Source: a virus. Taken from it: 64,000 bases of DNA. A program made the translations under genes and the position numbers. How positions within the stretch are numbered: the stretch's first letter is position 1; every line of letters starts with the position of its first letter. The notes under the pieces were generated by a model, which made no database searches, had not been told where the DNA came from, and was given only the letters and a program-made list of their open reading frames with translations. Below, piece after piece: positions 1 through 64,000 of the stretch. The stretch lies in the IMG/VR virus record IMGVR_UViG_3300048925_000129; one strand, given 5' to 3'.

Positions 1-4
1 AAAC

Positions 5-31
5 AAAAAATCCCTCACCGAAGCAAGGGAT
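5..31 (-). terminator. Rho-independent terminator after 52..684
   Basis: Minus strand atccct..aggga hairpin followed by T tract. Confidence 0.6.
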
Positions 32-51
32 AATTTTTAAATCAGAAACGA

Positions 52-684
52 TTACTTTGCAGCACCATTAACACTGATAGTACCGATAGCACCAGCTTTT
101 GCTCTTTCGATAGAAGCCTGTCTTTCAGCATTCAACTGTTCAATTAACTGATTGTTTTGTTTCTCTAGGAACTCATTCTTCTCAGTTAGAGAAGCAATTT
201 GAGATTTGCTCTCGATTGTATCAGTCTTGTGATTGGCTTCAGCTAGTTTAGCTGCTGCTTCATACTGAGACTTCAACGTGTTTCCTACGATAGCCGTAGC
301 AGCATCTACCTCTTTCTTAGTGTTTGCTCTAGCAGTCTCTAAGTCACTTTGAAGAGTTTGGAACTCTGCCTTAGAGATAGCTATTTTACCACTTGTAGCC
401 AAGTGATCACTTACCACCTTTTCTGAGTTTTCCTTGAATTGCAATCCAAATTCAACCTCTTTTTGTCTTAACTTTTCAGCATAAATAGTATTTAAATCTT
501 CTATCTCAGAAGTTTTGTTAGCTACTTGAAGAGAAAGCTCTGCTGCTCTGTCTTCTAACCCATCTACATGAGCTATTGCTGCTTTGAACTCGGCTGTTGC
601 TTTTGCTAGTGCATTAGCTGAAGCCCCAATTACTGTTTCTGTTGCTACGTTTGTTTTTCTTGTTGTTGCTTTAGGATTTGCCAT
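52..684 (-). CDS. coiled-coil hypothetical protein
   Basis: 210 aa Ala/Glu/Lys-rich helical ORF. Confidence 0.7.
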   Translation of the reverse strand: MANPKATTRKTNVATETVIGASANALAKATAEFKAAIAHVDGLEDRAAELSLQVANKTSEIEDLNTIYAEKLRQKEVEFGLQFKENSEKVVSDHLATSGKIAISKAEFQTLQSDLETARANTKKEVDAATAIVGNTLKSQYEAAAKLAEANHKTDTIESKSQIASLTEKNEFLEKQNNQLIEQLNAERQASIERAKAGAIGTISVNGAAK

Positions 685-699
685 AATGTAAATTTAAAT

Positions 700-984
700 T
701 TAAGATGTTTTTGTTATTATATATGCTGTGTTTTCTGTTGTTATAACCATGCTTCCCTCTTTTATTAATGGATGGTCAAGCTTAATTGCCCCTTTATAAG
801 ATATACCACGTGGGATGGATTTAACTGATTGTACTTTTGTAGGAATGCCTGTTTCTTTGATTAAGAAGTGAGTACCTTGGGGGAAAGTAACAGTATTTAT
901 TACTTCCCACCCATTTGATAAATACTCATTTAAATCATCAGTTGCACTAGAATCATGGTTATAAACTGTGATTAATTTCTGCAT
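700..984 (-). CDS. hypothetical protein
   Basis: ORF in tightly packed operon. Confidence 0.6.
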   Translation of the reverse strand: MQKLITVYNHDSSATDDLNEYLSNGWEVINTVTFPQGTHFLIKETGIPTKVQSVKSIPRGISYKGAIKLDHPLIKEGSMVITTENTAYIITKTS

Positions 985-985
985 C

Positions 986-1570
986 TTACTTCTTTTTTAA
1001 GTTGTACTTCACGTTGTCTACAATTAGATATTGAATCGTTCTTGTATCAACTTGTCTCAGTCTACTATCATAAGCTCCTGGAGCTGGAAGAGGTTTCTCC
1101 ATATCAACAAAGTTTACTCTACCAAAGTTATCCTGAGCACCATGCCATCTTCCTCTCATCACTCTAGGATCTGTCTTTTCTTTTGTGTCAACTGGTTTTG
1201 AAGCATATTCTTCAATTGCACTTGCACCCTTTGCCATGAAAGCTCTTCCTACTTCTTCAGCCCATGCTGCTCTTTCTGCTTTCAATTGTCTTACACCTTT
1301 GTCTTTTCCTTGTGGGATGAAACACACTGTCAGAACTCTGTAAGGATTAGCTAAGAAAATTTCAGCCAACTCTGTAGCTGTTTTGTCCTCCTCAGATGAA
1401 AAATAATCTCCTGAAACCAAGATATCACTATCAACATAATCTTTACTAAGGGTAATTTCGTTACCCATATCATCATTAACGATGATTCCTCCTTTACCAT
1501 CAGACTTTTCTACTACGTAGTAAGCTGTTTCTGATAAAATGTCTCCTTTTTTAAATGTTTGTTTACTCAT
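986..1570 (-). CDS. hypothetical phage protein
   Basis: 194 aa ORF in operon with vWA gene. Confidence 0.7.
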   Translation of the reverse strand: MSKQTFKKGDILSETAYYVVEKSDGKGGIIVNDDMGNEITLSKDYVDSDILVSGDYFSSEEDKTATELAEIFLANPYRVLTVCFIPQGKDKGVRQLKAERAAWAEEVGRAFMAKGASAIEEYASKPVDTKEKTDPRVMRGRWHGAQDNFGRVNFVDMEKPLPAPGAYDSRLRQVDTRTIQYLIVDNVKYNLKKK

Positions 1571-1580
1571 TGCTGTAATA

Positions 1581-2438
1581 TTACTTTTTGTTAACTGTTT
1601 TGTAGAATCCTCTTGTCACCTCTTTACCTTGAACTACGTTTGAAACGTATGCAAATTTAGAGCCTAGTGTTAATGACATTGCTGTCTCTAAACCTTTTGC
1701 TGTACCATCATACCCCAATGTGTTTGAAGCATGAATGTTAATGTCTTTCTGGATTTCTTTTACATCTTCATGAGTTCCTACAAAAGTGATAGTAAATCCA
1801 TTTTCCTCTAACTCAGAAATCATTTTCTTAATTTTTTCACTCGTGAACACTCTAGAAGAATTTTCTTCTCCGTCTGTGTAGATATTCACTAATACTTTAG
1901 CATCTTTAAAATCAGATGAATTTTTCAAATCAGATAGCATGTTAAGAGTTTTTCCAATAGCATCATAAAGAGCTGTTGCACTCCCCATCTGGAACTGTGG
2001 TATTGATGTTTTTAATGTAAGTTTTTTAACCTTAGCTATATAAATACTTTGAGCATAACTAAAGGTGGTAATTCCATAGAAATAATCCACTGGCTCCTTG
2101 CTTACTTTTAGAGCTTCTAATGATTCTCTAATTCCTGACACAGCTTTACCAATTTTGTCACCAGATCTCATAGATGTACTAACATCTAAAACGTCAACCA
2201 TCACAATCTTTGGCTTCTCCTGTTTTACAACTTTTGTTTTCTTAACTTTGCTAGGTTTCAGTGCCACATCTGTTTTAGCATCAGAAATGGTTTGTGACGG
2301 AGATCCGATCATGCCTTCTAAGAAAGCTTTGTAAAGGTCAGCCGTTGTATACCCAGCTTCCTTAGCTAGTTTTTCTCTTCTTAATAAATTAGCTTTCTTA
2401 AATGAAGCTAATGCTTTTTCAAAAAATTGAATACTCAT
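1581..2438 (-). CDS. vWA domain protein
   Basis: MIDAS DVSTSM, TALYDAIG, TDGEEN motifs. Confidence 0.85.
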   Translation of the reverse strand: MSIQFFEKALASFKKANLLRREKLAKEAGYTTADLYKAFLEGMIGSPSQTISDAKTDVALKPSKVKKTKVVKQEKPKIVMVDVLDVSTSMRSGDKIGKAVSGIRESLEALKVSKEPVDYFYGITTFSYAQSIYIAKVKKLTLKTSIPQFQMGSATALYDAIGKTLNMLSDLKNSSDFKDAKVLVNIYTDGEENSSRVFTSEKIKKMISELEENGFTITFVGTHEDVKEIQKDINIHASNTLGYDGTAKGLETAMSLTLGSKFAYVSNVVQGKEVTRGFYKTVNKK

Positions 2439-2454
2439 TATAAATTGTTACTTT

Positions 2455-3381
2455 TTAAAATTTAATAAAACCTTGGTTTACATTTAGGACGAACATTCCC
2501 AGCTTATGGAAATTTCTTGTCACCCCTATTCTGTCATCCAAAACTCCAACAACGTTGAATCTTGGTAGCAAGTCTCTTAATACTATTTCTTCTTTGACAA
2601 TACTGTCATTTCTTTGGTCTTTGGCTTTTCTCATGTAGATTTCAGAGTCTGTCATCCACAGGTTTTTATCTTTCAACCACTGAGTTGTTGTGTCCTTACA
2701 TGAATCCTGCCTACCTGATACAAACACTATCTTGAAACCATCTTTATGAAGAGCTCTGATAATATGTCCTACCTCTTTGATCTCAGTATCCAAGTGGAGT
2801 TTTGAGTCGTCAAAAATGTCTCTATCTCCTTTCAAAGCAACTGTTCCATCAATGTCTACAATGTAGGTATCTGGAAGAGAAGTATTGAATTTTACTTGTG
2901 GAGCTGTTTGAGGATAGTAAAGCTGCTGTCCATGCATTGATTTCTTAAGCTTCAGATACTCGTTATAGTGCTTCTCAATATAGGTAGGAACTGTAGCCAG
3001 ATTGTTTCTTTTTACAACTCTTTCCTGAGCCTCTTTCAAAGTAACATCACAGAATACTAATTCAATGTCAGCCAAATGGTTGTACTTAAACAAAATCTCA
3101 TCAATGTATTTCTTTTGAAGATGGGTGTTGTCAATTACAATGTTCTTTCCTTTATGTAAAGCATTGTAGATAGTATCTTCAATAGTTTCAGAAACTAAAT
3201 CCTCACATGCTCTGATGTCTTTTCTGTTGTAATAAGTTTGATCTGATTGACTAACTCCAAACAACATTGTTCTGGCATCATCTCTGTTAACTCTGATTGT
3301 ATTTTTGTCTTTTAGTAATGGAGCTGAGAATGTTGTTTTTCCTGCTCCAGATATACCGATTAAAACGGTGATTATACTCAT
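2455..3381 (-). CDS. pseT: polynucleotide 5'-kinase / 3'-phosphatase (T4 PseT-like)
   Basis: P-loop GISGAGKTT, NRDD; HAD DIDGT, SGR, DDR. Confidence 0.93.
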   Translation of the reverse strand: MSIITVLIGISGAGKTTFSAPLLKDKNTIRVNRDDARTMLFGVSQSDQTYYNRKDIRACEDLVSETIEDTIYNALHKGKNIVIDNTHLQKKYIDEILFKYNHLADIELVFCDVTLKEAQERVVKRNNLATVPTYIEKHYNEYLKLKKSMHGQQLYYPQTAPQVKFNTSLPDTYIVDIDGTVALKGDRDIFDDSKLHLDTEIKEVGHIIRALHKDGFKIVFVSGRQDSCKDTTTQWLKDKNLWMTDSEIYMRKAKDQRNDSIVKEEIVLRDLLPRFNVVGVLDDRIGVTRNFHKLGMFVLNVNQGFIKF

Positions 3382-3416
3382 AGGCTTGGTTGTTTTAGTT
3401 GATTAATTATTAGATT

Positions 3417-3475
3417 GCAAAGGTAAGAAAAAGAAATGACATATGCAAATTTAAAATGTTAAAACTTTGTTAAAG
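3417..3475 (-). promoter_or_regulatory. Bacteroidota sigma70-type promoter with upstream TTTAACA pair
   Basis: Minus strand TTTAACA..TTTAACA..TTTGCATAT..TACCTTTGC. Confidence 0.8.
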
Positions 3476-3478
3476 TTA

Positions 3479-3976
3479 TTAGGCTAATCTTAATTTACTA
3501 AGAAAATCTCTTAGGAAAACATTCTTTTTACCTCCTAATCTTTCAATATAGTGCTCTTCAGTCTCAGGAGTACGATAAACTGTTAAAACCATATCTCCGT
3601 TTACAAGGGGACCCCCAAAATCTCGGTCAGGGTACTTTTCTTTATCCCAAACTCTCTCATCTACTAGGAAGTTTACTGAGGTAAGTTGATCTCCTAAATC
3701 TGGTTCGTGAAACTTAGCATAGTCAATATTATTTACAATAAGCTCGTCCAGATACTGATTTAAGGTTCCCTTACTGTCTCCTTGATACCCCATGTTTGTT
3801 GTGCCACCATTTAAAATAATGAAAGTTTTATCATTATTAGCCCAGTATTGAGTCTCAGGTTTGTTCATGTGCTTCATCATGTACTCAACTACTCCATGAC
3901 CATGTTGAATTCCTTTCTGGATATCTGAAATGTTATACGGAACTAAACCGTACATTCTGTATCGTAATCTATTCAT
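3479..3976 (-). CDS. Pth2-like peptidyl-tRNA hydrolase family protein
   Basis: GIQHGH, IILNGG, FHEPDLGDQLTSV pattern. Confidence 0.6.
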   Translation of the reverse strand: MNRLRYRMYGLVPYNISDIQKGIQHGHGVVEYMMKHMNKPETQYWANNDKTFIILNGGTTNMGYQGDSKGTLNQYLDELIVNNIDYAKFHEPDLGDQLTSVNFLVDERVWDKEKYPDRDFGGPLVNGDMVLTVYRTPETEEHYIERLGGKKNVFLRDFLSKLRLA

Positions 3977-4175
3977 TATCTAAATGTTTTCTTTGAATTA
4001 TTCCTCTTTGTCCTGTTTGAGGATTATAGTAAGCTCCTATACTGTCCCCATCACCTTTTGCTGGATCATATCCAATGATGTATTTGCTTTCAGTTTTGAA
4101 CTTTAATCTGTGCTGATGAAAGAGTGGAAATCCTAGGACATCCACTCCTATACAAAATGTGATTATCTTTATCAT
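3969..4175 (-). CDS. hypothetical protein
   Basis: ORF overlapping neighbours in operon. Confidence 0.5.
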   Translation of the reverse strand: MIKIITFCIGVDVLGFPLFHQHRLKFKTESKYIIGYDPAKGDGDSIGAYYNPQTGQRGIIQRKHLDNE

Positions 4176-4468
4176 TCTCTCGGTCTACTCCAACCTTTTT
4201 TACCTGTTGTTTGAATTGTATCTGTAGTTTTCACATAGAAAGGAATCCAAGTTCTTTCCTTTTTGACCAACATCTGCTCCTCAGTGTAATACTCTTTGTT
4301 GATGTCAATGTCTTTATTGTTTCGGATTAGCTTTTCCTGAGGAACAACCTCTCTGACAATCTCCATTGTTTCATAACTTGAAGGAGTTAATCTAAACCAG
4401 ATCAAAATTGGTATTAAAATTAAAGCAGATAGGATTATTTTGAGGAGTATATTACGTCTGTATTCCAC
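4172..4468 (-). CDS. membrane-anchored hypothetical protein
   Basis: N-terminal hydrophobic helix. Confidence 0.55.
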   Translation of the reverse strand: MEYRRNILLKIILSALILIPILIWFRLTPSSYETMEIVREVVPQEKLIRNNKDIDINKEYYTEEQMLVKKERTWIPFYVKTTDTIQTTGKKGWSRPRE

Positions 4469-5217
4469 GGCTCGTCATTTTTTAGGTTAGAAATATTGGT
4501 GAATGAAAATAGTGTAATTGCTACTAATAAAATAAAGGTAGTTATTCCTATAAAAGGACCAATTCCAGTAATCAGTGCTACTAAAAATAAAAGTGTTGCA
4601 GCAAGGAATATAACAGATCTAGCTCTGTTGGATGCAAAATCCCTGTTATGTCTATCTCCTAAGAACCATAGTTTTCTAGTTTCTTGGAAATCATTACCCC
4701 AGTTGTGAACTTGAGAGAAAACATCTTCTAATTGAGCTTTATTTTCATAACTATTTCTCTTATCTGTTCTATAGAATAAGATAGGATCTCTATCCAGATA
4801 AAACTGTTTAGTTTCAAACATTTCAACTGGAGCCAAGATGAACATCTCTCTATCAGAGATGGGCAGCTTATTTTTATCACAAAAATCTTTGATGTAATCA
4901 GCCGTATCAGCAGGAACTGTTCCTTTGTAATAGGAAGTCGGCAGCATTCTCAGATTATACATATTACAAAGTTCTTTAATTTGAGCTCCTGTATAAGAAT
5001 CTACTTTGTACCTCTCTTCCACAGCTTTAGTTCTTTTGTAGTCCTCTGTAAGTCTAGGCTCAATAGGATTACTGGAAAGACCAGCCTGTTTCAGGATTTT
5101 CTCTGACTCATTATCATACCCGATAAGTAAAGTCTTCACCTGATCTACAACACTCTCAATAGGAGCATTCTCTCTTTGTTTTACTTTTTGTAGTTCTGAT
5201 TTTAATTTTGCACTCAT
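4435..5217 (-). CDS. hypothetical protein with two C-terminal TM helices
   Basis: 260 aa ORF. Confidence 0.7.
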   Translation of the reverse strand: MSAKLKSELQKVKQRENAPIESVVDQVKTLLIGYDNESEKILKQAGLSSNPIEPRLTEDYKRTKAVEERYKVDSYTGAQIKELCNMYNLRMLPTSYYKGTVPADTADYIKDFCDKNKLPISDREMFILAPVEMFETKQFYLDRDPILFYRTDKRNSYENKAQLEDVFSQVHNWGNDFQETRKLWFLGDRHNRDFASNRARSVIFLAATLLFLVALITGIGPFIGITTFILLVAITLFSFTNISNLKNDEPWNTDVIYSSK

Positions 5218-5221
5218 TGCA

Positions 5222-5515
5222 CTAAATTTTACCGTTTTTAAGGATTAAAATGTTTCCGTCTCGAACCCATTTGAGTTCATATTTACCTGTGACTATAACA
5301 TAATCATTTGTTGTCCAGTCTCCTTCTCCATGACCACCTCTGGAAGTATGACTTCCTGCTGCTCTGAATATTCCTGTAACATCCTGACTTTTGTTATAAA
5401 CCAGTTTACCTTCCAAATCTTTTGGGGAGTAGTCTGTTCTACCGTTTGTTTGTCTCACGGTAGGAATTAGTTTGTCTCCCCAAGTTGTTTCAATTTTAAA
5501 ACTTTGTTCCTGCAT
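5222..5515 (-). CDS. hypothetical protein
   Basis: ORF in operon. Confidence 0.55.
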   Translation of the reverse strand: MQEQSFKIETTWGDKLIPTVRQTNGRTDYSPKDLEGKLVYNKSQDVTGIFRAAGSHTSRGGHGEGDWTTNDYVIVTGKYELKWVRDGNILILKNGKI

Positions 5516-6638
5516 GTACTGTGTCTAATCTAAATTGTAATAAAAGATCTTTCATTCTGTCTATACTAACTTCCTCTGGAAGATCTACTGTAATGTAGTT
5601 TCCTTTGATAATATGAAACCTGTGTTCTGCTTGTTTCATCAAATCATCATAGTTGTACTCTCCTGCTCTAATAGCTCGAAGAAACTCTACGTTATCTGAT
5701 TTCACTTTAAGACCTTTTCCTGTGGAAATGTTGTCAGCCATATCTAAAAGTCTGAAGAGGTGAGACATGTTTTTCAGATCGACACCCTGTCCTGCCTTTT
5801 GATTAGCATTAAATCTCTCCTCATTTCTCTCAGCTTCCCACTCCCAATACTCCTTGTGATCCTTACAATGAACTTGGAAACCATCTAAGTTGTAATACAT
5901 AGTGATTGCCTCGAAATTTGCTGCCAATTCTTTTGGAATAGAAGATAATCTCAGATTGACTGAATTCTCATCTTTAATCAATCCTCTGAACTGGTACTTG
6001 TTTTCGTTGTCAACATATAGACCATGAAGCCCTTTACCTACTGGAAGATCAACCAATCCACATGTATCCAAATTGATGTTCAACTGGTTTGCCCATGTTT
6101 TAAGTGGAATTGAATTATGACCTGAAATAATGTAACAGAAGTCTAAGATTGACTTTCTCTCCTTTGGTTGAGGATTATTCATTTTCTTGTTTAATCCTGT
6201 GGCTTTCTTGATCTGAGAGTCTGCATAACCTAAGATGGTTTTTTCAGTAAGTGTTGTGATCCAAGGTTTTGGGTCATCAAACACATGCATAGAAGGATCT
6301 TTATAGATGATACAGTTTTCTGGAATATCCAAAGCCTCAATCATGTTAGGATTATTCTTTGCCAGGAGTTCCATGAAATTCTGGATCTCAAACCCAACTA
6401 CATCATCTCCACCAATCTTCATATCCTTCTTGTAGTTATTCTTTAAGATCTCGTTAACTGGCTGCTTGTACACAAAGGTGATATCCACATCTGATTGTGG
6501 AGTGTTTGTTCCGTACATATGGCTACCTCTTACGAATGCCAATAGAATTTTAATGTTTCTGGACTTCTCAATCTGAGGAATAAGCTCTCTGAAGTTTTCT
6601 TTCTCTGTTTCAAAATCCTGTGCTTTTAAGTGTGCCAT
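5496..6638 (-). CDS. DNA Pol-beta superfamily nucleotidyltransferase (NrdC.11/YcgL/RlaP-like)
   Basis: RGSHMYGTNTPQSDVD, NPN, KNMSHLFRLL, AIRAG motifs. Confidence 0.85.
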   Translation of the reverse strand: MAHLKAQDFETEKENFRELIPQIEKSRNIKILLAFVRGSHMYGTNTPQSDVDITFVYKQPVNEILKNNYKKDMKIGGDDVVGFEIQNFMELLAKNNPNMIEALDIPENCIIYKDPSMHVFDDPKPWITTLTEKTILGYADSQIKKATGLNKKMNNPQPKERKSILDFCYIISGHNSIPLKTWANQLNINLDTCGLVDLPVGKGLHGLYVDNENKYQFRGLIKDENSVNLRLSSIPKELAANFEAITMYYNLDGFQVHCKDHKEYWEWEAERNEERFNANQKAGQGVDLKNMSHLFRLLDMADNISTGKGLKVKSDNVEFLRAIRAGEYNYDDLMKQAEHRFHIIKGNYITVDLPEEVSIDRMKDLLLQFRLDTVHAGTKF

Positions 6639-7147
6639 GTTTGTATAAATTCTTTTTTGTTATATTCTGTAATACTATTTAATCCTACATTATAGCATCG
6701 GACTAACCTTTTGTAGTTGTAGCTCTTTAAGTCGTAGAAGAAACCTTTAAGAGCCTCAGTAAACCATCGGTTAGACTCTTCAATGTCTCCATCATCATGT
6801 TCTACGTCTAGGAAGTGAGCCTCCTCCCATTCTGAAATAAACATTCCAGTTGAAAATGGGGTTTTGAGATCATACTTCTCAACGAATTCTGAAGCATAGC
6901 ACCAAATACAAATACAGATCTTCTTTCTCAACTCATCAACAAATGAAGCATCTACTACATGTCTACCGAAACCGTATAATCCTTTTGCATCTCCGTGACC
7001 CATCATTATAATGACATCATGTTGCCTAATTAAACTTTTTAACAAGGAATCTCCAATTTCAGTTCTAATTACTGTGAAGTCCTTTGTGTAAGTAGGACAT
7101 AAGAAATCTGTTGTGCTATCCTGTGGATGAATTACTAGTACTTTCAT
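6626..7147 (-). CDS. hypothetical protein, possible caspase-hemoglobinase-like fold
   Basis: MMGHG ... IWC motif. Confidence 0.55.
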   Translation of the reverse strand: MKVLVIHPQDSTTDFLCPTYTKDFTVIRTEIGDSLLKSLIRQHDVIIMMGHGDAKGLYGFGRHVVDASFVDELRKKICICIWCYASEFVEKYDLKTPFSTGMFISEWEEAHFLDVEHDDGDIEESNRWFTEALKGFFYDLKSYNYKRLVRCYNVGLNSITEYNKKEFIQTWHT

Positions 7148-7382
7148 TTTGTTTAGTTAATGTTTTTGATTTTATAGGGGTCTTCTTTGCTATAGTTTGC
7201 TCACACTGAATAATAGCCCATTCATACTTACTCTCCTCCATGTTGTCAACAACTGTATTGATATCTAACTCTAAGTTTTTGTGAGAATACATTCTCTTAA
7301 ATATCATTTGTTCTGCTTCTGTACACTGAGCTAAAAGCTCTTTTAACATATCAGTGTATGCCTGTTTAATTTTTGGATTCAT
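7116..7382 (-). CDS. hypothetical protein
   Basis: ORF in operon. Confidence 0.6.
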   Translation of the reverse strand: MNPKIKQAYTDMLKELLAQCTEAEQMIFKRMYSHKNLELDINTVVDNMEESKYEWAIIQCEQTIAKKTPIKSKTLTKQNESTSNSSTG

Positions 7383-7668
7383 GTATAGTATTTTTACATT
7401 CCACTACTTTAGCCTTATCTACAACACACAAATCATAAGTAATATCTTGCACAGTTTTAGTTGCTTGATACCTGATCTCTAAATCTGTTTGAATGGCAGC
7501 TTTTGCTTTATCATAGCTATGATATATTGAATAAGGGTTATCATCATATTGAACCCATATAGGGATCAACCATAGGAATTTAATAAGTTTTTCTGCATAG
7601 AAAACTGAATGTGTATATTCCCCACTCTTATTAAAATGCTGCTCTTCTCTAATTCTTATCTTTCTCAT
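7366..7668 (-). CDS. hypothetical protein
   Basis: ORF in operon. Confidence 0.55.
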   Translation of the reverse strand: MRKIRIREEQHFNKSGEYTHSVFYAEKLIKFLWLIPIWVQYDDNPYSIYHSYDKAKAAIQTDLEIRYQATKTVQDITYDLCVVDKAKVVECKNTIHESKN

Positions 7669-7955
7669 GTGTTCAACTCTATTCTTATTAAAGACCCAGG
7701 ATGAGTAGATCCTTTAGGGGATTCATATTGATATGTCGGATACCCTGATATTGACTCATCTGTGATAAGAAGAATGTTTCCTCTATCTAAAGCATTTCTC
7801 CAATTTGTAGCAACTCCCATGAAGTTATTGTCTAACTGAGGAAATTCTGCCAGTAAGAGTTCTAGGTCTTGCTCATTCTCTACCACGTATCTTTCAGTGA
7901 TGAAAGTTTGGGCTGGGTTGGTAAACTGTGCTATTTTTAAATTTGATCTTTCCAT
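7665..7955 (-). CDS. hypothetical protein
   Basis: ORF in operon. Confidence 0.55.
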   Translation of the reverse strand: MERSNLKIAQFTNPAQTFITERYVVENEQDLELLLAEFPQLDNNFMGVATNWRNALDRGNILLITDESISGYPTYQYESPKGSTHPGSLIRIELNT

Positions 7956-8254
7956 TCTATTTCTTTTTGATTGTTAAAATAAGCTTCATTGACATCCTCT
8001 ATGTTTCTTTTTAGCTGTTCCCACATAACCTCCTTTGCTTTCTCATAATCTACTTCCCAGTGTCCATGTAGGTTTACATCTGAGCCTAAATAAAACCCAA
8101 TAGAAGTTGTGTAATTATTTCTATCAATTAAATAGAAATAAGTTTCTGGATGCTTGGTAGAAAAACTTAATGTTTCATACGATTCAATTCTACCTCTTCT
8201 GATTCTGTACACATTTGTTCCTAAAGGAAGTTGTGATATTTCGTGTAAAGTCAT
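7937..8254 (-). CDS. hypothetical protein
   Basis: Start moved to ATG 8254 because a promoter occupies 8275-8332. Confidence 0.6.
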   Translation of the reverse strand: MTLHEISQLPLGTNVYRIRRGRIESYETLSFSTKHPETYFYLIDRNNYTTSIGFYLGSDVNLHGHWEVDYEKAKEVMWEQLKRNIEDVNEAYFNNQKEIEWKDQI

Positions 8255-8328
8255 AGTTTCATGTTTTTGATGTTGCAAATATAAATAAAAAAAATGAGAC
8301 TCACAAGAGTCTCACTGTTAAAATTTTG

Positions 8329-8526
8329 TTAATGTTTATCATTGTACGTCCTAAATATTCCATACAAAGCTTTCACAACTAAAATAATAGGGGCTAGTAT
8401 CATATAAAATAGAAACTTTCCTATTTCATTGGTATCACCATCAGAGCCTCTCCATTCTTCCTTATCTTGAACCATAGAAAATGCTCCATATACAACCCAT
8501 AAGGCTGCAATTAAAATGTAAATCAT
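8329..8526 (-). CDS. small membrane protein
   Basis: Two hydrophobic segments. Confidence 0.55.
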   Translation of the reverse strand: MIYILIAALWVVYGAFSMVQDKEEWRGSDGDTNEIGKFLFYMILAPIILVVKALYGIFRTYNDKH

Positions 8527-8536
8527 AATGTTTAGT

Positions 8537-9199
8537 TTAAAAATTATCTTCCCAATACCCTAAGGTACAAGTGAATTTATCTACAGAGTGATAACTGGAA
8601 CCTCCTGGGTGTCCTACTCTCTCAGAACTTAAGAAAGGACATTCTTTACAAGTATCTTCATCTCCGTCTTCTTCAGGACAGTAGTCTGGTCTTTCATCAA
8701 CTTTTCTCCTTTTGGTTACATCCTTTCTTAAACTGGGTAACTCTTTTAGTTTAATCCAACCGTAGCTCAAAAGTGTTGGAACATCCAGACCCATCCAACT
8801 TACTGCAAAACCATAATATCTTAACCAGTCTATATACTCATAAGAAGTCCTCTCTGCATCAATAGTTACTGAACTGTAAGAAAACCCTTCGTCATCTTCA
8901 GGAGTCTCGTTGTCTGGATATCTAAACTCAATAATGAAGCATTTTTCAGGAACTACAATTATGTTAATGACTTCACTTTTTGAATTGAAGCTAAAGAAAG
9001 TCTCCAAAAATTTCTGACCCTCTTTTAAAGTCATTTGATTTATTGGTCTAACTAAAATAGAACAAGTATGTAATAAGGGATTTTCAGAATCAAATAAATG
9101 ATCATGAATAAGACCACTTGGATTTCCATTACATAGATAAATATCTTGTCCATAATATTGAGCAAAGAATTTAGTCTTATTTTCTATAGTGTTTTCCAT
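8537..9199 (-). CDS. hypothetical protein with C-terminal Cys cluster
   Basis: ATG 9199 coupled to the upstream stop. Confidence 0.6.
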   Translation of the reverse strand: MENTIENKTKFFAQYYGQDIYLCNGNPSGLIHDHLFDSENPLLHTCSILVRPINQMTLKEGQKFLETFFSFNSKSEVINIIVVPEKCFIIEFRYPDNETPEDDEGFSYSSVTIDAERTSYEYIDWLRYYGFAVSWMGLDVPTLLSYGWIKLKELPSLRKDVTKRRKVDERPDYCPEEDGDEDTCKECPFLSSERVGHPGGSSYHSVDKFTCTLGYWEDNF

Positions 9200-9900
9200 T
9201 ATTTTGCTATTAAAACTCCTCCTATAATCCCCAAAGCTAAAGCTACTGCCACAGGCATCACCCAAGTGTATTTTTTATTCTGGATGGTTACCTGATAAGT
9301 TTTAAGCTCAGGGGTGGTAGAGTACGGGTTTTTATTATTTACTAAACTAAATGGTGTACCTTTACCTAGTCCTAAGAATCCTGTGTTTTCAAATCCTACT
9401 ACTACAGTGTACTCATCTTTAGTGTGTATATTGATGGTAGTAGAGTCAGGGGTAGCTACTGTATTACCAAATACCCATCCTTCTTTGTTAAACTCACTCC
9501 TATAGATTAACTTTTTAGCCTGTTCTACAGTATAAACTGTATCAACTTTGGTTGGAACAGTAGTAGATACTTTAGTTTCACTTGTAAAGTTGGTAACGTT
9601 ACCTCCTTTTTTGAGTTGTTTTTCGTATTTTTTTACTTCAGCTTGGAGTTTTTGGATAGTCTCATCCTGATTTTTCAGTTTGATGAAATCTTTTGGGTCT
9701 TGAGTAGTAACTACTGATGTTTTAGTATTACTTAATCCCTGCTTATCCTTCCAAATTTTCACTGTATCATTCAAACTATTGATAAGTCCTGACTGTTCAG
9801 CAACTTTATCAGACTCTCTACATGTTCTCAAGGTAAGAAGAGCACTACAAAGTAGCAGTGCTCCAATCACAATTAAGAAAATTCTTGTTTTCTTATCCAT
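9199..9900 (-). CDS. membrane protein, possibly spanin-like
   Basis: N-terminal hydrophobic segment with Cys, coiled coil, C-terminal TM. Confidence 0.5.
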   Translation of the reverse strand: MDKKTRIFLIVIGALLLCSALLTLRTCRESDKVAEQSGLINSLNDTVKIWKDKQGLSNTKTSVVTTQDPKDFIKLKNQDETIQKLQAEVKKYEKQLKKGGNVTNFTSETKVSTTVPTKVDTVYTVEQAKKLIYRSEFNKEGWVFGNTVATPDSTTINIHTKDEYTVVVGFENTGFLGLGKGTPFSLVNNKNPYSTTPELKTYQVTIQNKKYTWVMPVAVALALGIIGGVLIAK

Positions 9901-10121
9901 TAGCTAGAAGATTTAGTTGAGCTGGAGCTGCTTTTAAACAGAATTCCACTCAAGAAGTTAATCCCGACTGCTTGCCAGAATGTGATTTTGGTTAATCCGA
10001 AGATTACTGGCATCAACCAATTCCATAACAGCATGGTTGGGAATGCTAATAGTAAAGCAAAGAATGCTACAATAACTAGTACTAATAAACCTAGTACAAT
10101 GGTTTCAAAAATTTTGTCCAT
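9900..10121 (-). CDS. small membrane protein
   Basis: LLWNWLMP..FGL..ITFWQA hydrophobic pattern. Confidence 0.7.
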   Translation of the reverse strand: MDKIFETIVLGLLVLVIVAFFALLLAFPTMLLWNWLMPVIFGLTKITFWQAVGINFLSGILFKSSSSSTKSSS

Positions 10122-10865
10122 TTATTTTCTTTTTTTAGTTGTCGGTTCTAACCACATGTTCTCACCGAATATGTATTTTAATACAGAGATATTTGTCAAT
10201 TTCTCTAGATCACTTAGTAATCTAAGTGTCTTTATAGTGTCATGTTTAAACATCTTATAAACCTCTTCTCTGATTCTTTCTTCAGAAACTACATTTATAA
10301 ACTTCACCCACATCTCTTGATCTTTAAGAATCACTCGTTCAATAGAAGCATCCATTGTGAAATTCTTTGTGATAGAAAATCTAAGAGCTCTTAACATCCT
10401 TAAAGGATCATCGTTGAAAGAGGTTTGAGCCGAGATGGGACATCTTAAAATGCCCTTCCTTAAATCTGCCTGACCTCCAAATGGGTCAATCAATAGTCCA
10501 TCTTCATCCTCAGCAATGGCATTACAGGTGAAATCTCTTCTGAGCTGGTCTGCATATAAATCTCCCATCTCCACTATAGGAATTCTACTTTCTGGGTTAG
10601 GGTAACTTTCTTTCCTTGCCATTACATAATCAACATCTTCATCATTAAACTTACCTCTGATAGTAAAACAATCAGGTTTTGTTATATGTATTTTAACCCC
10701 CATTTCTAACAAGCATTTTTCCATCCTTAAAAAGTAATTTTCAGGAGTGACATTTTTATCAATTTCTTGAAATACAAATACATAATCTATGTCTTTAGAT
10801 TTAACTCCCATTAACTTATCTCTAACACACCCACCAATCTTGTATAATTTAAATTTGTCTTTCAT
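10122..10865 (-). CDS. cca: tRNA nucleotidyltransferase (CCA-adding, class II head domain)
   Basis: GGCVRD, KDID, RRDFTCNA, DDPLRMLRALRF, SEERI. Confidence 0.92.
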   Translation of the reverse strand: MKDKFKLYKIGGCVRDKLMGVKSKDIDYVFVFQEIDKNVTPENYFLRMEKCLLEMGVKIHITKPDCFTIRGKFNDEDVDYVMARKESYPNPESRIPIVEMGDLYADQLRRDFTCNAIAEDEDGLLIDPFGGQADLRKGILRCPISAQTSFNDDPLRMLRALRFSITKNFTMDASIERVILKDQEMWVKFINVVSEERIREEVYKMFKHDTIKTLRLLSDLEKLTNISVLKYIFGENMWLEPTTKKRK

Positions 10866-11671
10866 ATTTCTTTGTTTTTTCTTAATCTTTGAATAATTGT
10901 TCTAACACTACTATAAGGTAGTCCTAATAATTCGTGAATTTCTTTTTGGGTTTTTTCTTCTTTAAATAGATTCTTTATTTTTATAATTACCTCATCTGAA
11001 ACGTTTCTTCTAGTAAGGGTTTGAAGATATTCTTTAAACTCTAAAAATTTACTTTTTTTTCTATTAAGGGAAAAATCATACTCATTATTAAACAACAAAG
11101 AAATTAGTTTCTCTATCTGTTTATTTCCTCTTATTTCTAGCATAGCAGAATTTATAGAGTCTTGATTCCTCAACCTAATTTTAGAAGATTTTATTTTTAG
11201 ACTTAATAAGTATTGTTTTATTAATTCCAATATTGAAATATTTGAAGAAAAACAAATTGTGTAACCTTTATTTGAATCTCCATATATAGAACCATCTCCA
11301 TCAAAAAACCCTCTTAGCATATCGTTAAAATACTCTTGTGGAATATCAGGTAGATTTGTAGATAAGTAAGTTTTATTTTGAACTACTCCCAATTCTATTA
11401 TCTTATTGATAAGTCTTTTTGATGTAATACTTAATAAAGAATAAGACATATTGTTTATTACTTTAGTACTAATTACTCCAGAATAATTTACTTCTTGTTT
11501 TATAAATTCTAGTACTTCAATATCTTTTTTACTTAAACATATTGTTAAATTTCCTTTTGCTTTATTTATAGAACCATCAGCATAAATAAAACCTAAAATG
11601 TAAGCTTTATTAACTGAGTCAATAATATCAAAATAATTTTCATTCAATGTGTATTTTCTTGGTCTTGCCAT
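10862..11671 (-). mobile_element. free-standing double-motif LAGLIDADG homing endonuclease
   Basis: YILGFIYADGS and LRGFFDGDGS motifs, C-terminal HTH. Confidence 0.92.
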
Positions 11672-11728
11672 AATATTTTATTTATAGCAAATATACTACT
11701 CTTTAAATCAATATACAAATATATAAAA

Positions 11729-11908
11729 TTAATTATTAATTTGACCTACAACCACATCTATAATACCAAACTCTTTATAAATTGCTATGACTTGATAACC
11801 TTTACCTGTATCCATTCCAACATAAGGAATACTATCTCTATGAACAACACTTAAATAATTTCCTTTAAGTCTATTAGCTTCACCCATGTATATAAATAAT
11901 TCATACAT
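11729..11908 (-). CDS. small hypothetical protein (59 aa, MYELFIYMGE...)
   Basis: Read by eye, below ORF-track cutoff. Confidence 0.45.
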   Translation of the reverse strand: MYELFIYMGEANRLKGNYLSVVHRDSIPYVGMDTGKGYQVIAIYKEFGIIDVVVGQINN

Positions 11909-11942
11909 ATCCTCCTACTTTATATAACTTGTAATCTTTCAT
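11901..11942 (-). pseudogene. orphaned original 5' end of the CCA-adding enzyme gene
   Basis: MKDYKLYKVGGYV* versus MKDKFKLYKIGGCV. Confidence 0.75.
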
Positions 11943-12313
11943 TAGTATAAATATATTAATAAATAAGTGTAATAGATTAATGCCACAATAGCATGTCCTC
12001 TGTATATCCAAGGTTTAACGTTCCTGTTGTCTTTAAATTTTTTATTTAATGCCCCTATCAAAATCCATTGGAATCCTAGAAATATGACAAATAAAATATT
12101 ATGAACAATAAACATACCCATAACTCCCCAAACAATAAAAATTACAACAGATAATAACAAGATGGATAACTTTTTTGTATTTTCCTCATCTAGCATCCCT
12201 GATTTGAATTGTTCAAAAAATTTCATATTCTCATCATAGGCTTTCTTGGCTCTAAGGAGAACATTAATTTCATAGTAAATAAGATATATTGTAAGTATAA
12301 AAAATAGTATCAT
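11942..12313 (-). CDS. membrane protein
   Basis: Several TM segments. Confidence 0.65.
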   Translation of the reverse strand: MILFFILTIYLIYYEINVLLRAKKAYDENMKFFEQFKSGMLDEENTKKLSILLLSVVIFIVWGVMGMFIVHNILFVIFLGFQWILIGALNKKFKDNRNVKPWIYRGHAIVALIYYTYLLIYLY

Positions 12314-12708
12314 GGGTTGTAATGTTTAGTTATTTCATAGATGATAAACCCAATCACAAAGAGTGAATTTATCACATTATAGACGATTCTGAACGGTTTC
12401 CCGTGCATGGCACTAGAGACCTTAGGATAGACCAAAAGAGTCATGACGAAGAAGAATATGAAATCCAGATAATACTTCGTAAATAAGCCTAAAATAGCCC
12501 ACAGTAAGAATGTCCAAGTGAATACCGTTCTTGACTGGATGAAATCTATGTAGAACTTAGGTTTGTTTTCATAATCTACATCAGGATTATCCATATCCCA
12601 TTTTTCCAATTCCTCCGTCTTCTTGACTACTGCTTTGACGTTGAAAAGATCACTGAGTTCCATGATAATTAAGAACCCTCCTATAAGGTAAAAAATGTGT
12701 GTTAACAT
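12310..12708 (-). CDS. membrane protein
   Basis: Several TM segments, architecture like 11942..12313. Confidence 0.65.
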   Translation of the reverse strand: MLTHIFYLIGGFLIIMELSDLFNVKAVVKKTEELEKWDMDNPDVDYENKPKFYIDFIQSRTVFTWTFLLWAILGLFTKYYLDFIFFFVMTLLVYPKVSSAMHGKPFRIVYNVINSLFVIGFIIYEITKHYNP

Positions 12709-12728
12709 AGTTTTAATTTTGATTTTGA

Positions 12729-13094
12729 TTAATATAAATCCCAGGCATTACCAATAGTCAGAAGGAAGTTAGCACAATCTGCTAGATATTCCTTAACTCT
12801 TTCAGGTTTCTGGGCTTTAAGTGCAAAGTACAACTTTGACTTGTGATACTCAAGCTCTAATAAAGCCTGATCTACGTTGGTGAATGTTAAAATATCTCCC
12901 TTCTCAGCATTGTCTTTGTTTTCTTTTATCATCTGCTGCTTAAAGGCTTCTGCAACTTCTTCAAAGGTTTTTACTTTATTTACCTCAACATTTTCTACAG
13001 GTCGTGGCATTTGGCATTGACACCACTCTCCTCTGAGAGATTCTGCACATGGTGCAAAGCATTTTCTAACTTCTGGATTGAAAATTAAGCTCAT
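12729..13094 (-). CDS. hypothetical protein, MazG-like helical signature
   Basis: EYLADCANF. Confidence 0.5.
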   Translation of the reverse strand: MSLIFNPEVRKCFAPCAESLRGEWCQCQMPRPVENVEVNKVKTFEEVAEAFKQQMIKENKDNAEKGDILTFTNVDQALLELEYHKSKLYFALKAQKPERVKEYLADCANFLLTIGNAWDLY

Positions 13095-13100
13095 ATAATT

Positions 13101-13499
13101 TTATAATTTATCAAAGTAAACAATTGATGAACCATTCCCAGATCTCTGCATCTTTGTCGGGCTGATCTTTGTGAAGATATAAGTCCCATATGATATTCCT
13201 GCTGTCATTGAGAATGTGTAGTTTGTCTCACTTATTTGTTCATCCACTTTGGCTGTCTGTCCTGTAGCTGCTGCTTTTTGCATCACTTCAGTATAGCTAG
13301 TATAGGGTGATATCAGTATGAAGTCATCCGATGTGAATTTGAAATACTGAGTGTTAGTTCCAGAAATAACCCAAGTACCTTGAATCCAAGAAGGAGGGTG
13401 AAAATACTGATCATTAGTTTGAACTAATGGTTCATCATTTGATGTTGAACATCCTATAAAAGATAATGTCATCATCAGTATTAAAAGTAATTTTTTCAT
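13101..13499 (-). CDS. lipoprotein
   Basis: MKKLLL...SFIGC lipobox, WIQGTW. Confidence 0.75.
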   Translation of the reverse strand: MKKLLLILMMTLSFIGCSTSNDEPLVQTNDQYFHPPSWIQGTWVISGTNTQYFKFTSDDFILISPYTSYTEVMQKAAATGQTAKVDEQISETNYTFSMTAGISYGTYIFTKISPTKMQRSGNGSSIVYFDKL

Positions 13500-13503
13500 A
13501 ATT

Positions 13504-13695
13504 TTAAATTTTATCGTTATCGTTATCGTCTTTTCCTAGTTGGCTGATAAAAGGAGAGCATACAAATCCTGCAATACCTAATATTACCAGTATAACCCCT
13601 AAACCAACAGTTTTAGCTGTCATTAAGGCTCCTCCAACCATCATCATTACAACTGTGACAATTAATGTCACCCTAAATAGTGTTAATTTTGTCAT
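13504..13695 (-). CDS. small membrane protein
   Basis: Two TM segments. Confidence 0.55.
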   Translation of the reverse strand: MTKLTLFRVTLIVTVVMMMVGGALMTAKTVGLGVILVILGIAGFVCSPFISQLGKDDNDNDKI

Positions 13696-13697
13696 TT

Positions 13698-14357
13698 TTA
13701 TAAATTTTCTTTAATAAATGATGTAAATCCTAATTCTTCTAAAGGTTCTAATGTTTTTCTTGTAGCTTGTTGCCAACAATTTTTAAGTAGTACTAGAACC
13801 TCTTCTCTGCTATAAGTATCCTTTACTTTTTTAATAGTAATAGTATTGTCTGAGTCTACTTTTAATCTTTCTTTAAATTTACCATAAATGGCAGGAGAAT
13901 TTGGTTTAGTATTATAAAACTCATATTCAACCAACACATCTTCAATTACATTACCTTTGTTATACTCTTCAATAAACTTTTTGATAAATGATTGAGAAAC
14001 ATTAGGATGTGGTTTTAATTCTAGCCACTGGTCTGTTGTAGCTATTATTTTTTTACAACTACCATAATTATAGTTTTCAATACATCTTTCTAAATCTTCT
14101 TTAGTAACTTTTATTAACTCTGTGGGAGCCAGTGGTGATAATCCTTCTAAACACCAATCACCTTCTTTAATCTCTTCGTCACTCAATATATAAAGATGTT
14201 GAGATATCAATTCATCTAAAGAAGATTCAGGCTTATTATATAACCCTGTTTTATTTTCTTCTAGATCTAAATATATTGTACTTTTATTTTCAGTAGCCAA
14301 CATAACTACTTTACATTGTTGGTAATATTTACCATTTTGTTCTTTTAAACTTGACAT
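13698..14357 (-). CDS. hypothetical phage protein
   Basis: Start moved to 14357; the longer ORF runs over a tRNA-like gene. Confidence 0.7.
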   Translation of the reverse strand: MSSLKEQNGKYYQQCKVVMLATENKSTIYLDLEENKTGLYNKPESSLDELISQHLYILSDEEIKEGDWCLEGLSPLAPTELIKVTKEDLERCIENYNYGSCKKIIATTDQWLELKPHPNVSQSFIKKFIEEYNKGNVIEDVLVEYEFYNTKPNSPAIYGKFKERLKVDSDNTITIKKVKDTYSREEVLVLLKNCWQQATRKTLEPLEELGFTSFIKENL

Positions 14358-14382
14358 ATGTTCTTTGTTTTTAAGATTAATT

Positions 14383-14468
14383 TGTAGTGTAAGGGGGAAT
14401 CGAACCCCCTGACCTTGCTCCAGTATTAATACTATCATCACAATGCTCTACCACTGAGCTATACACTT
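14383..14468 (-). ncRNA. tRNA-like RNA with enlarged anticodon arm
   Basis: D arm TAGCTCAGTGGTAGAGC, T arm GGGGGTTCGATTCCCCC, acceptor AGTGTA/TACACT. Confidence 0.7.
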
Positions 14469-14491
14469 GGGTTACCCTCCACACTTTATTT

Positions 14492-15241
14492 TTATCTTCT
14501 TGAAGAAGAGCTTGGAGATGAGCTCCTATATGAGCTACTACTTGAAGAATAAGATGATGAACTTCTGTATGATGAAGTACTGGGTGAAGAACTCCTATAC
14601 GAAGATGATGAAGATGGTGAACTGCTTCGGTAGCTGCTTGAACTTGGGGAGCTACTTCTATATGAAGACGTACTCTTATAACTGGAACTTGGTGAAGAAG
14701 TTCTGTATGAAGAGGTTGATGTTGACGGACTACTTGGTTTATAACTTGATGTAGTAGTCGGAGATGATGGTCTATAAGTAGTCTGTTTTGTAGTTATTGG
14801 ACTACTTGGTCTGTAAGTTACTGTGGATGGTTTGGTATCAGTATAGGTTATATTCGATGTCTTAGGTGAAGACTGTCTGTAAGCTGGTTTCTGAGCAGGA
14901 GCAGTGTTTACAACATTTTGATCTTGATATGTCTGTCTTGGGTTTGAATCATACTGATAGGCTCTGTCATAGTTTACATAACTTCTATCAAAGGCAGGTC
15001 TGTTATCATAGTAATAGTGATTAACTGATCTGTATCCACCGTTGTTATACAGTTGGTTGAACATTGCATAAGCAATGTAGTACTCGATCAAGTTACCATT
15101 TTGGTCATAGTCTTGTACTTTAACCATTTGCTCTCCCTGAGCATTGTAAACAACCTCATGATATGGTTGTCTGTTTTGTCTACAAGATACTGTGCTAACT
15201 ATTAAAGTTAGTGCTAAAACTAATTTGAATATATTTTTCAT
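14492..15241 (-). CDS. lipoprotein with Ser-rich YRSSSPS repeat tail
   Basis: TVSC lipobox and low-complexity C-terminus. Confidence 0.75.
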   Translation of the reverse strand: MKNIFKLVLALTLIVSTVSCRQNRQPYHEVVYNAQGEQMVKVQDYDQNGNLIEYYIAYAMFNQLYNNGGYRSVNHYYYDNRPAFDRSYVNYDRAYQYDSNPRQTYQDQNVVNTAPAQKPAYRQSSPKTSNITYTDTKPSTVTYRPSSPITTKQTTYRPSSPTTTSSYKPSSPSTSTSSYRTSSPSSSYKSTSSYRSSSPSSSSYRSSSPSSSSSYRSSSPSTSSYRSSSSYSSSSSSYRSSSPSSSSRR

Positions 15242-15257
15242 AAATAATTGATGCTTT

Positions 15258-15470
15258 TTATTGAATGATTACGATTTGTTTTTTTAAAGTAGCTAGGAAA
15301 TTTCCTACCATATTTTTGAACTCATGCAGATCTCCCTCTTCTGTATTCAGAATTTCTCTTGATGGCTCACCATTTGGTTGCATATCATTAAGATCTTTTG
15401 CTACTGATTCTAACCAGTTGATCCATTTTTCTGTGTCTTCTGGTGTTTCGATTGGATTGTAAATTGCCAT
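15258..15470 (-). CDS. hypothetical protein
   Basis: Follows promoter 15507-15566. Confidence 0.55.
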   Translation of the reverse strand: MAIYNPIETPEDTEKWINWLESVAKDLNDMQPNGEPSREILNTEEGDLHEFKNMVGNFLATLKKQIVIIQ

Positions 15471-15506
15471 TGTTTTTTATTTATTTATTTATTTATTTTT
15501 AATGAT

Positions 15507-15566
15507 GCAAATATATGTAAAAGTCCTCACATATGCAAGGACTTTTATGTTAAAATCATGTTAAAG
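15507..15566 (-). promoter_or_regulatory. promoter overlapping terminator-like hairpin
   Basis: TATATTTG, TTGCATAT, TTTAACA x2; aaaagtcct/aggactttt inverted repeat. Confidence 0.7.
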
Positions 15567-15617
15567 TCTTTTATAAAACTTTAGTAAGGATTTGAATTTA
15601 TTCAGAATCCCGTTAAA

Positions 15618-16922
15618 TTATTCTCCATCAGAAACTCCTTGTTCAAGTTCTTTGGATTCCCCCTCAATAAACTTAGGAGATTTTAGTTTGAAGATCTCAT
15701 CTGTTTCAACTAATCTGATACAGATTCCCTCATCTACTTTACAGTCATCGTAGGACTTGTCTAAATATTTCTGTTTTAGGTAATCTAATAAATGGTCAGG
15801 GCTCGTTGATCCTAGGTCTTCAATGAATGGAGGTACTATCTCTCTGACCTTACCATTAAAGTACTCATCAACATATTTGATTCCATACTTATCACAGTAT
15901 CTCTTAACTGCCTCCCATGAGAACTCATAAACTACACCATCTGGATTGGTATAGGTAATCCTATACACAAAGATTTCGTAGTCAAATCCATAAGTAAAAT
16001 TATCTCCCTGAACACCTTTTCCTACAATCTCACCATAAATAGTGATCCCTTTTTCAAGATTTTGCCTGTGCATTTCCATTGCTCTCTTCCAAATGTTGTC
16101 AGAATAGAAACTTGGAGTGTGAGATTGCCAACCTATTTTCTCAGCTTCAACTCCTTTAGGGAGTCTTGATTTTGGTTTACCAGATGAGTGTATGTATCCC
16201 CATTGAGTTTTAGGTAGTGGAGTGATGTATTTGTCAATCAGTTTCTCAAACCAATTTAGCTCTTTTTTCACCAATACATGGCTCAGGATTAGTGAAGATC
16301 CATGATATTTTCTAGTAACAACAAATCTTGTATCACGGTCTTCAAACTTGTCTAGGTTTCTGGCAAAGTGTGCAGTATCAGAATGGAATCTGAATTGATT
16401 ATCCAGTAACAGGTCTTTCAATCTGTTTTCTTTAGGCTGCTTCTCACCTTTTGGTAATCCTGATTGCTTAACTGGTGGAACATACTTCTGACAAATTAAA
16501 AAGTCATCAAAGTGAGTAAAGACATCCCCTGTCTTTAAGAATCCAGCAGGATAAAGTCCTTCTTCATTTAGATAGTTTAAGGCAGTAAGTGGGAGTAGCA
16601 TACCATCAGAGATAGTATCTCTCAATTTAATAGCCTTAACCAACCTTCTTTTAGCAGAAATATAACCTCTTTGATCTGAATCTTTGTTAAGTTGACTCTC
16701 ATCATATAGGCTGTTATGATAGCAAAGTTCTTCTGCCAGTTGTGTACCTGCTACAAAGTAAAGCATTACATCTCCCTCTTTAACGTCTTTGGAGACAATG
16801 ACATTATTCCCAAATAACACTACTCTTTTGATGTTATCGGCATTTTTTATATCAAAAACTTGTCCAATTGTTACAACTGAACAAGGATAATTAAGTGAAT
16901 CTTCACTAACACTAAGTCTCAT
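15618..16922 (-). CDS. RNA ligase (DRB0094/Rnl5-like, N-terminal OB-fold)
   Basis: IKNADNI, ISDGMLLP; motif I RKYHGSS, IYGEIVG, EGICIR, FKLKS. Confidence 0.82.
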   Translation of the reverse strand: MRLSVSEDSLNYPCSVVTIGQVFDIKNADNIKRVVLFGNNVIVSKDVKEGDVMLYFVAGTQLAEELCYHNSLYDESQLNKDSDQRGYISAKRRLVKAIKLRDTISDGMLLPLTALNYLNEEGLYPAGFLKTGDVFTHFDDFLICQKYVPPVKQSGLPKGEKQPKENRLKDLLLDNQFRFHSDTAHFARNLDKFEDRDTRFVVTRKYHGSSLILSHVLVKKELNWFEKLIDKYITPLPKTQWGYIHSSGKPKSRLPKGVEAEKIGWQSHTPSFYSDNIWKRAMEMHRQNLEKGITIYGEIVGKGVQGDNFTYGFDYEIFVYRITYTNPDGVVYEFSWEAVKRYCDKYGIKYVDEYFNGKVREIVPPFIEDLGSTSPDHLLDYLKQKYLDKSYDDCKVDEGICIRLVETDEIFKLKSPKFIEGESKELEQGVSDGE

Positions 16923-17481
16923 TAATATAGTTTTTATAAATTAATTTGATTAAATTTTTAAATTCATCTAAAGTCAAATCACTTTTAGCTCTGTTACAAT
17001 ACTTACAACATGGAGCAAGATTTCCTTTAGTGTAACCTTTTGATGGAACAATTCTATCTATACCATTCAAAAGTAAGCAGTCATTATCTACAATAGAGTC
17101 AGGTCTTTGATATCTACACCTTAATTCATATGGTTCTCTCTTACAGTATGTACAAGGTTGTACAGTAATTTCTTTGACATCTTCCAATGTTATATTAAAT
17201 GGAAGATTTCTTTTCTTACAATCACTCCTGATGTTTCTTAGAAGGATTCCAAAAACAGCATTCCCACTTCTTTTAGTAAACAGTACTTCATTCTTTAAAC
17301 ATCCACAAGACCTTGTCCCCTTTTCTTTTCTCAGATTAATTCCTGCTACTATGGATTCATTTCCACAGTCACATTTACACACCCACTTTCCAAATCCATT
17401 TTTGTCATTGTCAGCTCTTGATAGTACTGTTAGTTTACCATAAACCTTTCCAGTCTCATTTATTAGTTTTCTCTGCTTCAT
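16912..17481 (-). mobile_element. HNH homing endonuclease
   Basis: YGKLTV, CKCDCG, SCGC, GIDRI..KGY..N..CC..CN. Confidence 0.88.
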
Positions 17482-17608
17482 CTTTTATTTTTTGAAGTAA
17501 AATCATTCTGATAAATGCACTAGTGGTTAACCCCAACTGTTTTGCCATAATTTGGAGAGTCTCCTTTGTTTCAATGGAAACCCTCACTTGTAAAAGTTCA
17601 TCTTTCAT
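17456..17608 (-). CDS. ribbon-helix-helix protein (50 aa)
   Basis: MKDELLQVRVSIETKETLQIMAKQLGLTTSAFIRMILLQKI, read by eye. Confidence 0.7.
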   Translation of the reverse strand: MKDELLQVRVSIETKETLQIMAKQLGLTTSAFIRMILLQKIKDEAEKTNK

Positions 17609-17667
17609 TATAAGTAATTTGTAATACAAAAATACTACATTTTACTTACAAATCCAAATAGATAAAA

Positions 17668-18111
17668 TTATTTCTTAACTAATAAATTGACAAAAGTTGT
17701 CAACTGCTCATCAGTTTGAATGTTGTTGAAAAAAATCATTCTTCCCTCTTCCTCAGTATCTGTGTTAAATATAAACAGTGATACAAGCTCTAGTTCCAAA
17801 TCTACTTCTAACATAGATTTCTCAGTTGTTAGTCCATTTTCTACATCAGATTGTTTTAAATCTAATCCAAAAACTGTGTCATCATCCTCTCTAGCATCAA
17901 ATCCTAATGCTAATAAATTTTCTTTTGTAATAGTCATAACTTTGTTTGGTTTAATTAAAAATTCTTTGAACTTTTTTATCTCATGCTGAGTAGCTATATT
18001 AGCTTCAATTTTAGAGAAAAACTCTTTTAGTTCTTTTCCTGTAGGGCTAGTAGTATCATCATATACAGTAGTCCCTATCCCTTTTGTGTAATCAAATGGT
18101 AAATCTGTCAC
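17668..18111 (-). CDS. hypothetical protein
   Basis: ORF in operon. Confidence 0.5.
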   Translation of the reverse strand: MTDLPFDYTKGIGTTVYDDTTSPTGKELKEFFSKIEANIATQHEIKKFKEFLIKPNKVMTITKENLLALGFDAREDDDTVFGLDLKQSDVENGLTTEKSMLEVDLELELVSLFIFNTDTEEEGRMIFFNNIQTDEQLTTFVNLLVKK

Positions 18112-18112
18112 T

Positions 18113-18622
18113 TTAATCTATGTCTAAACTGTAATACGGGTTGTTTGTTTCTGTTACTTTGATACCATTTCCTTTTCGGTAATCAATCTCTTTTTCTAAG
18201 TAAGCAGGGAAGTTTTCTTCTCCTAGTTCCTGTTTAAGTAGAAATAAATCTCTGTCTGAGATGCTTTTCAAAGGAATACCTCTTTCTTTAAGGTCTCCAT
18301 CTTTCTTGTTCCAGATTGTGGTAAGCCTTTCATCAGCAATACCATACTGTTTCATGAATTTCTCATCTTCGGTGTTAAACCACGAGCCAGAGAAATTAGG
18401 TAGAACCTTGGCAGCTATCAACACCTGACTCATTCTATAGTCTGGATTCTCCACCCATGCTTTTTCAACCTCTCCCTGGGACTCCTTTAGGTTCCATTTG
18501 GCTAGGAACTTGTTTACATCAGCTTTGGAAGCTATACCTACAACGTTTTTAAGATATGATTCTTTAACGGTGTCTCTTTGATAGATGTCAAGGAGTATTG
18601 GAATTCTGTTTGGATTTCTCAT
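18113..18622 (-). CDS. hypothetical phage protein
   Basis: MRNPNRI..W.ENPDYR.SQ pattern. Confidence 0.65.
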   Translation of the reverse strand: MRNPNRIPILLDIYQRDTVKESYLKNVVGIASKADVNKFLAKWNLKESQGEVEKAWVENPDYRMSQVLIAAKVLPNFSGSWFNTEDEKFMKQYGIADERLTTIWNKKDGDLKERGIPLKSISDRDLFLLKQELGEENFPAYLEKEIDYRKGNGIKVTETNNPYYSLDID

Positions 18623-18727
18623 TGTTTTTATTATGATTTTTAAATTCTTTCTTTTTGTATTCTACCTGATTTCCTATTGCAAGAGGAAGTATAACGAAGA
18701 CAAGGATAATTAAAAATAGTATCTTCA

Positions 18728-18994
18728 TTAATCTGTTATTTCTACATCGTCTGGGTTAATAATTTCTTCGTCTGAATCCTGAATTACTGGCATCTTTGAG
18801 AAGGTAGTATTAATTCTATCTACTCTGATACCTTGCTCATCATACACATCTAAGGTGATGGTGTTGGTACTGACTACAGCCTCCACTTCTAATCCATCGT
18901 TGATGAATGCTTTGGCTTTCTTTAAGACATCAGTTTGAATGTCTGTTGGTACTGATTGCTGCTGCACAATTGTGCTTATGTCTTTGTAGTTCAT
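18728..18994 (-). CDS. hypothetical protein
   Basis: ORF in operon. Confidence 0.55.
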   Translation of the reverse strand: MNYKDISTIVQQQSVPTDIQTDVLKKAKAFINDGLEVEAVVSTNTITLDVYDEQGIRVDRINTTFSKMPVIQDSDEEIINPDDVEITD

Positions 18995-19527
18995 TAATCT
19001 CTTAATTTTAATGTTAAAGACTGAATTACTTGTTCATCCCAGTCAGTATCTTCCTGACCCCAACCTGTGTTGACATGATTTTCCTCAAATTCTAAAGCCC
19101 ACTTCCTAACAACTTCAAGCATGTAAATAGATCCTTGATTTGAAGCCCATCTGTCATACTCAGAAGAAGATGTTAGTTCTCTCATCATAATCCCATAAGT
19201 TTCCATATAAGATATGATACCATTTGGATAAGAAACTCCAAAGTAATCCTCTTTTGAGCCTCTATCTTCAATGACATTATAATCCTCACGACCCTCTAAC
19301 AATACAGCAGCATCTCCTTTTTGAAAGTAGTCCTCTACTGAGTTATCCTTTACTATTGAAAATTGAGGTCTAACTTCACTGAAATCGAATCGGGTGATAT
19401 AATTTCCTTGTTTGGTTCTTATTAAACCTGATTCTACTTTCTCTCCTTTAAGTTCTATAGTAAAAACTTCTCCTACTATATCTACTTTTAGAGTTTTGTT
19501 TACGTTATCTAAATATGCTTTTTTCAT
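18994..19527 (-). CDS. hypothetical protein
   Basis: ORF with stop/start coupling. Confidence 0.6.
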   Translation of the reverse strand: MKKAYLDNVNKTLKVDIVGEVFTIELKGEKVESGLIRTKQGNYITRFDFSEVRPQFSIVKDNSVEDYFQKGDAAVLLEGREDYNVIEDRGSKEDYFGVSYPNGIISYMETYGIMMRELTSSSEYDRWASNQGSIYMLEVVRKWALEFEENHVNTGWGQEDTDWDEQVIQSLTLKLRD

Positions 19528-20075
19528 TACAAGTCTGATTTTACTTTATCTTTGATGATTTTGATAGCTTTGTTCAGTGTTCGGGTATCATCCATAACCC
19601 CAAGAAAGTTGTCTTTAATGTACTTAGTCTTTACCAAGATAAAAGAGTTGGTTAAGAATCCTTCATCCAGAAACCTAGAGTTGTGAGGCATCAGAGTGTA
19701 TTCATCTTCTGTAGTGGTAAGACAAATACAATAGGCTAGATCTTTCACAATCTTAGCTACAACAATTGGTCTGGCTTTACCATTAACAGAGTATCCCATG
19801 AAAAGATCCCCTTTCTTTATTGTGCTAGGTTTGCACTTTCTGAACTTTGGAACATAAGCCTGAGGCTCATCAGGCTCCACTTTAACCTCAGCCTCAATTA
19901 TTACAGGTTTAGCCACTGGATTAACAGCTCCTATGCTATCAATTCCATATCCAGCCCTACGAAATAGTTGTTCTACATGGCTGGCTACCTCTTTTACCAC
20001 TTTTAATGAGTAAGCTGGTTTATCTCCCTCTCCGATCTTTTTCAGTATATTTTCTACGTTTACGTCTACTTTCAT
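19527..20075 (-). CDS. hypothetical protein with PemK/MazF-like C-terminal region
   Basis: KKGDLF..GKARPIVV..CICLTT. Confidence 0.5.
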   Translation of the reverse strand: MKVDVNVENILKKIGEGDKPAYSLKVVKEVASHVEQLFRRAGYGIDSIGAVNPVAKPVIIEAEVKVEPDEPQAYVPKFRKCKPSTIKKGDLFMGYSVNGKARPIVVAKIVKDLAYCICLTTTEDEYTLMPHNSRFLDEGFLTNSFILVKTKYIKDNFLGVMDDTRTLNKAIKIIKDKVKSDL

Positions 20076-20292
20076 TTCTTTTGCAAATATTGTAAAAATA
20101 ATTGAATTACACAACTATTTCTTTGTTAAACTTTTGTTAATTATCTATTGAAGATATATTTTCCTATTTTGTGTCCTCCAAACATACACATGACAACTCC
20201 ACACCAATAAGATACTTCAAGCATGGTATCAGCTACCCAATAGCAGAAAAATAATCCTAATGATACACAAATTACTCCAAATATTAAATTAA

Positions 20293-20679
20293 TCATACTT
20301 TTGATTTTAAAATTTTATTAACTTCTTTAACTGCTTTATTCATTACTTTGTATCTAGCCTTTTTTCTTGCTTCAAGGCTCCTGAAAGAGGTAATGTAATC
20401 AATGTCTTTGTCAGTAAACTCTGGAAAGGCAAGAACTGTATCTGAATAACTCCAATATCTGTTACTTTCAGGAATATTGTCCAGATAACTATCTAAATTC
20501 CATAGTAAACATGGTAATAACATACAGACACCAAGCTCATCAACAATTTTATCTTTGTTATCATTGAATCTGCTACTTGGTTCTGCTTTTAAGTATTTCT
20601 TAGCCTCCTGATAAACTTTTAATCTTTCTTTTGGAGGCACAACTATGTTTAAACTTGGATGAATATATTTCTTAGCCAT
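20293..20679 (-). CDS. hypothetical protein
   Basis: ORF. Confidence 0.6.
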   Translation of the reverse strand: MAKKYIHPSLNIVVPPKERLKVYQEAKKYLKAEPSSRFNDNKDKIVDELGVCMLLPCLLWNLDSYLDNIPESNRYWSYSDTVLAFPEFTDKDIDYITSFRSLEARKKARYKVMNKAVKEVNKILKSKV

Positions 20680-20995
20680 GGTTAATCATTTGAAATGTTA
20701 CTGTACTTTGTTGATGAAGGTAATTGCTTTGCTCCCATTTCATTGAATGGTAATTTCTCCCCTACTGTCTTACTTACTCCCTGAGGAATTAAGTCATTTG
20801 TAGTGTCCTGAACCTTTGCAGGTCTCTTTTTTATTTTAAGTAATCTGAATTTCATTTTGTTTTCTTTAAGCTACACATGAAAATACTACACACAATGAGA
20901 GAAGTGAGATCACCATGAGAAATACATGGTGAATCTCAAACTCTACGTCCTGTTCAAACTCATCAAACTTTTGTTTAATGGTTTGTTTTTTCTTT

Positions 20996-21322
20996 CTATT
21001 CAGCACCATGATTTTCAAAGGTTTTAATTTCTTCGACTGGCTGTCCTGAATTAGACATCATTTTGTCTGTCCATTTATGAATCCCTTCAATAAAAGGAAT
21101 TCCACCTGCTCCGTGAATCAAATATCCAATTAAATCGAATACTTGACCTCCGAAGTGTACTACCTCAGCTAGGTGAGCTACATTAACCCCTACTACCATT
21201 ACTCCTACCCCAACTACACACTTATAACCCGTTGAATGATTATTCCCGAATAATCCTTCTGATATAAAAGCCACTGGCTTTACAATCCCAACGATATAAA
21301 CTTTTTTGATTGAAATTTTCAT
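20996..21322 (-). CDS. hypothetical membrane protein
   Basis: Hydrophobic core. Confidence 0.55.
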   Translation of the reverse strand: MKISIKKVYIVGIVKPVAFISEGLFGNNHSTGYKCVVGVGVMVVGVNVAHLAEVVHFGGQVFDLIGYLIHGAGGIPFIEGIHKWTDKMMSNSGQPVEEIKTFENHGAE

Positions 21323-21354
21323 AATAGAAAAAATGTATTTAGTTTTTTGAATTA

Positions 21355-21747
21355 TTATTTGTTTTGATTATTGAACCATTTTACATACTCTGTAACTACA
21401 AAGAAGGTAGCTGATAATTTATCAGGAAAAAGAAGTTCTCTGTTGTCTCCTTTCATTATTTCTCCTATAAATACCGTACATCTAAAATGCCCTATTGAAC
21501 AGTAAATCCAATCAGAGTGTATTTTGATGTTGTCTCTAATGGTATTTTTATAAGACTCTTCAATCTTATCAACTACTTTCATTAAAGAGTCCCACGATTT
21601 ATCATAGTTAGGCTGTACCCACTCCTCAGCATAAACTGTGCCATCTTTATCCACAGTTGCATTAATTCCATAAGTTTTACCATAATCAAAAGGATTAGGT
21701 GTAAGACCCATGTATTCTGCTAGAATTTGGTTATCCGTTTTTTTCAT
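21355..21747 (-). CDS. SWDW-family paralog 1
   Basis: N.LA.YMG, SWDSLMKVVDKIE, EYVKWFN. Confidence 0.7.
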   Translation of the reverse strand: MKKTDNQILAEYMGLTPNPFDYGKTYGINATVDKDGTVYAEEWVQPNYDKSWDSLMKVVDKIEESYKNTIRDNIKIHSDWIYCSIGHFRCTVFIGEIMKGDNRELLFPDKLSATFFVVTEYVKWFNNQNK

Positions 21748-22057
21748 TGTACCACTTAATAAATTCTATAGTTGCATCTTGCACAGCAGTCATCTTATCA
21801 GCATCACTGAATGAGAAAATAACCTCAGCATCATCTGTTATTTTACAGAAGTGGGTCTTCTCAACTCTGGAATAAGTAATGTCTATATCATATCCCAGAT
21901 CTTCAATCTTAGAAACTACAGCCATAACCCAATCCCAAGATTCAGTATAAAAATCAGTAAGTGGACTACCTTCTACAGTAAAAAGTAAACCACAACCACA
22001 AGGGCATTCTTCAAATCCAAAGAAGTCCTGAATTAATTTCTCATTTTCTTTAATCAT
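21731..22057 (-). CDS. SWDW-family paralog 2
   Basis: SWDWVMAVVSKIE, EFIKWYN; start moved to 22057. Confidence 0.7.
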   Translation of the reverse strand: MIKENEKLIQDFFGFEECPCGCGLLFTVEGSPLTDFYTESWDWVMAVVSKIEDLGYDIDITYSRVEKTHFCKITDDAEVIFSFSDADKMTAVQDATIEFIKWYNEKNG

Positions 22058-22067
22058 AATATGTTGT

Positions 22068-22487
22068 TTAATATAACCCTGTTTCCTGTTCAAATATACA
22101 CTCAGCAAGTATCCACTCCCATGAGTCTCCACACTGCTCTTTAAGGTCATTTAAGCTGCCATAGTATCCCTCAGCTACCTTTTCCCTTTCAGCCTCCGAA
22201 TAATCGTTTAAATCAACGTTATATTCAGTCCAATCGAATTCTCTGGTTAATGCTTCATCTAAAGTCATACCCTCAGTTATCATTCCTGAGAACTCTTTAA
22301 ATTCATATAACTTGTCTCCAATTTGTCTACCCAGTTGAAAGTTATCAGGATCAGTGAGTACCCATGCAATTCTTTCAGCATTAAGTTCTGAGGATGGTTC
22401 TAATGTGGTACTACCACACACTGTGCAAACTTCTTTGGAAGAGTGCCAAAAGGTTTTACAGTTGGCACATATTACTACTTTACTCAT
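22068..22487 (-). CDS. Zn-ribbon hypothetical protein
   Basis: CxxC..CxxC N-terminus. Confidence 0.65.
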   Translation of the reverse strand: MSKVVICANCKTFWHSSKEVCTVCGSTTLEPSSELNAERIAWVLTDPDNFQLGRQIGDKLYEFKEFSGMITEGMTLDEALTREFDWTEYNVDLNDYSEAEREKVAEGYYGSLNDLKEQCGDSWEWILAECIFEQETGLY

Positions 22488-22831
22488 GACTCTATACCGT
22501 TGTTATATTTGTTATACCATGTTAAAAACTCTATCACTCTATTATATAGAGAGTCAATGTCTCCCCTCATAATATCACTGAATACATAGTCAGTGTCAAA
22601 AAATTCTTCAAATTTCTGACATTCGTGACTCTCAAAATCAAACCCACCTACCACAGTATTGATTTGATTTAATACAGGAATAAGAAGATCCCATGATTTA
22701 TGATAAGATAAATCTTTCTCATAGATACTCTTACCATTAATAGGATACCAAATGGGTTTCTGCATTCCAGAAATATCTGTTTTCTTAGCTCCCATAAATT
22801 GAGCTATTAAAGTATTATTAGTGTTGCTCAT
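22484..22831 (-). CDS. SWDW-family paralog 3
   Basis: NTLIAQFMG, YHKSWDLLIPV, EFLTWYN. Confidence 0.7.
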   Translation of the reverse strand: MSNTNNTLIAQFMGAKKTDISGMQKPIWYPINGKSIYEKDLSYHKSWDLLIPVLNQINTVVGGFDFESHECQKFEEFFDTDYVFSDIMRGDIDSLYNRVIEFLTWYNKYNNGIES

Positions 22832-22968
22832 AACCTCTGTTTTTGTGTTTAGGTTTTCTGTTGTATTGCTTTTTTGACTTTTGAACTCTAGGCATTGTGT
22901 GTTGCCAAATTTCCTGCATGGTGAATGTCACCTCTCTTAACTTATCTTTGTTTGTTTTTGACATAACC

Positions 22969-23208
22969 TTAGTATTTTACCATTACTACTACACAGTATG
23001 AACTACTCCCATTTGAAACGTTAGCCTGTACTTGATAGCCCTGATTAGCATACTTAATGATAGAATCTCCTATCTCTGTAGACATACCTCTAACAACTAC
23101 AGTGCTAACTGGTTTAGCTGGCTTTGTAGTCATGATTCCTGATTCTGTAAAGCTGAATGCAAATATTAAAATTGCAATTATTCCTAAGATTGATAATAAA
23201 TTCTTCAT
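22969..23208 (-). CDS. small secreted or membrane protein
   Basis: Signal-like N-terminus. Confidence 0.55.
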   Translation of the reverse strand: MKNLLSILGIIAILIFAFSFTESGIMTTKPAKPVSTVVVRGMSTEIGDSIIKYANQGYQVQANVSNGSSSYCVVVMVKY

Positions 23209-23213
23209 TTTAT

Positions 23214-23699
23214 TTAATTTGATTTAATTATTGCTAACCCAATTTCTTCTAAGCTCTTTCTATCTTTGAATTTACCATTCATTGTGTAAGCCCAGCAACT
23301 ACCAACATCATATCCCTTTGCTGATAATTCTTTATACCCATATGAACCAATTAGTCTGAACCAATTCCCTTTTAATCCGTCATTAGTATCAGCAACATAA
23401 GAAATCATGGCAGTTCCAAGATTAGCTTTATTTCTGGACTCACTACTCATTCTAAAATGTTTCATAGAAAAGTCTCTAAATAACTCTTGAAGAGCTTTAT
23501 TATACCTCATTTCTTCGGCTACTTCAAACATTTCCTCCTCACTCAGATCATAAACTGATTTAAGGCTTAATTTGTACCCATCATCTACAAGTCTTTCAAT
23601 ATTATCTATTGTCAGAGTTTCAATTCTGTTTTCACTTTCCTTAATACACTCTTGCCCTAAGTATTCGGCAAAGATCTTTATTTTGGTGTTTTTATCCAT
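23214..23699 (-). CDS. hypothetical protein
   Basis: ORF. Confidence 0.6.
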   Translation of the reverse strand: MDKNTKIKIFAEYLGQECIKESENRIETLTIDNIERLVDDGYKLSLKSVYDLSEEEMFEVAEEMRYNKALQELFRDFSMKHFRMSSESRNKANLGTAMISYVADTNDGLKGNWFRLIGSYGYKELSAKGYDVGSCWAYTMNGKFKDRKSLEEIGLAIIKSN

Positions 23700-23788
23700 G
23701 TTAAATTATTTTTGCACCACTAGGGGGAAGTCGAACCCCCGTTCCTATTATTTCAGAACCCCAAACCTGAGAAGTGATGTGTGAGGGG

Positions 23789-24247
23789 TTAATGCCCCTC
23801 TTCATTTGTTATAAATCGTGCTGTAATGTATCTAACCTCACCATGAGCTGAGTCAGATAATCCTTTCTCATCCCAGTTATAGGGTAAATCATGTAGTTGC
23901 TGTAATCTGTAAAAGAAATCAACATGTGTCTTAAAGAATTCAGGTATTCTTTTTTCTTTATCATCCCCTATAATCCCAGGAAGTGAACCACTTTCAAAGT
24001 TATCCAATTCTTTAGCCGAATCAGGTTCAAACAATCTTCCAATAGCACAGCCCTCAGTCTGTTCCATTGTTTTACCTACTGTTAAAGGAGAATAAACACA
24101 CTCTGATTTATCATCAGGTCTGGTACACCGATTATTACTATTGTAATGATTAATCATATCATTCAGAAAGAATGTCAGCTTTTCTTTGTCGGTTAGTGCT
24201 GGGTTATCAATAACTTCTGCAAACTGTGGTTTTAATTTTAGTTCCAT
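23789..24247 (-). CDS. hypothetical phage protein
   Basis: CVY..GCAIGRL..LQQLHD. Confidence 0.65.
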   Translation of the reverse strand: MELKLKPQFAEVIDNPALTDKEKLTFFLNDMINHYNSNNRCTRPDDKSECVYSPLTVGKTMEQTEGCAIGRLFEPDSAKELDNFESGSLPGIIGDDKEKRIPEFFKTHVDFFYRLQQLHDLPYNWDEKGLSDSAHGEVRYITARFITNEEGH

Positions 24248-24248
24248 G

Positions 24249-24620
24249 TTAAATGACGTTTAAGTTAATCTCTTTAGTCTCTCCCTTCAAATATTGAATA
24301 ATCTCTTTATGTGTTTCACTATTAACCATGAAAAGGTACTTTTCTAATGCAGTGAATTCTTTGCCCTTTTTAAAATCCTGCTGCTCAAATTTGTATCCTG
24401 AATGATCTCCAAAACCGTCAATTTCTTTAAAAGTTTTCTTCTTAATCTCTGTAGCTCTTACAGAGTCACAATCCCCAGTCATTTGACCGTAAATACAAGC
24501 TACCTGAGAGTCATATCTAAAACTATTAAAGTCTAGTTTATCTATCTCCTCTTTTGTTGCTCTCTTTTTAATCTTATCAAGTTCCTTTTGAACTTTTTTA
24601 ATGAATGTTTCTTTTTTCAT
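24249..24620 (-). CDS. hypothetical protein, paralog of 24627..24992
   Basis: CIYGQMTG, FTALEKYL. Confidence 0.7.
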   Translation of the reverse strand: MKKETFIKKVQKELDKIKKRATKEEIDKLDFNSFRYDSQVACIYGQMTGDCDSVRATEIKKKTFKEIDGFGDHSGYKFEQQDFKKGKEFTALEKYLFMVNSETHKEIIQYLKGETKEINLNVI

Positions 24621-24626
24621 GATGGT

Positions 24627-24992
24627 TTAATTTAGTGTTAATGTTTCTACATCACCTTTTATATAATCTAAGATGTGTAGTCTCTCTTCCTGAGTAATGA
24701 TGTACAGGTACTTTTCTAAAGCTGTGAACCAGCCTCCATGCTGAAAATCTAAGTCTTCAAAATCAGCATCAAACATTTTACCCTGTCGTGTGATATTCTC
24801 AAACGTTTTTGGAGTTAACTCTTTAGCTCTTCCAGAGAATGAGAACCCAGTAAGCTGACCATAAAGACACCCACCTCCTGAATAATGTATAAAAGTTTCT
24901 CTGTTTAACTTTTCTTTCTCTTCTGCTGTTGCATTAAGCTTAACATTTTCCACTTCTGCAACTACTAATTCAACAAATTCTGATCTGTTCAT
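24627..24992 (-). CDS. hypothetical protein, paralog of 24249..24620
   Basis: CLYGQLTG, FTALEKYL. Confidence 0.7.
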   Translation of the reverse strand: MNRSEFVELVVAEVENVKLNATAEEKEKLNRETFIHYSGGGCLYGQLTGFSFSGRAKELTPKTFENITRQGKMFDADFEDLDFQHGGWFTALEKYLYIITQEERLHILDYIKGDVETLTLN

Positions 24993-25015
24993 TTTGTTTA
25001 GTTTTAAAGTGAGGG

Positions 25016-25909
25016 CTAAAGAGCCCCCACCATTTGATTAATAGAATTAAAAACTTTTGTATCCAGTGCTTTCTGATCTACAAAATTCTTCTGCAATTTC
25101 CCATGAATTAATTCATTGAAGGCAGAGTAAACAAGCCATGCATTAGGCTCTGTTCCTGTGGCAATAGCATCACGGATCACAATGTCATGCACAAGCTGTG
25201 AATTAAGGGACGGAGAGTCATTCTTATCTGACTTATCAAACCTGAAAACTTTGTCCTGCTCATTCAGATCCTTTATCCAGTCAAAGATCTGGCTTTCATC
25301 AATGAAACATACTTTCATCTTATCAATCTTATCTTTGATAGAGTACATTTCATTATCTAGAAAACGTTTCACAATTTCGTCAATCTTTGGGACAAATGTC
25401 TCCATGTTTCCCTTAGTTGCTTTGATGGAAAACTCAATCTGTGTGTGAGTCATATGCATACCATTGTTACAAACCTTTCTGAAAAATCCCAGATACCCAG
25501 CTTTCTTCAATGTACCGTCATAAGAGTTTGTTAATCTTATCATTGGTACAATGGTATCATCTACACCTGCCTGAGTGTTGCCATTGATGGTGATGATCTT
25601 ACTTTCATCATCCAGAATGTAGTCTACATAGAAACGGCTTTCCTCAAGGTTAAAAGAACGTTGTTTGTAGTTTATATTCTGCTCAATGAGTTCGTGTTCC
25701 ATTCTGCCGAAAAAGTCCTTATTTGGTAGCAATCCGTAGGTCGGTGAGCCTGTGTGTACCACTGTACCATTCGAGATAATTGTTTGTGACATTTTCTTTG
25801 CCACTGGCATACCTCCAAAATAATCAGAGGTTGGCACTGCAATAACGTCTCCATAGACATTATCATTCTGGAATTCTTTGTTTAAAAAAACTGTTTCTCT
25901 TGGTTTCAT
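25016..25909 (-). CDS. DUF932/DUF945 family protein
   Basis: YGLLPN, NSYDG, FRKVCNNG, W.VYSAF. Confidence 0.8.
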   Translation of the reverse strand: MKPRETVFLNKEFQNDNVYGDVIAVPTSDYFGGMPVAKKMSQTIISNGTVVHTGSPTYGLLPNKDFFGRMEHELIEQNINYKQRSFNLEESRFYVDYILDDESKIITINGNTQAGVDDTIVPMIRLTNSYDGTLKKAGYLGFFRKVCNNGMHMTHTQIEFSIKATKGNMETFVPKIDEIVKRFLDNEMYSIKDKIDKMKVCFIDESQIFDWIKDLNEQDKVFRFDKSDKNDSPSLNSQLVHDIVIRDAIATGTEPNAWLVYSAFNELIHGKLQKNFVDQKALDTKVFNSINQMVGAL

Positions 25910-25923
25910 AATGATGTAATTTA

Positions 25924-26691
25924 TTAGTGTTGTAACATTCTACAAAATTCTGTAAAAGTAGGAAAGGTTAATGAAGGTCTTCTACCTGTTGTGAATAATG
26001 GTGAAGATTTAAGATCAATTAATCTGAAAGTTGTACTTTCAAGTTCAGGCTCTGGAATGGGATCTTTCTTAGGAATCTCCTTTTTAAAATTAAAGGTAAC
26101 AGTTTTTCTTTTACTGTATCTATAATTACCCTTACCTTTCAGGGCAGAGAATCCGAAGTCAAAGATCTTTATTTTACCATCAATGTAGGCAAGATTACGT
26201 GGTGGATTATCCCAACACTTCATACCCCATCTTTTGTAAAGCTTCAATATTCTGTCCATCTCATTATAAAGATGTTCTACTAATGGAGTTCTATTAAGAA
26301 ACAAAGGAAAATTTAATTCCTCCTGCTCACCACTCAAAATATCTCTAGTATCATTCTCACTGCAAAGTTCCTCCCAGATCCTTTTAGCTGTTCTGTCAGG
26401 TGATTTGTCAAGTGGTGTAACATGTTCGGAGACAATTAGATACAGTTCCTGAGTTCTGTTATTTTCCAGTACGTTGAATATTCTAGTCTTATATACTTTG
26501 ACAAAACAGTCAAACCTTTTGCCCTCCTTAACTAGCTTGGTAGCCATTAAGTAGTCATCCAAATCACGGGTGATTTTATAAACCCTGTTCTTATATAAGA
26601 AGGCTTCTGCAAAGTTGCCACTGCCTAAATACTCAATAAGATCACTATTTACTTTTAAGTACTGTGCTAATATTTCTTTTCTATTTGCCAT
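25924..26691 (-). CDS. Ser/Thr protein kinase-like protein
   Basis: LGSGNFAEAF, VYK, WDNPPRNL, IFDFG. Confidence 0.7.
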   Translation of the reverse strand: MANRKEILAQYLKVNSDLIEYLGSGNFAEAFLYKNRVYKITRDLDDYLMATKLVKEGKRFDCFVKVYKTRIFNVLENNRTQELYLIVSEHVTPLDKSPDRTAKRIWEELCSENDTRDILSGEQEELNFPLFLNRTPLVEHLYNEMDRILKLYKRWGMKCWDNPPRNLAYIDGKIKIFDFGFSALKGKGNYRYSKRKTVTFNFKKEIPKKDPIPEPELESTTFRLIDLKSSPLFTTGRRPSLTFPTFTEFCRMLQH

Positions 26692-26926
26692 AATACTATG
26701 TTTTTTGATGTTTACAGGCTGGAATACAGAGGGGAAAATTTATCCCCTCCTTTTACCAGTCAAAATGATTTTGGTTAAAAAATTATTGCTTCCCTTTCGT
26801 CTTCTACAGGCTCAGGATATTCTTTTTCAATTTCACTCAATGCAATTTCACCTGCAATGATAAACTCTTCTCTTTCTATTTCTAATGATTCTAGTGACAT
26901 GATATTTAATTTTTAGATTATACAAT

Positions 26927-27232
26927 TTAATAAGCACTGTGAGGCAATGTTTGAACCTCTTCAAACTCTGTGCCGTCTTCTCTTAATTGGTGATAATATT
27001 CAGCTAATTGTGAGGCTACCTGATTTAATTCAGGAATAGTTTTCCAGTCTTTTATGGTGCAATCATTCTTAATGCTACCCAACATACCACCACCCAAATA
27101 ATGTTGGTGTGCTGTCATACGACCTGCAAAACCGAAGTCTTTTAAGTCAATCTCTATTCCACCCCCACGGCTCTCAATTTTAAGCCTTAAAGTGTTTTCT
27201 TTGAACTGCTCAGGAGTTATATTTTCTGCCAT
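26927..27232 (-). CDS. hypothetical protein
   Basis: ORF. Confidence 0.6.
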   Translation of the reverse strand: MAENITPEQFKENTLRLKIESRGGGIEIDLKDFGFAGRMTAHQHYLGGGMLGSIKNDCTIKDWKTIPELNQVASQLAEYYHQLREDGTEFEEVQTLPHSAY

Positions 27233-27394
27233 GATTTTAATCGTTATATGTTACAGTGTACCCGAATTTCTTTGCACGGGCTTCTATTGCCTTTTTAGAT
27301 GAGTTCTTTATGTTTAACCATTCAGCCGTTTCTTTCTGGTTAATAAAATGTCTACGTTGTGAGATTGAAGTCTCAATAGTTACTTTATAATTTG

Positions 27395-27751
27395 TCATAA
27401 CTCTATGATTTTAACAATTTCGTATTCTAAGTTAATGCCTCTGTACTCTTCTGTAAAAGGCTCAATTTCTGTTTCAGTGAAAAGTGCTGCCTTTCTACTT
27501 GTATACTCAGGAGTAACACAATGATACATGACTGCAAATTTATGCTTTGCTGTCTTATCATTACGAAGATCCCAAAGATAGTCATTATAAGGAAATAACC
27601 AACGTTTGAAGGCAGAAGGTTTTGCATGTCTGTAATACTGTTTACCACTCTCAAAAACCATTCCATTATCATACGTTTCAGCCTTGCCAGCCCAGCCACC
27701 AAAGCCCCATGCATTACAAGTGTTGACCTTCTCTGTTTTAATTAGTTTCAT
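27395..27751 (-). CDS. hypothetical protein
   Basis: ORF. Confidence 0.55.
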   Translation of the reverse strand: MKLIKTEKVNTCNAWGFGGWAGKAETYDNGMVFESGKQYYRHAKPSAFKRWLFPYNDYLWDLRNDKTAKHKFAVMYHCVTPEYTSRKAALFTETEIEPFTEEYRGINLEYEIVKIIEL

Positions 27752-28094
27752 GACCTTTTATGTTTGAGTTATACCAATTAATAAAATCTATTACTGTATT
27801 ATATATTATACCAATTTCAATTGTAGAAAGTGCATAATAAATATTAGATACCCACTCATCTAGGTCATTCTCTGAGATTATAACATCACATTTTTTAGCT
27901 ACTGGCATAAGCCAGTCCCATGATTTATGATACTCTAATGTTTTGCCCCTGCCCAGATCAATAGTGTTGTGATAACATACACCATGAAGAGGCAACCAAA
28001 TTTCATTCTTATTTAAATTCAGTCTACCTTCTCCATTCAATAAACCACCCATAAAATGGGCAATTAACAAGTTATTTTCAATGATATTATCCAT
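27738..28094 (-). CDS. SWDW-family paralog 4
   Basis: NLLIAHFMG, YHKSWDWLMPV, DFINWYN. Confidence 0.7.
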   Translation of the reverse strand: MDNIIENNLLIAHFMGGLLNGEGRLNLNKNEIWLPLHGVCYHNTIDLGRGKTLEYHKSWDWLMPVAKKCDVIISENDLDEWVSNIYYALSTIEIGIIYNTVIDFINWYNSNIKGHETN

Positions 28095-28276
28095 TATTAA
28101 AGGTATTTACATCTGTTTAACATATCTTTGTGCTCTTCATAGGTTCCAATAAAGTAATATTGACCCCTAGAAGTGTGCAATTTAGTCACCCCTTTTGCAG
28201 ATAGACCAAACACAGGCAATAAGTAATTATACTGCTTTTCTGTGATCTTATATGAGTTATCCCGTGCCATGATATT

Positions 28277-28903
28277 CTATTTAAAATCGGTTTTATTATT
28301 TCTGAAATAAACCCATGTAGCAGACTGTACAATTAAAGGGCTTACATTTAGTTTTTCACCTGCCTTTTGATAAGCAGATACAAAGAACTCGTATTGAATT
28401 TTAGTCATACCCTGATAAAAATCATCTGTACATACTACACCCGTGGCAATACTCAATGCATGTCTATCAATGGTGATATTATCTCCATTGTTTGGGTGTA
28501 GAATATTCTTACAAAAGGCTGTTATTTTTCTACCATTAAGGATTTTATATGTTTGCTCTTCACTTTGTGCAAAATCCATAATTAATTGAGCCTTTTCACA
28601 AAATTGTCTCATGTGAGAACGTTGTTTGCCTCCTGATTTAATAAACAATTCTGCAATCCTTTTATTATCGTCCCATCTTTTAACAGGTGATAAGGCAGCA
28701 ATTACACCACATGCAACAAACAACTGTACATTATATGTTTTACTCAAATAGATGGCAAAATTGTGTGCCTCCTGATACCAGTCATATTTATCTGATTCAC
28801 TGCATAACATAAAAACAGACATGATATTTTTAGTTACTTTGTTAAGAGTGTATGACTTATGTTTGTATGTAATTTTTGGCATGGTTTTAAAATTTGCATT
28901 CAT
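28277..28903 (-). CDS. HhH glycosylase-like phage protein (DUF7178-like)
   Basis: WY..AH, VIAALSP..W..N, G.K..AF, TIDRHA, QSATW. Confidence 0.65.
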   Translation of the reverse strand: MNANFKTMPKITYKHKSYTLNKVTKNIMSVFMLCSESDKYDWYQEAHNFAIYLSKTYNVQLFVACGVIAALSPVKRWDDNKRIAELFIKSGGKQRSHMRQFCEKAQLIMDFAQSEEQTYKILNGRKITAFCKNILHPNNGDNITIDRHALSIATGVVCTDDFYQGMTKIQYEFFVSAYQKAGEKLNVSPLIVQSATWVYFRNNKTDFK

Positions 28904-28909
28904 AATATT

Positions 28910-31700
28910 ATCTTTTATTGTGGGTGTGAGCCGACCGAACGGCTCTATCCTGTATCATTACTTTAATCTGTTCTTCGTTGGGTAAGACCTTCAATCCTAG
29001 AAGGCACTTCACATTAATTTCATGTGTGAGAATTATCCCCTATGGGAACACCCGTTGCATATTTGCTTTAAACACGTTATGTCCGTGCTGATAAAATCAG
29101 ATTTTCTTAATAGTCCTGTGCCTCTTACTGCCATTTACTAGAGCTACACTTTTCAGCCGACAAAAATCTACGTATTACACCCCCTCAGAATTTGCCATAA
29201 TTCTTACCTCATGTAATATGTCAGCCTATTACTAAAAACCTGTGCAATCCCGTTGCACTCCTATTTATCCCGTTGAATTCAAAGACCCCGACCTTTACAG
29301 GTGGGAAAACCTTTACTCTTTAGTTTGTTACATTCTGTACTCTGGTAGGTATCCATTCTCTTTAACATTGTCATGCATTAGATTTTCTAATGTATTTCAT
29401 TCACCTACAATTTCAAACAGTAACGACTTTATTAATCCCAATACTCAAACATTAAACCCGTGAGGGCTGATGAGTTAATCTATTTTATAAAGTCCTAAAT
29501 TTCAAAGAATTCTGCTCTCGGTTTTATCCTACGTTTCAGAGTTTTTATAAGTCTTATAACTATTATATAGTAGCCTGACTGCCAGTGACTTATTTATTGT
29601 CTCTCTGTGTTTCTATTGCAAAGTTACAATTAAATTTTAAACCACCAAATAAAATGTAAAAAATTTTTTATTTATTTTTTAAAACCCTGTGTTTATCAGT
29701 GTTCCCGTGGTTTTGATGTTTAAAAACTATTGCTCTGTCGTTTTGACATTGCAAAGATGTGAAATTAAGTAATACCAAACAAATCCCCTGTTTATAGGCA
29801 TTACAGAAGAAAAACCTCTGGAAAAGCCCATGAATAGGGCTATCAATTTTTGAAAAAAGATTTTAAAAAATTTTATCTTTTTTATGTAAGTGACTGAAAA
29901 TCAGTGAGAAAAATTTCATTTATTTTTTTGGTCTTGTGTGTTGTGAGTGTTGAATGTGATTAAAACCCTCAAAAATCGGTAAACTCTTACTGAAATAAAC
30001 AGGCTTATATAATACTATACAATAGAACAAACAAAGAACACACAGAAACAGCCCTAAAATCGTTTATCTTTTTAAAGTAATATAAATACCTTACTAAATA
30101 GATTGAAGGCTTAAAAGAGCTTATTTGATACCTTAAAGCACAAAAAAAGGCTCACATGTTAATGCAAGCCTTAAAGATTTGTTTCAGATAGTGTTTAGCA
30201 GAGATTATATATAGTAAGACTAATAACAGTTAACACAATAAAAGCAAGCCCCAATAAAACTAACTCTGTTTTAGATTCCTGTTTATTATAGACCCATAAG
30301 CCCGTTAATTGATTAAATTCAATGTCACAATATTGTGCATGTGGGAAAACCTCTAATAGTTCGGAATAGCTTTTAAATGATGTCATAATATTTAATTTAA
30401 GATTAATAAACCCTTTTTAGTTAGTACGTATTGGCTGTAGGTTATTTTAGTTATTAAACCCATCTTTGTTAATGTGTATATTTCTGAGCTGTTTAAGTAT
30501 TCATTGTTAACCAGCTTTGTTAATGATGCCTTCATAAGGTGTAGTAGTTTGTTTAGTTGTTTCTTAATGGTGCAAAGATAAGGCATTTAGAATGTAAACC
30601 AGCATAAACCAGTATATTTTTTTATCAATCTGCCATTTGTAATTGATAAGTTATTGATTATCAGTGAGTTAATATATAAAATATTAGATGTGTGGCTTTA
30701 CAAGGGCAAATTATGAAACTTTCAGTAATTATTGAAAGTTCAATAAGTTTTAGAACTCCAACCCCCTTACAAAGGACACACCCCACTTTTCACCACCATT
30801 TAACCCAATTAAAAATAATAATTACATTATTCGTAACGAAAGTGAATAAAAACCTGTAGACTAAAGATAAAACCCCGTGAAAAAGTTAGCCTCAACAATT
30901 TATTTTGCAATAAAATAATAGTTTTGTTGTGAATAATGCAATGAATTAAATGAATTAAACAGGCTTTAAACCCTGTAAAACAGGGGTCAAGCCGAGCCCG
31001 ACCCGTGCCCGTGATGTGGTTTGATGTGTTGGTGTGTTTGTATGCCTTTGGTTTTTGGTCAGTATGATTGAACCGATTTTCTTATGTGTGAAGCTTATAA
31101 GCATTTAGAATGACATGACCAAACTATTTAACCATAAATTTAAAACTTTAACACTGTTCTATTTAGTTTCAGAGAGATAAGCCCCCGATTTAAACACATA
31201 CTGACAAATTAAAGTGTTAAAAACATATCTCACAGGCTCAAATAAAGCCTCAATTATTTATTATGTATTATGTATCCACCCAATAAGAGTTAAGCAATTT
31301 AAAGGCAATTTGGAATACACAATAGCAATTTAGTTAAAATTTGTTAAAATCAATTTGCAATTAAAATTATTATTCAGACTAAATATAAATAAGTCATCAC
31401 ATTTGTTTTTGTCAGAATGTCGAAATGGACTTTTCAGAATATCACATTGTCACCTCTCACGGCTGCCCCTGAGAAGAGATAAAACCAGAAAACCAGAAAA
31501 ATAAAAACTCAGAAAATTAACTTTATTTAGACTGGATAAAAATCCCTGACAAAAGGTCAGTTCCTTTCATGGGGGTGTGCCAAAAAGTCTCGATTGGGTG
31601 GGGGTATGTTTTCTATATGGGTAACCGATCTACACATATAATGGAGTTTTACCAATTACTACTGAGGTATCACCAAAAAAGAAACCCCTTTGATGGGAGG
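28910..31700. other. gene-poor region, candidate genome terminus/origin with early promoters
   Basis: About 2.8 kb with only two tiny ORFs, several TAnnTTTG promoters and short repeats. Confidence 0.5.
30195..30386 (-). CDS. small membrane protein
   Basis: C-terminal TM. Confidence 0.45.
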   Translation of the reverse strand: MTSFKSYSELLEVFPHAQYCDIEFNQLTGLWVYNKQESKTELVLLGLAFIVLTVISLTIYNLC

Positions 31701-31709
31701 GGTATGTTA

Positions 31710-33629
31710 TTATTCGAATAACCAGTCTGGCAGGATCACTCCTCCCTGCTGGTAGTTTTTCTTCAGTACAATGTTTGGAAAGTTGGCTCTTTTTCTGATA
31801 CTCTTAAACTTGTCACTCTCCTCCTGCATTAGCTTAGGTCTGTCAAATCCTAACTCATCTAGCTGAGGATATAGCTCTCCTAACATTTCATCCATCTTCT
31901 CCTGGCTACCAAAGAAAGGGTACTGCTTTGCTTCATTTGTGCTCATTCCATTCATAGGGATAAACCCGTCTTGATAGGCTTCAAATTTTTTACCTTCCTG
32001 GGCTTTCTTTAAAACGTTCTGGAAAGAGTCCCAACTTAAGGAACCATCTTCTCTAATTCTCCCTCCAACTGGAATAAATTTATCTAAAGCATAATAGGCT
32101 TTTCCTGCCTTAACTTTTGATGAAGGCATGTTAGCATAGAAATTATAGAAATCTTCTCCATCTTCTTGATACTTCTTAAGTCTAATCTCTTCTGTATTTA
32201 GATATTCTGCTTCATCTATTGGGTCCCACTCTGGTACGTTTTGGTACACCGAAATCTCATCTGGACTCTCAGCCATTCTTCTCATCTTTAATCCATTACC
32301 CATTTCAACCTCTACACCATTAGGTTTTCCCATTCTTTTATATCCTGTTAGCCAATCTCTTTGATATCTGTTTACATTTGGTCCTAGGATGTCTACATCT
32401 TTGTTGGATAGATAAACATTGTCAGCTCCAGATAGAAGATCCTCAACAGGAGTAAAGTTACTTGACTGGTTTCTGGCTTCGATAAGCATCTCTGGAGTAT
32501 TGTTCCCTGTATAGGTTGCTCCTTTACTGAAAGAAGCTGGACCAAAGTCTGACCCTTTAACAAGACCCATAGATTCATCTAGAGCCCCTACTGCATCTCC
32601 TTCGAGCTGTCTATAGAAAGCATCTGATTTAGGTCTGAAAGCAAATGGATTGTATTTATAAGCATTGGGAAGTTTAGCTTCTCCAAACTTATCAATGACG
32701 ACCATTGCTTCGGCCTCTGTTGGAATCTTACTAAGAACTCTACCTGCTGCTCCAGTAATCTTTCCAGCATTCTCAGCTATACCAAGACCTGCATAAGTTA
32801 GTGGGTCAGTTAATATGTCTTCAGCTAAAGTGGCGTTGTTTTTTCTACCAGCTATGGCATCCTCAAATTGATAGTCGTTCATGTAAGCTGACTGGACAAC
32901 CTTTGCTGGAACTGCAAGAGGTGCAAGTACTCCAAGTTTATCTGCTACCTTTCTTGTTCCTCCATAATTACCATACTGGATATCATATATTAGTTTATTT
33001 CTCTCACTACTAGTAAGGTTTGGATCTTGGTTTATACTTTTAATAAGCTGCTGGTCTCCTCCTCCAAATTGATCAGACATAGTTGTATAAAGCCCTCTTC
33101 TAAAGTCTGCCCAGTACCCAGGTTCTACCCCTGAGTTTCCTGAATCCATAATGAAGTCTCTTACTTCATTTGGTAGCATTTTATTTATCCTATTAAAGTA
33201 GGCTCCCCTTTCCTCATCACTTTGTCTTGGATTATTTTTCAGATATTGATTAACCAGTTGCTGCTGCATCTCATTATCATAGTTTTGCTTATAAGAAGGA
33301 TTAACTTCCCAGAACTTATCCATACTCTGACCAAGACCTTTAGCTATTGAACCAGTCATCTCATCATCAAAGTATGGCTTCATATAATTCTCAAAACTAT
33401 TTTGTTGAGTAAGCTGCTGGTACTGTTTAAGAATATCGTGAGCTCCTTCTTGTGGATAGAAATTACCTCTTTCATCTTCTCCATAAAGAAGACCTTCTGC
33501 ATAGTAATCCTGATAGTCTGAAGAATCTGTGGCCAGAGTCTCACCTGTGCTTAGCTGCACGTATGTTTTTCCGTCCTCCCCTTGATATTGTTTTAAGACC
33601 CTGATTCCAGGTCCCTGAAATGTTGCCAT
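31710..33629 (-). CDS. large hypothetical protein, possibly virion-associated
   Basis: 639 aa, own promoter, C-terminal YQQGG. Confidence 0.6.
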   Translation of the reverse strand: MATFQGPGIRVLKQYQGEDGKTYVQLSTGETLATDSSDYQDYYAEGLLYGEDERGNFYPQEGAHDILKQYQQLTQQNSFENYMKPYFDDEMTGSIAKGLGQSMDKFWEVNPSYKQNYDNEMQQQLVNQYLKNNPRQSDEERGAYFNRINKMLPNEVRDFIMDSGNSGVEPGYWADFRRGLYTTMSDQFGGGDQQLIKSINQDPNLTSSERNKLIYDIQYGNYGGTRKVADKLGVLAPLAVPAKVVQSAYMNDYQFEDAIAGRKNNATLAEDILTDPLTYAGLGIAENAGKITGAAGRVLSKIPTEAEAMVVIDKFGEAKLPNAYKYNPFAFRPKSDAFYRQLEGDAVGALDESMGLVKGSDFGPASFSKGATYTGNNTPEMLIEARNQSSNFTPVEDLLSGADNVYLSNKDVDILGPNVNRYQRDWLTGYKRMGKPNGVEVEMGNGLKMRRMAESPDEISVYQNVPEWDPIDEAEYLNTEEIRLKKYQEDGEDFYNFYANMPSSKVKAGKAYYALDKFIPVGGRIREDGSLSWDSFQNVLKKAQEGKKFEAYQDGFIPMNGMSTNEAKQYPFFGSQEKMDEMLGELYPQLDELGFDRPKLMQEESDKFKSIRKRANFPNIVLKKNYQQGGVILPDWLFE

Positions 33630-33689
33630 GTATTATTGATTTTTATTTCACAAAGATAAGAAATTATTTTGTATTGTGCAAGTATATAA

Positions 33690-33723
33690 TAAAAAATCCT
33701 ACCCAATTCATTTTAGGTAGGAT
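33690..33723 (-). terminator. terminator ending the tRNA region
   Basis: atcctacc/ggtaggat hairpin plus T6. Confidence 0.7.
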
Positions 33724-33881
33724 CATATAGTTAATTATGAATTTAAAGGGAATCAATTTCCCTGAGTTGAGATTTCATTTTAGCTCTAAATTTTTCTTTA
33801 TGGAAAGGAGCCCAAATACCTTTGTGAGGCTTACATAGTTTGCAGCCACAACCTTTCTTTCGTTTTCTTTTATTATGTCTG

Positions 33882-34340
33882 TTAGGTCCCAATAGGTTTT
33901 GATATTATTTTATATGCTATTTCAACTAGGTCCATGTTATGAACCATTGTTACAACATCTTGTCTTCCAGGTCTGGTATATTTTTTATACAAAGCTTTAA
34001 AAGATCTATCAACTTGAATGTTGGAGACTTTCTCTTGAATCAGCCTTTGTAAGTCTTCTTTTTTAACTAGAAGCCATTTATTTTTAGTTTCAAATGCAAA
34101 AGCATCTGCCTTACCATAAGCCCATCCCGTGTTCCCTCTTACATTTTTAAGCTCAATAAAATTAAAGAGATTTGTAGGTTGATCATCGGATCTATTTATC
34201 CTCTTCATAGCTTTAACATCAAATTTTAAACCTTGGACCTCTACATCCCAATGCTCAAACATGTCTTGCTCTCTTGTTGGATAAACTATATTGCACCCTT
34301 TAAATAAACTAGCAAACTCTTTTTCCTTTTCTACTGACAT
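33882..34340 (-). CDS. PD-(D/E)XK-like nuclease family protein
   Basis: HWDV..FDVKA, IELKN..G..GW. Confidence 0.55.
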   Translation of the reverse strand: MSVEKEKEFASLFKGCNIVYPTREQDMFEHWDVEVQGLKFDVKAMKRINRSDDQPTNLFNFIELKNVRGNTGWAYGKADAFAFETKNKWLLVKKEDLQRLIQEKVSNIQVDRSFKALYKKYTRPGRQDVVTMVHNMDLVEIAYKIISKPIGT

Positions 34341-34357
34341 CTCTTATTTATTTTTAG

Positions 34358-34432
34358 TGGTCTAGGTGGGGATTGAACCCACGTCCTTCTGTTTATGAGA
34401 CAGTTGCTTCGAACCAACCGAGCTCCTAGACC
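34358..34432 (-). tRNA. tRNA-Met or Ile2 (CAT)
   Basis: Cloverleaf, loop CT-CAT-AA. Confidence 0.88.
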
Positions 34433-34468
34433 TTTTAACCAGGATTAGCTAAGGAATCTTTTCTTATG

Positions 34469-34540
34469 AACCCCCACCAGGAATCGAACCTGAATCGTCT
34501 GTTTAGAAGACAGATGCTCTATCCGTTGAGCTATGAGGGC
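34469..34540 (-). tRNA. tRNA-Arg (TCT)
   Basis: Cloverleaf, loop CT-TCT-AA. Confidence 0.9.
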
Positions 34541-34751
34541 AAGTTTCGGTTGTTATGCAAAGACAACCTGTAGTTTAGCTGGTTTAATCAAGAAAAACCA
34601 ATTACTCATCTCGGAGGTTTAAAAACTTCACTGTTTTAAAGATGGGGAGAGGTCGTGACTACCAAACCTTATTCCATTCTTACTACCTACATACCTCAGG
34701 GCAGTTAAGAGAAAGTGATTTAACGTTACACTTATACACGGCTCTGCATTG

Positions 34752-34823
34752 TCCCGATACTAGGAATCGAACCTAGATTTCAACTTTATGAGAGTTGTGT
34801 AATAGCCACTATACCATATCGGA
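34752..34823 (-). tRNA. tRNA-Met (CAT), atypical body
   Basis: Cloverleaf, loop CT-CAT-AA. Confidence 0.85.
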
Positions 34824-35014
34824 AGTTGAGGGCGTTAAGTTAATCAGACTAATACCCTCTTTTAATTTCTTGCTTCCATTTTTTAGGGAAAAGGAAGCAC
34901 CCTGCAACCAAACCTAAGTTTTTTGAACACAAAAACTCATAAAGTACCTCGTATGCCCAGTGTTATTTAACCTTACACACCTCACTCCAAGGCTGAACTA
35001 TTTCAAGGGATTTG

Positions 35015-35087
35015 TAGCTCCACCAGGACTCGAACCTGGATCTTCAGCTTATGAGACTGACGAGGTAACCTATTTCTCCATGTAGCA
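35015..35087 (-). tRNA. tRNA-Met (CAT), initiator-like
   Basis: Cloverleaf, 1:72 mismatch. Confidence 0.85.
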
Positions 35088-35093
35088 ATATTA

Positions 35094-35174
35094 GAGCAGA
35101 GTTGTGGAATCGAACCACTAGTCTAGACTACCTTACTCTTCACGACTAAGACCCTGCCTTCGGGTGACTCTGCT
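35094..35174 (-). ncRNA. tRNA-like RNA with acceptor and T arm only
   Basis: AGCAGAGT/ACTCTGCT stem, GTGGTTCGATTCCAC. Confidence 0.55.
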
Positions 35175-35185
35175 TATAAAAACTA

Positions 35186-35434
35186 CTACTCTATAAGAGC
35201 AGTAGTTGTATTGTTTTCTTTAATAATTTTTAATGACCCTTTAAACTGGAGGCTGCCTTTAGTATGACTACTGTCAGGGGTCTCCTTTGTTGTGAAGCCG
35301 ACTCTGGAATCTAGATGATCCACATAGTAAGTTTCACCTTTACACTTCACTACCCAGGCAGGAATGCTCTGGTCCTCGTTGTGTTTCTTATTGAAGTGGA
35401 ATACTATTCTGGAGCTATTACAAATTGTCTCCAT
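35186..35434 (-). CDS. hypothetical protein
   Basis: FHFNK..W.VK..G..Y.V.H. Confidence 0.65.
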   Translation of the reverse strand: METICNSSRIVFHFNKKHNEDQSIPAWVVKCKGETYYVDHLDSRVGFTTKETPDSSHTKGSLQFKGSLKIIKENNTTTALIE

Positions 35435-35684
35435 ACTTCTCTACAAGTTTAGTCACATAAGATTCAGAAATTTCCTTTCTCTTTGTTGTTTGTCTCTCCT
35501 TTCCTTTCAGAACCGAGTAAGCCTGGAAGAGATGTCTAAGCTCATACCTGTTAGTTTCTCTTTCCGAAACTGGATTTGTAGATGTTCTTTCTCCTGTAAA
35601 GGATTGTTTAATCTGAGGCTTAAGAGTTTTCTGTGCCTCTGATAATGTTTTTATTGCTTGTCTGATTGTTTCAAATTTTTTCAT
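35418..35684 (-). CDS. hypothetical protein co-transcribed with Pth2-like gene
   Basis: LRHLFQAYSVLKGK. Confidence 0.65.
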   Translation of the reverse strand: MKKFETIRQAIKTLSEAQKTLKPQIKQSFTGERTSTNPVSERETNRYELRHLFQAYSVLKGKERQTTKRKEISESYVTKLVEKYGDNL

Positions 35685-35691
35685 GATAATT

Positions 35692-36042
35692 TTAATTTAA
35701 TGTTAGATTAAGATTTTTAAATAAAGACTTGTGTTGAGATCTTGAGATTGCTTCGATGGCTACTGCCGTCATTTGGTTTCCTATGTCAGGTTCCAGGAAC
35801 TTATGATACTTGATTTCCAAGTCATCCAGTTTATGGAGTATCCTTTCAATTTTGGATTCCGAAGCTTCAAGACAACACAGGTAGTTACTACCCATCTGCC
35901 ACTGCTTAAATTCATCGTTAAACTTGACTGCAAAATCAGCCAATGCATGTGCACTTTGCACAACTTTGTAACCTGGAGTTAAATCATCTCTGGTGATGAT
36001 TGTCATAAACTCGTTACCTGTCTAAATACCTGTCTTTGTCAT
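35692..36042 (-). CDS. Pth2-like peptidyl-tRNA hydrolase, probable in-frame UAG at codon 7
   Basis: TRDDL.PG..VQSAHA, FLEPDIGNQMTAVA; upstream in-frame ATG 36042, TAG 36022-36024. Confidence 0.75.
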
Positions 36043-36061
36043 AATATAAAACTTTTGGTTG

Positions 36062-36134
36062 TTCTTTCAACGGGATTCGAACCCGTGACACACAGTTTTA
36101 GAGACTGCTGTTCTAACCACTGAACTATGAAAGA
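36062..36134 (-). tRNA. amber suppressor tRNA (CTA)
   Basis: Cloverleaf, anticodon arm GCAGT-CT-CTA-AA-ACTGT. Confidence 0.88.
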
Positions 36135-36138
36135 ATAT

Positions 36139-36203
36139 TGCTTCGTATAAGGACTCGAACCTCACCTGCTAACTGCCGTGCTCCCAATTACACCATCACG
36201 AAA
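36139..36203 (-). ncRNA. tRNA-like RNA with collapsed anticodon arm
   Basis: D arm TGGTGTAATTGGGAGCAC, T arm GAGGTTCGAGTCCTT, 14 nt between them. Confidence 0.6.
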
Positions 36204-36296
36204 AACTTATCTCTCCCACACGGCAATGCAGTTAAAATAAGATTGATATAAGTTAAGGAGGCTTGCCGACCAACCTTATTTGCCATCAATTTTTTG

Positions 36297-36368
36297 TAGT
36301 CCATAGGGGAGTCGAACCCCTCTTCTTAGATCGAAAATCTAATGTCCTAACCGATAGACGAATGGACC
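36297..36368 (-). tRNA. tRNA-Glu (TTC)
   Basis: Cloverleaf, TTAGA-TT-TTC-GA-TCTAA. Confidence 0.9.
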
Positions 36369-36374
36369 AAGTAC

Positions 36375-37194
36375 AAGCTACAGGTCTTGTTAGTTAATAT
36401 TCCACACCGAGTGCCTCAACCAAGGCTTTGGGAATCGAACCCTCTTCGTCTTTTTTCCAAATAAAAATGTTTTAAACTTTGTATTTGCTGTGTGTAGCTT
36501 TATCAAATTACCGTTTGATGTTAAAATTCCAATTTTTAGCTTTGTTTAATTTGCTGTAGGTAATTTTGTCAGATTGCATACTAAACGTGTGTTTGATTAA
36601 AATTCAAGTGTTTGTTTAATTTGCTGTTAGCAATCTTTTCAGAATAGTATGTTTGAGGATTTGAACCCCTTGAACTGTTTATGAGACAATTGTTTTAACC
36701 AAATTTTTTAGATTTGCTGTAACTATTCTTATCAAGTTTCTATTGTTTTTGGACTATTGCTCTACCAACTGAGCTACTGAAATCCTAAGACTCCAGAAGG
36801 GACTCGAACCCTTGACCCACAGTGTTACATTCCTAAATTTGCTGTTAGAAACTTTATCAAAACTCATTTTTTGTTTTATACGTTGTACTAACCACTATAC
36901 TATCTCCCAAATTTTTCTAGATTAACTTTGTTGGGAGAGGAGGAGTCGAACCTCCGTCTACGGCTCTGAATGCATAACTTTGTATTTGCTGTATGAGTTT
37001 TTATATATTCAGGTTACTTGGGGACGATAAAAGGTCCCGTTAAGTTAAGATTTAAGTCATTCTAGGACTTTCCTATACAATTTTACTTCTCACATACAGG
37101 ACCCGAAGTGTAGAGATGTCTGTGCTTTTGCATTCTACAGTTTCCGTTATTTGAATCAATTATAGTTGTGTGTTGTATTTGCTGATAGTAACCT
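36375..37194 (-). ncRNA. array of 7 Y-RNA-like (ACAGCAAA-stem) RNAs
   Basis: Units 36375-36500, 36505-36566, 36571-36636, 36641-36729, 36734-36854, 36859-37001, 37011-37194, each with own 7-9 bp terminal stem and conserved motif. Confidence 0.8.
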
Positions 37195-37206
37195 TATAAT
37201 AACACT

Positions 37207-37265
37207 GCAAAGATATGAAAACTTTTTGAGATATGCAAATCTTGCAGTGTTAAATTTATGTTAAA
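37207..37265 (-). promoter_or_regulatory. promoter for the RNA array
   Basis: TTTGCATAT..TATCTTTGC, TTTAACA x2. Confidence 0.8.
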
Positions 37266-37276
37266 GGATTTTCACC

Positions 37277-38953
37277 TTATAGAACTTCTACTCTTTGAAT
37301 CAGTTCCTGAGACAATGCCTCTCTCACTAATTCGGCTGCTGTTTTAATCTTGGTGTTAGTCAAGAATCCTACAGTGGTAGCAGAGTACCCACTGAAGTAG
37401 AATACGTTTTGAACGTCTCCGTAAGTTTCGAACTTCTCTCCAGTCCCTCTACCATAGTATCCTGACTGTAGGTTCCAAAGAACGATTACGAAGCTATCTA
37501 CATACTCTTTAGAGAACCCAGCTCTTCTCAAAGTTTCCTTTGCAGTTTCAACGTTAGTTTTACCTAATTGGCTTGGGTTAAATTCACTATCAGATATACA
37601 TAGGATTCCCGATGGGAAATCTTGTTCTGAAACTCCACTCTGTTTCAACCTAACGAATAGGTTAATTACTGATTGGAAGTTAGTACCCCCAATGTAAGAA
37701 GAGTGATCATTCTTCCATTTGTCTACTGGAGTTTGACCTTTCCAGGTATGCATCTGAGCATCAGAGTTGAACTCGATCCATGCATTTGCAAACTTACCAG
37801 TTAAGAACTCAGAGAAGTAAAGGGCAAGTGCTTTACCAATATCGTAGCAGCTCATCTTAGTTCCAGTAGCTACACTACTCATTGAACCAGATGTATCTCT
37901 TACAACAATTAGATTAGTCTGTCCAGATTCACCACCTTTTTGAACAAGAGTAGTAAACTGCTTGTTAATGGTTTCAACTTCATTAGGAGTAACTGATCTT
38001 CTAGACTGCTTACCTAGACCTTCGAATAACTCGTGAACGAATCCAGTATACTTCACCTCCTTAGTTTCTGGAGCCTTGATCCACTCTGCATACTTGTCAG
38101 AAAGTTTCTGGTTAAATAGGAACTTACCTTGAACAAGTTTTGAAAGAGCTCTACCATGAACTTTGTTGAAGTCAATTCTATCAAATTGCTTTGTAGAGAT
38201 TAGCTTCTGCCATTCATGAGCTGTACCAGAAGTTTTTAACTTTCTGTACTGCTTGTAAGTAGAACCTGCATTTTCTTTAGTACCAAACACAAGTGAGCAG
38301 ATCCACTTTGCAATCATTGTATCAGCCTGAGCTTCTACAGTTTTACAAGATGATTTAGCCTTGATTTGTGGCAAATACTTCTTAATTAAATCACTGGTGT
38401 TTGAATTTTCTAATCCTGAAAGGATAAGTTCACCAAACTTTTTCCAGTTTAATTTTCTTCCGTTCCAACCGTGATGAACAAGGTCATAAGAAAGCATCGT
38501 GAAGATATCTTTCCATGATCCTGCTGAGATCATCAATCCTACGTTAGCCCAGAAAGTTTTTTCATCCTTGAAGTGTAACCATAAGAATCTCATGATACCT
38601 TCATGTCTTAGCTCACCTCCTTTTTGTGATTCGGCAGTCATAGTACCATCTTGATACATTGTCTGTCTTGAGATCATTCTTAAGAAGATAGAGAAAGCTA
38701 CTGCATCCCACTTATCATCTGCCCATAACATTTCGGCATCTCTGGTGATATCCTGGAAAGATCTTGGTGCTTTGAATTTACCCATAACTCCGAACTGGTC
38801 AACTAATGTTGAACCTGTTGAGGAATATTTTAGGGCTCCGTTCCCTGATAGTGTTTCTGCTCCTTTCTTTAAAGATGCATTAACGAATGCAGATGTTGCT
38901 TGTGTGTTTTTTGGAGTTACCTCGAATAAACTTTTTTGTTTGCTGTCGAACAT
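37277..38953 (-). CDS. TROVE/Ro60-like helical plus vWA protein (DUF2828-like)
   Basis: NGA..YSSTG, GSWKD, C-terminal vWA VRDTSGSM, GGTNF, ISDSEFN, LWNL, SGYS. Confidence 0.8.
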   Translation of the reverse strand: MFDSKQKSLFEVTPKNTQATSAFVNASLKKGAETLSGNGALKYSSTGSTLVDQFGVMGKFKAPRSFQDITRDAEMLWADDKWDAVAFSIFLRMISRQTMYQDGTMTAESQKGGELRHEGIMRFLWLHFKDEKTFWANVGLMISAGSWKDIFTMLSYDLVHHGWNGRKLNWKKFGELILSGLENSNTSDLIKKYLPQIKAKSSCKTVEAQADTMIAKWICSLVFGTKENAGSTYKQYRKLKTSGTAHEWQKLISTKQFDRIDFNKVHGRALSKLVQGKFLFNQKLSDKYAEWIKAPETKEVKYTGFVHELFEGLGKQSRRSVTPNEVETINKQFTTLVQKGGESGQTNLIVVRDTSGSMSSVATGTKMSCYDIGKALALYFSEFLTGKFANAWIEFNSDAQMHTWKGQTPVDKWKNDHSSYIGGTNFQSVINLFVRLKQSGVSEQDFPSGILCISDSEFNPSQLGKTNVETAKETLRRAGFSKEYVDSFVIVLWNLQSGYYGRGTGEKFETYGDVQNVFYFSGYSATTVGFLTNTKIKTAAELVREALSQELIQRVEVL

Positions 38954-38982
38954 CTTATTATGATTTTTGGTTAATTTTTGAT

Positions 38983-39279
38983 TTAGTTTTTACCATTTCC
39001 CTTTTCTGGAAATTTATGAATTCTAATTGGAAGAAATCCTAATTCTTCACATAAGTTTCTTAAAACTTCTAACTTAGAATCATCTCCTTTTTCTATTTTC
39101 CCATCAAACAAAGCTTCAATTACTTCTCCATCTCCTAAGGAAATAAATCCATTTTGAATATGTCTTTCAGCTAGAAGTGAATATGCTTGAATTTTTGCCT
39201 GAAACTTTACCTGCTCTTTGTTAGCTTCTAATTGAATTCTAATTAGTTCTGCTTGTCTATAAAACTCTTGATCTGTCAT
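38983..39279 (-). CDS. hypothetical protein
   Basis: Follows promoter 39298-39357. Confidence 0.5.
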   Translation of the reverse strand: MTDQEFYRQAELIRIQLEANKEQVKFQAKIQAYSLLAERHIQNGFISLGDGEVIEALFDGKIEKGDDSKLEVLRNLCEELGFLPIRIHKFPEKGNGKN

Positions 39280-39498
39280 TTGTTTAATTATTACTTTGCA
39301 AAGATACAAAAAGTTTTCTTAATATGCAAATTTATTTTGTTAAAGTTTTGTTAAAGTTTTTCGATTATAGAGAAGACAATAAAAATTATGTTCTCAACTG
39401 GTATGTTATAAATCCATCTCATAGTATGTAAAATAAAAAATGTTGCTAATATAAGACTTCACATACTAACAACATTCAATCTACCTTCTTGTAGTTTG

Positions 39499-39570
39499 TG
39501 TGATAACGGGACTCGAACCCTGACTACCAATTTCACAGGTTGGCATGCTAACCTTTACATCATTATCACC
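39499..39570 (-). tRNA. tRNA-His (GTG)
   Basis: Cloverleaf, CT-GTG-AA, G-1 encoded. Confidence 0.85.
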
Positions 39571-39627
39571 ATATAAAGTATCTTTTATTTAAGGGGTTGA
39601 AAGATACAAAACTATCCCTAATTTTAT

Positions 39628-40020
39628 TTAGTAGTTCACTACTCTTACTGGTTTACCAAGATTTTTCATGAGGTCTATCATATTTTTTGTTCCTCTACTC
39701 TTGCCATCCCAAAAAGCTATAAGTACATCTCCTACTTCGGACATCTCTTCATTCCTAATTGGACCAGCAGCATTCCCATACATTTTCCAGTCGGCTGGCA
39801 TAGGAATAACATTGTGATTACTCTCAGCAGCATAAAGCTCTCCAAGTCCATCTGCTCCAAAGACATTAATACCATCTGATGTGGTAAAAGTCTTGGTTCC
39901 CGTGGAGCATCTTCCTGAAACTATTTCGATGTCTCTATGATTCCTAAGGAAATTATCACATTTTGTTTTAACGAGACGATAATCATTCAGATCTCTGCCT
40001 CCTGCTATTATGACTTTCAT
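39628..40020 (-). CDS. SLOG/DUF2493 (YspA-like) protein
   Basis: IIAGGR, GAD, AGPIRN.EM, AFWDGKSRGT. Confidence 0.88.
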   Translation of the reverse strand: MKVIIAGGRDLNDYRLVKTKCDNFLRNHRDIEIVSGRCSTGTKTFTTSDGINVFGADGLGELYAAESNHNVIPMPADWKMYGNAAGPIRNEEMSEVGDVLIAFWDGKSRGTKNMIDLMKNLGKPVRVVNY

Positions 40021-40442
40021 TAGGCTTCAGCAATTGCTTGCTTGATCTCATCAGCTTTATTAATACCTTTACACTCCTTGTTGATCATACCAAATAGTTT
40101 ACCTTCGTGGATGCCTGGATTATCTTCTTTAGTTTGTTTAACCAAAGACACTAATTCAGAATAGGTTAAGGCCTGAGGTAAGTACGACTCAAGAACTTTT
40201 AATTCTGATTCTTCCTTAACAGCAAGATCTATTCTTTTAGAAAGAGTGTAGGCATCAATAGATTGATTCCTTTTCTTAATTTCCCTAGAGATAAGTTTCG
40301 TAACTTCATCTTCAGTTAAATCTCTTCTTAAAGCTATTTTCTCGTTGTCTACTACACTTATTAAAAGTGACAGGGTTGTTTTTGCTACTATATCTTTTGC
40401 CTTTAAAGCTTTTACGTAGTCTTGTCTGATCTTTGATTCCAT
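40020..40442 (-). CDS. GatB/YqeY domain protein
   Basis: ALKAKD, EIKKR..SI..Y..R.DL..KE..E...L..YLP. Confidence 0.88.
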   Translation of the reverse strand: MESKIRQDYVKALKAKDIVAKTTLSLLISVVDNEKIALRRDLTEDEVTKLISREIKKRNQSIDAYTLSKRIDLAVKEESELKVLESYLPQALTYSELVSLVKQTKEDNPGIHEGKLFGMINKECKGINKADEIKQAIAEA

Positions 40443-40469
40443 TTTACTTTTGTTTTAATTATTGATTAG

Positions 40470-40540
40470 TGCAGGTAGGGAGAATCGAACTCCCGACTAA
40501 ACATTGGAAGTGTCCCGTGATACCACTTCACCACACCTGC
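40470..40540 (-). tRNA. tRNA-Gly (TCC), reconstituted copy
   Basis: Cloverleaf, CT-TCC-AA. Confidence 0.85.
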
Positions 40541-40958
40541 CTATTCTTTCCTGATAATGTAAGTCCCTATGACAGTTGGAACATAAAACCTCACATTTCT
40601 CTATTTCTTTTAATGCTCTAGATTTAGAACCACTCTTAAACAGAGCTCCAACTTCAGTATCCTTCTCGTCTGGATTAATATGGTGAAAATCTAAGACCCA
40701 CCATCTATCCTCTGGACATCTATTACATTTTAAATTTTTCTTTATTTCGAAAAATTCTTCCATAGAAGTTTGTCTATAAGCTTTAGATTTAGAAATATAT
40801 TTAGCTTTGTTAGCTTCATAATGTTTCTTTCTATATTCTTTCTGACATTCTCTACATTGCCACTGTAGAATTGTTTTTGTTTTCAATTTTTTAGTAGCAA
40901 AAAACTCTTCTGTCTCTGGTAATTCTTTTTTACAAGAACCACATATCTTCGTACACAT
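40497..40958 (-). mobile_element. HNH homing endonuclease
   Basis: CGSC, CREC, LDFHH, EIEKCEVLCSNCH. Confidence 0.88.
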
Positions 40959-41024
40959 ATTTATTAATTTATACAAAGATACAAAAAAGGTATCGAACTT
41001 CCAAACACATAAAATTAATTATTA

Positions 41025-41065
41025 GGCTTGGAAGGCTAGAGTATTAACCACTATACGATACCTGC
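41025..41065 (-). pseudogene. orphaned 5' half of tRNA-Gly (TCC)
   Basis: GCAGGTA-TCGTATAGTGGTTAATAC-TCTAGC-CTTCCAA-GC. Confidence 0.8.
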
Positions 41066-41160
41066 AATTATAATAGACCATCATACTCTCACTAATGTGA
41101 TTCGTGCACCTGATATACCTTGGGTATATAAGTAGATAGTTTTAGGGGCAACTATTATTG

Positions 41161-41234
41161 TCTCCAGTATAGGATTTGAACCTATGACAACTTCCTTATC
41201 AGAGAAGTGCTCTACCAGACTGAGCTAACTGGAG
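41161..41234 (-). tRNA. tRNA-Ile (GAT)
   Basis: Cloverleaf, CT-GAT-AA. Confidence 0.9.
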
Positions 41235-41259
41235 TTAAACCAGGTTTCCCTGGTATGTT

Positions 41260-41496
41260 TTATTTTTTATAGTGAATGTAAGATTTCACTCCTTTCATGG
41301 CTGCATCTTCTACAAGCCTCAAAGCTAAAGTTTTCAAACTCAAAATTTCAGAAGCTTCGTCTGGATTTAAATCTGCTGTCACATTATCATTAATGTAGTC
41401 GAAAAGCTCAATAGCTCTTTGTTTAATTCCATCAATTACTCCTTCACCTGAAGGGTTGAAATCACCAATTCTTTTTTGTCCTAAAGTTTTTTCCAT
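41260..41496 (-). CDS. Acb2/Tad1-like hairpin protein (candidate signal sponge)
   Basis: TLG..R..FNPSG..I..IK....L...LA...EDAAM.GVK. Confidence 0.5.
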   Translation of the reverse strand: MEKTLGQKRIGDFNPSGEGVIDGIKQRAIELFDYINDNVTADLNPDEASEILSLKTLALRLVEDAAMKGVKSYIHYKK

Positions 41497-42257
41497 TATA
41501 TATCTTTTCTTGTTACAATAAAATCTTCTATTGAGTTATCCTCTTCTAAAATTAGCTTACCAAATCCTGGAGCTATAATAAAATGTGTCCTATCATTTTG
41601 GTCTTCAGCAGGAATAATATCTGAAAAACCTGATTTTTTTGAAATTTCCATTTGGTCTTTAGTAAGTAGATAGATAAGTTCCATTAACTTCAAGTGGTTA
41701 GTTTTAACTTCCATTACTCTTTCTGTCCAAGGAATATGTCTTCCAGTATAATACACAAAGTGAATATGATTCCTTAATGTACCTCTTATATCAGTTTCAT
41801 CTGGATAAGGTTCTGTATTAAATCCATGTGAATGCCACATGTATTCACCTTTATCATTGGTTTCTTTATACTCAACATATAATTTACCCGTTTCACCAGC
41901 ATAGTACCTTTTCAAAACTTCTTCATGTTGTTTAGAAACATCAAATTGTACAGTATCAAATAAGTTTCCAGTAGAAGAATATTCTCCTAATACAAAACCA
42001 ATTCTTATCCATTTATCTGTACTTTGGATATCTTCTTTTGCTAAATAGACATCAGGATCAGTTGTTACTAACACAACTGCTTTAGCATCTTCAGTGACTA
42101 TAAATTGAACACCGTACATGGCATCATCTGTATAAACAGTATTTGGATCACTGAATATTCCTTTGAATATCTCTATTGGAATTCTAGATCCATCAATACC
42201 TAAGTAAATACTTGGGTCTCTTCCTTCTTTTTCTTTGTAAAATCTTTCTCGTATCAT
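41496..42257 (-). CDS. hypothetical protein
   Basis: 253 aa ORF. Confidence 0.65.
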   Translation of the reverse strand: MIRERFYKEKEGRDPSIYLGIDGSRIPIEIFKGIFSDPNTVYTDDAMYGVQFIVTEDAKAVVLVTTDPDVYLAKEDIQSTDKWIRIGFVLGEYSSTGNLFDTVQFDVSKQHEEVLKRYYAGETGKLYVEYKETNDKGEYMWHSHGFNTEPYPDETDIRGTLRNHIHFVYYTGRHIPWTERVMEVKTNHLKLMELIYLLTKDQMEISKKSGFSDIIPAEDQNDRTHFIIAPGFGKLILEEDNSIEDFIVTRKDI

Positions 42258-42463
42258 TTGTTAAAAATTTCATCTGAAAATAAATCAAGAATCCTATCTG
42301 GTTCTCCCCAATCGTGACCTCCATATTTGTGCACTTTAAACTCTTCAAAAGAGGCTATATTATAACCCTCTTGACCATGAATTACTTTTAGGTAAATAAA
42401 TCTTAATCTATACCACCAGTAAACCCTGAATTTATCATACTCATCTAATTCCTGAAATTTCAT
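42254..42463 (-). CDS. hypothetical protein
   Basis: ORF after promoter at about 42468. Confidence 0.5.
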   Translation of the reverse strand: MKFQELDEYDKFRVYWWYRLRFIYLKVIHGQEGYNIASFEEFKVHKYGGHDWGEPDRILDLFSDEIFNK

Positions 42464-42521
42464 TTTACAAATTTAAGAAACTTTTTTGACATGTGCAAGT
42501 TTTTAACAAACTTTAACATTG

Positions 42522-42593
42522 TAGACCTACTAGGATTCGAACCTAGATACCCTGAGTCAAAGTCAGGTGTACTAACCGTTGTACGATAGGTCT
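42522..42593 (-). tRNA. tRNA-Gln (TTG)
   Basis: Cloverleaf. Confidence 0.92.
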
Positions 42594-42596
42594 GTT

Positions 42597-42670
42597 TGGA
42601 GCCCAGAACAGGATTCGAACCTGTGTACCTAGTTTTGCAGACTAGTGTCTAACCACTCGACCACCTGGGC
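42597..42670 (-). tRNA. tRNA-Cys (GCA)
   Basis: Cloverleaf, CCA encoded. Confidence 0.92.
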
Positions 42671-42676
42671 AGCTTG

Positions 42677-42748
42677 AGCCTCTATCAGGAATCGAACCCG
42701 AATCTCAAGATTACAAATCATGTATAATAGCCGTTATACTACAGAGGC
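42677..42748 (-). tRNA. tRNA-Thr (TGT)
   Basis: Cloverleaf. Confidence 0.9.
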
Positions 42749-42751
42749 AAA

Positions 42752-42793
42752 TAAAAAATCCCTTGCAAAGTCGGTTGAGGATTCACAAGGGAT
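42752..42793 (-). terminator. attenuator-type terminator before tRNA-Thr
   Basis: ATCCCTTG..CAAGGGAT plus T6. Confidence 0.8.
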
Positions 42794-42825
42794 AGAAATT
42801 TATAAAAAATAAATTTGTGTATTGT

Positions 42826-42915
42826 CTATTCATAAATGACATCAGACAAAATCATCCCTGTTGAGTGCCCCTGGCAGCCAATAGTTATCTCGATATGTTG
42901 TCTAGTTGTTGTCAT
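42826..42915 (-). CDS. leader peptide B, MTTTRQHIEITIGCQGHSTGMILSDVIYE
   Basis: Lies between promoter (42935-43000) and terminator; residues 1-17 match downstream tRNAs. Confidence 0.75.
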   Translation of the reverse strand: MTTTRQHIEITIGCQGHSTGMILSDVIYE

Positions 42916-42934
42916 TGTTTAAATTTTTACTTCT

Positions 42935-43000
42935 GCAAATATACAAAATGTTTTTGACATATGCAAATTTCTAAAAGAAATTATTAGTTAAAGTTTTGTT
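42935..43000 (-). promoter_or_regulatory. promoter of tRNA operon B
   Basis: TTTGCATAT..TATATTTGC. Confidence 0.8.
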
Positions 43001-43220
43001 AAAAATAATAATACCAGTATTCATCGTGGAATAGCTGCATTTCTTGTTTTAAATTAATCTGCTTTTGGTGCTTATACATCCTATTGCCCTCACAAATGTT
43101 GCATCCACCATTATGTTCACAGAATTTAGATGGTCTTGTTCTGCTTCCATCTCTTACTGTTTTTAAGTGGTTAACACCCATCCATCTATGCTGAGATGGT
43201 TTTCTATAAGTTCTACTCAT
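42999..43220 (-). CDS. small basic Cys/His protein
   Basis: MSRTYRK, CEHNGGCNICEGNR. Confidence 0.6.
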   Translation of the reverse strand: MSRTYRKPSQHRWMGVNHLKTVRDGSRTRPSKFCEHNGGCNICEGNRMYKHQKQINLKQEMQLFHDEYWYYYF

Positions 43221-43236
43221 AAAAATAATTTAAGTG

Positions 43237-43320
43237 AGGAAGACAGAGAGCACGATTCCCAGACCCTGAGGTCCCATTTGTTTAGCAAACAAAGTCTATA
43301 CCCCGATAGATTTAACTTCC
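43237..43320 (-). tRNA. tRNA-Ser (GCT)
   Basis: Long variable arm, TT-GCT-AA, atypical T loop. Confidence 0.75.
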
Positions 43321-43328
43321 ATAATATG

Positions 43329-43409
43329 AGGAGGAAGTGGGACTCGAACTCTCAGACCCAGAGGGTCACAGTTTTCAAGACTGCTGCAATACCATTCTGC
43401 CAATCCTCC
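43329..43409 (-). tRNA. tRNA-Ser (TGA)
   Basis: Long variable arm, CT-TGA-AA. Confidence 0.88.
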
Positions 43410-43415
43410 GAATTG

Positions 43416-43772
43416 TTATTTTACAAAGATAGCCGTCTTACCAATAACTTCGTCTATATTTAGGTAGACAATTCTATCTTCTTTTTGTATATAGATGGCT
43501 AAAATGTCAAACTCATCAACTTCTATTTTATAGATAGTATTAGTATTTTTGTTTGATCTAATTCTTCTTAGCTCTATGTTATATTTGCCCAAACTATTTG
43601 GATCTTTGATAGTTGATTTAACAGATACTCTTTTAGACTCTCCATCTTTATAGATGAACAAATCAAAAGGTGCTTTACCACTCACTTGATTAAAAATGTG
43701 ATAACCTTTACTAGCTAAATCAGCCATTACTTTAATCTCACCTAATTGAGAATACATTGTTTTATTATCCAT
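43416..43772 (-). mobile_element. PD-(D/E)XK homing endonuclease (I-Ssp6803I-like)
   Basis: GEIKVMADL..GY.I, PFDL, RVSVKS, FDILAIY. Confidence 0.8.
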
Positions 43773-43799
43773 AGCTCTTCATCCAGCCAGATTCCCTCC
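43773..43799 (-). pseudogene. orphaned 5' fragment of tRNA-Ser
   Basis: GGAGGGA pairs fully (one G-U) with TTCCTCC of the downstream tRNA-Ser. Confidence 0.6.
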
Positions 43800-43856
43800 A
43801 ATTAAAAGCCCCAGAAATTGTGCATGCAAGCAAAGGCATCTGGGGGATTGATATTT

Positions 43857-44369
43857 TTATTTTAGCAAGTACTGCTCCCAATCTTTAGGAATTGTACCTA
43901 GATGTTTTATAAACATCAAGTAATGTGGTCTTTTAGGATTTGGATGTTCCTTACCCCACTCTTCTATTGTTAAGTCATTTTTTTCCGAGTTACACGGTTT
44001 ACATGCAGTAACTAAGTTGTCCCAAGTGTCTTTTCCACCTTTCGATTTAGGAATAACGTGGTCGATAGTCATTGCTCTTATTTCGTCTTCTCCACAATAC
44101 ACACAAGTGTAGTTATCTCTTTTGAAAACATTGTCCCTGTTACAAGGAACTTTGTGGATATCCAGGTTAATGAACCTTGGAACCCTGATAACTGATGGTC
44201 TGAAGATCTCTAAATCTGGATTAACCAAACCAAACTTCTCTGGGTGTTCATGCAGGATGTCTGCATTACCCTTAAGAGAAACTACATAAGCTCTTTCAGA
44301 TGTCACAATTTGTCTGGGTAAGTACTGTGAATCTAACACCAAGCACTTACGAAAATCTACTTTTTTCAT
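43857..44369 (-). CDS. HNH endonuclease (McrA-like)
   Basis: RDNYTCVYCG, TIDHVIPKSKGG..TWDNLV.AC..CN; start moved to 44369. Confidence 0.9.
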   Translation of the reverse strand: MKKVDFRKCLVLDSQYLPRQIVTSERAYVVSLKGNADILHEHPEKFGLVNPDLEIFRPSVIRVPRFINLDIHKVPCNRDNVFKRDNYTCVYCGEDEIRAMTIDHVIPKSKGGKDTWDNLVTACKPCNSEKNDLTIEEWGKEHPNPKRPHYLMFIKHLGTIPKDWEQYLLK

Positions 44370-44389
44370 TGTTACACTTTTTTGATTAG

Positions 44390-44470
44390 TACTGATAGTA
44401 GGACTCGAACCTACACCCCTTTCGGGAACAGTTTCTAAGACTGCCGTGTCTACCATTCCACCATACCAGC
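44390..44470 (-). tRNA. tRNA-Leu (TAG)
   Basis: Cloverleaf, long variable arm. Confidence 0.92.
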
Positions 44471-44586
44471 ATTTCCCCTAATTGCTTTTTGATACCAACC
44501 ACTGTCAGGCTATGAACCTTCATAAGTCAAGGGGATCGAACCCTTAGTTCATCAATATCCTACTACTTCAATTTGGATAGGATTTG

Positions 44587-44666
44587 TACTCCCACTGGGA
44601 CTCGAACCCAGACCCCGAAGGATAAGATTTTAAGTCTTACGTGTCTACCAATTCCACCATGAGAGC
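44587..44666 (-). tRNA. tRNA-Leu (TAA)
   Basis: Cloverleaf, long variable arm. Confidence 0.92.
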
Positions 44667-44672
44667 ATTTTG

Positions 44673-44745
44673 TGGACCGACAGGGGATCGAACCCTGGTT
44701 TAAAGTTTGCAAAACTTTGGTTTTAGCCAATTAAACTACCAGCCC
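44673..44745 (-). tRNA. tRNA-Ala (TGC)
   Basis: Cloverleaf with G3-U70. Confidence 0.9.
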
Positions 44746-44747
44746 AA

Positions 44748-45023
44748 TTATTTATTATCTTTGTTTCTTCCAATGTGATACCCATCACAGAAGACACATT
44801 TGTAAGTGCTAAAGTGCACTCCTTTCTTTTTCCCCATACTAATTGCTGACTTCAAAGCAGTCTCCTTGGTATTATACATAACCTTAGGCTTACCTGTATC
44901 TGCCCTCTGATGAGAATTTTTATGGAACATTCCCCAGGCATTTCTGGTAATAAAGAAATTTTTAATGAATCTCTTGAGTGGAAGCTGATCCTTCAATGCT
45001 ATTACTATGTTCTTTAGTTTCAT
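44748..45023 (-). CDS. hypothetical Zn-binding protein
   Basis: YKCVFCDGYHIG. Confidence 0.65.
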   Translation of the reverse strand: MKLKNIVIALKDQLPLKRFIKNFFITRNAWGMFHKNSHQRADTGKPKVMYNTKETALKSAISMGKKKGVHFSTYKCVFCDGYHIGRNKDNK

Positions 45024-45231
45024 ACTCTCCTTTTATAATTCTTACTATGTCCTTTGGTGATACTACTGTGCATCGTTTCATTACATCTTGAATTCTACCT
45101 TTAGGTATATCGTAATGATTTTTATGAAACCAGCAAATGTTGATCCCAAGGTCTCTAGCCATTTTATGCAGATTCTGTTTAGAATATGGCAAGCAGACTA
45201 GATGTCTTTTGTTATCACAAATATATTTCAT
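44962..45231 (-). CDS. DUF4031-like protein
   Basis: HL..LH.MA..LGI..WF..HYDI. Confidence 0.65.
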   Translation of the reverse strand: MKYICDNKRHLVCLPYSKQNLHKMARDLGINICWFHKNHYDIPKGRIQDVMKRCTVVSPKDIVRIIKGEYETKEHSNSIEGSASTQEIH

Positions 45232-45233
45232 TG

Positions 45234-45304
45234 TACCTCGTAAAGGAATCGAACCTTTTCCACTTGTATGTAAGACAAGGAAGCTACCGTTACATCAACG
45301 AGGC
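45234..45304 (-). tRNA. tRNA-Val (TAC)
   Basis: Cloverleaf. Confidence 0.88.
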
Positions 45305-45365
45305 ATACAACTATGTGAGTCCTAACTAAACTTATCTCACTTTTACTGGAACCCGTAGGTAGTTT

Positions 45366-45563
45366 TTAAATGTTGTTATTCCAGGTTCTATATCCTGTGG
45401 AAGGGTCAGTATCGACTTTCTTTCCAACAAATGTTATCTCCCAGAATTCTTCACCCAACTCTAGTAGTTGAACAAAATTTCCTTTCTTGGCATGTTTAGA
45501 ATCAATCCAGCATTGTGTGAATTCTTCTTTGCCTTTTTTCTTAAATGTGCATTGTGCCCACAT
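45366..45563 (-). CDS. hypothetical protein
   Basis: ORF between tRNAs. Confidence 0.55.
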   Translation of the reverse strand: MWAQCTFKKKGKEEFTQCWIDSKHAKKGNFVQLLELGEEFWEITFVGKKVDTDPSTGYRTWNNNI

Positions 45564-45580
45564 AACTTTAATTTTTACTG

Positions 45581-45654
45581 TGCCCCCAGAAGGACTCGAA
45601 CCTTCAGTCTACATCTTAAAAGGATGTTGCTTTAACCAATTCAGCTATAGGAGC
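45581..45654 (-). tRNA. tRNA-Lys (TTT)
   Basis: Cloverleaf. Confidence 0.9.
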
Positions 45655-45766
45655 TTTTCTTTCGATTTAGAGCAGAAATCGAACCCGAAACATATACTGC
45701 CTAGATTTCTTAATCCCCGAAAACGACCTTGCCTCAAGGCTTACAGCTTTAACTGATGGATTTTTG

Positions 45767-45838
45767 TCGGGTAGACAGGACTCGAACCTGCATCCTCTTG
45801 CTTCCAATGCAAGTAATCGACCATTGATATACTACCCG
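45767..45838 (-). tRNA. tRNA-Pro (TGG)
   Basis: Cloverleaf. Confidence 0.9.
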
Positions 45839-45845
45839 TAATATG

Positions 45846-45927
45846 TGAGGCATGTAGGATTCGAACCTACTCAGCAATTGCAACTGTTTTACAGACAGTC
45901 TCAGCTCTCCAACTCTGACGATACCCC
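45846..45927 (-). tRNA. tRNA-Tyr (GTA)
   Basis: Cloverleaf, long variable arm. Confidence 0.85.
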
Positions 45928-45935
45928 GTTTAAAT

Positions 45936-46013
45936 TGGTGGGTCCACTGGGAATCGAACCCAGTCCTACAGTTTTTCAGACTATCGTGCAGACCTTAATT
46001 ACACCTTAGACCC
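45936..46013 (-). tRNA. tRNA-Phe (GAA)
   Basis: Cloverleaf, CCA encoded. Confidence 0.88.
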
Positions 46014-46065
46014 AATCGTACAGTTACGTTTCCAAATAGGAAAGAGGCTTGACTGTACATCATTG

Positions 46066-46138
46066 AGGGAGAAGTGGGATTCGAACCCACACAAATCGAC
46101 TTAACAGGTCGGTGCTCTACCATTACAGCTATTCTCCC
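46066..46138 (-). tRNA. tRNA-Asn (GTT)
   Basis: Cloverleaf. Confidence 0.9.
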
Positions 46139-46151
46139 GAATAAAAATTTG

Positions 46152-46223
46152 CACGTCCCACAGGATTCGAACCCGTACCAAAAGTTTTGGAGACTCCTAT
46201 GCTACCATTAACACCAGAGACGT
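46152..46223 (-). tRNA. tRNA-Trp (CCA)
   Basis: Cloverleaf. Confidence 0.88.
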
Positions 46224-46230
46224 ATGTTTG

Positions 46231-46306
46231 CCGTGATAGAGGGATTCGAACCCTCGTTTTTGAAGAGTGACAGTCTAAATCCCCATCCAATGGAGCATAT
46301 ACCACG
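46231..46306 (-). tRNA. tRNA-Asp (GTC), atypical D arm
   Basis: CT-GTC-AC loop, T arm intact. Confidence 0.75.
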
Positions 46307-46314
46307 AGTTATAT

Positions 46315-46352
46315 AAAAATAAAAATCCCTACGAATTTTACTAAGTAGGGAT
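46315..46352 (-). terminator. attenuator-type terminator before tRNA-Asp
   Basis: ATCCCTAC..GTAGGGAT plus T tract. Confidence 0.8.
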
Positions 46353-46385
46353 ATTAATCAAAAAAACTAAAACTATGAACCAAAA

Positions 46386-46502
46386 TCATGTTTGTGTGCT
46401 TTTACTTAATCCTACTATTGTAGAGCTATTATCCCATAACTTATCTGCCCCCAGTACACTAGGGTTAAAGGCAAACGAATAAAAGTTATAAGAGTTTTTC
46501 AT
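46386..46502 (-). CDS. leader peptide A, MKNSYNFYSFAFNPSVLGADKLWDNSSTIVGLSKSTQT
   Basis: Lies between promoter (46520-46578) and terminator; residues 2-26 match downstream tRNAs. Confidence 0.75.
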   Translation of the reverse strand: MKNSYNFYSFAFNPSVLGADKLWDNSSTIVGLSKSTQT

Positions 46503-46519
46503 TGTATATTTTTTACTTT

Positions 46520-46578
46520 GCAAAGATATGAAATTAATTTCACATATGCAAATTTAATTGGTTAAATTTTTGTTAAAT
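46520..46578 (-). promoter_or_regulatory. promoter of tRNA operon A
   Basis: TTTGCATAT..TATCTTTGC, TTTAAC x2. Confidence 0.8.
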
Positions 46579-46637
46579 TTTTAGTAATGCAAAGATAGGA
46601 AATAAAATCCAAAAAAGCAAATACATAAAACTTTTTA

Positions 46638-46847
46638 TTAAAAGTATTCTTCATCAATGAAGAAATCCTCTTCATCTTCCTCCTCATCAATAAGGTGTAG
46701 TAGAGACTCATCTAAGTTTGAGTAAATACTACTGAACAAGGTTTTATCCTTATCCCAAATTCCAGTAGCTTCTGGTAAAACTGATTCCAGTTCACCTGAG
46801 TCCAGGAATGTATCATACAGATCTCTAAGTTTTGGGTTGTTCTCCAT
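46638..46847 (-). CDS. small acidic protein
   Basis: ORF. Confidence 0.6.
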   Translation of the reverse strand: MENNPKLRDLYDTFLDSGELESVLPEATGIWDKDKTLFSSIYSNLDESLLHLIDEEEDEEDFFIDEEYF

Positions 46848-47088
46848 AACCTTTCTTTTTTAAATCATTAATTATAAATAGATACTCATCTTCCATTTTA
46901 GTAGAAGGTTCCTCATCTAATCTATAATTTATCACTTCTTTCCCACTTCCATTATCAAGGACTGTTTTGACTAAGAATTTAGGGGGTTTGGTAGCAGTTT
47001 TTACGTGCAATACACTTTTAACCCCCTTCATTTTTCTTATTACATTTAGCCAATGATTATGGAAAGCCATATCATATAAGCCTTTCAT
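46825..47088 (-). CDS. hypothetical protein
   Basis: ORF. Confidence 0.55.
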   Translation of the reverse strand: MKGLYDMAFHNHWLNVIRKMKGVKSVLHVKTATKPPKFLVKTVLDNGSGKEVINYRLDEEPSTKMEDEYLFIINDLKKKGYGEQPKT

Positions 47089-47099
47089 ACTTCAAATTT

Positions 47100-47912
47100 T
47101 TAGAATGGACTATCATCATCTTCTGCTACTGCATTGGCTGCAAAAGGATTTTCACCTGTTGTAGTTGCTGTAACTGGAGTTTGTGTAGCCACTGGTGTTG
47201 TAGTTGGTTGAGTTTCTTCAGGAGCAGCTTCTGCCCATTCTTTGTAAAACTCAGATTGGTATACATTACCAGCTTTGAAATCTTCGTATCTCTTTAACTC
47301 ATACATTAGAACTTTAGACAGGAAAGTATCCTGAGCTTTGTAGTCCATTGTTTTTTGGCTTGGATTGATTGGGTCCTGTTCAACTATGAACATAGGAACG
47401 TTTCCTTTCTCTCCGAACTTTAATGAGAATTTGATTGGTTGATCTTTGTCTTGTCCTTCCTCTTGCTTATATCTGAAGTAAAGAATCTTGTCAACATATC
47501 CTCTTTGATTTTTATCCCTGTTTGAAGAGATGATAATCGACTTAGAGTAATCTAAGCTAGGAAGGATAGCAATTAGTTTCTTAACTTCATCATTTAATCC
47601 ACCTTTTATACTTTTAAGTGGTAGCTGAATTACATCAACTCCCGAAGGATCTTCATCAGATTGTACTGACAATTCTACGTAGCTAACTTTTCCTTTTGGG
47701 AATGTTTTCTCAGTAATTGCAAGGTATGAAACCTTACCGTAGTCTGTACTCTTATAAGGCTTTTGATAAGTCTTTCTTTCGTTTGCAGTACCTGCATCTA
47801 GAACGATCTCATTAAATCCTTCTTTAGGCTCTTTTGAGCTCTCATATAGTTCCCCTTTAGAGTTGATTCTTAGAAATGTAAAATTTCTCCCTGTTCCGAA
47901 TTCTTTTGCCAT
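47100..47912 (-). CDS. putative single-stranded DNA-binding protein
   Basis: Flexible linker and acidic DDDSPF tail, near recA. Confidence 0.6.
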   Translation of the reverse strand: MAKEFGTGRNFTFLRINSKGELYESSKEPKEGFNEIVLDAGTANERKTYQKPYKSTDYGKVSYLAITEKTFPKGKVSYVELSVQSDEDPSGVDVIQLPLKSIKGGLNDEVKKLIAILPSLDYSKSIIISSNRDKNQRGYVDKILYFRYKQEEGQDKDQPIKFSLKFGEKGNVPMFIVEQDPINPSQKTMDYKAQDTFLSKVLMYELKRYEDFKAGNVYQSEFYKEWAEAAPEETQPTTTPVATQTPVTATTTGENPFAANAVAEDDDSPF

Positions 47913-47998
47913 GTTGTAAACTTTTTATTAATTAGTTATTTATTAGATTGCAAATGTACAACTTTATTTTGACATATGCAAATACATAAAAGTTAATT

Positions 47999-48496
47999 TT
48001 ATGTTAAAAATTTTTGTATTTCTTCTGTAGTTAAAAATATGTCTTCGTCATTCTCGTAAGCCTCCCACTCTTCTTTAGTTAAAATACTTGGTAATCTAGC
48101 TTCAACTGCTTCCACTAAAGGGTACTTTACTTTATAAAGTAACTTATCTTCTGTGAAATCCAATTTAATTTTACCTGTTCCAGGTCTTACGGATACTCTT
48201 CTTGATGTCGTGTGTACCATTCCTGTAGTTCCAGGAACAAGATACTTTGGGCATTTAACAGTAACAAATAAGTCGAACGCTGCACTAAAGATACTGCCAC
48301 ATGCAACTAACTGAAATTGTTCTGGGTCATATGATTCGAAAAGCTCTCTAAGCATTTCTGCAATTATACATTTACCTCCTGGGGAATCAAGCCATACTTC
48401 AAACTTCATCCCTTCTGGTAACTCGTTCTGAAACTGAAGAAATGTTTCAAACACATCCTCGTTCAATTCATCATTCCAATAAAATCTCCTTATCAT
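47999..48496 (-). CDS. ClpP-like protease
   Basis: LDSPGG, FSAA, MVH, DIFLT. Confidence 0.72.
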   Translation of the reverse strand: MIRRFYWNDELNEDVFETFLQFQNELPEGMKFEVWLDSPGGKCIIAEMLRELFESYDPEQFQLVACGSIFSAAFDLFVTVKCPKYLVPGTTGMVHTTSRRVSVRPGTGKIKLDFTEDKLLYKVKYPLVEAVEARLPSILTKEEWEAYENDEDIFLTTEEIQKFLT

Positions 48497-48929
48497 AATC
48501 TAAATCTCTTCTATAAAATTTACCTAAAATATTGTCATTATAAAAGTCATCTGACTCAAGAACACCATAAGAGAATAAACATTGAGATTCATAATAAGTG
48601 ATTTGTTTCTTAGTGAAACACACTTTTAGAATTTCTTTCTTAACTAAATGAGCTCCATCATCCATTGATCCTTTCATTTCTCTTCCAGATGACCCTGCAT
48701 AGGTCTGCCACCTGACTTCCTTCTGGACTATTTCATAGGTTTTTAATCTTTTGTCTGTAATTAGAGCCAACTCCTTTTTAGTAAAATTTCTTTTAGTATA
48801 AGAGTACATAGATTTTCTTCCAATGTATTTCTTCCCATTTGAGAAGTGTAACATGTAAATAAACCCTATGGCTCCTTCAGGGAAGTCTTTAATGTGTTTG
48901 ACTTCCCTTCCTTTAAGAGTCCAATTCAT
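48471..48929 (-). CDS. GIY-YIG-like nuclease family protein
   Basis: GFIY..KKYIGRK, W..Y.GS, YNDNI.G. Confidence 0.7.
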   Translation of the reverse strand: MNWTLKGREVKHIKDFPEGAIGFIYMLHFSNGKKYIGRKSMYSYTKRNFTKKELALITDKRLKTYEIVQKEVRWQTYAGSSGREMKGSMDDGAHLVKKEILKVCFTKKQITYYESQCLFSYGVLESDDFYNDNILGKFYRRDLDYDKEILLE

Positions 48930-48935
48930 TTTGTG

Positions 48936-49901
48936 TTATTTTAATTTTTGAGTAATCTCCTCAACTAACTCAGGATTATCCTTAAGCATTTGAGCAGCCT
49001 TTGGAGCCCCTTGTGCAATGTTTGTTCCATCATAGCTAATCCAAGATCCATTCTTTTGAACGACACCTTTTTTGATAGCAAATTCTAGGAAATCTTGCAT
49101 CTTGTCAACTCCTTCGTTGTAGTATACACTAACAACTGTTTCTTTAAAAGGAGCAGCAATTTTATTCTTGATCACTTTAATTTTCATCAAGTAACCAATA
49201 ACAAGATCTCCATCCTTTATTAATTGTCCTTTTCTTACATCAATTCTCTGAGAAGCATAAAACTTCATTGCATTACCACCAGTTGTAGTCTCAGGATTAC
49301 CAAACATAATTCCAATCTTTTCCCTTAACTGGTTAATGAAAATCACAGTAGTGTGAGTTTCATTTGTTTTTGCTGTAATTTTTCTAAGTGCTTGAGCCAT
49401 AAGTCTTGCAACCTCACCCATTTTCTTAGTTCCCATTTCATCTTCAAGTTCTGATTTAGGAGTCACAGCAGCAATGGAGTCAAAAACAATGATGTCAAAC
49501 AATCCTGACTCAATCATTTTATCTAAAATTTGTAATGCTTCTTCTCCAAATCCTGGTTGGTTTACAACTAGCTTATCTAAATCAACTCCTAATTTCTTAG
49601 CATAACTTGCATCAAAAGCCTGCTCAACATCCACGAAAGCACAAATTTTTCCTTCCTTCTGAGCTTCTGCAATAGCCATAAGAGTTAATGAAGTTTTCCC
49701 AGAAGACTCTGGACCATAAATCTCAATAATTCTACCTTTAGCAAAACCTCCTCCCATACAATCATCAATAGAGTAAACTCCAACTGGATTACATTCTACT
49801 TGTTGAGTGTTTGCATTTCCTAGAACTATTAAACTTCCTTCTCCAAAGCTTTTATTCATAGATGTTAGGAACTCATCTAAACTTAATTTCTTTTCTGCCA
49901 T
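48936..49901 (-). CDS. recA: recombinase RecA
   Basis: GPESSGKT, IFINQLREKIG.MFGNPETTTGG.A.KFYAS. Confidence 0.97.
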   Translation of the reverse strand: MAEKKLSLDEFLTSMNKSFGEGSLIVLGNANTQQVECNPVGVYSIDDCMGGGFAKGRIIEIYGPESSGKTSLTLMAIAEAQKEGKICAFVDVEQAFDASYAKKLGVDLDKLVVNQPGFGEEALQILDKMIESGLFDIIVFDSIAAVTPKSELEDEMGTKKMGEVARLMAQALRKITAKTNETHTTVIFINQLREKIGIMFGNPETTTGGNAMKFYASQRIDVRKGQLIKDGDLVIGYLMKIKVIKNKIAAPFKETVVSVYYNEGVDKMQDFLEFAIKKGVVQKNGSWISYDGTNIAQGAPKAAQMLKDNPELVEEITQKLK

Positions 49902-49902
49902 A

Positions 49903-50640
49903 TTATTTTACTTTGTCTATTTTATCTAATTCTTTTTGTATGTAAAACTTTGTGGATTTTGGGAAGTCAGCAGTTAAAGCCCACCTTGCATATGAAGGGT
50001 CTTTAATAACAGGTTGATCTTTACATTTACCCATAGCCCAACATATTTCTCCATCAATGTATTTTAGTTTACCTAGAGGATCTACAAGATCATCCTTAAT
50101 ACCAAATGCAAAATTAAAATCTGCTGAATGGATGTCTAGGTTATGTGTTTCTATTTGTGCTTTTAAAACCTCCATAGAAGCTTTACAATCGGCTAATGCT
50201 GAGTGTGCATCATCTAAGTCTTTTCCAGTATATTGTTTGTATAGATATGATAGATTTCTAGGCTTGAGGACGGACTCAATTACAAGAGTATCCAATGTCC
50301 TATATTCACTAATATCAAAAGGAAAATCACTTAACAAACATTTCTCCGCAAGTAAAGGTAAATCAAACCGTCTGATATTCTGTCCACAGATAATTTTTCC
50401 TTTAATGAGTTGTAAAACAGTTGGTATAACCTCATGAAAATAAGGCATATGTTCAACCATTTCATTTGTTATTCCATGAATTGCAGATACATCTTCTGGT
50501 ATTGGCTTGAAGGTCTTACAAAGAGTTCTGAATTCTTTTTCTATTTTAAAATCTTTGTCATAATTGACAACAGCTACCTCACAAATCTCGTCTAGAGTTA
50601 GGTTTAATCCTGTTGTCTCAAAATCTATTGTTGAAAACAT
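49903..50640 (-). CDS. DnaQ-like 3'-5' exonuclease
   Basis: IDFETTG, IHGIT, N..FD, AHSALAD. Confidence 0.92.
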   Translation of the reverse strand: MFSTIDFETTGLNLTLDEICEVAVVNYDKDFKIEKEFRTLCKTFKPIPEDVSAIHGITNEMVEHMPYFHEVIPTVLQLIKGKIICGQNIRRFDLPLLAEKCLLSDFPFDISEYRTLDTLVIESVLKPRNLSYLYKQYTGKDLDDAHSALADCKASMEVLKAQIETHNLDIHSADFNFAFGIKDDLVDPLGKLKYIDGEICWAMGKCKDQPVIKDPSYARWALTADFPKSTKFYIQKELDKIDKVK

Positions 50641-50731
50641 AATTTACTTTTTTGCAAATATAAGAAAAATTTCTGACATATGCAACAAAAAAATGAGAAA
50701 GTACAAAAAAATTTATACTTTCCCAAATTAA

Positions 50732-50980
50732 CTAACAATTAATACTTGACTTGAAATTTTTTATGAAGGATTCAATAATCCTTGCACATACCTTTGGTGT
50801 TAGGAGTTCCTGCCTTTCTCCATTGGGAAAGGTGATGCTTGCCTTCGAATACAAGTCATAAAGGTCGAAGGTCATAGCATAGAATTCATCCTCATGCCTT
50901 TGCCATAATTCGTCATCCACAATGTGTTCGGATACATAATCCCAAACATCATTGAAGAATTCATCGTAACTTACTATCAT
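50732..50980 (-). CDS. hypothetical protein
   Basis: Start placed after promoter at about 50998. Confidence 0.55.
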   Translation of the reverse strand: MIVSYDEFFNDVWDYVSEHIVDDELWQRHEDEFYAMTFDLYDLYSKASITFPNGERQELLTPKVCARIIESFIKNFKSSINC

Positions 50981-50997
50981 TGTGTGTGTGGTTTTGT

Positions 50998-51176
50998 GCA
51001 AAGGTATGCAAAAATTTTGAGATCACCAAATTTATAACAAAAAATATTTTTAAAATAATACTTGCATAATTCAAAATAATTTCGTACATTTGCAAAACGA
51101 TTGAAAATTCTACCAAAAACATAAAATTTTTTGTTAGGTATTTGGTCATGTTAAAAAAAAGTATTATATTTGCAAA
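50998..51176. promoter_or_regulatory. divergent promoter region at strand switch
   Basis: Minus TACCTTTG; plus TACATTTG and TATATTTG. Confidence 0.7.
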
Positions 51177-51601
51177 GTCAAATGTGACACTTTCTATGTT
51201 GGTCGGTTGAATACGGTGGCAACATAGATTAAAAACTCACTACCATGAGGGTCCCTAAAGTGAGTAGGCAAGGTGACAGTCTTAATGCCTGGGAGAGGAA
51301 ATACCTCAAATATAAGACAAGTTCGGAATTTGTAAAAGTTAAATTAATCAAGCAAAAGTAATCTCAATCTAAACAAGAGTTACACAACCGAGCCCCAAAG
51401 AGTAGGGAATGAAAACATCATAGCCCTATAAGGGGAAGGTGTGTTCAAACGTTAACCTTTAAGGTTTAGTTTAACCTTTAGTTTTTAGTTATACTATTGG
51501 TTTATTTCAGTAATAGTTTACCTAATAATTTAGTATAACTATAATAACCACTATGCAAAAGTCAGAAATAGATGGCCTTTGTTTTTATTTAACTTAAAAG
51601 T

Positions 51602-51997
51602 ATGAGTGAAGAAAAGAAAATAGATAGTATCTATGCCTACCCAGTTAAGACTGATAGTAGACTGGATCTAATGAAAAAGGCAGTAGCAATATTTGCTACT
51701 CTGGAACGAGTGAGAACGGGGAGAGTAAAAATTAGAAGAAAACTGGAACAAGTGCTTGCATTTTATGCCCTTCAGGGATACAATACTGAAGCTAAGCAAA
51801 TGATAACTCAAACTCTAGGTATTTCTTCTGACAATTTGACACAGATCAATGCAGAGCTGACCAGAAATGGTTATCTAATCAGAGATAAGAATAACTTTAG
51901 AAAAAAATATTTGCATCCAGATATTTTGAGACTGAAAGACACTTTGGCTTCCCCAGTAATAGACAGCAAGAAAGCTATATTAGTTTATTTTGAATAA
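51602..51997 (+). CDS. hypothetical HTH-like protein
   Basis: ORF at start of late operon. Confidence 0.6.
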   Translation: MSEEKKIDSIYAYPVKTDSRLDLMKKAVAIFATLERVRTGRVKIRRKLEQVLAFYALQGYNTEAKQMITQTLGISSDNLTQINAELTRNGYLIRDKNNFRKKYLHPDILRLKDTLASPVIDSKKAILVYFE

Positions 51998-52521
51998 TGA
52001 AAAAAGGTGAAATTAAAAAAGAAATTTACTTTACAAATGATATCTTCCGAGAGGTCTCTAAAAGGATTTCAGTGCAAGAGCCATTGGTAAAAGAAGTTTT
52101 CAATGATTTCATTAAAGACTTCAAGCAGTATATTCTAGATACAGATGGTTTATTTTATGGACTTACTCCTCTTGGAATATTGTCAATAAACAAAAAAGAT
52201 TTGGATAAAAATATCAAAAAATTATCTAATAAGCATTACAAAGAGACTGATGAGGAGAAAAAACAAGAGCTCAAACAATATCTGGAAAATTTCAAGGTGA
52301 GAGAGAAAAGGATGAGAGTAGAACAAGAAAAATTTAAGGTCATCTATCCTGATTTGATATCAAAAGTATTTTTAGATAAAACAAGAAATGCCATGTTTAA
52401 ACCTTCTAAGTTTGAATCTAGTTACTATACTGACAAAGTAAGACTAAAAGAAGCAGAGAAAGAACAAAACAATTATGCTTACAACTGGTATAAAAAGCAG
52501 GGTAAGCCAATCAACCATTAA
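51997..52521 (+). CDS. hypothetical protein, HU/IHF-like N-terminus
   Basis: DIFREVSKR..VKEVF..F..LG.L. Confidence 0.5.
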   Translation: MKKGEIKKEIYFTNDIFREVSKRISVQEPLVKEVFNDFIKDFKQYILDTDGLFYGLTPLGILSINKKDLDKNIKKLSNKHYKETDEEKKQELKQYLENFKVREKRMRVEQEKFKVIYPDLISKVFLDKTRNAMFKPSKFESSYYTDKVRLKEAEKEQNNYAYNWYKKQGKPINH

Positions 52522-53168
52522 TGAAGGAAATAAATAAAGCAAGAAAGATCTTCAAAGGCTTTTTTCCTGATGAGACGGTATCCGATAAGGTGATGGAAGA
52601 GAGAAGATCTCTTTGTGGAGCCTGTGAGTACAACAGTGTTAATACACCATCAGAAAAGCTAAGTCCTATAGACTATCTCAGAAGTAATGTAACATCTGCT
52701 TTTTGTACTCTATGCAAGTGTCAAATTAAAGAAAAGACACAATCTCCTTTTGAGGAGTGTGCAGCTTACATGGCAGGAAAAGAAAAAAAATGGTTTAAGA
52801 CCAGATTAGAAACAATGAAAAACGAAGATTTAAATATAACCAATGTATCTGATGTTAAGGTAGATTTAAGTTTAGTTGGTAACAAATTTGTGGTAGACTA
52901 TGGAGTTCTACATTTCGGAGATAATACCGAGCTAGAATTGTTACTGGATATAAACAGTCCCGACAACTTCAAGATTCATTCAGTACAACCGAGCTGTGGA
53001 TGCACAGTAACAAAATATCACACTATTGAAAATAGGGGAACAATTTACTTTAGATTGGACCTGGGAGCAGTAGCTATAGGAAAGTTTTCAAAAGAAGTAA
53101 GTGTTGAGTATGTAGTTGGTAACCAGCCACATACAGTAGTAATATCATTAACAGGTTTTAGACAATAA
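52521..53168 (+). CDS. Cys-rich N-terminus plus DUF1573-like Ig domain
   Basis: RRSLCGAC, CTLCKC, VQPSCGCT. Confidence 0.65.
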   Translation: MKEINKARKIFKGFFPDETVSDKVMEERRSLCGACEYNSVNTPSEKLSPIDYLRSNVTSAFCTLCKCQIKEKTQSPFEECAAYMAGKEKKWFKTRLETMKNEDLNITNVSDVKVDLSLVGNKFVVDYGVLHFGDNTELELLLDINSPDNFKIHSVQPSCGCTVTKYHTIENRGTIYFRLDLGAVAIGKFSKEVSVEYVVGNQPHTVVISLTGFRQ

Positions 53169-53172
53169 GATT

Positions 53173-53409
53173 ATGAGTGATAGAACTAACTACGGAACAC
53201 TGATTATATCCTCATTAAAGGACTTTCAGACTACATTTCCTAACATGAGTTTTGGTGAGATAATGTATTCTTTCTTAAGGCAAAATGATTTATCAGGTAA
53301 GACTCTACAAGAAATTAGAGCTTTATCAGATGAGGAAATATACCAGTCAATAGAAAAATCAATTAAGTACGAACAAGACGAACCTTTAAACACAGAAGAT
53401 ATTAAGTAA
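53173..53409 (+). CDS. hypothetical protein
   Basis: ORF in operon. Confidence 0.65.
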   Translation: MSDRTNYGTLIISSLKDFQTTFPNMSFGEIMYSFLRQNDLSGKTLQEIRALSDEEIYQSIEKSIKYEQDEPLNTEDIK

Positions 53410-53891
53410 TGGAGATTAAAGATCTACTAGAAAAAAGATTACAGGAGTTAATGACGGTTACCAAAACTCTGTCAGCACAATCTTCTGACCATAAATTCAG
53501 GACAGCCGAAATTATTAAGGAGATTAAATCATCTGGAACTTCAAATACAGACAGAGACAACAACAGAAGATTAGTCACTGAAATGAAAAAGATAAACTCT
53601 TTTTCCTTTGTAAAATCTAACGAGGTAGGAATCAATGTAAGAATCATGAATGAAATTTATGCATTTATGAAATTCATTGATCATGAACCTAACCTTGCTC
53701 CAGAAGATATTGAAGTTTTAGAGTTTAACCTGGCAAACATAAAACCAACTTTCATTCTTGATAAAGGAGAAGTTGTTTTTTTCAGTAAAGAAGCTGAAGA
53801 TTTTGTTATGGAAAAGATGAATCAACCTGATTCTAGGGATGATGAGTATATTGAAAAAATAAGAAACTTTAAGGAGGATGGCAAAAGCTAA
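53409..53891 (+). CDS. hypothetical protein
   Basis: ORF in operon. Confidence 0.65.
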   Translation: MEIKDLLEKRLQELMTVTKTLSAQSSDHKFRTAEIIKEIKSSGTSNTDRDNNRRLVTEMKKINSFSFVKSNEVGINVRIMNEIYAFMKFIDHEPNLAPEDIEVLEFNLANIKPTFILDKGEVVFFSKEAEDFVMEKMNQPDSRDDEYIEKIRNFKEDGKS

Positions 53892-54237
53892 GAATCTAAC
53901 ACCCCATATTGATTACGTTGAGCATTGTCTGGACCTACTTAGAGATAGACTAGATGAATGTAATGACTACATGGCTACAGTCAAATGGACTGAGAAGAAC
54001 ACAGAAGATGAAAGAGAGAAGGAATTCAAGTTTCAGGCTGGTCTTATGAACAACTATATTACATGGATTTCTCAGTATGCCGACCTTTCTGGTATGGTAT
54101 CAGAATTAAAAGAGCTTACCAACACAGGAGATGTGAAGGAAGTAAGAAAAGGATCTAACAAAAGTGCTTATGCAGATATGCTTAAGGCTGGAGAGTTGGG
54201 TGAGCAGCAGAATGATGATGACGATGATGATTATTAA
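53878..54237 (+). CDS. hypothetical protein, possible terminase small subunit
   Basis: Position just before terminase. Confidence 0.45.
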   Translation: MAKAKNLTPHIDYVEHCLDLLRDRLDECNDYMATVKWTEKNTEDEREKEFKFQAGLMNNYITWISQYADLSGMVSELKELTNTGDVKEVRKGSNKSAYADMLKAGELGEQQNDDDDDDY

Positions 54238-54277
54238 AAAATTACTCCCACTACAAAAGTAGTGGGTTTTATTGTAT

Positions 54278-56395
54278 ATGAAGTATAGCAGTCAGTTATA
54301 TATTAACATGAAAGATAAGCCTATTTGGGCTAAAGATAAATCTTTTGAAGAGCAAAAAAGAATTGTACAGCAATTCTATATAGAGGAAGCTAAAAAATTA
54401 CAAACAGGTATTACTATTGGAGGAGTTAAAATTCACCCATGGTTATATTGGCACATTAATTTTTGGAAGTTCCTAAAAGATTTACCACCAGATAAAGATG
54501 GTAACTTTAAATCGGTTAAAGCAAACCCAGATTTAAGGGATAATGAATGGATGCTACAGCAAGCTTTATTTAGAGCTCAAGAAGAGAATAAAGGTATTGT
54601 AGGGGTAGGAGCCAGAAGGATCACTAAATCTGTGTTTATTTCTTCCTGGTTAGGGTTTAATGCCACTACTAAATATGGAGGGGAATTAAGGGTTAATTCA
54701 GTTATTGGAGGTACACAAAAAGACTTAGATAACATTGCAGATTATGTGGATTATGGACTTGACAACATTCATCCTTTCTTTAGAATGGACAAAGTTGGTA
54801 AGGATTGGGGAACAGGTGTAACCTTAGGAACTAGAAACTCAGATAACAGTAAGGAAATCTTTTCTAAGATGACCATTACCAACGTTAACATGGGTACTAA
54901 AAAGTCTACACAGAAGGCTGCTGGATCTACTCCAAACTCTATTGTATTTGACGAAATTGGAAAATATTCTTTCCTAAAAACGTTTAACACAGCTAAATAT
55001 TCCATTGCTACTGAGCACGGTTGGAGAACAATTCCTATTCTATTTGGGACTTCAGGAGAAATGTCTGAAGCAGGAGATGCTCAGAAAATGGTTAACAATC
55101 CAGAGGTTTATAAAATGATTACAATGGATTGGGAATGGTTAGAGAGAAGAAATAGAAAAACTACATGGGTTAGAAAACAATCTTGGGGAGTATTCTTTCC
55201 AGGACAGATGTCATTGGATGCAGGAGTTCCAAAGAAGAAAATCAGCTTAGGTGAATACTTGGAATTAGAGGACCCAGAACTTGCAGAAATAGACTTTTAT
55301 GAGACTCAATGGGCAGAGTCATCTAAAGTTATGCTAGAAAGAAGAAAGCTCCTAGAAAGGACTGATAAGAAGGCATATGAGGATGAACTGATGTTTATGC
55401 CATTAGACCCTGAGGACTGCTTCTTAGATGGAGGCTCAAATCCTTTCCCTATGGCTGAAGCTACAAGACATAGAAGTAGAATTCTAGAAGATGGAAATGT
55501 AGGTAGAGTTATGGATGTATTCAAGAAACATGGTCAGAACGATACTCAAATTCAGTTTGATTTCTCTCACAAACCTATTGCAGAGTTTCCATTTGAAGGT
55601 GGAATTTTAGATTGTGGGATTCAGGTATTTGAAGATCCACCAGAAGAGAATGACTTTGACTATACATATGTTGCTGGTCTTGACCACTATAAGCATATTG
55701 AATCTACAGGAGACTCTATTGGAGCTTTATATATCTTCAAGAGGTTTGTCAACATTAATGATAAATTTGCAAATAGAATAGTTTGTTCTTTTGTTTCAAG
55801 ACCAGCTTCGATGAACACTTTCAATAGAACATGTGAGATGCTTCTTGAAGGGTATGGAGCAGAATGTTTACAAGAAAATGCCGATATCTCTTTCCAGCAG
55901 TATCTTGAGGCAAAAGGTAAGGATATTAAGTTACTTGCTAATGGGGAAGTTATTGCTCAAAGAATGATTTCTGGTACGGCTAGACAGACTAATAAATATG
56001 GACTTACTCCAACTCAAAAGAATAAAGAATACTTACTAAAAGTTATAATTAATTATTGTTGGGAAATTGTTGATTCATATATTGATCACGATGGAAATGA
56101 AGTCTCAGTACTAGGTATTGAGAGGATTAATGATGTCCAATTGTTAGATGAGATAATTGGGTACAAACCTGGTAAGAACGTGGATAGAATTATTGCTTTT
56201 GCTCATGCACTTGTTTGGGCTAGATACCTTGACGATATCAGAGTACTTCCAAGAATTAAGGCAAAGAAACCTACAGATACAGAAAGGTTAAAAAGAGAAG
56301 ACAAGGTAACAAGAATTAAAGATGTTGTTAGAAGAAATTCATATGGTAAAGGAAGACAGTCAAGTCCTAGAAGACCTGGAAGATATGGCTTCTAA
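54278..56395 (+). CDS. terL: terminase large subunit
   Basis: GARRITKS, FDEIGK, FGTSG, VAGLD, VDRIIA. Confidence 0.9.
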   Translation: MKYSSQLYINMKDKPIWAKDKSFEEQKRIVQQFYIEEAKKLQTGITIGGVKIHPWLYWHINFWKFLKDLPPDKDGNFKSVKANPDLRDNEWMLQQALFRAQEENKGIVGVGARRITKSVFISSWLGFNATTKYGGELRVNSVIGGTQKDLDNIADYVDYGLDNIHPFFRMDKVGKDWGTGVTLGTRNSDNSKEIFSKMTITNVNMGTKKSTQKAAGSTPNSIVFDEIGKYSFLKTFNTAKYSIATEHGWRTIPILFGTSGEMSEAGDAQKMVNNPEVYKMITMDWEWLERRNRKTTWVRKQSWGVFFPGQMSLDAGVPKKKISLGEYLELEDPELAEIDFYETQWAESSKVMLERRKLLERTDKKAYEDELMFMPLDPEDCFLDGGSNPFPMAEATRHRSRILEDGNVGRVMDVFKKHGQNDTQIQFDFSHKPIAEFPFEGGILDCGIQVFEDPPEENDFDYTYVAGLDHYKHIESTGDSIGALYIFKRFVNINDKFANRIVCSFVSRPASMNTFNRTCEMLLEGYGAECLQENADISFQQYLEAKGKDIKLLANGEVIAQRMISGTARQTNKYGLTPTQKNKEYLLKVIINYCWEIVDSYIDHDGNEVSVLGIERINDVQLLDEIIGYKPGKNVDRIIAFAHALVWARYLDDIRVLPRIKAKKPTDTERLKREDKVTRIKDVVRRNSYGKGRQSSPRRPGRYGF

Positions 56396-56460
56396 CTAAT
56401 AGTTTCTTTTATCATTTTGTATAATTTAATGATTTTTTTTATCTTTGCAAAAAATATTTA

Positions 56461-59268
56461 ATGAGTGATTTAGGATATTGGTATGGTTCTGCTCTGCAAG
56501 GCAGCAGAGATAATTTTATACCACCCCAAGCTATTCCATTGTCAAAGAAAAATGATAAATGGAGGGAGAGATGCCTTGATGCTTTTGAAAGTATTGGTTT
56601 AAGACAGTTTAAAAAGAATTTAAAATATACGGACATCTTCAGAATGATCAATGGAAAAATGTCATTCTCTGAGATGTCTGAAGCAATGCCTCAGTATAGA
56701 GAACTAGAAAGAGTTTTGAATGACGTTGAGATCCCAACTTTCTTAAGACACTATGATATCATAGGCATCATTATAAATGCATTGGCTGGAGAGCTAATGT
56801 CTAATAGTGATAAATTTTCTATTAATACAAATGATGATGTATCTAGTAATGAGTATCTTAGAACTAAGACAGATAAATTATGGGAAACCATACAAACTGA
56901 TTTAGAAAGAGAACTTGAAACTAGGCTACTTAATCTAGGTATTAATCCTAATGTTCCACAGGAAGCTTTCCAGGACCCACAACAATATCAGCAATATCTT
57001 CAGCAAATACAAAGTAAGAAAGCTGAGATGACTCCTGCTGCAATTCAAACTTATATGGATGCAGACTGGAAAACAGTTGCAGCTAAATGGGCATCCCTTA
57101 AACTAGAAGAGGATAGAATAAATCATGACATGGACATGATGGACTATGAAAACTTCATTGAGTATCTAGCTACAGGAAGATGTTTCAGACATATGTTTGT
57201 ATCCTATGATTATTATAAACCTGAGAAATGGAGTATGATGAATACCTTTTTTTCAGAGGATTTAGAAACTAAGAGAGCTGAAAAAGGAGATTATGTTGGG
57301 AGAGTTCATCAGTTTTCAAGATCCCAAGTTCTTACAAGATATGGTCATAAACTAACTGCTAAGCAGAAGGAAGATATGGCAGGAGTTAATAATATGTTTT
57401 ATAACGACAATGATTATAACTTCGACAGAGATAACAATGTTTCTTACAAGAAAATGTTTGAAAGTCATTTCCATAATCTACAAATTGTTCCTTTTGAAAA
57501 TTATCCTGAGTATCAGTTTAATCTAGATATGCAAGATGCCCTAGGAGTTCCTTTAGGAGAGCAGAAGATTATGAACAGACACGGTGAATATGAAACCGTT
57601 CCAGTAATGCTGCCAAAACTTGCAGATGTTACAGGAGATCTAGGATACAGAGGACACACTAATTTCCAGATGTTAAGAAATGACATCTCAATTAGAAATG
57701 ATTTAATGACAGTAACGGAGGTTTACTGGAAGTCTTTTAAAAAGATAGGTTACCTTAGTTATTATGATGAAAATAATAATTTAACTTCTGCTTTAGTTAC
57801 AGAAGATATTCTACCAGAATTTCTTTCTGAAAACGAAATTAAGAAGCTTAAAAATATTTCTCTAATGGATTTAGAGAAAAAACAAGAAGCAAACACAATA
57901 GTTTGGGACTACATGCCTGAGGTATGGCAAGGAACCAAGATTACAGGTGTTTTAAATGGTCCATCTCAGGGTGGTACTCCAGAAACCTATTATCTTGATA
58001 TTAAACCTTGTGAGTTCCAGATTAAGGGTGATGGAAATATGTTCGATGTGCTTCTTCCAGTAGCAGGTATGATTGATGTAGGTTTAGCACCTAAGATTGA
58101 GCCATACCAAGTAACATATAATCTGGTAATGAATCAGATCTTCAACTTACTGGAAAAAGAGATTGGGTTATTCTTTATTTTTGATATCAACTTTTTACCT
58201 TCAGAGTTTAGAGATTGGGGAGATACAGAGGACACCTTGCTTTACATGAGAGATATTGCAAAGGATATAGGAATTGTTCCTGTAGATTCATCTAAGCAGA
58301 ACCTTGTAGGAGGAGCTAACTTTAACCAGTTTGCTGCTCAGAATTTATCTTTCTCTTCACAAATTCAGGATAGAGTTAATCTAGCTGAGTTTATTAAGAA
58401 TAAAGCCTTTGAGCAAGTTGGAATGACTCCTCAGAGATTGGGAAGCCCGACTAAATATGAAACTGCTGAGGGAGTTAGACAATCTCAGGATGCTTCTTAT
58501 TCTCAAACAGAACAATATTTCTCTAAGTTCTCTTCATTTAAGAAGAATGCTTTAGAACTTCAGTTAAGTGTAGCTCAGTACTGCCAGAAAGAGGGAATTG
58601 ATTTACAAGTATTTTATACTCAGATTGATGCTACCCAGGCTTTCTTAAGAGAGTCAGATCCTGACTTCCACCTTAGAAATTTAGGTATCACTCCGATATC
58701 AAACTCTAAGAAAAGAAAAGAACTTGAAGTGTTTAAACAGTACTTACTTAATACAAACACCTTAGGAACAGATGAGCTTTCTTTAGCTGAACTAATTTCA
58801 TCTGATGCAATGTCAGAAGTTATTGAAGCTGCCAGAGGAGCTAGAGTTGCTAGACAACAACAAGAGCAAGCTGCTTCAGAGCAAAGAATGCAAGAGATTC
58901 AAACTCAACAGGAAGAGCTTAGAAAGACAGAACAACAAAAATGGCAGTTGGAAGAAATGTCTAAAGATAAAGACAGAGAAACTGATATCAGAGTTGCTGC
59001 TATTAATGCTGCTGGTAGAGCTTCAGACAAACAGTCTGATCAGGAAGGATTTGATTATATCACCAACCTTACTAATTTATCTCTACAGCAAACTAAGATG
59101 CAGTCTGATGCTACTAATAAACAATTGGAAACAGAGATCAAGAGAGAAAAAGTACAATCAGACAAAGAGATTGCTATGAAAGAGATTCAATTGAAAATTG
59201 CCGAACTAGCAAACAGAAGAGCTATCTCAAAAGACAACGTTCAGATTGCTAGAATGAATAAAAACTAA
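56461..59268 (+). CDS. portal protein (crAss-like)
   Basis: 935 aa after terL, G.TPQRLG, coiled-coil tail. Confidence 0.82.
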   Translation: MSDLGYWYGSALQGSRDNFIPPQAIPLSKKNDKWRERCLDAFESIGLRQFKKNLKYTDIFRMINGKMSFSEMSEAMPQYRELERVLNDVEIPTFLRHYDIIGIIINALAGELMSNSDKFSINTNDDVSSNEYLRTKTDKLWETIQTDLERELETRLLNLGINPNVPQEAFQDPQQYQQYLQQIQSKKAEMTPAAIQTYMDADWKTVAAKWASLKLEEDRINHDMDMMDYENFIEYLATGRCFRHMFVSYDYYKPEKWSMMNTFFSEDLETKRAEKGDYVGRVHQFSRSQVLTRYGHKLTAKQKEDMAGVNNMFYNDNDYNFDRDNNVSYKKMFESHFHNLQIVPFENYPEYQFNLDMQDALGVPLGEQKIMNRHGEYETVPVMLPKLADVTGDLGYRGHTNFQMLRNDISIRNDLMTVTEVYWKSFKKIGYLSYYDENNNLTSALVTEDILPEFLSENEIKKLKNISLMDLEKKQEANTIVWDYMPEVWQGTKITGVLNGPSQGGTPETYYLDIKPCEFQIKGDGNMFDVLLPVAGMIDVGLAPKIEPYQVTYNLVMNQIFNLLEKEIGLFFIFDINFLPSEFRDWGDTEDTLLYMRDIAKDIGIVPVDSSKQNLVGGANFNQFAAQNLSFSSQIQDRVNLAEFIKNKAFEQVGMTPQRLGSPTKYETAEGVRQSQDASYSQTEQYFSKFSSFKKNALELQLSVAQYCQKEGIDLQVFYTQIDATQAFLRESDPDFHLRNLGITPISNSKKRKELEVFKQYLLNTNTLGTDELSLAELISSDAMSEVIEAARGARVARQQQEQAASEQRMQEIQTQQEELRKTEQQKWQLEEMSKDKDRETDIRVAAINAAGRASDKQSDQEGFDYITNLTNLSLQQTKMQSDATNKQLETEIKREKVQSDKEIAMKEIQLKIAELANRRAISKDNVQIARMNKN

Positions 59269-59392
59269 TATAATAAAAAATCTTAAGGGGTAGATAATAA
59301 AAAATTTTACCCCTAATATTTAATTTTAAAATTATGATAATTTATTACATATTTTGAAATTACGTTAATTAATCTTAAATTTGCAAATATAA

Positions 59393-60598
59393 ATGGAAGA
59401 AAACCACATCACAGACGATTTTTCTGGATTAGAGAGTTTAGGCAATAGTCAAATAGTAGAAAACTTAGGAACTTTTTTAAGTCTTGAAGATTTAGGACTT
59501 AAGCCAGGATCTGAAAATGAAGATTATATTCCTCTTGATAATGTTAACATAACAAAAGAAGACGAGGAAGAAGATACTACTAAACCTACAGAAGGAGCTG
59601 TTACAGCAGAAGCTACTCCAACTACAGAAGAAGTAACTGGGTTAGAAGGTTTAAATGCCTTAGATGAAGGGATTCCTACAGAAGATGTAGAAGTTATTAT
59701 CCCAACAGGAGAAACTGATTACAAATCCATTCTTAAGGATTTGATTGCTGAGGGAGTTCTGCCTGAAATAGGATCTTTTGAAACAGAAGATGGCGATGTC
59801 AGTTTTGATGACATGGCTATTGACAAAGATGCCTTATTATTCCTTATTAAAGACCACCAAGACAAGATTAAAGAAGAGCTAAAATCTTCATCTATTGATG
59901 TTAATGGGGTTTCTGAATTCACAAAGAAATTAATCAGTATTGAGAAACACGGAGGTAATGTTCAACAAGCACTTGAAACTTACCAACAGGTTAAACATCC
60001 AATTGAGTCAATTGACTTAAATGATCCAGTAGGACAAAAAGCTATGTGTTATCTAAGATTCAAAGCTAATGGAATAGAAGATTCTATGGCTAGAGACTTG
60101 ATTAATGCTTATGAAATTAAAGGAGTACTTGAAGAAAAGGCTGCTGAATCTAAAGAACAACTAGATGAAGCATTTAAGCAGAGTATGATCCAACAAGAAG
60201 AGTTGGCTATTAAACAAGAGCAGGAATTCAAAGCTGCCCTTAAAACTTATAGAGGAACTTTAGATAGTGTATTGAAAGATCAACAAATTTCAGATACCCA
60301 CAGAAGAAAGTTACTTGATATAGCAACTAAACAGACTGCTCAAGGAGATTTTGAACTTGATGAATACATTGAGAATTTTAGAAAAAATCCTATTGATGCG
60401 GTTGATTTGTTGATGTTCGTTACAAACAAAGAGGAATTTATTAAGAAGAAAGCTGAGGAAATGATGAAGGAAGAAAGGAAAAAAACCCTTCAAAGAGTTG
60501 CCCTTATTCCTAAAGGAAAATCTTCTAGCCTTACTGTTCCAGAACAAACCAATACAAAACAAGATCCTTACTTACTTGACTTAAGTAAGCTGCAATAA
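59393..60598 (+). CDS. acidic scaffolding-like protein
   Basis: Acidic N-terminus, between portal and capsid. Confidence 0.6.
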   Translation: MEENHITDDFSGLESLGNSQIVENLGTFLSLEDLGLKPGSENEDYIPLDNVNITKEDEEEDTTKPTEGAVTAEATPTTEEVTGLEGLNALDEGIPTEDVEVIIPTGETDYKSILKDLIAEGVLPEIGSFETEDGDVSFDDMAIDKDALLFLIKDHQDKIKEELKSSSIDVNGVSEFTKKLISIEKHGGNVQQALETYQQVKHPIESIDLNDPVGQKAMCYLRFKANGIEDSMARDLINAYEIKGVLEEKAAESKEQLDEAFKQSMIQQEELAIKQEQEFKAALKTYRGTLDSVLKDQQISDTHRRKLLDIATKQTAQGDFELDEYIENFRKNPIDAVDLLMFVTNKEEFIKKKAEEMMKEERKKTLQRVALIPKGKSSSLTVPEQTNTKQDPYLLDLSKLQ

Positions 60599-60633
60599 AA
60601 CAAACAACAAACAATTAATAATTTAAGTAACAA

Positions 60634-62334
60634 ATGAGTTTACAAGCTAGTGGTGTTCCTAGAGTAATAAACGGTGACTATGTTATCGGATATACGAATG
60701 GAAAGAGAATTAAACACATGGGTTGGGAAGATATCTCTTCAATGAGTAAGTGGTATCAGGAGGACCCTAATGAGAGACACTTAGGATTGATCAACCTATA
60801 TGAAAATATGGGAGCTAAACCATTACCAATGTATAAGAATTTCTTTAAAGATAAAGCTATTCTAGAGGTAAATGGTGTTAATGGTTCATTTACTTATGAT
60901 CTTCCAGTAACGAAGAAAAAATCAGGAGTTTATACTACTGAAGATACTTCTGATTACTCTGAAGCTCCAGGTATTGATGGAACTTTATTCCCAATCAAAT
61001 TAGATCAGCCTTATACAAAAGGAGACATTTTAACATATGATGCTTTCCACGGATCACAAGTAATTGTATCTGAAGATAGACACGTTACACAAGAAGGTGA
61101 TTCTTGGGTACATTGGGTTACTTTAGTAGATAACAATTCAGCAGCTTGGTTCCCTATTGACAAATTGAAAGCTGGTATCCAGTACTTCAAAATTGGTCAC
61201 TCTTTAGGAGAGTATTCTACAGACTTCTCAAACATTCAGTCACCTGATACAAACGGAACCATTAAGTGTGAGTTCAGATTAGGTAACCACAGAGGTGTTG
61301 AGACTTACTATACTTACTATGCAAATAGTAGAGACTTCAACGGTGCTACTTTAACAAGTAGAGACTACATCGACCAATGGATGAGAGAAGCCGAAACTAT
61401 TGAAAAAGATGAGAATGGTAAGCCTTTAGATATGTTCTACGTTGGTAGACTTAGAGAAGGAAAACTAGATATGAGAACCGTTAGAATCGGAGCTGTTCTT
61501 GAAAGACTAGCTGTTTTAGAATTGATGAGATTAGAAGCATATTCATTAATCTTCCAAAAAGGTGCATTGATCAATAACATCAATGGTACTAAGAGATTAA
61601 ATGAAGGTATCTATCACCAAATCAGAAGAGGTAGAATTATCAAGTATGCTAAGCCAGGGGCTATCTCAATCAGTCATCTAAGACAAGCTATGGCATTCCT
61701 TTACAGATTCAGAAGAAATGTACCACTTGATCAAAGAAGAATTAGATTCAAAGCTGGATCTATGGCTTATGATAATATCATGAGACTTATCCAGGAAGAA
61801 GCTTTAAGACAAGTAGGAAACCTAGCAATGTTCAACGGTTACGAAAGAACATTACCATCAAACCCAGTAACTGGATCAAGTTTAACAGACCTAAGAGTTA
61901 ACCCTGTTAGATTCGTTGAAGCTTTATTCCCAGGAATTGGTTGGATCGAGGTAGAGCACGACCCATCATTAGACTTCCAACCTCTAACAGACAGAATGTC
62001 TAGAGGATTCTTCGGAGAGGAAGGTTATGCAGATTCTTCTTACTCAGCAGTTATCTGGGATGTCCTAGATCAAGAGTATGCAGATGTAAGCAAAACTATC
62101 GGTGGAGATGCTAGACTTATGGCAGGTGGTAATTCTAGAGCTAACATTTACTATGTTAAGCCAGAAGGAGAAGGATACTTCATGGGATACTCTGAAGGTA
62201 GATGGTCTCCAAATAAAGCAACTGACATTGCTTCATCATTGAAACACATGGCTAGAGAATTCTGGTGTCACTCTGTTTCAGCAGGATGGGTAAAAGATAT
62301 CAGTAGATTTGTTATCATCGAGTTAAAAAGATAA
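60634..62334 (+). CDS. major capsid protein (crAss-like)
   Basis: Size, position, highly biased codons, EGIYHQI, following terminator. Confidence 0.8.
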   Translation: MSLQASGVPRVINGDYVIGYTNGKRIKHMGWEDISSMSKWYQEDPNERHLGLINLYENMGAKPLPMYKNFFKDKAILEVNGVNGSFTYDLPVTKKKSGVYTTEDTSDYSEAPGIDGTLFPIKLDQPYTKGDILTYDAFHGSQVIVSEDRHVTQEGDSWVHWVTLVDNNSAAWFPIDKLKAGIQYFKIGHSLGEYSTDFSNIQSPDTNGTIKCEFRLGNHRGVETYYTYYANSRDFNGATLTSRDYIDQWMREAETIEKDENGKPLDMFYVGRLREGKLDMRTVRIGAVLERLAVLELMRLEAYSLIFQKGALINNINGTKRLNEGIYHQIRRGRIIKYAKPGAISISHLRQAMAFLYRFRRNVPLDQRRIRFKAGSMAYDNIMRLIQEEALRQVGNLAMFNGYERTLPSNPVTGSSLTDLRVNPVRFVEALFPGIGWIEVEHDPSLDFQPLTDRMSRGFFGEEGYADSSYSAVIWDVLDQEYADVSKTIGGDARLMAGGNSRANIYYVKPEGEGYFMGYSEGRWSPNKATDIASSLKHMAREFWCHSVSAGWVKDISRFVIIELKR

Positions 62335-62349
62335 TAAATATTCATATTA

Positions 62350-62385
62350 GATTCCCTAGGGCAACTTAGGGAATCTTTTGTTTTT
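62350..62385 (+). terminator. terminator after capsid gene
   Basis: gattcccta..tagggaatc plus T tract. Confidence 0.75.
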
Positions 62386-62556
62386 AATAAAAATTTTTAT
62401 ATTTTTAATATTATTTTAGGTACTTGTATTTAGCATTTTATTGTTGTATCTTTGTATTTAGAAAGTTAACCATAGAGATAAGTTAATAATAACTTTTATC
62501 TTTTTGTCTAAGTCATAAATTTTTCTTATTTTTGCAAGAAAATAAAATCACAATTT

Positions 62557-63504
62557 ATGTCAGATAAGATAATCATAGAGGTTAACGGACTTAAGATTAA
62601 AGAAAACTCACTTTATAAAGTAATCGACAAGCCAGATGCCAATGCAGTAGCTGGACTTAGAGAACATGGTTCTACTAAAGTTCCTGTGGAGTATATGTAT
62701 AATACAGCAGGATGTAGATTCGATAAAGCAAAGAACGTTTTTGATACAGGTTTCTATACCCAATCACCATGTTATTCTAACTTAGAGAAATCAGTTAGAG
62801 AACAGAAAATAAGATCTCTTAGAGAGCACATCATTGAACCATATGAATTAGTTCATGGTGAAAATATTCTTGACAACAAAAATCATGACTTTTGGGAAAA
62901 TTATACCTATGATTTATTTGAAGGTAGAGTTTTTAACACAGAAAATATTGATGATCTATTAGCTCTTTATATTGCTATTTTAGGTTATGAATTAACTCCA
63001 AAAGAAGCACTAGGTAATCCAGCATTTAATGAGTCACAATTCTGTGTAGAAGATAAAGAAGTTACTTCTAAGAAGAGAAATGAAAGAACTCATAATTACA
63101 TGAGAGCAATGACAGCATTTGCACTTATGTTGACTTCTGAGAAAAATAAACTAATTGCTTGTTTAAGATTTGCCAGAATGAATGGTTCAGATAATCTTGA
63201 TGTTAATACACAAGATTCAACTTTCCAAGCATTCTTCCACGACTGGGTTAATGCAGATGTTAAGAATGTAGATGACTTCTTAAGAGCAACAGACATGATC
63301 ACTAAAAAACCAGGTTTAGAAGAAGTAATTATCTTCAGTCATTTACTTGATTTAGTGAGTTCTAACAAGGTAGTTAAGATCGGAGGGGAATATTCTTTCA
63401 AAGAAAATCCACTAGGTGCTGACCTTAAAACAGCAGCTAAGAACTTAGCAACTAGACCAACGTTAAAAGAAATAAAAACACAAATCTATAAAGAAATTGA
63501 ATAA
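62557..63504 (+). CDS. conserved crAss-like hypothetical protein
   Basis: Position after capsid gene. Confidence 0.65.
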   Translation: MSDKIIIEVNGLKIKENSLYKVIDKPDANAVAGLREHGSTKVPVEYMYNTAGCRFDKAKNVFDTGFYTQSPCYSNLEKSVREQKIRSLREHIIEPYELVHGENILDNKNHDFWENYTYDLFEGRVFNTENIDDLLALYIAILGYELTPKEALGNPAFNESQFCVEDKEVTSKKRNERTHNYMRAMTAFALMLTSEKNKLIACLRFARMNGSDNLDVNTQDSTFQAFFHDWVNADVKNVDDFLRATDMITKKPGLEEVIIFSHLLDLVSSNKVVKIGGEYSFKENPLGADLKTAAKNLATRPTLKEIKTQIYKEIE

Positions 63505-64000
63505 TGCATCCTGAGCTAGTCTATCAAAGAATGTTGGAGAAAACAAACAAGAACCTGAATAATGGTTCTATTGCTTTAGATAGAGCCAGAGCAGTTTCGA
63601 TTTATAGAGAAGAAGAAGGTAAGTTTATTGAGTACTGTCTTCAAAAGAGAAATACTTTTGATATTCAGGATATTCAAATCTTACTAACAACTGAAAAATT
63701 AAAACTAAAGGAGGATACACTAAACTATTCCTCTTTTAGTTTACCTAATAAAGATAAATTCTTTGCATTTTCCAATGTAAAAATTAAAGCCTCATCTGGA
63801 GGCTGCTCTGATTACCTACTTCCTGTAGGTATTAAATCAGAAAACATAGAGGAAGTTCTATTCGATGTGAATAATGAACCCTCTTTTCCATACAGAGAAA
63901 CACCTTATACTATTAGAGATAATTCAATTGTAGTCTTTAAGAAAGATTTCAAGGTAGATAATGTAGATTTAATTTACTATAGATATCCCAAGAAATTTGA
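63504..64000 (+). CDS. putative head-tail ring protein, truncated by window
   Basis: MHPELVYQRMLEKTNKN..., open to window end, Y.RYP motif. Confidence 0.55.
   Translation, partial: MHPELVYQRMLEKTNKNLNNGSIALDRARAVSIYREEEGKFIEYCLQKRNTFDIQDIQILLTTEKLKLKEDTLNYSSFSLPNKDKFFAFSNVKIKASSGGCSDYLLPVGIKSENIEEVLFDVNNEPSFPYRETPYTIRDNSIVVFKKDFKVDNVDLIYYRYPKKF

What the first reader, a model, noticed from the sequence alone, without database searches (positions are those of the whole stretch)
35692..36134. Amber suppressor tRNA directly upstream of a Pth2-like gene with an in-frame UAG
Seen: tRNA(CUA) ends about 20 nt before ATG ACA AAG ACA GGT ATT TAG ACA GGT AAC GAG TTT ATG ACA ATC, which is in frame with the Pth2-like ORF. 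The upstream ATG has an AT-rich leader typical of starts here. TAG is otherwise a normal stop in this window. Inference: a dedicated read-through switch in which hydrolase synthesis depends on suppressor tRNA versus RF1 activity. An alternative is initiation at the internal ATG 36006.
Basis: partly seen in the sequence, partly recalled or inferred. Interest (0 to 1): 0.8.

Follow-up and report, generated by a model that had tools for sequence, protein, structure and literature searches.

The report
Suppressor-tRNA-gated phage Pth2-like gene
A standard-code phage of about 160 kb carries a tRNA that reads the stop codon UAG, and 18 bases after it a small tRNA-hydrolase-like gene whose 7th codon is UAG; over a hundred related phage loci keep the same early stop, so the enzyme is probably made in full only when the phage's own tRNA overrides that stop.

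Summary
On the minus strand a bona fide tRNA(CUA) (36061-36134) ends 18 nt before ATG 36042. TAG 36024-36022 is codon 7, in frame with a 104-aa Pth2-fold core that starts near ATG 36006.

- Of 135 non-redundant relatives, 116 keep an early in-frame stop, and 75 of those have no ATG/GTG/TTG between the stop and the domain.
- The codons after the stop evolve synonymously, so they are translated.
- The base after the stop is A or G in 115 of 116.
- A co-oriented suppressor tRNA lies within 2 kb in 54 of 63 fully flanked loci.
- Stop type tracks the anticodon: TAG/CUA 73, TAA/UUA 4, TGA/UCA 2, no mismatch. Only 3-6 of these switches are independent events.

This is not a recoded genome. A complete syntenic relative (about 85% nt identity) and two further relatives are fully coding under table 11, end 7-9% of genes in TAG, and have no other credible in-frame TAG.

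In this window the internal ATG could give some suppressor-independent protein, but its leader scores below all 57 reference starts.

Nothing here is experimental, and the inserted amino acid and the purpose of the gate are unknown. I found no published description. This scan has already noted the same module in at least 8 other genomes.

The parts
36061..36134 (-). Suppressor tRNA with anticodon CUA (class I, 74 nt, discriminator A, no encoded CCA). ARAGORN labels it 'tRNA-Pyl' only because of the anticodon.
   Evidence: ARAGORN; Rfam RF00005, 71.2 bits, E 1.5e-13.
36043..36060 (-). 18-nt A/T-rich spacer between the tRNA 3' end and the start codon. It would become a short mRNA leader if tRNA 3' processing cuts here (inferred).
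   Evidence: Sequence. Twelve relatives have the same 13-22-nt spacing. The leader matrix score of ATG 36042 is 8.53.
36040..36042 (-). Probable true start codon (ATG) of the Pth2-like gene.
   Evidence: Leader score at the 99.3rd percentile of all ATGs and above 82% of the 57 reference starts. An ATG 1-15 codons before the gate is present in 116 of 135 relatives.
36022..36024 (-). Gate: in-frame TAG at codon 7, followed by A at position +4.
   Evidence: The same column is TAG in L001 and L002 and in the other close relatives; in L107 (58.7% identity) the stop is TAA, one codon closer to the domain. The +4 base is A in 89, G in 26, T in 1 and C in 0.
36007..36021 (-). Five post-gate codons, T-G-N-E-F, conserved at the protein level. 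E and F belong to predicted strand beta-1.
   Evidence: Synonymous changes between relatives: GGT/GGA, AAC/AAT, GAG/GAA, TTT/TTC. The AF2 model has a strand at residues 11-18.
36004..36006 (-). Internal ATG (codon 13). A possible suppressor-independent bypass start in this sub-lineage, not conserved in the family.
   Evidence: The aligned codon is ATG in only 6 of 116 gated relatives. Leader score -4.42, below all 57 reference starts.
35692..36042 (-). Pth2-like ORF: 116 aa if the TAG is decoded, with a 104-aa core from codon 13. Stop TAA at 35694-35692.
   Evidence: Pfam PTH2 E 1.5e-4. Profile against PDB: 24bt_A E 7.9e-8. AF2 pLDDT 91.3. The Foldseek top hits are all Pth2 structures, TM 0.7-0.77.
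36296..36368 (-). tRNA-Glu(UUC) upstream on the same strand, probably in the same transcription unit (inferred). In the relative G001 it lies 4 nt from the tRNA(CUA).
35418..35684 (-). 88-aa ORF that starts 8 nt after the Pth2-like stop, probably co-transcribed. No family match.

Best explanation
The tRNA(CUA) gene and the Pth2-like gene form a lock-and-key module in a phage that otherwise uses the standard genetic code.

Translation of the hydrolase mRNA starts at AUG 36042. At codon 7 the ribosome meets UAG. If the phage's own suppressor tRNA decodes it, the full 116-residue Pth2-fold protein is made. That tRNA is encoded 18 nt upstream, is probably co-transcribed, and must be charged by a host synthetase. 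If host RF1 wins, only the hexapeptide MTKTGI is released. Output of the hydrolase therefore follows the amount of working suppressor tRNA relative to RF1.

In this sub-lineage AUG 36006 may add a small suppressor-independent leak of the 104-residue core.

Shown: the anatomy, the conservation, the stop-anticodon matching, the standard code of the lineage, and the Pth2 fold with its conserved Lys and Asp. Inferred: that the tRNA is expressed, charged and reads this codon.

The purpose of the gate is also inferred. I think it most likely scales a peptidyl-tRNA-recycling activity to the level of stop-codon read-through. Read-through should increase ribosome run-through and peptidyl-tRNA drop-off. 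The gate may also delay the enzyme until the phage tRNA set is functional.
For: 1. Gate conserved. 116 of 135 non-redundant IMG/VR and JGI loci have ATG, then 1-15 codons, then a stop, then 2-14 codons, then the domain. 75 of the 116 have no ATG/GTG/TTG between the stop and domain residue 10. The codon aligned to the window's Met13 is mostly Leu. The closest complete relative has CTA there.
2. The post-gate codons are translated. T/V-G-N-E-F is kept through synonymous changes.
3. Stop and anticodon match. TAG/CUA 73, TAG/UUA 3 (UUA can wobble-read UAG), TAA/UUA 4, TAA/CUA 0. Two TGA-gated phages carry tRNA(UCA), and in one of them it is the contig's only tRNA. Fisher p = 2e-5, uncorrected for phylogeny.
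4. Linkage. All 95 suppressor tRNAs in the +-2-kb loci are co-oriented with the gene. 54 of 63 fully flanked gated loci have one. 12 have it 13-22 nt before the ATG, as here.
5. The +4 base is a purine in 115 of 116. From the classical E. coli literature (my knowledge), this context favours amber suppression.
6. Not genome-wide recoding. G001 (160,268 bp, terminal repeats, about 85% nt identity, syntenic), G002 and G003 have coding density 0.88-0.92 under table 11, with at most a 0.01 gain if TAG is read as sense. TAG ends 13-28 genes in each. Each has one suppressor tRNA, and the Pth2-like gene is the only credible in-frame TAG.
7. Leader context favours ATG 36042 over ATG 36006.
8. The tRNA is canonical and scores highest in the window.
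9. The protein has a Pth2 fold, with near-invariant Lys26 and invariant Asp86.
Against: - Nothing is experimental. Expression, processing, CCA addition, charging and the inserted residue are all unknown.
- The 'Q' at the gate in public protein sets is only the gene callers' TAG=Q translation.
- This window does have an in-frame ATG six codons after the TAG, so the Pth2 core could be made without suppression.
- With phylogeny taken into account, the stop-anticodon covariation rests on only 3 independent pairs on supported branches (6 on all branches). All are concordant, but the sign test gives p = 0.25.
- A working amber suppressor should also extend the 7-9% of phage genes and the host genes that end in TAG. 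That cost is unexplained.
- 29 TAG-gated loci show no suppressor tRNA in the DNA held, though many of these are short contigs.
- A more distant subclade has the tRNA(CUA) immediately downstream but no gate, so the gate is not obligatory for the pairing.
Confidence: 0.75

Rival explanations
1. Internal initiation. In this phage the hydrolase is made from AUG 36006 as a 104-residue protein. The upstream AUG...UAG is a 6-codon upstream ORF, neutral or modulating by ribosome occupancy or termination-reinitiation, and the adjacent tRNA(CUA) is irrelevant to it.
For: ATG 36006 is in frame and the Pfam PTH2 match begins at that Met. Table-11 gene callers produce 104-aa proteins for this and several relatives. 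The sub-lineage with the window, L008, L101 and L102 keeps Met at this position.
Against: The ATG is not conserved: only 6 of 116 gated loci have it, and the closest complete relative has CTA. 75 of 116 relatives have no canonical start after the gate. The codons between the TAG and this ATG are under protein-level constraint. E11 and F12 are part of predicted strand beta-1. The leader of ATG 36006 scores below all 57 reference starts. This reading does not explain the stop-anticodon matching.
Confidence: 0.15
2. Read-through without the phage tRNA. The early stop is passed by near-cognate host tRNAs, or because RF1 is depleted or inhibited during infection. The gate would then sense release-factor activity, and the tRNA(CUA) would serve another purpose.
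For: The early position of the stop and the purine at +4 would also favour RF-limited read-through. No release-factor gene is present in the complete relatives.
Against: The stop type changes with the neighbouring suppressor's anticodon across TAG, TAA and TGA. The tRNA is tightly linked and co-oriented. No read-through-stimulating RNA structure is predicted (z = -0.65).
Confidence: 0.06
3. Genome-wide stop-codon reassignment (code 15, TAG = Gln), as in crAss-like and Lak phages. The TAG in this gene would be one ordinary sense codon among many.
For: The phage encodes a tRNA(CUA). Public gene callers translated this gene with TAG=Q on several short contigs.
Against: The window and three complete relatives are fully coding under table 11, with essentially no gain under TAG=sense (at most 0.01 in coding density). 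TAG terminates 13-28 genes per genome. No other credible in-frame TAG exists. The TAG is fixed at one N-terminal column rather than scattered.
Confidence: 0.02
4. A decaying gene or an assembly error. The TAG would be a recent nonsense mutation or a sequencing artefact.
For: On its own, the window shows only a single in-frame stop.
Against: The same feature occurs in 116 non-redundant loci from independent metagenomes and in a cultured phage. The downstream ORF is intact, with conserved catalytic-type residues.
Confidence: 0.01

Closest known systems
Stop-codon-recoded phages with phage-encoded suppressor tRNAs (code 15 TAG=Gln, code 4 TGA=Trp). Examples are crAss-like and Lak phages. Sources: Ivanova 2014 and Borges 2022 from my knowledge; PMC9523058 and PMC11210395 seen.
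   Same: A phage-encoded tRNA with a stop-reading anticodon is expected to decode an in-frame stop in a phage gene while the host uses the standard code.
   Different: Here the genome is standard-code, and TAG still ends 7-9% of genes. Only one gene carries the in-frame stop. That stop sits at a fixed position 1-15 codons after the start and next to the tRNA gene. It acts as a single-gene gate, not a reassignment.
prfB (release factor 2) autoregulation through an early in-frame UGA. This is textbook knowledge; I did not re-read it here.
   Same: An early in-frame stop codon in a gene of the translation-termination and recycling sphere makes the gene's output depend on competition between termination and a recoding event.
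   Different: prfB uses a +1 frameshift stimulated by a Shine-Dalgarno-like element, and it senses its own product. Here the frame continues unchanged, the competitor is a dedicated tRNA, and it is unknown whether the product feeds back on suppression.
Programmed stop-codon read-through in viruses: Q-beta A1 protein, MuLV gag-pol, tobamoviruses (from my knowledge).
   Same: A viral protein is made only when a stop codon is read as sense.
   Different: Those cases use host near-cognate tRNAs, give C-terminal extensions at a few per cent efficiency, and often need downstream RNA structure. Here the virus brings its own cognate suppressor, the stop lies at the N-terminus so it acts as an on/off gate, and no structure is predicted.
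Pth2 family (PF01981) of archaeal and eukaryotic peptidyl-tRNA hydrolases (PDB 3erj, 1wn2, 1q7s/Bit1, 2zv3, 1xty), and the 'peptidyl tRNA hydrolase' genes of cluster C mycobacteriophages.
   Same: Same fold (TM 0.7-0.77). The same GK..Q..H and D.G..T motif positions are conserved.
   Different: Very divergent: 15-23% identity, and the single sequence falls just under the Pfam cut-off. It has a short disordered N-terminal extension that carries the gate. Its substrate is untested.
Dedicated stop-decoding systems for selenocysteine and pyrrolysine.
   Same: A special tRNA reads an in-frame UGA or UAG in particular genes.
   Different: There is no PylS in the complete relatives, and the tRNA is an ordinary elongator-type cloverleaf. 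The 'Pyl' and 'SeC' labels from ARAGORN reflect the anticodon only.

Membership tests
Pth2 (PF01981) peptidyl-tRNA hydrolase 2 | Sequence match to the family profile above the curated cut-off | tested here: inconclusive
   The window protein scores 22.4 bits against a cut-off of 23, E 1.5e-4, covering profile positions 3-114 of 115. Many close homologues carry precomputed PF01981 hits. A family profile hits PDB 24bt_A 'peptidyl-tRNA hydrolase' at E 7.9e-8 and 2zv3_A at E 0.096.
Pth2 (PF01981) peptidyl-tRNA hydrolase 2 | Pth2 alpha/beta fold | tested here: met
   The AF2 model has pLDDT 91.3 and pTM 0.85. The top 13 Foldseek PDB hits are all Pth2 proteins (3erj, 1wn2, 1q7s, 2zv3, 1rlk, 1xty), with E 6e-8 to 3e-5 and TM 0.6-0.77.
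Pth2 (PF01981) peptidyl-tRNA hydrolase 2 | Conserved active-site Lys and Asp (K18 and D86 in Sulfolobus Pth2, from my knowledge of the literature) | tested here: met
   K26 is at least 90% conserved and D86 is invariant in 60 homologues. They align with the GK and D.G.T positions of the PDB Pth2 chains. This rests on alignment only.
Pth2 (PF01981) peptidyl-tRNA hydrolase 2 | Hydrolysis of peptidyl-tRNA ester bonds | not testable with these tools
   Needs an enzyme assay.
Code-15 (TAG=Gln) recoded phage | Phage-encoded tRNA(CUA) | tested here: met
   There is one per genome in G001, G002 and G003.
Code-15 (TAG=Gln) recoded phage | Many genes interrupted by in-frame TAG, with coding density or ORF length rising when TAG is read as sense | tested here: not met
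   Window. Complete relatives: density 0.916 vs 0.916 (G001), 0.922 vs 0.909 (G002) and 0.881 vs 0.892 (G003). The only credible in-frame TAG is in the Pth2-like gene.
Code-15 (TAG=Gln) recoded phage | TAG no longer used as a terminator | tested here: not met
   TAG ends 16 of 105 ORFs in the window and 13-28 genes in each complete relative.
prfB-type autoregulatory recoding | Early in-frame stop bypassed by a +1 frameshift with a Shine-Dalgarno-like stimulator | tested here: not met
   The ORF continues in the zero frame across the TAG. The phage uses no Shine-Dalgarno motifs.
Pyrrolysine system | pylS (and pylBCD) present, and a tRNA-Pyl-type tRNA | tested here: not met
   No PylS_Cterm match in three complete relatives. 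The tRNA is a standard cloverleaf and the best RF00005 match in the window.
Upstream ORF with termination-reinitiation | A conserved start codon shortly after the uORF stop | tested here: not met
   75 of 116 gated relatives have no ATG/GTG/TTG between the stop and domain residue 10. The feature is met only in this window's sub-lineage.

The most novel reading that the evidence does not exclude
The suppressor tRNA and the gated Pth2-like enzyme may form a self-contained feedback circuit, not just a one-way gate. The enzyme would be made in proportion to stop-codon read-through. It would then act on the products of that read-through, or on the suppressor's own aminoacyl- or peptidyl-tRNA. This would hold suppression at a set level while the phage deliberately reads through UAG-terminated host or phage genes. 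It would be a tRNA-based analogue of RF2 autoregulation, and it would explain why standard-code phages keep 'orphan' suppressor tRNAs.
Probability: 0.15. Interest if true: 0.9.

Novelty: new variant of a known kind. Interest (0 to 1): 0.74.

Why it matters
Phage suppressor tRNAs are currently explained by whole-genome stop-codon reassignment, yet many occur in phages that use the standard code. This module gives such a tRNA a concrete, conserved and testable target. The target is a single translation-related gene locked by the very stop codon the tRNA reads.

If confirmed, it would be a natural tRNA-operated translational switch, built from the same parts that synthetic biologists use for amber-suppression gating. 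It may also be a step from which full recoding evolves.

There are practical consequences for annotation:
- Table-11 callers truncate or miss this gene; it is absent from the record of the cultured Tenacibaculum phage pT24.
- Callers that allow code 15 read it with TAG=Q, as seen on the short contigs checked.

Tried and rejected
- Genome-wide recoding. Rejected from the window's ORF sets under table 11 and under TAG=Q and from three complete relatives.
- A second gated gene or mini-gene, or an RGPP/RAPP arrest leader near the module, as earlier scan notes report for other genomes. None is present here. The only other ATG...TAG patterns in 34300-37300 are off-frame, and the single RGPP motif in the window is in a non-coding frame.
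- Other TAG-gated genes elsewhere in the genome. Candidates in G001 at 77835, 28376 and 31655 turned out to be adjacent genes or wrong frames.
- Amino-acid identity of the suppressor. Pairwise comparison with the phage's 22 other tRNAs gave no clear parent; the best matches, Ile and Trp, share 53 of 74 positions. An alignment of 94 suppressor tRNAs shows mixed discriminator bases. The 'Q' in database proteins comes from the gene callers. Identity is left open.
- Phage-encoded helpers. No RF-1 domain, PylS or Glu/Gln-tRNA synthetase is present in the complete relatives.
- A read-through-stimulating RNA structure after the gate. None is predicted (z = -0.65).
- Phylogeny-aware significance of the covariation. 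Only 3 independent pairs lie on supported branches; all are concordant, but p = 0.25.
- Literature. Six full-text searches and one paper read found no description of a Pth2 gene gated by a suppressor tRNA. Borges et al. 2022 is not held in the library.
- No whole genome is held for the window, so the 100 kb outside the window was judged through the relative G001 (about 85% nt identity).

Full report
**What is in the window**

All relevant features lie on the minus strand. ARAGORN and Rfam both find a canonical tRNA with anticodon CUA at 36061-36134. It is the best-scoring tRNA of the 23-24 in the window, at 71.2 bits.

- 18 nt downstream is ATG 36042-36040.
- Codon 7 is TAG (36024-36022).
- Codon 13 is ATG (36006-36004).
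- The frame stays open to TAA at 35694-35692.

The 104-residue part from codon 13 matches Pfam PTH2 over nearly the whole profile, but just under the cut-off: 22.4 against 23 bits. A profile of 60 homologues hits solved Pth2 chains. An AlphaFold model (pLDDT 91.3) has only Pth2 structures as significant Foldseek hits, with TM up to 0.77. Lys26 and Asp86, which align with the family's GK and D.G.T motifs, are near-invariant and invariant respectively. Residues 1-10 of the model are disordered, and strand beta-1 starts at residue 11, two residues before Met13.

**The window's setting**

The window is part of a tailed phage.
- Terminase, portal and structural genes lie on the plus strand from about 51.6 kb.
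- A long minus-strand block holds the tRNA array, an RNA ligase, a YqeY-like protein and a Ro-like RNA-binding protein.
- None of 66 gene starts has a Shine-Dalgarno motif, and leaders are A/T-rich.
- In a matrix built from 57 ATG starts, ATG 36042 scores 8.53. That is the 99.3rd percentile of all ATGs and better than 82% of the reference starts. ATG 36006 scores -4.42, worse than every reference start.

No whole genome is held for the window. However, IMG/VR contig G001 is syntenic with the whole window at about 85% nucleotide identity. It is 160,268 bp, has direct terminal repeats and is rated 100% complete.

**Is the phage recoded? No.**

- In the window, reading TAG as sense lengthens almost nothing, and TAG ends 16 of 105 greedy ORFs.
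- In G001, coding density is 0.916 under table 11 and 0.916 with TAG as sense. Stops are TAA 162, TGA 21 and TAG 16.
- Two further complete relatives, G002 (157 kb) and G003 (180 kb), behave the same way.
- Each genome has exactly one suppressor tRNA.
- A scan for in-frame TAGs flanked by open frame finds only the Pth2-like gene as a case without a nearby downstream start codon. The others are adjacent genes or wrong frames.
- No release factor, PylS or Glu/Gln-tRNA synthetase is encoded.

**The gate is conserved**

The closest relatives have TAG in the same column. In G001 the codon aligned to the window's Met13 is CTA (Leu), so no internal start exists there.

I pooled IMG/VR and JGI metagenome loci found with a family profile and removed duplicates, leaving 135 loci.
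- 116 have the pattern ATG, 1-15 codons, stop, 2-14 codons, domain.
- The commonest form is 'M-K-stop-I...'.
- 75 of the 116 have no ATG, GTG or TTG between the stop and domain residue 10. Only 16 have an ATG.
- The codon aligned to Met13 is Leu in most.
- The residues between stop and domain are conserved through synonymous codon changes: GGT/GGA/GGG, AAC/AAT, GAG/GAA, TTT/TTC. This stretch is therefore translated in this frame.
- The base after the stop is A in 89, G in 26, T in 1 and C in 0. From the classical E. coli literature (my knowledge), this is the context that favours suppression over termination.
- The 'Q' that many database proteins show at this position is not independent evidence. 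Those genes translate to the database sequence only 'with TAG=Q'.

**The key is linked and matches the lock**

- All 95 suppressor tRNAs found within 2 kb are on the same strand as the gene.
- 54 of 63 gated loci with full flanks have one.
- 12 have it 13-22 nt before the ATG, as in the window.
- Stop type follows anticodon: TAG with CUA 73, TAG with UUA 3, TAA with UUA 4, TAA with CUA 0. A UUA anticodon can also read UAG by wobble.
- Two TGA-gated phages showed no suppressor in the 4-kb locus, so I searched their whole contigs. One has a single tRNA, and it is tRNA(UCA). The other has a tRNA(UCA) about 3 kb away.
- Uncorrected Fisher p is 2e-5.
- On a tree of the proteins, the association rests on 3 independent pairs on supported branches (6 on all branches). 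All are concordant, which is too few for significance (p = 0.25). I therefore treat the covariation as strong but not conclusive support.
- A more distant subclade (31-37% identity) has no gate but has the tRNA(CUA) 9-330 nt downstream. The pairing of the two genes is therefore older or broader than the gate.
- In Xanthomonas phage XacN1 and Stenotrophomonas phage RAS14, the Pth2-like domain is the C-terminal part of proteins of about 270 aa.
- The cultured Tenacibaculum phage pT24 has 'ATG AAA TAG ATA' in front of an unannotated Pth2-like ORF, and a tRNA(CUA) 2.5 kb upstream. This offers an experimental system.

**Mechanism**

The best-supported reading is suppressor-gated translation. Initiation is at AUG 36042. 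UAG at codon 7 is decoded by the phage tRNA(CUA), which is probably cut from the same transcript. RF1 termination after a hexapeptide is the 'off' outcome. No stimulatory RNA structure is predicted.

In this window's sub-lineage, Met at position 13 creates a possible bypass start. Given its poor leader and the constraint on the preceding codons, I take it to be a minor route and a by-product of Met/Leu/Ile/Val exchange in strand beta-1.

Why a peptidyl-tRNA-hydrolase-like enzyme should be tied to suppression is inference. My preferred idea is that its supply is scaled to read-through, which should raise ribosome run-through and peptidyl-tRNA drop-off, or that it is delayed until the phage tRNAs work. 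A feedback loop in which the enzyme acts on the suppressor itself is the most novel reading that the evidence does not exclude.

**Comparison with what is known**

The module works like a one-gene version of phage stop-codon recoding, and its logic resembles the early in-frame UGA of prfB. It fails the defining tests of both:
- it shows no genome-wide reassignment;
- it involves no frameshift.

It is not a pyrrolysine or selenocysteine system.

Six full-text searches and one paper read found no description of it.

This scan's earlier notes show the same module reported from at least eight other genomes, with the same reading. I reached my reading before opening them. They are not independent evidence, but they show that this window is one more instance of a recurrent, apparently unpublished module.

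This window adds four things:
- a lineage with three complete standard-code genomes in which the gated gene is the suppressor's only visible target;
- the tightest form of the arrangement, with the tRNA 18 nt from the start;
- a sub-lineage with a potential bypass ATG;
- absence of the second gated leader seen elsewhere.

Noticed in passing
window 36504-38953 (-): A 558-aa 'RNA-binding protein' (phrog_850, Pfam DUF7788; 37277-38953) is followed on the same strand by a Y RNA-like (YrlA, RF02553) match at 36730-36841. The match scores 39.4 bits, E 7e-7, below the gathering score of 69. After it come three tandem units of about 65-90 nt at 36504-36728. Together these look like a phage Ro/Y-RNA-like module directly upstream of the tRNA-Glu, tRNA(CUA) and Pth2 block.
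   Followed up: partly
window ~36141-36205 (-): There is a tRNA-like remnant (T-arm-like GGTTCGAGTCC with partial acceptor pairing) in the 160-nt gap between tRNA-Glu and tRNA(CUA). In the relative G001 the two tRNAs are only 4 nt apart (L001 2785-2857 and 2862-2936).
   Followed up: no
window 45939-46013 (-) and 14384-14467 (-): Rfam finds a tRNA at 45939-46013 (54.5 bits) that ARAGORN did not list. The 84-nt 'tRNA-Ile(GAU)' at 14384-14467 is unusually long and is the weakest Rfam tRNA (38 bits).
   Followed up: no
window 15618-16922 (-), 39628-40442 (-): tRNA-related accessory genes sit around the tRNA array: an RNA ligase (phrog_968, PF09414), a YqeY-like protein (PF09424) and a SLOG/YspA-related protein (PF10686).
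   Followed up: no
window 28097-28903 (-): A 208-aa gene ends in TAG, and the frame stays open for 59 more codons, up to the next gene. The same layout is kept in G001 at 28376. An ATG lies two codons after the TAG, so this is probably a separate small gene, but it would also be a read-through extension if the suppressor is active.
   Followed up: partly
L121 2771-2844, L122, L043 2331-2404: tRNAs next to Pth2-like genes have 6-nt anticodon loops, which ARAGORN reads ambiguously. It reads 'Lys|Stop (tt)' beside a TAA-gated gene, and 'Arg|Pyl (ct)' beside an ungated one. These are possible non-standard suppressors.
   Followed up: partly
L180 (Tenacibaculum phage pT24, LC168164, ~194,083-194,440): The record does not annotate the gated Pth2-like ORF ('MK*ITKNS...RIITRSDL'). 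Its annotated CDS BPT24_235 starts inside the region. The record's tRNA(CUA) at 191,520-191,593 lies outside the annotated stretch that I inspected.
   Followed up: partly
L181 (XacN1 ORF364), L182 (RAS14 WAX21615): In these cultured jumbo phages the Pth2-like domain is the C-terminal part of proteins of 261-279 aa with an unknown N-terminal domain. There is no gate. XacN1 has a YqeY/'glutamyl-tRNA amidotransferase'-like ORF four genes upstream.
   Followed up: no
L087-L090 and proteins P0004-P0085: In public protein collections the called forms of this gene longer than 104 aa that I checked (P0021 and P0013, on short contigs) are translated with TAG=Q, so those fragments of what are probably standard-code phages were treated as code 15.
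   Followed up: partly
L119, L120: Two relatives have the stop codon directly after the start (ATG TAG ATT AAA...). This is a start-stop arrangement that can yield protein only by suppression. L119 has a tRNA(UUA) downstream.
   Followed up: no

What the first reader, a model, noticed from the sequence alone, without database searches (positions are those of the whole stretch)
36734..37001. Two array units are circularly permuted tRNA mimics (YrlA architecture)
Seen: unit 36734-36854 reads ACTGT-GGGTC-[T arm AAGGGTTCGAGTCCCTT]-CTGGAGT-loop-ATTTCAG-[D arm TAGCTCAGTTGGTAGAGC]-A-ATAGT. Unit 36859-37001 has the same order with TCTCCCAA/TTGGGAGA closed by a 20 nt loop. The T arm precedes the D arm, the acceptor stem is capped by a loop, and the anticodon stem leads into the motif stem. 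Known: this is the topology of bacterial YrlA RNAs, which supports the Ro/Y interpretation independently of the protein call.
Basis: partly seen in the sequence, partly recalled or inferred. Interest (0 to 1): 0.8.

Follow-up and report, generated by a model that had tools for sequence, protein, structure and literature searches.

The report
Phage tRNA-shaped Y-like RNAs beside Ro60-like gene
Two small RNA genes in a large phage encode tRNA bodies wired "inside out" (T arm, capped acceptor stem, D arm) on a shared RNA handle next to a Ro60-shaped protein gene, a variant of bacterial YrlA Y RNAs that also sits unannotated in FelixO1, Listeria P100 and mycobacteriophages.

Summary
On the minus strand, units 36735-36853 (U1) and 36860-37000 (U2) read: closing stem, ACAGCAAAU, 3' anticodon-stem strand, variable loop, T arm, loop-capped 7-8 bp acceptor stem, UA, D arm, A26, 5' anticodon-stem strand, closing stem.

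A covariance model built only from other phages' units ranks U1 and U2 first in the window (62 and 50 bits; next hit 26). Across 29 modules, 91% of pair cells are paired, with heavy compensatory change, and the tRNA tertiary nucleotides are near-invariant.

- Rfam YrlA scores 39 bits against a cut-off of 69.
- The GNCGAA motif is replaced by an ACAGCAA handle.
- T and D stems covary freely instead of being conserved.

The same handle accompanies this protein family in five distant phage lineages, including 251 FelixO1-like records, where it is almost always unannotated.

Most likely these are Y-RNA-like partners of the Ro60-like protein, presenting a tRNA elbow and acceptor to tRNA-handling enzymes, in a phage that encodes Pnkp, RNA ligase and a CCA-adding enzyme.

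Earlier first-reader notes in this scan flagged this same array on this genome.

The parts
36735..36853 (-). Unit U1: the handle (8-bp closing stem plus ACAGCAAAU) carrying a class-I-like permuted tRNA module. It has a 5-nt variable loop, a 7-8 bp acceptor closed by a 4-6 nt cap, and a GCUC/GAGC D stem.
   Evidence: Sequence; MFE fold; Rfam YrlA 39.4 bits over the full model; model R1 62.1 bits, E 1.7e-14.
36753..36823 (-). tRNA-like core of U1, from the 3' anticodon-stem strand to the 5' anticodon-stem strand.
   Evidence: R1 alignment covers model positions 1-83 with no non-canonical pair flagged.
36860..37000 (-). Unit U2: the handle carrying a permuted tRNA module with an expanded 14-16 nt variable region and an 8-bp acceptor closed by a 20-nt cap. 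The cap begins with discriminator A then CAA, like this phage's tRNA 3' trailers.
   Evidence: R1 50.4 bits, E 2.2e-11; trailer comparison.
36879..36974 (-). tRNA-like core of U2.
   Evidence: Scanner. The R1 alignment covers 36879-36964.
37277..38953 (-). 558-aa Ro60-fold protein: a TROVE-like helical ring plus a vWA domain with MIDAS motif DxSxS (D353, S355, S357). Pfam recognises only DUF7788; it also matches PHROG 850 'RNA-binding protein'.
37208..37239 (-). Bacteroidota-type promoter (TTTG-N20-TAnnTTTG) directly upstream of the first array unit.
   Evidence: 18 matches in the window against 3.5 expected, with an extended consensus shared by other minus-strand promoters. It is conserved in L001 and L002.
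37012..37193 (-). Array unit 1: handle UCAGCAAAU with a ~165-nt insert of unknown structure.
   Evidence: conserved in L001 and L002.
36642..36728 (-). Array unit 4. The handle stem stands in for an acceptor stem, and the cargo is a non-permuted tRNA body: an anticodon arm with a CUCAUAA loop, plus a T arm.
   Evidence: Fold; weak Rfam tRNA hit over model positions 6-65.
36376..36636 (-). Array units 5-7. Two are short A-rich units (36571-36636 and 36505-36566). One has a T-arm-like hairpin (36376-36499).
   Evidence: Rfam Dicty_Class_I_RNA sub-threshold hits.

Best explanation
U1 and U2 are two of seven small RNAs transcribed from a dedicated promoter just downstream of a Ro60-fold protein gene. 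Every unit shares a 'handle': a 6-8 bp closing stem whose sequence varies freely, ACAGCAAAU immediately 3' of its 5' strand, an A-rich edge, and a UGAUAAG spacer. The handle is the probable binding site of the Ro60-like protein (inferred from co-occurrence).

In U1 and U2 the cargo is a complete tRNA body minus the anticodon loop. It is attached to the handle through its anticodon stem, so the elbow and the acceptor stem point outwards, as in bacterial YrlA Y RNAs.

The RNP most likely uses this tRNA-shaped module to engage proteins that recognise the tRNA elbow or acceptor: RNase P, CCA-adding or modification enzymes, repair enzymes, or host tRNA-directed nucleases. That would tether them to, or gate, the Ro60-like ring as part of the phage's tRNA maintenance or counter-defence programme.

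Shown here: the anatomy, covariation, tertiary-nucleotide conservation, the Ro60 fold, genomic coupling across distant phages, and the promoter motif.

Inferred: RNA-protein binding, processing into single units, and the identity of the effector.

Long-capped units such as U2 may additionally be opened by RNase P and given CCA, as shown for M. smegmatis YrlA. Short-capped U1 probably stays closed.
For: Anatomy and specificity:
- Anatomy and folds.
- Independent model R1 ranks the two units first in the window. It finds 29 modules in related loci, all on the protein's strand.
- In complete relatives, hits of 36 bits or more lie beside the Ro-like gene, with one uninspected exception.

Covariation:
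- 91.2% of pair cells are paired, against 58% in shuffles.
- Covariation score 0.893, against 0.228 for shuffles and 0.12-0.22 for slid controls.
- T arm 99% paired; acceptor 96.5% paired, with compensatory changes at all 7 pairs.

tRNA tertiary nucleotides: G53-C61, T54, U55, C56, A58, G18 and G10-C25 are invariant; A14 and A21 are invariant where present (28/28); U8 is 28/29; R15 is 28/28; Y48 is 25/27.

Protein: Ro60 fold, and Ro60 is the best PDB profile hit.

The handle co-occurs with the protein family in:
- Bacteroidota-type phages: 33 of 60 loci have chained arrays.
- Leptolyngbya phage.
- Mycobacterium phage Nicholasp3.
- FelixO1-like phages.
- Listeria phage P100.

Other support:
- Rfam YrlA aligns over its full model.
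- The window encodes Pnkp, RNA ligase, an RlaP nucleotidyltransferase and a CCA-adding-family enzyme on the same strand.
- Published precedents: YrlA is bound by Rsr, modified by TruB and DusA, and the 7-bp-acceptor form is cut by RNase P and receives CCA (PMC4201824). A FelixO1-like family member, Bas63 gp130, counters the Ppl defence system (10.1101/2024.10.10.617714).
Against: - No expression, binding or processing data exist for these RNAs.
- Rfam YrlA is below its gathering score for U1 and gives no hit for U2.
- The canonical Ro-contact motif GNCGAA is absent in 0 of 21 units, so binding by the Ro60-like protein rests on genomic coupling alone.
- 27 of 60 related loci show no chained array within 1.8 kb. 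Some of these are contig ends, some hold single unchained units that my filter misses, and one clade from a single sample seems to lack it nearby.
- MFE z-scores of single units are modest, -1.2 to -2.1.
- The outer anticodon-stem pairs are only about 50-60% paired in the model alignment.
Confidence: 0.77

Rival explanations
1. Stand-alone decoys or sponges. The tRNA-shaped modules act without the Ro60-like protein, titrating a host factor that attacks or senses tRNA acceptor or elbow regions. In this view the handle serves only for processing or stability.
For: - Other units in the same arrays expose anticodon loops instead: window 36642-36728, and L050 and L023. This looks like a panel of tRNA baits.
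- The phage carries a T4-style anticodon-nuclease repair kit.
- A family member counters a defence system (10.1101/2024.10.10.617714).
Against: The handle, not the cargo, is what travels with the protein gene across five distant phage lineages. Most units carry no tRNA-like cargo at all: 95 of 164. A pure decoy would not need a conserved single-stranded motif next to a covarying stem.
Confidence: 0.12
2. Precursors of functional translation components. The units would be permuted or split tRNA genes, cut at the cap by RNase P and 3' processing, given CCA, and then charged as two-piece tRNAs or tRNA halves.
For: - The acceptor stems are 7 bp.
- Many cap loops begin with discriminator then C-A-A or CCA, like this phage's real tRNA trailers.
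- The phage encodes a CCA-adding-family enzyme.
- M. smegmatis YrlA is processed in this way (PMC4201824).
Against: - There is no anticodon loop. The anticodon stem runs through 8-12 nt internal loops into the handle, so decoding is impossible.
- U1, L040, L061 and L039 have 3-6 nt caps that leave no leader or trailer.
- The units are not copies of any tRNA in the window.
- No BHB-type splice motif or archaeal-type endonuclease context was seen.
Confidence: 0.07
3. Artefact: junctions of two adjacent tRNA genes ('dimeric tRNA' false positives), decayed tRNA pseudogenes, or chance.
For: The region lies in a tRNA cluster. Chen et al. warn about such false positives, and weak R1 and YrlA hits in this window are indeed tRNA junctions.
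Against: - The acceptor strands pair with each other, with compensatory changes at all 7 positions.
- No flanking tRNA halves exist, and ARAGORN and Rfam find no tRNA there.
- Shuffles give 0-1 hits.
- The module is conserved down to 24% protein identity of the neighbouring gene.
Confidence: 0.02

Closest known systems
YrlA Y RNAs of bacteria and some phages (Rfam RF02553; Chen et al. 2014, PMC4201824; Wang et al. 2018, 10.1101/312249)
   Same: - Encoded beside, and on the same strand as, a Ro60-fold gene.
- Modular: a protein-binding stem formed by the 5' and 3' ends, plus a tRNA-like effector module.
- Module order: variable loop, T arm, loop-capped acceptor stem, UA, D arm, with the anticodon stem leading into the binding stem.
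- All elbow and core tertiary nucleotides are conserved.
- Several Y RNAs per locus.
   Different: - The handle motif is ACAGCAAAU instead of GNCGAAN0-1G.
- The partner is DUF2828/DUF7788, not Pfam TROVE.
- T and D stem sequences covary freely, whereas YrlA's are highly conserved.
- Acceptors are a tRNA-like 7-8 bp, whereas most YrlA acceptors are shorter.
- Class-II-like versions with long variable arms exist.
- The units sit in arrays of up to about 7-12 with a fixed UGAUAAG spacer.
- Rfam score is 36-39 bits against a cut-off of 69.
Thermus phage phiLo Ro60 with Yrl1 and Yrl2 (PMC12135203)
   Different: The phiLo RNAs were picked by a CGAA motif and lie upstream of the gene. No tRNA-like module or ACAGCAA handle is reported for them.
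Bas63 gp130 (FelixO1-like phage; PhageMaP preprint 10.1101/2024.10.10.617714)
   Different: The candidate partner found here is not an annotated tRNA. It is an unannotated handle-plus-permuted-tRNA unit in a gap of the tRNA cluster (L006 4531-4657), conserved in 251 records. I did not look at Bas63 itself.
Dictyostelium Class I RNAs (Rfam RF01414; PMC7919456)
   Same: A short terminal stem of free sequence, an unpaired (C)UUACAGCAA motif immediately 3' of the 5' strand, a variable A-rich interior, and CUG(U) after the 3' strand. Short phage units score up to 39.3 bits against a gathering score of 41.5.
   Different: Class I RNAs are eukaryotic Pol III transcripts reported as unique to dictyostelids, with no tRNA-like cargo. 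The known direct binder is the RRM protein Rnp1A/CIBP. All phage hits are below the gathering score.
Circularly permuted tRNA genes (Cyanidioschyzon merolae type) and two-piece tmRNA
   Same: The 3' half (T arm) is encoded before the 5' half (D arm).
   Different: Those RNAs mature into molecules with a free acceptor end and a working anticodon or tag. Here the acceptor is capped and there is no anticodon loop.

Membership tests
YrlA (Rfam RF02553) | Scores at or above the curated gathering score of 69 bits. | tested here: not met
   U1 scores 39.4 bits over model positions 1-114 and U2 gets no hit at E<=10. Relatives score 24.6-37.9 bits. No YrlA hit at gathering level in the window or in 20 loci.
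YrlA sensu Chen et al. 2014 | tRNA-like domain in the order V, T arm, closed acceptor stem-loop, D arm, with the anticodon stem joined to the Ro-binding module. | tested here: met
   Covariation over 29 modules is.
YrlA sensu Chen et al. 2014 | Conserved tRNA tertiary-interaction nucleotides: T-loop UUCRA, D-loop GG, U8/A9 linker, last V-loop pyrimidine. | tested here: met
   T54, U55, C56, A58, G53-C61 and G18 are 29/29; A14 is 28/28; U8 is 28/29; Y48 is 25/27.
YrlA sensu Chen et al. 2014 | GNCGAAN0-1G motif near the 5' end (the putative Rsr contact). | tested here: not met
   Present in 0 of 21 units. ACAGCAA(A/C)U occupies that place.
YrlA sensu Chen et al. 2014 | Within 4 kb of a Ro60 orthologue and on the same strand. 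| tested here: met
   The units lie 280-540 nt downstream of ORF 37277-38953 on the same strand. The Ro60 fold is shown. By sequence the protein is DUF7788/DUF2828, not TROVE.
YrlA sensu Wang et al. 2018 | Highly conserved T-stem and D-stem sequences. | tested here: not met
   T-stem pairs show 3-6 pair types each, and D stems come in at least 3 types.
Y RNA (functional class) | Bound by the Ro60 protein; carries tRNA-type modifications. | not testable with these tools
   Needs RIP or EMSA and modification mapping.
Ro60/TROVE protein family (the neighbouring gene) | HEAT-like helical ring plus a C-terminal vWA domain with MIDAS. | tested here: met
Ro60/TROVE protein family (the neighbouring gene) | Matches the Pfam TROVE domain by sequence. 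| tested here: not met
   Only PF25043 (DUF7788) at E<=0.01. Relatives add PF11443 (DUF2828). The profile against PDB reaches Ro60 only at E 1.4e-3, in the vWA part.
tRNA (RF00005) / decoding tRNA | Cloverleaf with a free acceptor end and an anticodon loop. | tested here: not met
   No ARAGORN or Rfam tRNA call on U1 or U2. The acceptor is capped and there is no anticodon loop.
Dictyostelium Class I RNA (RF01414) | Scores at or above the gathering score of 41.5 bits. This applies to the short array units, not to U1 or U2. | tested here: not met
   Best score is 39.3 bits (L004 4234-4291). Window units score 20.7-28.8 bits. None reach gathering level.

The most novel reading that the evidence does not exclude
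The 'short stem + ACAGCAA + CUG' handle may be an ancient, cross-domain ligand of the DUF2828/DUF7788 branch of Ro60-fold proteins. It would be used by phages of Bacteroidota, cyanobacteria, Actinobacteria, Firmicutes and Enterobacteria to display interchangeable cargoes, including tRNA bodies tethered by either end.

The abundant Class I RNAs of dictyostelid amoebae have no assigned mechanism and share the same stem, motif and 3' end. They could be the eukaryotic counterpart, that is, Y-RNA-like partners of a DUF2828-type protein. [quoted passage not shown]
Probability: 0.27. Interest if true: 0.9.

Novelty: new variant of a known kind. Interest (0 to 1): 0.7.

Why it matters
**Assigns partners to an unknown protein family.** It gives a large 'domain of unknown function' phage family both a fold (Ro60) and a candidate cognate RNA ligand. 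The family has over 2,000 detectable relatives and 574 phage records, including FelixO1, Listeria P100/A511-like and cluster-E-like mycobacteriophages.

**Extends YrlA-type mimicry.** tRNA mimicry of the YrlA type is not tied to the canonical Rsr/GNCGAA system. It has been re-used on a different handle, in multi-unit arrays, and with class-I-like and class-II-like tRNA shapes.

**Makes a published phenotype testable.** Bas63 gp130 counters the Ppl defence. The unannotated handle-plus-tRNA-mimic RNA about 1 kb downstream in FelixO1-like phages is an obvious candidate co-factor.

**Links to phage tRNA repair.** It places a Ro60/Y-like RNP alongside a phage-encoded tRNA repair and maturation kit (Pnkp, RNA ligase, CCA enzyme). 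That supports the idea that Ro-type RNPs serve tRNA quality control or counter-defence during infection.

Tried and rejected
- **Rfam at gathering level** gives only tRNAs in the window and no YrlA or Class I hit in 20 loci.
- **PDB sequence search** with the single protein found nothing.
- **No whole genome** is held for the window.
A1 was used instead.
- **The sigma-70 promoter and terminator scan** was no better than shuffles. A Bacteroidota-type pattern was informative instead.
- **A PF11443 search of two complete relatives** hit nothing in them or in any control genome, so it was uninformative.
- **No RtcB** in three complete relatives.
- **'Dimeric tRNA' junction** explanation rejected.
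- **'Recent copy of a phage tRNA'** rejected: the best summed local scores are 34/65 and 26/74.
- **Identity of Dictyostelium DDB_G0281243** could not be established from the held papers or supplements.
- **The amoebozoan-labelled homologue P0245** has its nearest relatives in Bacteroidota chromosomes. It is therefore weak evidence for eukaryotic membership of the family.
- **The Protein Atlas** returned only viral DUF2828/DUF7788 clusters.
- **MAFFT alignment of whole units** blurred the D, anticodon and closing stems. A model-based alignment was used instead.
Full report
**1. Observation**

The window carries about 24 tRNA genes on the minus strand.

Each unit reads, 5' to 3':
- an 8-bp closing stem;
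- ACAGCAAAU;
- a short linker;
- the 3' strand of an anticodon-type stem;
- a variable loop;
- a canonical T arm;
- a 7-8 bp acceptor stem whose two strands are joined by a loop;
- UA;
- a canonical D arm;
- A26;
- the 5' strand of the anticodon-type stem;
- an A-rich linker;
- the 3' strand of the closing stem;
- UGAUAA.

MFE folding recovers the T arm, the capped acceptor hairpin, the D arm and the closing stem in both units.

**2. More than chance**

I wrote an explicit scanner for: T arm with a UUCRA loop, then a 7-bp hairpin, then 2 nt, then a D arm with GG.
- It finds 0-1 matches in each of 20 shuffles of 361 kb (both strands).
- It finds 26 on the protein-gene strand of related loci and 3 on the opposite strand.

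I then built a covariance model (R1) from seven units of other phages only, leaving out both window units.
- In the 64-kb window it ranks U1 first (62.1 bits, E 1.7e-14) and U2 second (50.4 bits, E 2.2e-11).
- The third hit has 26 bits, and that tier consists of tRNA-to-tRNA junctions or partial tRNAs.
- In complete genomes of relatives (157-212 kb), hits of 36 bits or more lie beside the Ro-like gene. The one exception is a 39.8-bit hit in G003 that I did not inspect.

**3. Conservation and covariation**

The 558-aa ORF upstream (37277-38953, minus strand) has relatives in 54 viral contigs. In 33 of 60 loci I find chains of units spaced by exactly 6-7 nt, usually just downstream of the gene. 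Of 164 chained units:
- 21 carry the permuted tRNA module;
- 48 carry only a T-loop-like hairpin;
- 95 carry neither.

R1 finds 29 modules at E<=1e-5, all on the gene strand. Results on that alignment:

| Measure | Observed | Shuffled | Slid controls |
|---|---|---|---|
| Pair cells forming standard pairs | 91.2% | 58.0% | 40-50% |
| Covariation score | 0.893 | 0.228 | 0.12-0.22 |

| Helix | Cells paired | Note |
|---|---|---|
| T arm | 99.3% | |
| Acceptor hairpin | 96.5% | compensatory changes at all seven pairs |
| D arm | 91.4% | |
| Anticodon-type stem | 75% | inner three pairs good; outer two poor, partly an alignment effect of variable-loop length |

RNAalifold on a plain MAFFT alignment independently predicts the T arm and the capped acceptor, with compensatory changes at 11 of 12 pairs.

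The universal tRNA tertiary nucleotides are conserved:
- G53-C61, T54, U55, C56, A58, G18 and G10-C25 are invariant.
- A14 and A21 are invariant where present (28/28).
- U8 is 28/29, R15 is 28/28 and Y48 is 25/27.

A real L-shape with an elbow is therefore under selection. Because R1's alignment is fitted to the structure, the percentage paired leans in its favour. The covariation measures, the slid controls and the independent RNAalifold result do not depend on that.

**4. The neighbouring protein**

By sequence:
- Pfam sees only DUF7788.
- PHROGs calls it 'RNA-binding protein'.
- Relatives add DUF2828.
- PDB sequence search finds nothing.
- A 62-sequence profile reaches Ro60 only weakly, in the vWA/MIDAS region (E 1.4e-3).

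By structure:
- The AlphaFold model is confident (pLDDT 90.5, pTM 0.88).
- Foldseek's 13 best matches are all Ro60/TROVE structures over the full length.
- The MIDAS DxSxS motif is invariant.

The gene is therefore a Ro60-fold protein of a branch that sequence models do not connect to TROVE. Cluster-E-like mycobacteriophage proteins annotated 'Ro-like RNA binding protein' belong to this same DUF2828/DUF7788 family.

**5. The handle**

Across 158 distinct chained units the shared part is as follows:
- a 6-8 bp stem, with 138 different sequences;
- (U/A)(U/A)A-CAGCAA-A-U;
- A-rich edges;
- UGAUAA(G) after the stem.

Part of that consensus was imposed by my parser: CAG[CT]AA, and a loose tail pattern. 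The flanking preferences and the exact spacing were not imposed.

The same handle lies next to the family's gene in four other distant lineages:
- **Leptolyngbya phage Lbo-JY46:** five units.
- **Mycobacterium phage Nicholasp3:** three units. The middle one has a UACAGUAAU handle and a permuted tRNA module (R1 28 bits with filters off).
- **FelixO1-like coliphage:** a single complete unit in an unannotated gap of the tRNA cluster, L006 4531-4657, with a perfect 7-bp capped acceptor. It is conserved in 251 phage records, including FelixO1 itself, and is almost never annotated.
- **Listeria phage P100:** three units just upstream of gp165.

This coupling, which holds down to about 24% protein identity, is the main argument that the handle is the protein's binding site. 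It remains an inference.

**6. Comparison with YrlA**

Chen et al. 2014 (PMC4201824) define YrlA by:
- proximity to Ro60 on the same strand;
- a 5' GNCGAAN0-1G motif;
- a T / acceptor-stem-loop / D module with tRNA tertiary nucleotides.

Wang et al. 2018 (10.1101/312249) describe most YrlA RNAs as circularly permuted tRNAs with closed acceptor stems. They also stress that T- and D-stem sequences are highly conserved.

Here the topology, the tertiary nucleotides and the genomic position are met. The following are not:
- the GNCGAA motif (0 of 21 units);
- conserved T and D stem sequences;
- the Rfam threshold (39.4 bits against 69; U2 gets no hit).

So the units work like YrlA and share its architecture, but they form a separate variant.

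Further differences:
- The acceptors are a tRNA-like 7-8 bp.
- There are two flavours. One is class-I-like, with a GCUC...GAGC D arm and a 5-nt variable loop, as in U1. The other is class-II-like, with a 3-bp D stem, an 11-nt D loop and a hairpin-forming variable arm, as in L020, L016 and L060. U2 has an expanded but unstructured variable region.
- The RNAs are organised in arrays.

**7. Other cargo geometry**

Some units tether a non-permuted tRNA body by its acceptor end and expose an anticodon loop:
- window 36642-36728;
- L050 2936-3049, which ARAGORN calls tRNA-Tyr GUA inside the handle;
- L023 4790-4901.

U1 and U2 do the opposite: they expose the acceptor and elbow. The handle therefore presents tRNA shapes from either end.

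**8. Context and mechanism**

A Bacteroidota-type promoter (TTTG-N20-TAnnTTTG) lies at 37208-37239, directly before the first unit. Its extended consensus is shared with the phage's other promoters (18 matches against 3.5 expected). I searched for this pattern because earlier notes of this scan suggested a Bacteroidota-type host.

On the same strand the window encodes:
- Pnkp (2455-3381);
- an RlaP 'RNA repair' nucleotidyltransferase (5496-6638);
- a CCA-adding-family enzyme (10122-10865);
- an RNA ligase (15618-16922);
- an RNase T-like exonuclease (49903-50640);
- a Pth2-like ORF (a weak match just under Pfam's cut-off) and a YqeY-like protein beside the array.

Complete relatives all have the CCA-family enzyme, and none has RtcB.

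This phage's tRNA genes lack an encoded CCA, and most run discriminator-CAA. The long cap loops start the same way: U2 has A-CAA, and the consensus over 29 modules is A-C-A. Some caps in other phages start with discriminator-CCA. Long-capped units may therefore be opened by RNase P and 3' processing and receive CCA, as shown for the 7-bp-acceptor YrlA of M. smegmatis (PMC4201824). U1, with its 4-6 nt cap, probably stays closed.

My best reading is a Ro60-like RNP in which the handle binds the protein and the tRNA-shaped module recruits or gates a tRNA-recognising enzyme. This would serve phage tRNA quality control, repair or counter-defence. One family member, Bas63 gp130, experimentally counters the Ppl defence (10.1101/2024.10.10.617714). 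A Thermus phage Ro60 with its Y-like RNAs binds host PNPase (PMC12135203).

**9. Rivals**

- **tRNA junction artefact or chance:** effectively excluded.
- **Maturation into decoding tRNAs:** excluded by the missing anticodon loop.
- **Processing at the cap:** remains possible, and is compatible with the main reading.
- **Protein-independent decoys:** cannot be excluded without experiments. They explain the conserved handle poorly.

**10. Side lead**

Rfam's Dictyostelium Class I RNA model hits the short units repeatedly: up to 39.3 bits against a gathering score of 41.5, and 20.7-30.9 bits elsewhere.

Class I RNAs are defined by a short terminal stem of free sequence, an unpaired 11-nt motif containing UUACAGCAA next to the 5' strand, a variable interior and a CUGU 3' end (PMC7919456). 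This is the phage handle, and the P100 units even end in CUGU.

One of four proteins pulled down with Class I RNA DdR-21 is the uncharacterised DDB_G0281243 (10.1101/2020.04.05.026054). I could not determine its family.

A homologue labelled as amoebozoan (Rhizamoeba transcriptome, fused to a 2H phosphoesterase) has its nearest relatives in Bacteroidota chromosomes. It is therefore weak evidence for a eukaryotic branch. The link is unproven but directly testable.

**11. Literature and novelty**

I found no paper in the held library that describes DUF2828/DUF7788 proteins together with ACAGCAA-handle RNAs or arrays. YrlA-type tRNA mimicry next to Ro60 is known, including in 22 phages (PMC4201824), so this is a new variant of a known kind.

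Earlier first-reader notes of this scan had flagged the array and these two units on this same genome.

**12. Limits**

- There is no expression or binding evidence.
- E-values from R1 are rough, because its calibration was short.
- My array parser imposes part of the handle pattern and misses isolated units.
- 27 of 60 loci showed no chained array within 1.8 kb.

Noticed in passing
L006 4531-4657 (Escherichia phage vB_EfeM_pEP20); also AF320576.1 24577-24714 (Salmonella phage FelixO1): A complete handle-plus-permuted-tRNA unit lies in an unannotated gap of the tRNA cluster, about 1 kb downstream of the DUF2828 gene. It has stem GACCGUU/AACGGUC, handle UACAGCAAAC, a T arm, a perfect 7-bp capped acceptor and a D arm. 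It is conserved in 251 phage records and almost never annotated. It is a candidate RNA partner of the Bas63 gp130-type anti-Ppl protein.
   Followed up: partly
L004 4234-4291; window 36571-36636 and 36505-36566 (minus strand): Short array units resemble Dictyostelium Class I RNAs (Rfam RF01414): 39.3 bits against a gathering score of 41.5 in the Leptolyngbya phage, and 20.7-28.8 bits in the window. The stem, the ACAGCAA motif and the CUG tail are the same grammar. An unknown protein, DDB_G0281243, was pulled down with a Class I RNA in published work.
   Followed up: partly
L007 2158-2422 (Listeria phage P100): Three handle units (UAACAGCAAUU or ACACAGCAAAU, with 3' ...CUGU) lie immediately upstream of the DUF2828 gene gp165. 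A ROOL-like RNA at 965-1516 (86 bits, below its gathering score of 99.1) lies about 650 nt further upstream.
   Followed up: partly
L005 3034-3300 (Mycobacterium phage Nicholasp3): Three handle units follow the 'Ro-like RNA binding protein' gene, which is DUF2828+DUF7788 in Pfam. The middle unit has a UACAGUAAU handle and a permuted tRNA module.
   Followed up: partly
window 36642-36728 (minus strand); L050 2936-3049; L023 4790-4901: These array units carry a non-permuted tRNA body tethered to the handle by the acceptor end, exposing an anticodon loop: CAU in the window, GUA in L050 (which ARAGORN calls tRNA-Tyr) and GAU in L023. This is the opposite geometry to U1 and U2.
   Followed up: partly
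window 36143-36203 (minus strand): A tRNA-like element lies between tRNA-Glu and the CUA-anticodon tRNA. It has an acceptor-like stem, a D arm (GUGU...GCAC) and a T arm, but only a 2-bp stub where the anticodon arm should be. ARAGORN and Rfam tRNA do not call it. It is R1's third-best hit, through its T arm.
   Followed up: no
window 2455-3381, 5496-6638, 10122-10865, 10862-11671, 15618-16922, 49903-50640 (all minus strand): A T4-style RNA repair and tRNA maturation kit: Pnkp, an RlaP-family nucleotidyltransferase, a CCA-adding-family enzyme (with a LAGLIDADG endonuclease ORF immediately upstream and overlapping its start), an RNA ligase and an RNase T-like exonuclease. A second, stand-alone vWA protein lies at 1581-2438.
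   Followed up: partly
window 37012-37193 (minus strand): The first array unit has a UCAGCAAAU handle and a ~165-nt insert. The insert is conserved in the 93% and 74% relatives (L001, L002), but it has no recognised family and no tRNA-like part.
   Followed up: no
L043 4722-5081: A phage-encoded tmRNA gene (72 bits, with a tag peptide called by ARAGORN) lies about 120 nt beyond the last unit of a 10-unit handle array.
   Followed up: no
P0245 (EukProt, Rhizamoeba saxonica transcript, 843 aa): A DUF2828+DUF7788 protein fused to a 2H phosphoesterase / 2'-5' RNA ligase domain (PF13563). Its closest relatives, at about 50% identity, are chromosomal 'DUF2828 family proteins' of Bacteroidota. The family is therefore also cellular, and in one case physically linked to an RNA-end-healing domain.
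   Followed up: partly
window 45939-46013 (minus strand): Rfam calls a tRNA here (54.5 bits) that ARAGORN did not report.
   Followed up: no
L025-L033, L038, L046, L049, L054, L055, L058 (sample 3300045988): A clade of relatives at 55-56% protein identity shows no chained handle array within 1.8 kb on either side of the gene. The RNAs may lie elsewhere, may be single units, or may be absent.
   Followed up: no

Follow-up and report, generated by a model that had tools for sequence, protein, structure and literature searches.

Two short open reading frames (ORFs) in a phage tRNA array, designated leaders A and B, each sample the amino acids of one of two tRNA blocks, and judging from sequence and RNA modeling, each unit is probably a ribosome-mediated leader-peptide transcription attenuator ahead of tRNA genes. 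The DNA analyzed, hereafter the window, is a 64-kb stretch of the phage genome. The layout claimed in the original prediction, with a promoter, a short ORF, an intrinsic terminator, and then the first tRNA, is present twice in the window and is kept in three related phages. Upon re-extraction and re-translation, the coordinates and peptides of both leaders were as described there. Table 1 lists the features.

TABLE 1 Features of the leader units and the tRNA array in the window
Feature	Coordinates	Strand	Basis or remark
Upstream promoter box (TTTG..TAnnTTTG type), in tandem with leader A promoter	46590..46621	-	Motif search
Leader A promoter, phage box TTGCATATG.. plus TAnnTTTG	46521..46552	-	Motif search
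Leader A ORF, 38 codons, stop TGA	46386..46502	-	ORF translation
Putative sensing part of leader A, codons 2-26	46425..46499	-	24/25 residues within the block A set of 11 amino acids
Candidate antiterminator strand of leader A, codons 29-32	46409..46417	-	Pairs with terminator A 5' arm
Terminator A, 8-bp stem (46352-46345 with 46332-46325), 12-nt loop, T-rich run	46313..46352	-	Folding
tRNA-Asp(GTC), first gene of block A, a few nt past the T run	46231..46306	-	Rfam, ARAGORN orthologue
Rest of block A, with interspersed ORFs: Trp, Asn, Phe, Tyr, Pro, Lys, Val, Ala, Leu(TAA), Leu(TAG), Ser(TGA), Ser(GCT)-like	43238..46223	-	ARAGORN, Rfam, motif search
Leader B promoter, perfect phage box	42936..42967	-	Motif search
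Leader B ORF, 29 codons, stop TAG in 3/3 phages	42826..42915	-	ORF translation
Putative sensing part of leader B, codons 1-17	42865..42915	-	No residue outside the 9-amino-acid set of the other tRNAs
Candidate antiterminator strand of leader B, codons 18-22	42852..42864	-	Pairs with terminator B 5' arm
Terminator B, stem 42793-42786 with 42765-42758, 20-nt loop, T run	42749..42793	-	Folding
tRNA-Thr, Cys, Gln; reachable solely by terminator B read-through	42521..42748	-	ARAGORN, Rfam
Internal promoter box right after tRNA-Gln	42469..42500	-	1 mismatch to phage box
tRNA-Ile(GAT), Gly, His and ORFs (YqeY-like, SLOG-like)	39498..41234	-	ARAGORN, motif search
Internal promoter box within the Ile/Gly/His segment	40974..41005	-	Motif search
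Terminator-like hairpin and T run after tRNA-His	39431..39477	-	Conserved in 3/3 phages
Distal tRNAs: Glu, suppressor (CTA), CAT x3, Arg(TCT)	34357..36368	-	ARAGORN
Strong terminator at array end	33695..33724	-	Terminator scan

The array encodes two complementary tRNA sets

ARAGORN called 22 tRNAs in the array, and Rfam added a Phe-GAA tRNA (46013-45939, 54.5 bits) and a weak match to an Asp-GTC tRNA (46300-36, 26.2 bits, below the 29-bit cut-off). Despite its subthreshold score, we take the tRNA-Asp gene (46306-46231) to be real on comparative grounds: its orthologue in the related phage G001 is called by ARAGORN, and compensatory changes between phages occur in its acceptor and anticodon stems. 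A further class II tRNA-Ser(GCT)-like gene with an odd T-loop (43322-43238) received no call from either ARAGORN or Rfam; covariation between phages is seen in its acceptor, D, and variable stems. Block A thus comprises 13 tRNAs (Asp, Trp, Asn, Phe, Tyr, Pro, Lys, Val, Ala, two Leu, and two Ser), and one of its interspersed ORFs encodes an HNH endonuclease. Block B begins with tRNAs for Thr, Cys, Gln, Ile, Gly, His, and Glu and continues with an amber suppressor (CTA), three CAT tRNAs, one of them ileX-like, and Arg(TCT). The tRNA annotation bears out the claim that the amino acid sets of the two blocks are complementary and total 20. The phage genome (~160 kb) also encodes an RNA ligase, a polynucleotide kinase, and a nucleotidyltransferase, a combination that makes up the classical tRNA-repair kit, as well as a PTH2-like hydrolase, YqeY, and a Ro60-like protein with Y-RNA-like units.

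Leader composition matches tRNA content

Match probabilities were computed against the background composition of long ORFs in the 64-kb window. With the exception of one Gly, every residue from 2 to 26 of leader A belongs to the block A set of 11 (P = 6.7e-5 for 24 or more of 25 in the set; P = 6e-6 with all 11 also present). In leader B, none of residues 1 to 17 falls outside the 9 amino acids served by the other tRNAs (16 consecutive in-set residues, P = 3.2e-7; with all 8 non-Met members also present, P = 2.2e-8). Both matches had been noted in the original prediction and were confirmed. Among 1960 candidate ORFs of the window, the two leaders are extreme outliers: leader B has the longest set B run (16, next 9), and when up to one mismatch is allowed, the longest set A run belongs to leader A, at 26 residues that include all 11 amino acids (next 20). 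The match extends to codons. Codons 2 to 26 of leader A represent both Leu and both Ser codon families, with CTG and TTA for the two Leu tRNAs and TCT/TCG and AGT/AGC for the two Ser tRNAs, while AGA and ATA in leader B match Arg(TCT) and the ileX-like CAT tRNA. The exception in leader A, Gly18, is conserved in three phages although tRNA-Gly sits in block B, and Asn3 is replaced by Thr in the closest relative. Met is represented in set B by the start codon alone, which leader A shares, and elongator Met is unsampled.

The lineage comparison covers the three phages found in the collections, including the window, two of which are nearly identical, so the covariation has thin support. Compared to G001, whose UvsX is 72% identical, the matched parts carry 11 synonymous changes and 7 replacements that stay in set, with their amino acid sets preserved. 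In leader A, codons 2 to 25 underwent 9 synonymous and 2 replacement changes, both in set, versus 1 synonymous and 8 replacement changes in the tail. In leader B, 5 of 5 replacements in codons 2 to 17 were in set (0.36 expected each, P about 0.006), versus 1 of 6 in the tail; every set member was retained, with Arg disappearing from codon 5 and reappearing at codon 10. This pattern shows that selection on the identity of amino acids or codon families acts on the matched part and not on the tail, and the synonymous excess in leader A argues for translation.

The original prediction proposed that leader composition should track tRNA content at homologous loci, and the leaders of LR745206.1, an unrelated 635-kb phage, indeed follow their own clusters. 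LR745206.1 carries four tRNA clusters, each with the promoter/short ORF/terminator/tRNA layout, with the amino acid sets HFWKRS, EYIGMA, NRLVITM, and PDQ. In this order, the leaders matched their own clusters with P values of 1.5e-4, 0.02, <5e-5, and <5e-5. Cross-cluster comparisons were not significant with one exception, and apart from it the matrix of own-block versus other-block matches is diagonal in both the window and LR745206.1. The design is seen in two unrelated phage lineages and may be widespread. Since it recurs in unrelated giant phages, leaders could predict tRNA content, including noncanonical tRNAs missed by gene finders: a probable tRNA-Cys in LR745206.1 and the Ser(GCT) gene described above, both missed by ARAGORN and Rfam, were pointed to by their leaders. 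Leader sequences may thus be of practical use in tRNA annotation.

Promoters delimit the genes under proposed leader control

The phage promoter box had 19 matches in the window versus 4.65 expected. Both leader promoters are of the Bacteroidota type, and the ORFs begin 18 to 20 nt past the TAnnTTTG box. The leader A promoter and the box upstream of it are conserved in both relatives, G001 and G002; the leader B promoter is identical in G002 and nearly identical in G001. A motif search of the window found no promoter motif within block A, leaving read-through of terminator A as the sole route to its 13 tRNAs.

Block B differs. The caveat of the original prediction that internal promoters may drive distal block B tRNAs holds, with boxes at 42500, 41005, 39330, and 37239, and the hairpin after tRNA-His closes the transcription unit begun by leader B. 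Because of the internal promoters and this conserved terminator, leader B would exclusively gate just Thr, Cys, and Gln. The Glu, Arg, Met, and Ile2 tRNAs belong to later transcription units, the distal tRNAs lying behind the promoters at 39330 and 37239 plus further hairpins. Leader B nevertheless includes Glu, Arg, and ATA-Ile codons, whose genes lie past the internal promoters and the post-His terminator. The proposal that attenuation gates the matching tRNAs is partly supported, by anatomy, codon match, conservation, and in silico pairing, and for leader B alone it extends only to Thr, Cys, and Gln.

Leader tails are predicted to pair with the terminators

Terminators A and B are conserved hairpins of -9.9 and -13.9 kcal/mol, respectively, followed by T runs, and were missed by a simple terminator scan because of their loops of 12 and 20 nt. 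They end 2 to 15 nt before the first tRNA, and the T run of terminator B ends 1 nt before tRNA-Thr. In G001, a change lengthens the stem of terminator A, and the stem of terminator B carries a compensatory G-C to A-U change.

When the RNA is cut before the terminator 3' arm, the 5' arm is predicted to pair with the ORF tail. The tail-to-arm duplex was -8.4 kcal/mol (P = 0.037) for leader A and -10.8 kcal/mol (P = 0.034) for leader B. In all six independent leaders, it was stronger than for shuffled tails (P = 0.003 to 0.067; Fisher 1.6e-6), with the restriction to the tail having been chosen, for the two leaders of the window, after their folds were seen; the four LR745206.1 leaders alone gave a Fisher value of about 1.5e-5, worked out by hand. 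When the entire leader was tested for complementarity, the result did not reach significance (P = 0.06 to 0.25). The GTAGG core of the leader A strand is retained in G001 despite a different tail peptide, and one compensatory change, U-A to G-C between the window and G001, is specific to the leader B antiterminator helix. The predicted sequestration of the 5' arm lies 0 to 3 codons past the matched part in 8 of 8 leaders, with the pairing segment of the tail 2 to 4 codons past it, and the tail measures 11 to 13 codons in all six independent leaders.

A model for attenuation and its alternatives

In the model we propose, transcription would start at the phage promoter, and the short ORF would be translated cotranscriptionally. 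A ribosome still in the sensing part (codons 2 to 26 of A, 1 to 17 of B) would leave the following codons exposed to pair with the emerging terminator 5' arm; no terminator would form, and RNA polymerase would enter the tRNA genes. If all sampled codons were decoded fast, the ribosome would cover the antiterminator strand before the terminator was complete, the hairpin would form, and transcription would stop a few nucleotides before the first tRNA. With at least one codon per tRNA species of the block, slow reading of any single sampled codon would turn the block on, and ample supply would turn it off. Leader translation, stalling, the direction of the switch, and the cause of tRNA depletion are inferred. 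Candidate causes include host defense nucleases, host shut-off, codon-usage mismatch, and simple feedback from phage-encoded tRNAs. Naming host tRNA depletion or anticodon nucleases as the trigger would be a guess, and autoregulation of tRNA dosage fits equally well. Only tentatively do we suggest that the leaders serve as the sensors in a tRNA emergency program of the phage, which would supply replacement tRNAs when any of ~22 species is lost. That host anticodon nucleases or host shut-off by the phage itself, for example, might cause the loss, with the repair and quality-control kit alongside, is a similarly speculative reading.

The same elements could instead allow leader translation to act by a route other than intrinsic termination, which we consider unlikely. 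Ribosome occupancy might control Rho access, RNase cleavage, or tRNA precursor stability, or a ribosome reading through the leader B TAG, given the suppressor tRNA in block B, might melt the terminator directly. Such routes are favored by predicted folding, in which the full-length RNA at equilibrium adopts the terminator fold at every ribosome position; an attenuation switch must therefore be kinetic, as in trpL. Moreover, a tRNA lies directly upstream of a leader in G001 and LR745206.1, so that precursor processing occurs beside it. TAG read-through is consistent with the stop codon shared by all three phages and the CTA suppressor tRNA downstream, with no TAG recoding seen in the window, but the other five leaders stop at TGA or TAA. 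A hairpin and T run right before the first tRNA is a standard intrinsic terminator, and these routes give no role to the tail-to-5'-arm complementarity or to its place after the matched codons.

A quite unlikely alternative is that the hairpins only set the level of tRNA transcription, as processing stems or as constitutive terminators with some leakage, and that the leaders are translated but nonregulatory, their codon content being selected for another tRNA-related reason, e.g., to adapt a strongly expressed early message to the tRNAs of the phage. Terminator-like hairpins do occur within the array at sites without a leader, so hairpin read-through must occur regardless, and the antiterminator helices are short (6 to 9 bp). 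Left unexplained, however, are the sampling by each leader of all tRNA species of its own block with avoidance of others, the end of the matched part just ahead of the terminator-pairing strand, and the conservation of set membership alone. Finally, although the prefix lengths were picked after looking, leader A has one out-of-set residue, and Met is trivial, it is highly improbable that the ORFs are functional micropeptides or untranslated and the match a post hoc coincidence, given a joint chance of <1e-10 with prefix choice and all window ORFs allowed for, the recurrence in four leaders of an unrelated phage with other sets, the in-set shuffling of leader B residues between relatives, which speaks against a sequence-specific peptide, and the synonymous excess in leader A, which speaks against an untranslated ORF.

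Comparison with known systems

Like phages T5 and T4 and the mycobacteriophages, whose tRNA arrays replace depleted or cleaved host tRNAs, this is a large phage with a near-complete tRNA set. To our knowledge, studies of those arrays concern tRNA function rather than a codon-matched transcription sensor, and little is known of the control of phage tRNA genes. Our literature search found no published codon-matched leader sensor controlling tRNA gene transcription, in agreement with the view in the original prediction that attenuation of phage tRNA arrays is undescribed. If true, attenuation would link tRNA supply, including the action of tRNA-targeting host defenses, directly to phage gene expression.

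T-box riboswitches likewise sense tRNA status and switch a terminator/antiterminator upstream of translation-related genes, but they bind one uncharged tRNA via a specifier codon and the T-box sequence, free of translation. Unlike T-boxes, the leaders here are organized as reading frames with start and stop codons and show a pattern of synonymous substitution, and an Rfam search of positions 33000-48000 (E up to 1) gave no match to a T-box or other family in the leaders. The Escherichia coli pheST attenuator, with its pheM leader, controls a component of the translation machinery by the supply of charged tRNA-Phe; its target is a synthetase, it senses one amino acid, and it is on a bacterial chromosome, whereas the leaders here precede tRNA genes in a phage.

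The E. coli trpL, hisL, pheL, leuL, thrL, and ilvGMEDA attenuators likewise comprise a promoter, a short ORF with diagnostic codons, and a terminator before the first gene. They use alternative antiterminator and terminator pairings, for which candidate counterparts are predicted here, and ribosome stalling for want of charged cognate tRNA leads to read-through, as proposed here. As far as we know, attenuation has been a textbook mechanism solely for amino acid operons, and all described ribosome-mediated leader-peptide attenuators regulate amino acid biosynthesis or synthetase genes; the genes regulated here would be tRNAs rather than biosynthetic enzymes, in a phage with Bacteroidota-type promoters. 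Most phage leader amino acids have one to four scattered codons, in contrast to the runs in amino acid operon leaders. In ribosome-free RNA, the antiterminator was predicted at 0.48 to 0.65 for the two leaders of the window, and an untranslated phage leader may give read-through, versus super-attenuation in amino acid operon leaders. The thrL and ilvGMEDA leaders are multivalent for two or three amino acids, compared to 9 to 11 for each leader here and 13 tRNA species in A. If our reading is true, these would be the most multivalent attenuators known and the first that regulate tRNA genes.

Composition of the leaders matches the tRNA genes downstream

Two short ORFs of the window, leader A and leader B, each precede a block of tRNA genes. 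The original prediction had described these ORFs and their amino acid compositions, and our analysis recovered both as described. To catalog the tRNA array, we used ARAGORN, which called 22 array tRNAs; Rfam added tRNA-Phe(GAA) and a weak tRNA-Asp(GTC). By sequence comparison, the latter is a real gene, as its orthologue in G001, a related phage genome, was called by ARAGORN and compensatory changes occur in two stems. A class II tRNA-Ser(GCT)-like gene with an unusual T-loop and a long variable arm immediately follows tRNA-Ser(TGA). It was recognized by neither ARAGORN nor Rfam, and RNAalifold did not recover its cloverleaf, which is a manual reading of alignment A3; comparison of the window with G001 shows covariation in the acceptor stem, the D stem, and the variable arm. 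Leader A's AGT and AGC codons are accounted for by this gene. Block A thus contains 13 tRNAs for 11 amino acids, and the remaining tRNAs are Thr, Cys, Gln, Ile, Gly, His, Glu, an amber suppressor, three CAT tRNAs, and Arg(TCT). One CAT tRNA closely resembles E. coli ileX and probably reads ATA.

In codons 2 to 26 of leader A, 24 of 25 residues belong to the block A set and 11/11 members are represented; because codons of both Leu and both Ser families occur, all 13 block A tRNA species are sampled. In codons 1 to 17 of leader B, every residue falls within the complementary set, with all members represented, Arg encoded as AGA, and ATA included. With the window's long ORFs as the amino acid background, the chance probability was 6.7e-5 for leader A (6e-6 if full coverage is required) and 3.2e-7 for leader B (2.2e-8 with coverage). 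Among 1960 start-to-stop candidates of at least 20 codons in the window, leaders A and B were the strongest outliers, each for its own set, and both sit immediately upstream of their matching blocks. The joint probability is far below 1e-8, allowing for about 30 prefix lengths and all ORFs. Since the sets follow no simple codon-table pattern, base composition does not explain the match. The composition observation is solid.

Features of the window
Feature	Position	Strand
tRNA array	46306 to 34357	-
Leader A (38 codons)	46502-46386	-
Terminator A	46352-46313	
Block A	46306 to 43238	-
tRNA-Ser(GCT)-like gene	43322-43238	-
Leader B (29 codons)	42915-42826	-
Leader B stop codon	42826-42828	
Terminator B	42793-42749	
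Promoter box after tRNA-Gln	42500-42469	
Further promoter boxes	41005, 39330, 37239	
YqeY-like protein	40020-40442	-
Hairpin and T run after tRNA-His	39477-39438	
558-aa ORF	within 36380-38953	-
YrlA match	36841-36730	
Amber suppressor tRNA (CTA)	36061-36134	-
Weak PTH2-like match	35692-36006	-
tRNA-Sec-like match	35095-35174	-
tRNA sharing an anticodon arm with G001	35087-35014	
RNA ligase	15618-16922	-
tRNA-Ile(GAT)-like gene	14384-14467	-
Nucleotidyltransferase	5496-6638	-
Polynucleotide kinase	2455-3381	-

Leaders of an unrelated phage match their own clusters

LR745206.1, an uncultured 635 kb phage in INPHARED, has only one short protein-coding match to the window. It yields 61 tRNA hits in four main clusters. 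In front of each of these clusters are a TAnnTTTG box, an ORF of 28 to 38 codons, and a hairpin plus T run. A lack of composition match at other loci had been named as refuting the original prediction; the LR745206.1 leaders do match their own clusters, indicating that leader composition tracks tRNA content across a quite different partition. Cross-cluster matches were nonsignificant except for leader 2 against set 3 (P = 0.009).

Composition of the LR745206.1 leaders
Leader	Own set	Best segment	P
1	HFWKRS	11/12	1.5e-4
2	EYIGMA	9/11	0.02
3	NRLVITM	23/24	<5e-5
4	PDQ	8/8	<5e-5

The sole out-of-set residue of leader 3 is Cys. Relaxed ARAGORN alone reports an 84-nt tRNA with an oversized D region in cluster 3 (L127, 2056-2139); its loop can tentatively be read as GCA (ARAGORN: Thr-AGT), which would supply this Cys. 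A tRNA-Met (L126, 1271-1343) lies just upstream of the leader 2 promoter. Moreover, in three of the four leaders (L125 to L128), the first 6 to 12 codons, which precede the set-matched part, are rich in Thr, Asn, Ile, Lys, and Val. These codons are A-rich, and their amino acids are also those of cluster 3; the opening stretch may help translation start in the absence of a Shine-Dalgarno sequence or reflect a hierarchy between clusters.

In the cultured Caulobacter phage phiCbK (L130, NC_019405, 46800-52800), the layout is present but composition matches only in part, and phiCbK was rejected as a full cultured example. Each of three tRNA groups there has an annotated rho-independent terminator immediately in front of it. 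Upstream of Phe-Val-Ile-Ile-Val-Gln-Gln-Gly is a 32-codon ORF with a high content of Gln, Phe, Val, and Ile (and Arg), and gp335 is upstream of the Pro-Lys-Leu-Ser group. phiCbK could serve as an experimental model.

Amino acid content of the leaders is conserved among relatives

The window, part of a large tailed phage genome, is AT-rich (34% GC), and its products include a portal protein, a large terminase, and a UvsX-like recombinase. Two complete IMG/VR genomes are related to it: G002 (160 kb, with terminal repeats), whose SSB-like protein and UvsX are 86% and 96% identical to those of the window, and G001 (157 kb), whose UvsX is 72% identical. No close relative was found in INPHARED, and a search of IMG/VR with exact and back-translated leader patterns matched the contig of locus L001 only. 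A metagenome scan with UvsX gave 80 loci at 50-55% identity, none with a gene-adjacent tRNA array, and was uninformative.

The leaders of G002 are 94-96% identical over the whole region, too close to inform, with one out-of-set change (Asn3 to Thr). Compared to G001, codons 2 to 25 of leader A carry 9 synonymous changes at about 14 synonymous sites and 2 replacements at about 55 sites, both in-set, while the tail (12-13 codons) carries 1 synonymous and 8 replacement changes. In codons 2 to 17 of leader B, 5/5 replacements are in-set (0.36 expected for each), as opposed to 1/6 in its tail; the loss of Arg at codon 5 is offset by a new Arg at codon 10, and all members are still represented. In-set changes in the first part and drift in the tail indicate selection on the amino acid or codon-family content of the first part. 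In leader B, selection acts on content rather than residue order. Such a pattern is predicted for a decoding sensor and not for a sequence-specific peptide.

A predicted switch between terminator and antiterminator

Both leader ORFs start 18-20 nt downstream of a TAnnTTTG box, a Bacteroides promoter consensus (e.g., PMC4747536). The extended motif TTTG..TAnnTTTG has 19 matches in the window versus 4.65 expected, and the window promoters additionally carry a phage-specific box beginning TTGCATATGTC. At 32-33 nt past each leader's stop codon lies a hairpin with an 8-bp GC-rich stem and a 12- or 20-nt loop, followed by a T run that ends 2-15 nt upstream of the first tRNA. No promoter motif was found within block A, and the gap between terminator and tRNA is too short for a promoter; read-through of terminator A is therefore the only route by which block A can be transcribed, and this terminator has to be either conditional or leaky.

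When the full leader was folded at equilibrium with the ribosome footprint masked, the terminator was predicted at about 0.95 at every position, with no thermodynamic switch. Classical attenuators likewise form the terminator at equilibrium in the complete RNA. For RNA ending just short of the 3' arm, folding predicted that the 5' arm pairs within the ORF tail, with codons 29-32 of leader A and 18-22 of leader B. The predicted partners are 46417-46409 with 46352-46345 for leader A and 42859-42853 with 42793-42787 for leader B. In a duplex test against the whole leader, the terminator 5' arm performed no better than shuffles (P = 0.06-0.25). Restricted to the tail, the test gave P values of 0.037 and 0.034 for the window leaders and 0.016, 0.003, 0.004, and 0.067 for the four LR745206.1 leaders, which had played no part in framing it; the Fisher combination was 1.6e-6 for all six and, by hand, about 1.5e-5 for the LR745206.1 four. 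Furthermore, one pair of the predicted leader B antiterminator helix is U-A in the window and G-C in G001, a compensation specific to the antiterminator because the changed arm base is unpaired in the G001 terminator.

We modeled a ribosome covering 15 nt upstream and 8 nt downstream of the first A-site base. Predicted 5'-arm sequestration was high with the ribosome in the matched part and dropped 0-3 codons past its end in 8/8 leaders examined. The end of the matched part was set by amino acids only, and the drop by folding only. The agreement of these two positions and the constancy of the tail at 11-13 codons are the strongest structural arguments. Leader A has a classical 1:2 helix formed by codons 4-7 and 21-25. 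The helix is invariant, lacks covariation, and leaves out the best antiterminator strand.

Leader B probably governs only part of the remaining array

The original prediction had leader B gating the tRNAs downstream of it, with the caveat that internal promoters could drive distal ones independently. Leader B is the sole input for Thr, Cys, and Gln only, given the internal promoter boxes and the hairpin with T run after tRNA-His, which is kept in 3/3 phages. Leader B can add to Ile, Gly, and His transcription; it can reach Glu, the suppressor, the CAT tRNAs, and Arg only by read-through of several hairpins. Nonetheless, it samples Glu, Arg, and ATA-Ile, as it does in G001; either later terminators leak or this sampling is a relic of an older, more compact array. 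The present array is interrupted by an HNH endonuclease and other inserted ORFs.

A search for a third leader after the 41005, 39330, and 37239 promoters found none; ordinary ORFs or Y-RNA-like units follow. A 558-aa ORF with a Pfam match to DUF7788 only looks Ro60/vWA-like in sequence. After it, downstream of the 37239 promoter, are about seven units, in each of which a CAGCAAAT motif occurs together with T-arm fragments like those of tRNAs. One of these units has a subthreshold YrlA (Y RNA-like) match (39 bits; cutoff, 69).

The amber suppressor tRNA is followed by the PTH2-like ORF. TAG recoding was rejected as its purpose, as no window ORF lengthens sensibly with TAG read as Gln. The leader B stop is TAG in 3/3 phages, and the frame beyond it is open across terminator B until a TAG within tRNA-Thr. 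In G001, a CAT tRNA (L004, 7750-7821) separates the leader B promoter from the leader ORF; this tRNA shares its anticodon arm with a window tRNA that has no orthologue at the corresponding place in G001. Immediately before the first CAT tRNA of the window is a weak tRNA-Sec-like match (26.9 bits). Far from the array, an 84-nt "tRNA-Ile(GAT)" may carry an intron, given its longer G001 counterpart, a 108-nt Rfam match.

Relation to known attenuators

The window carries a tRNA repair and maintenance kit comprising RNA ligase, polynucleotide kinase, nucleotidyltransferase, a YqeY-like protein, and the PTH2-like match, which is in keeping with a phage that expects tRNA damage. The leaders passed every computational test able to refute their being attenuators, and on balance we favor this reading, with some reserve, as it rests on short modeled helices. 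Their specific purpose may be to sense attack on host tRNAs. A full-text literature search for tRNA genes, in phages or elsewhere, controlled by a leader peptide or by attenuation found no report. Ribosome-mediated attenuation is a known kind of mechanism; what would be new here is tRNA genes as its target and the breadth of the sampling.
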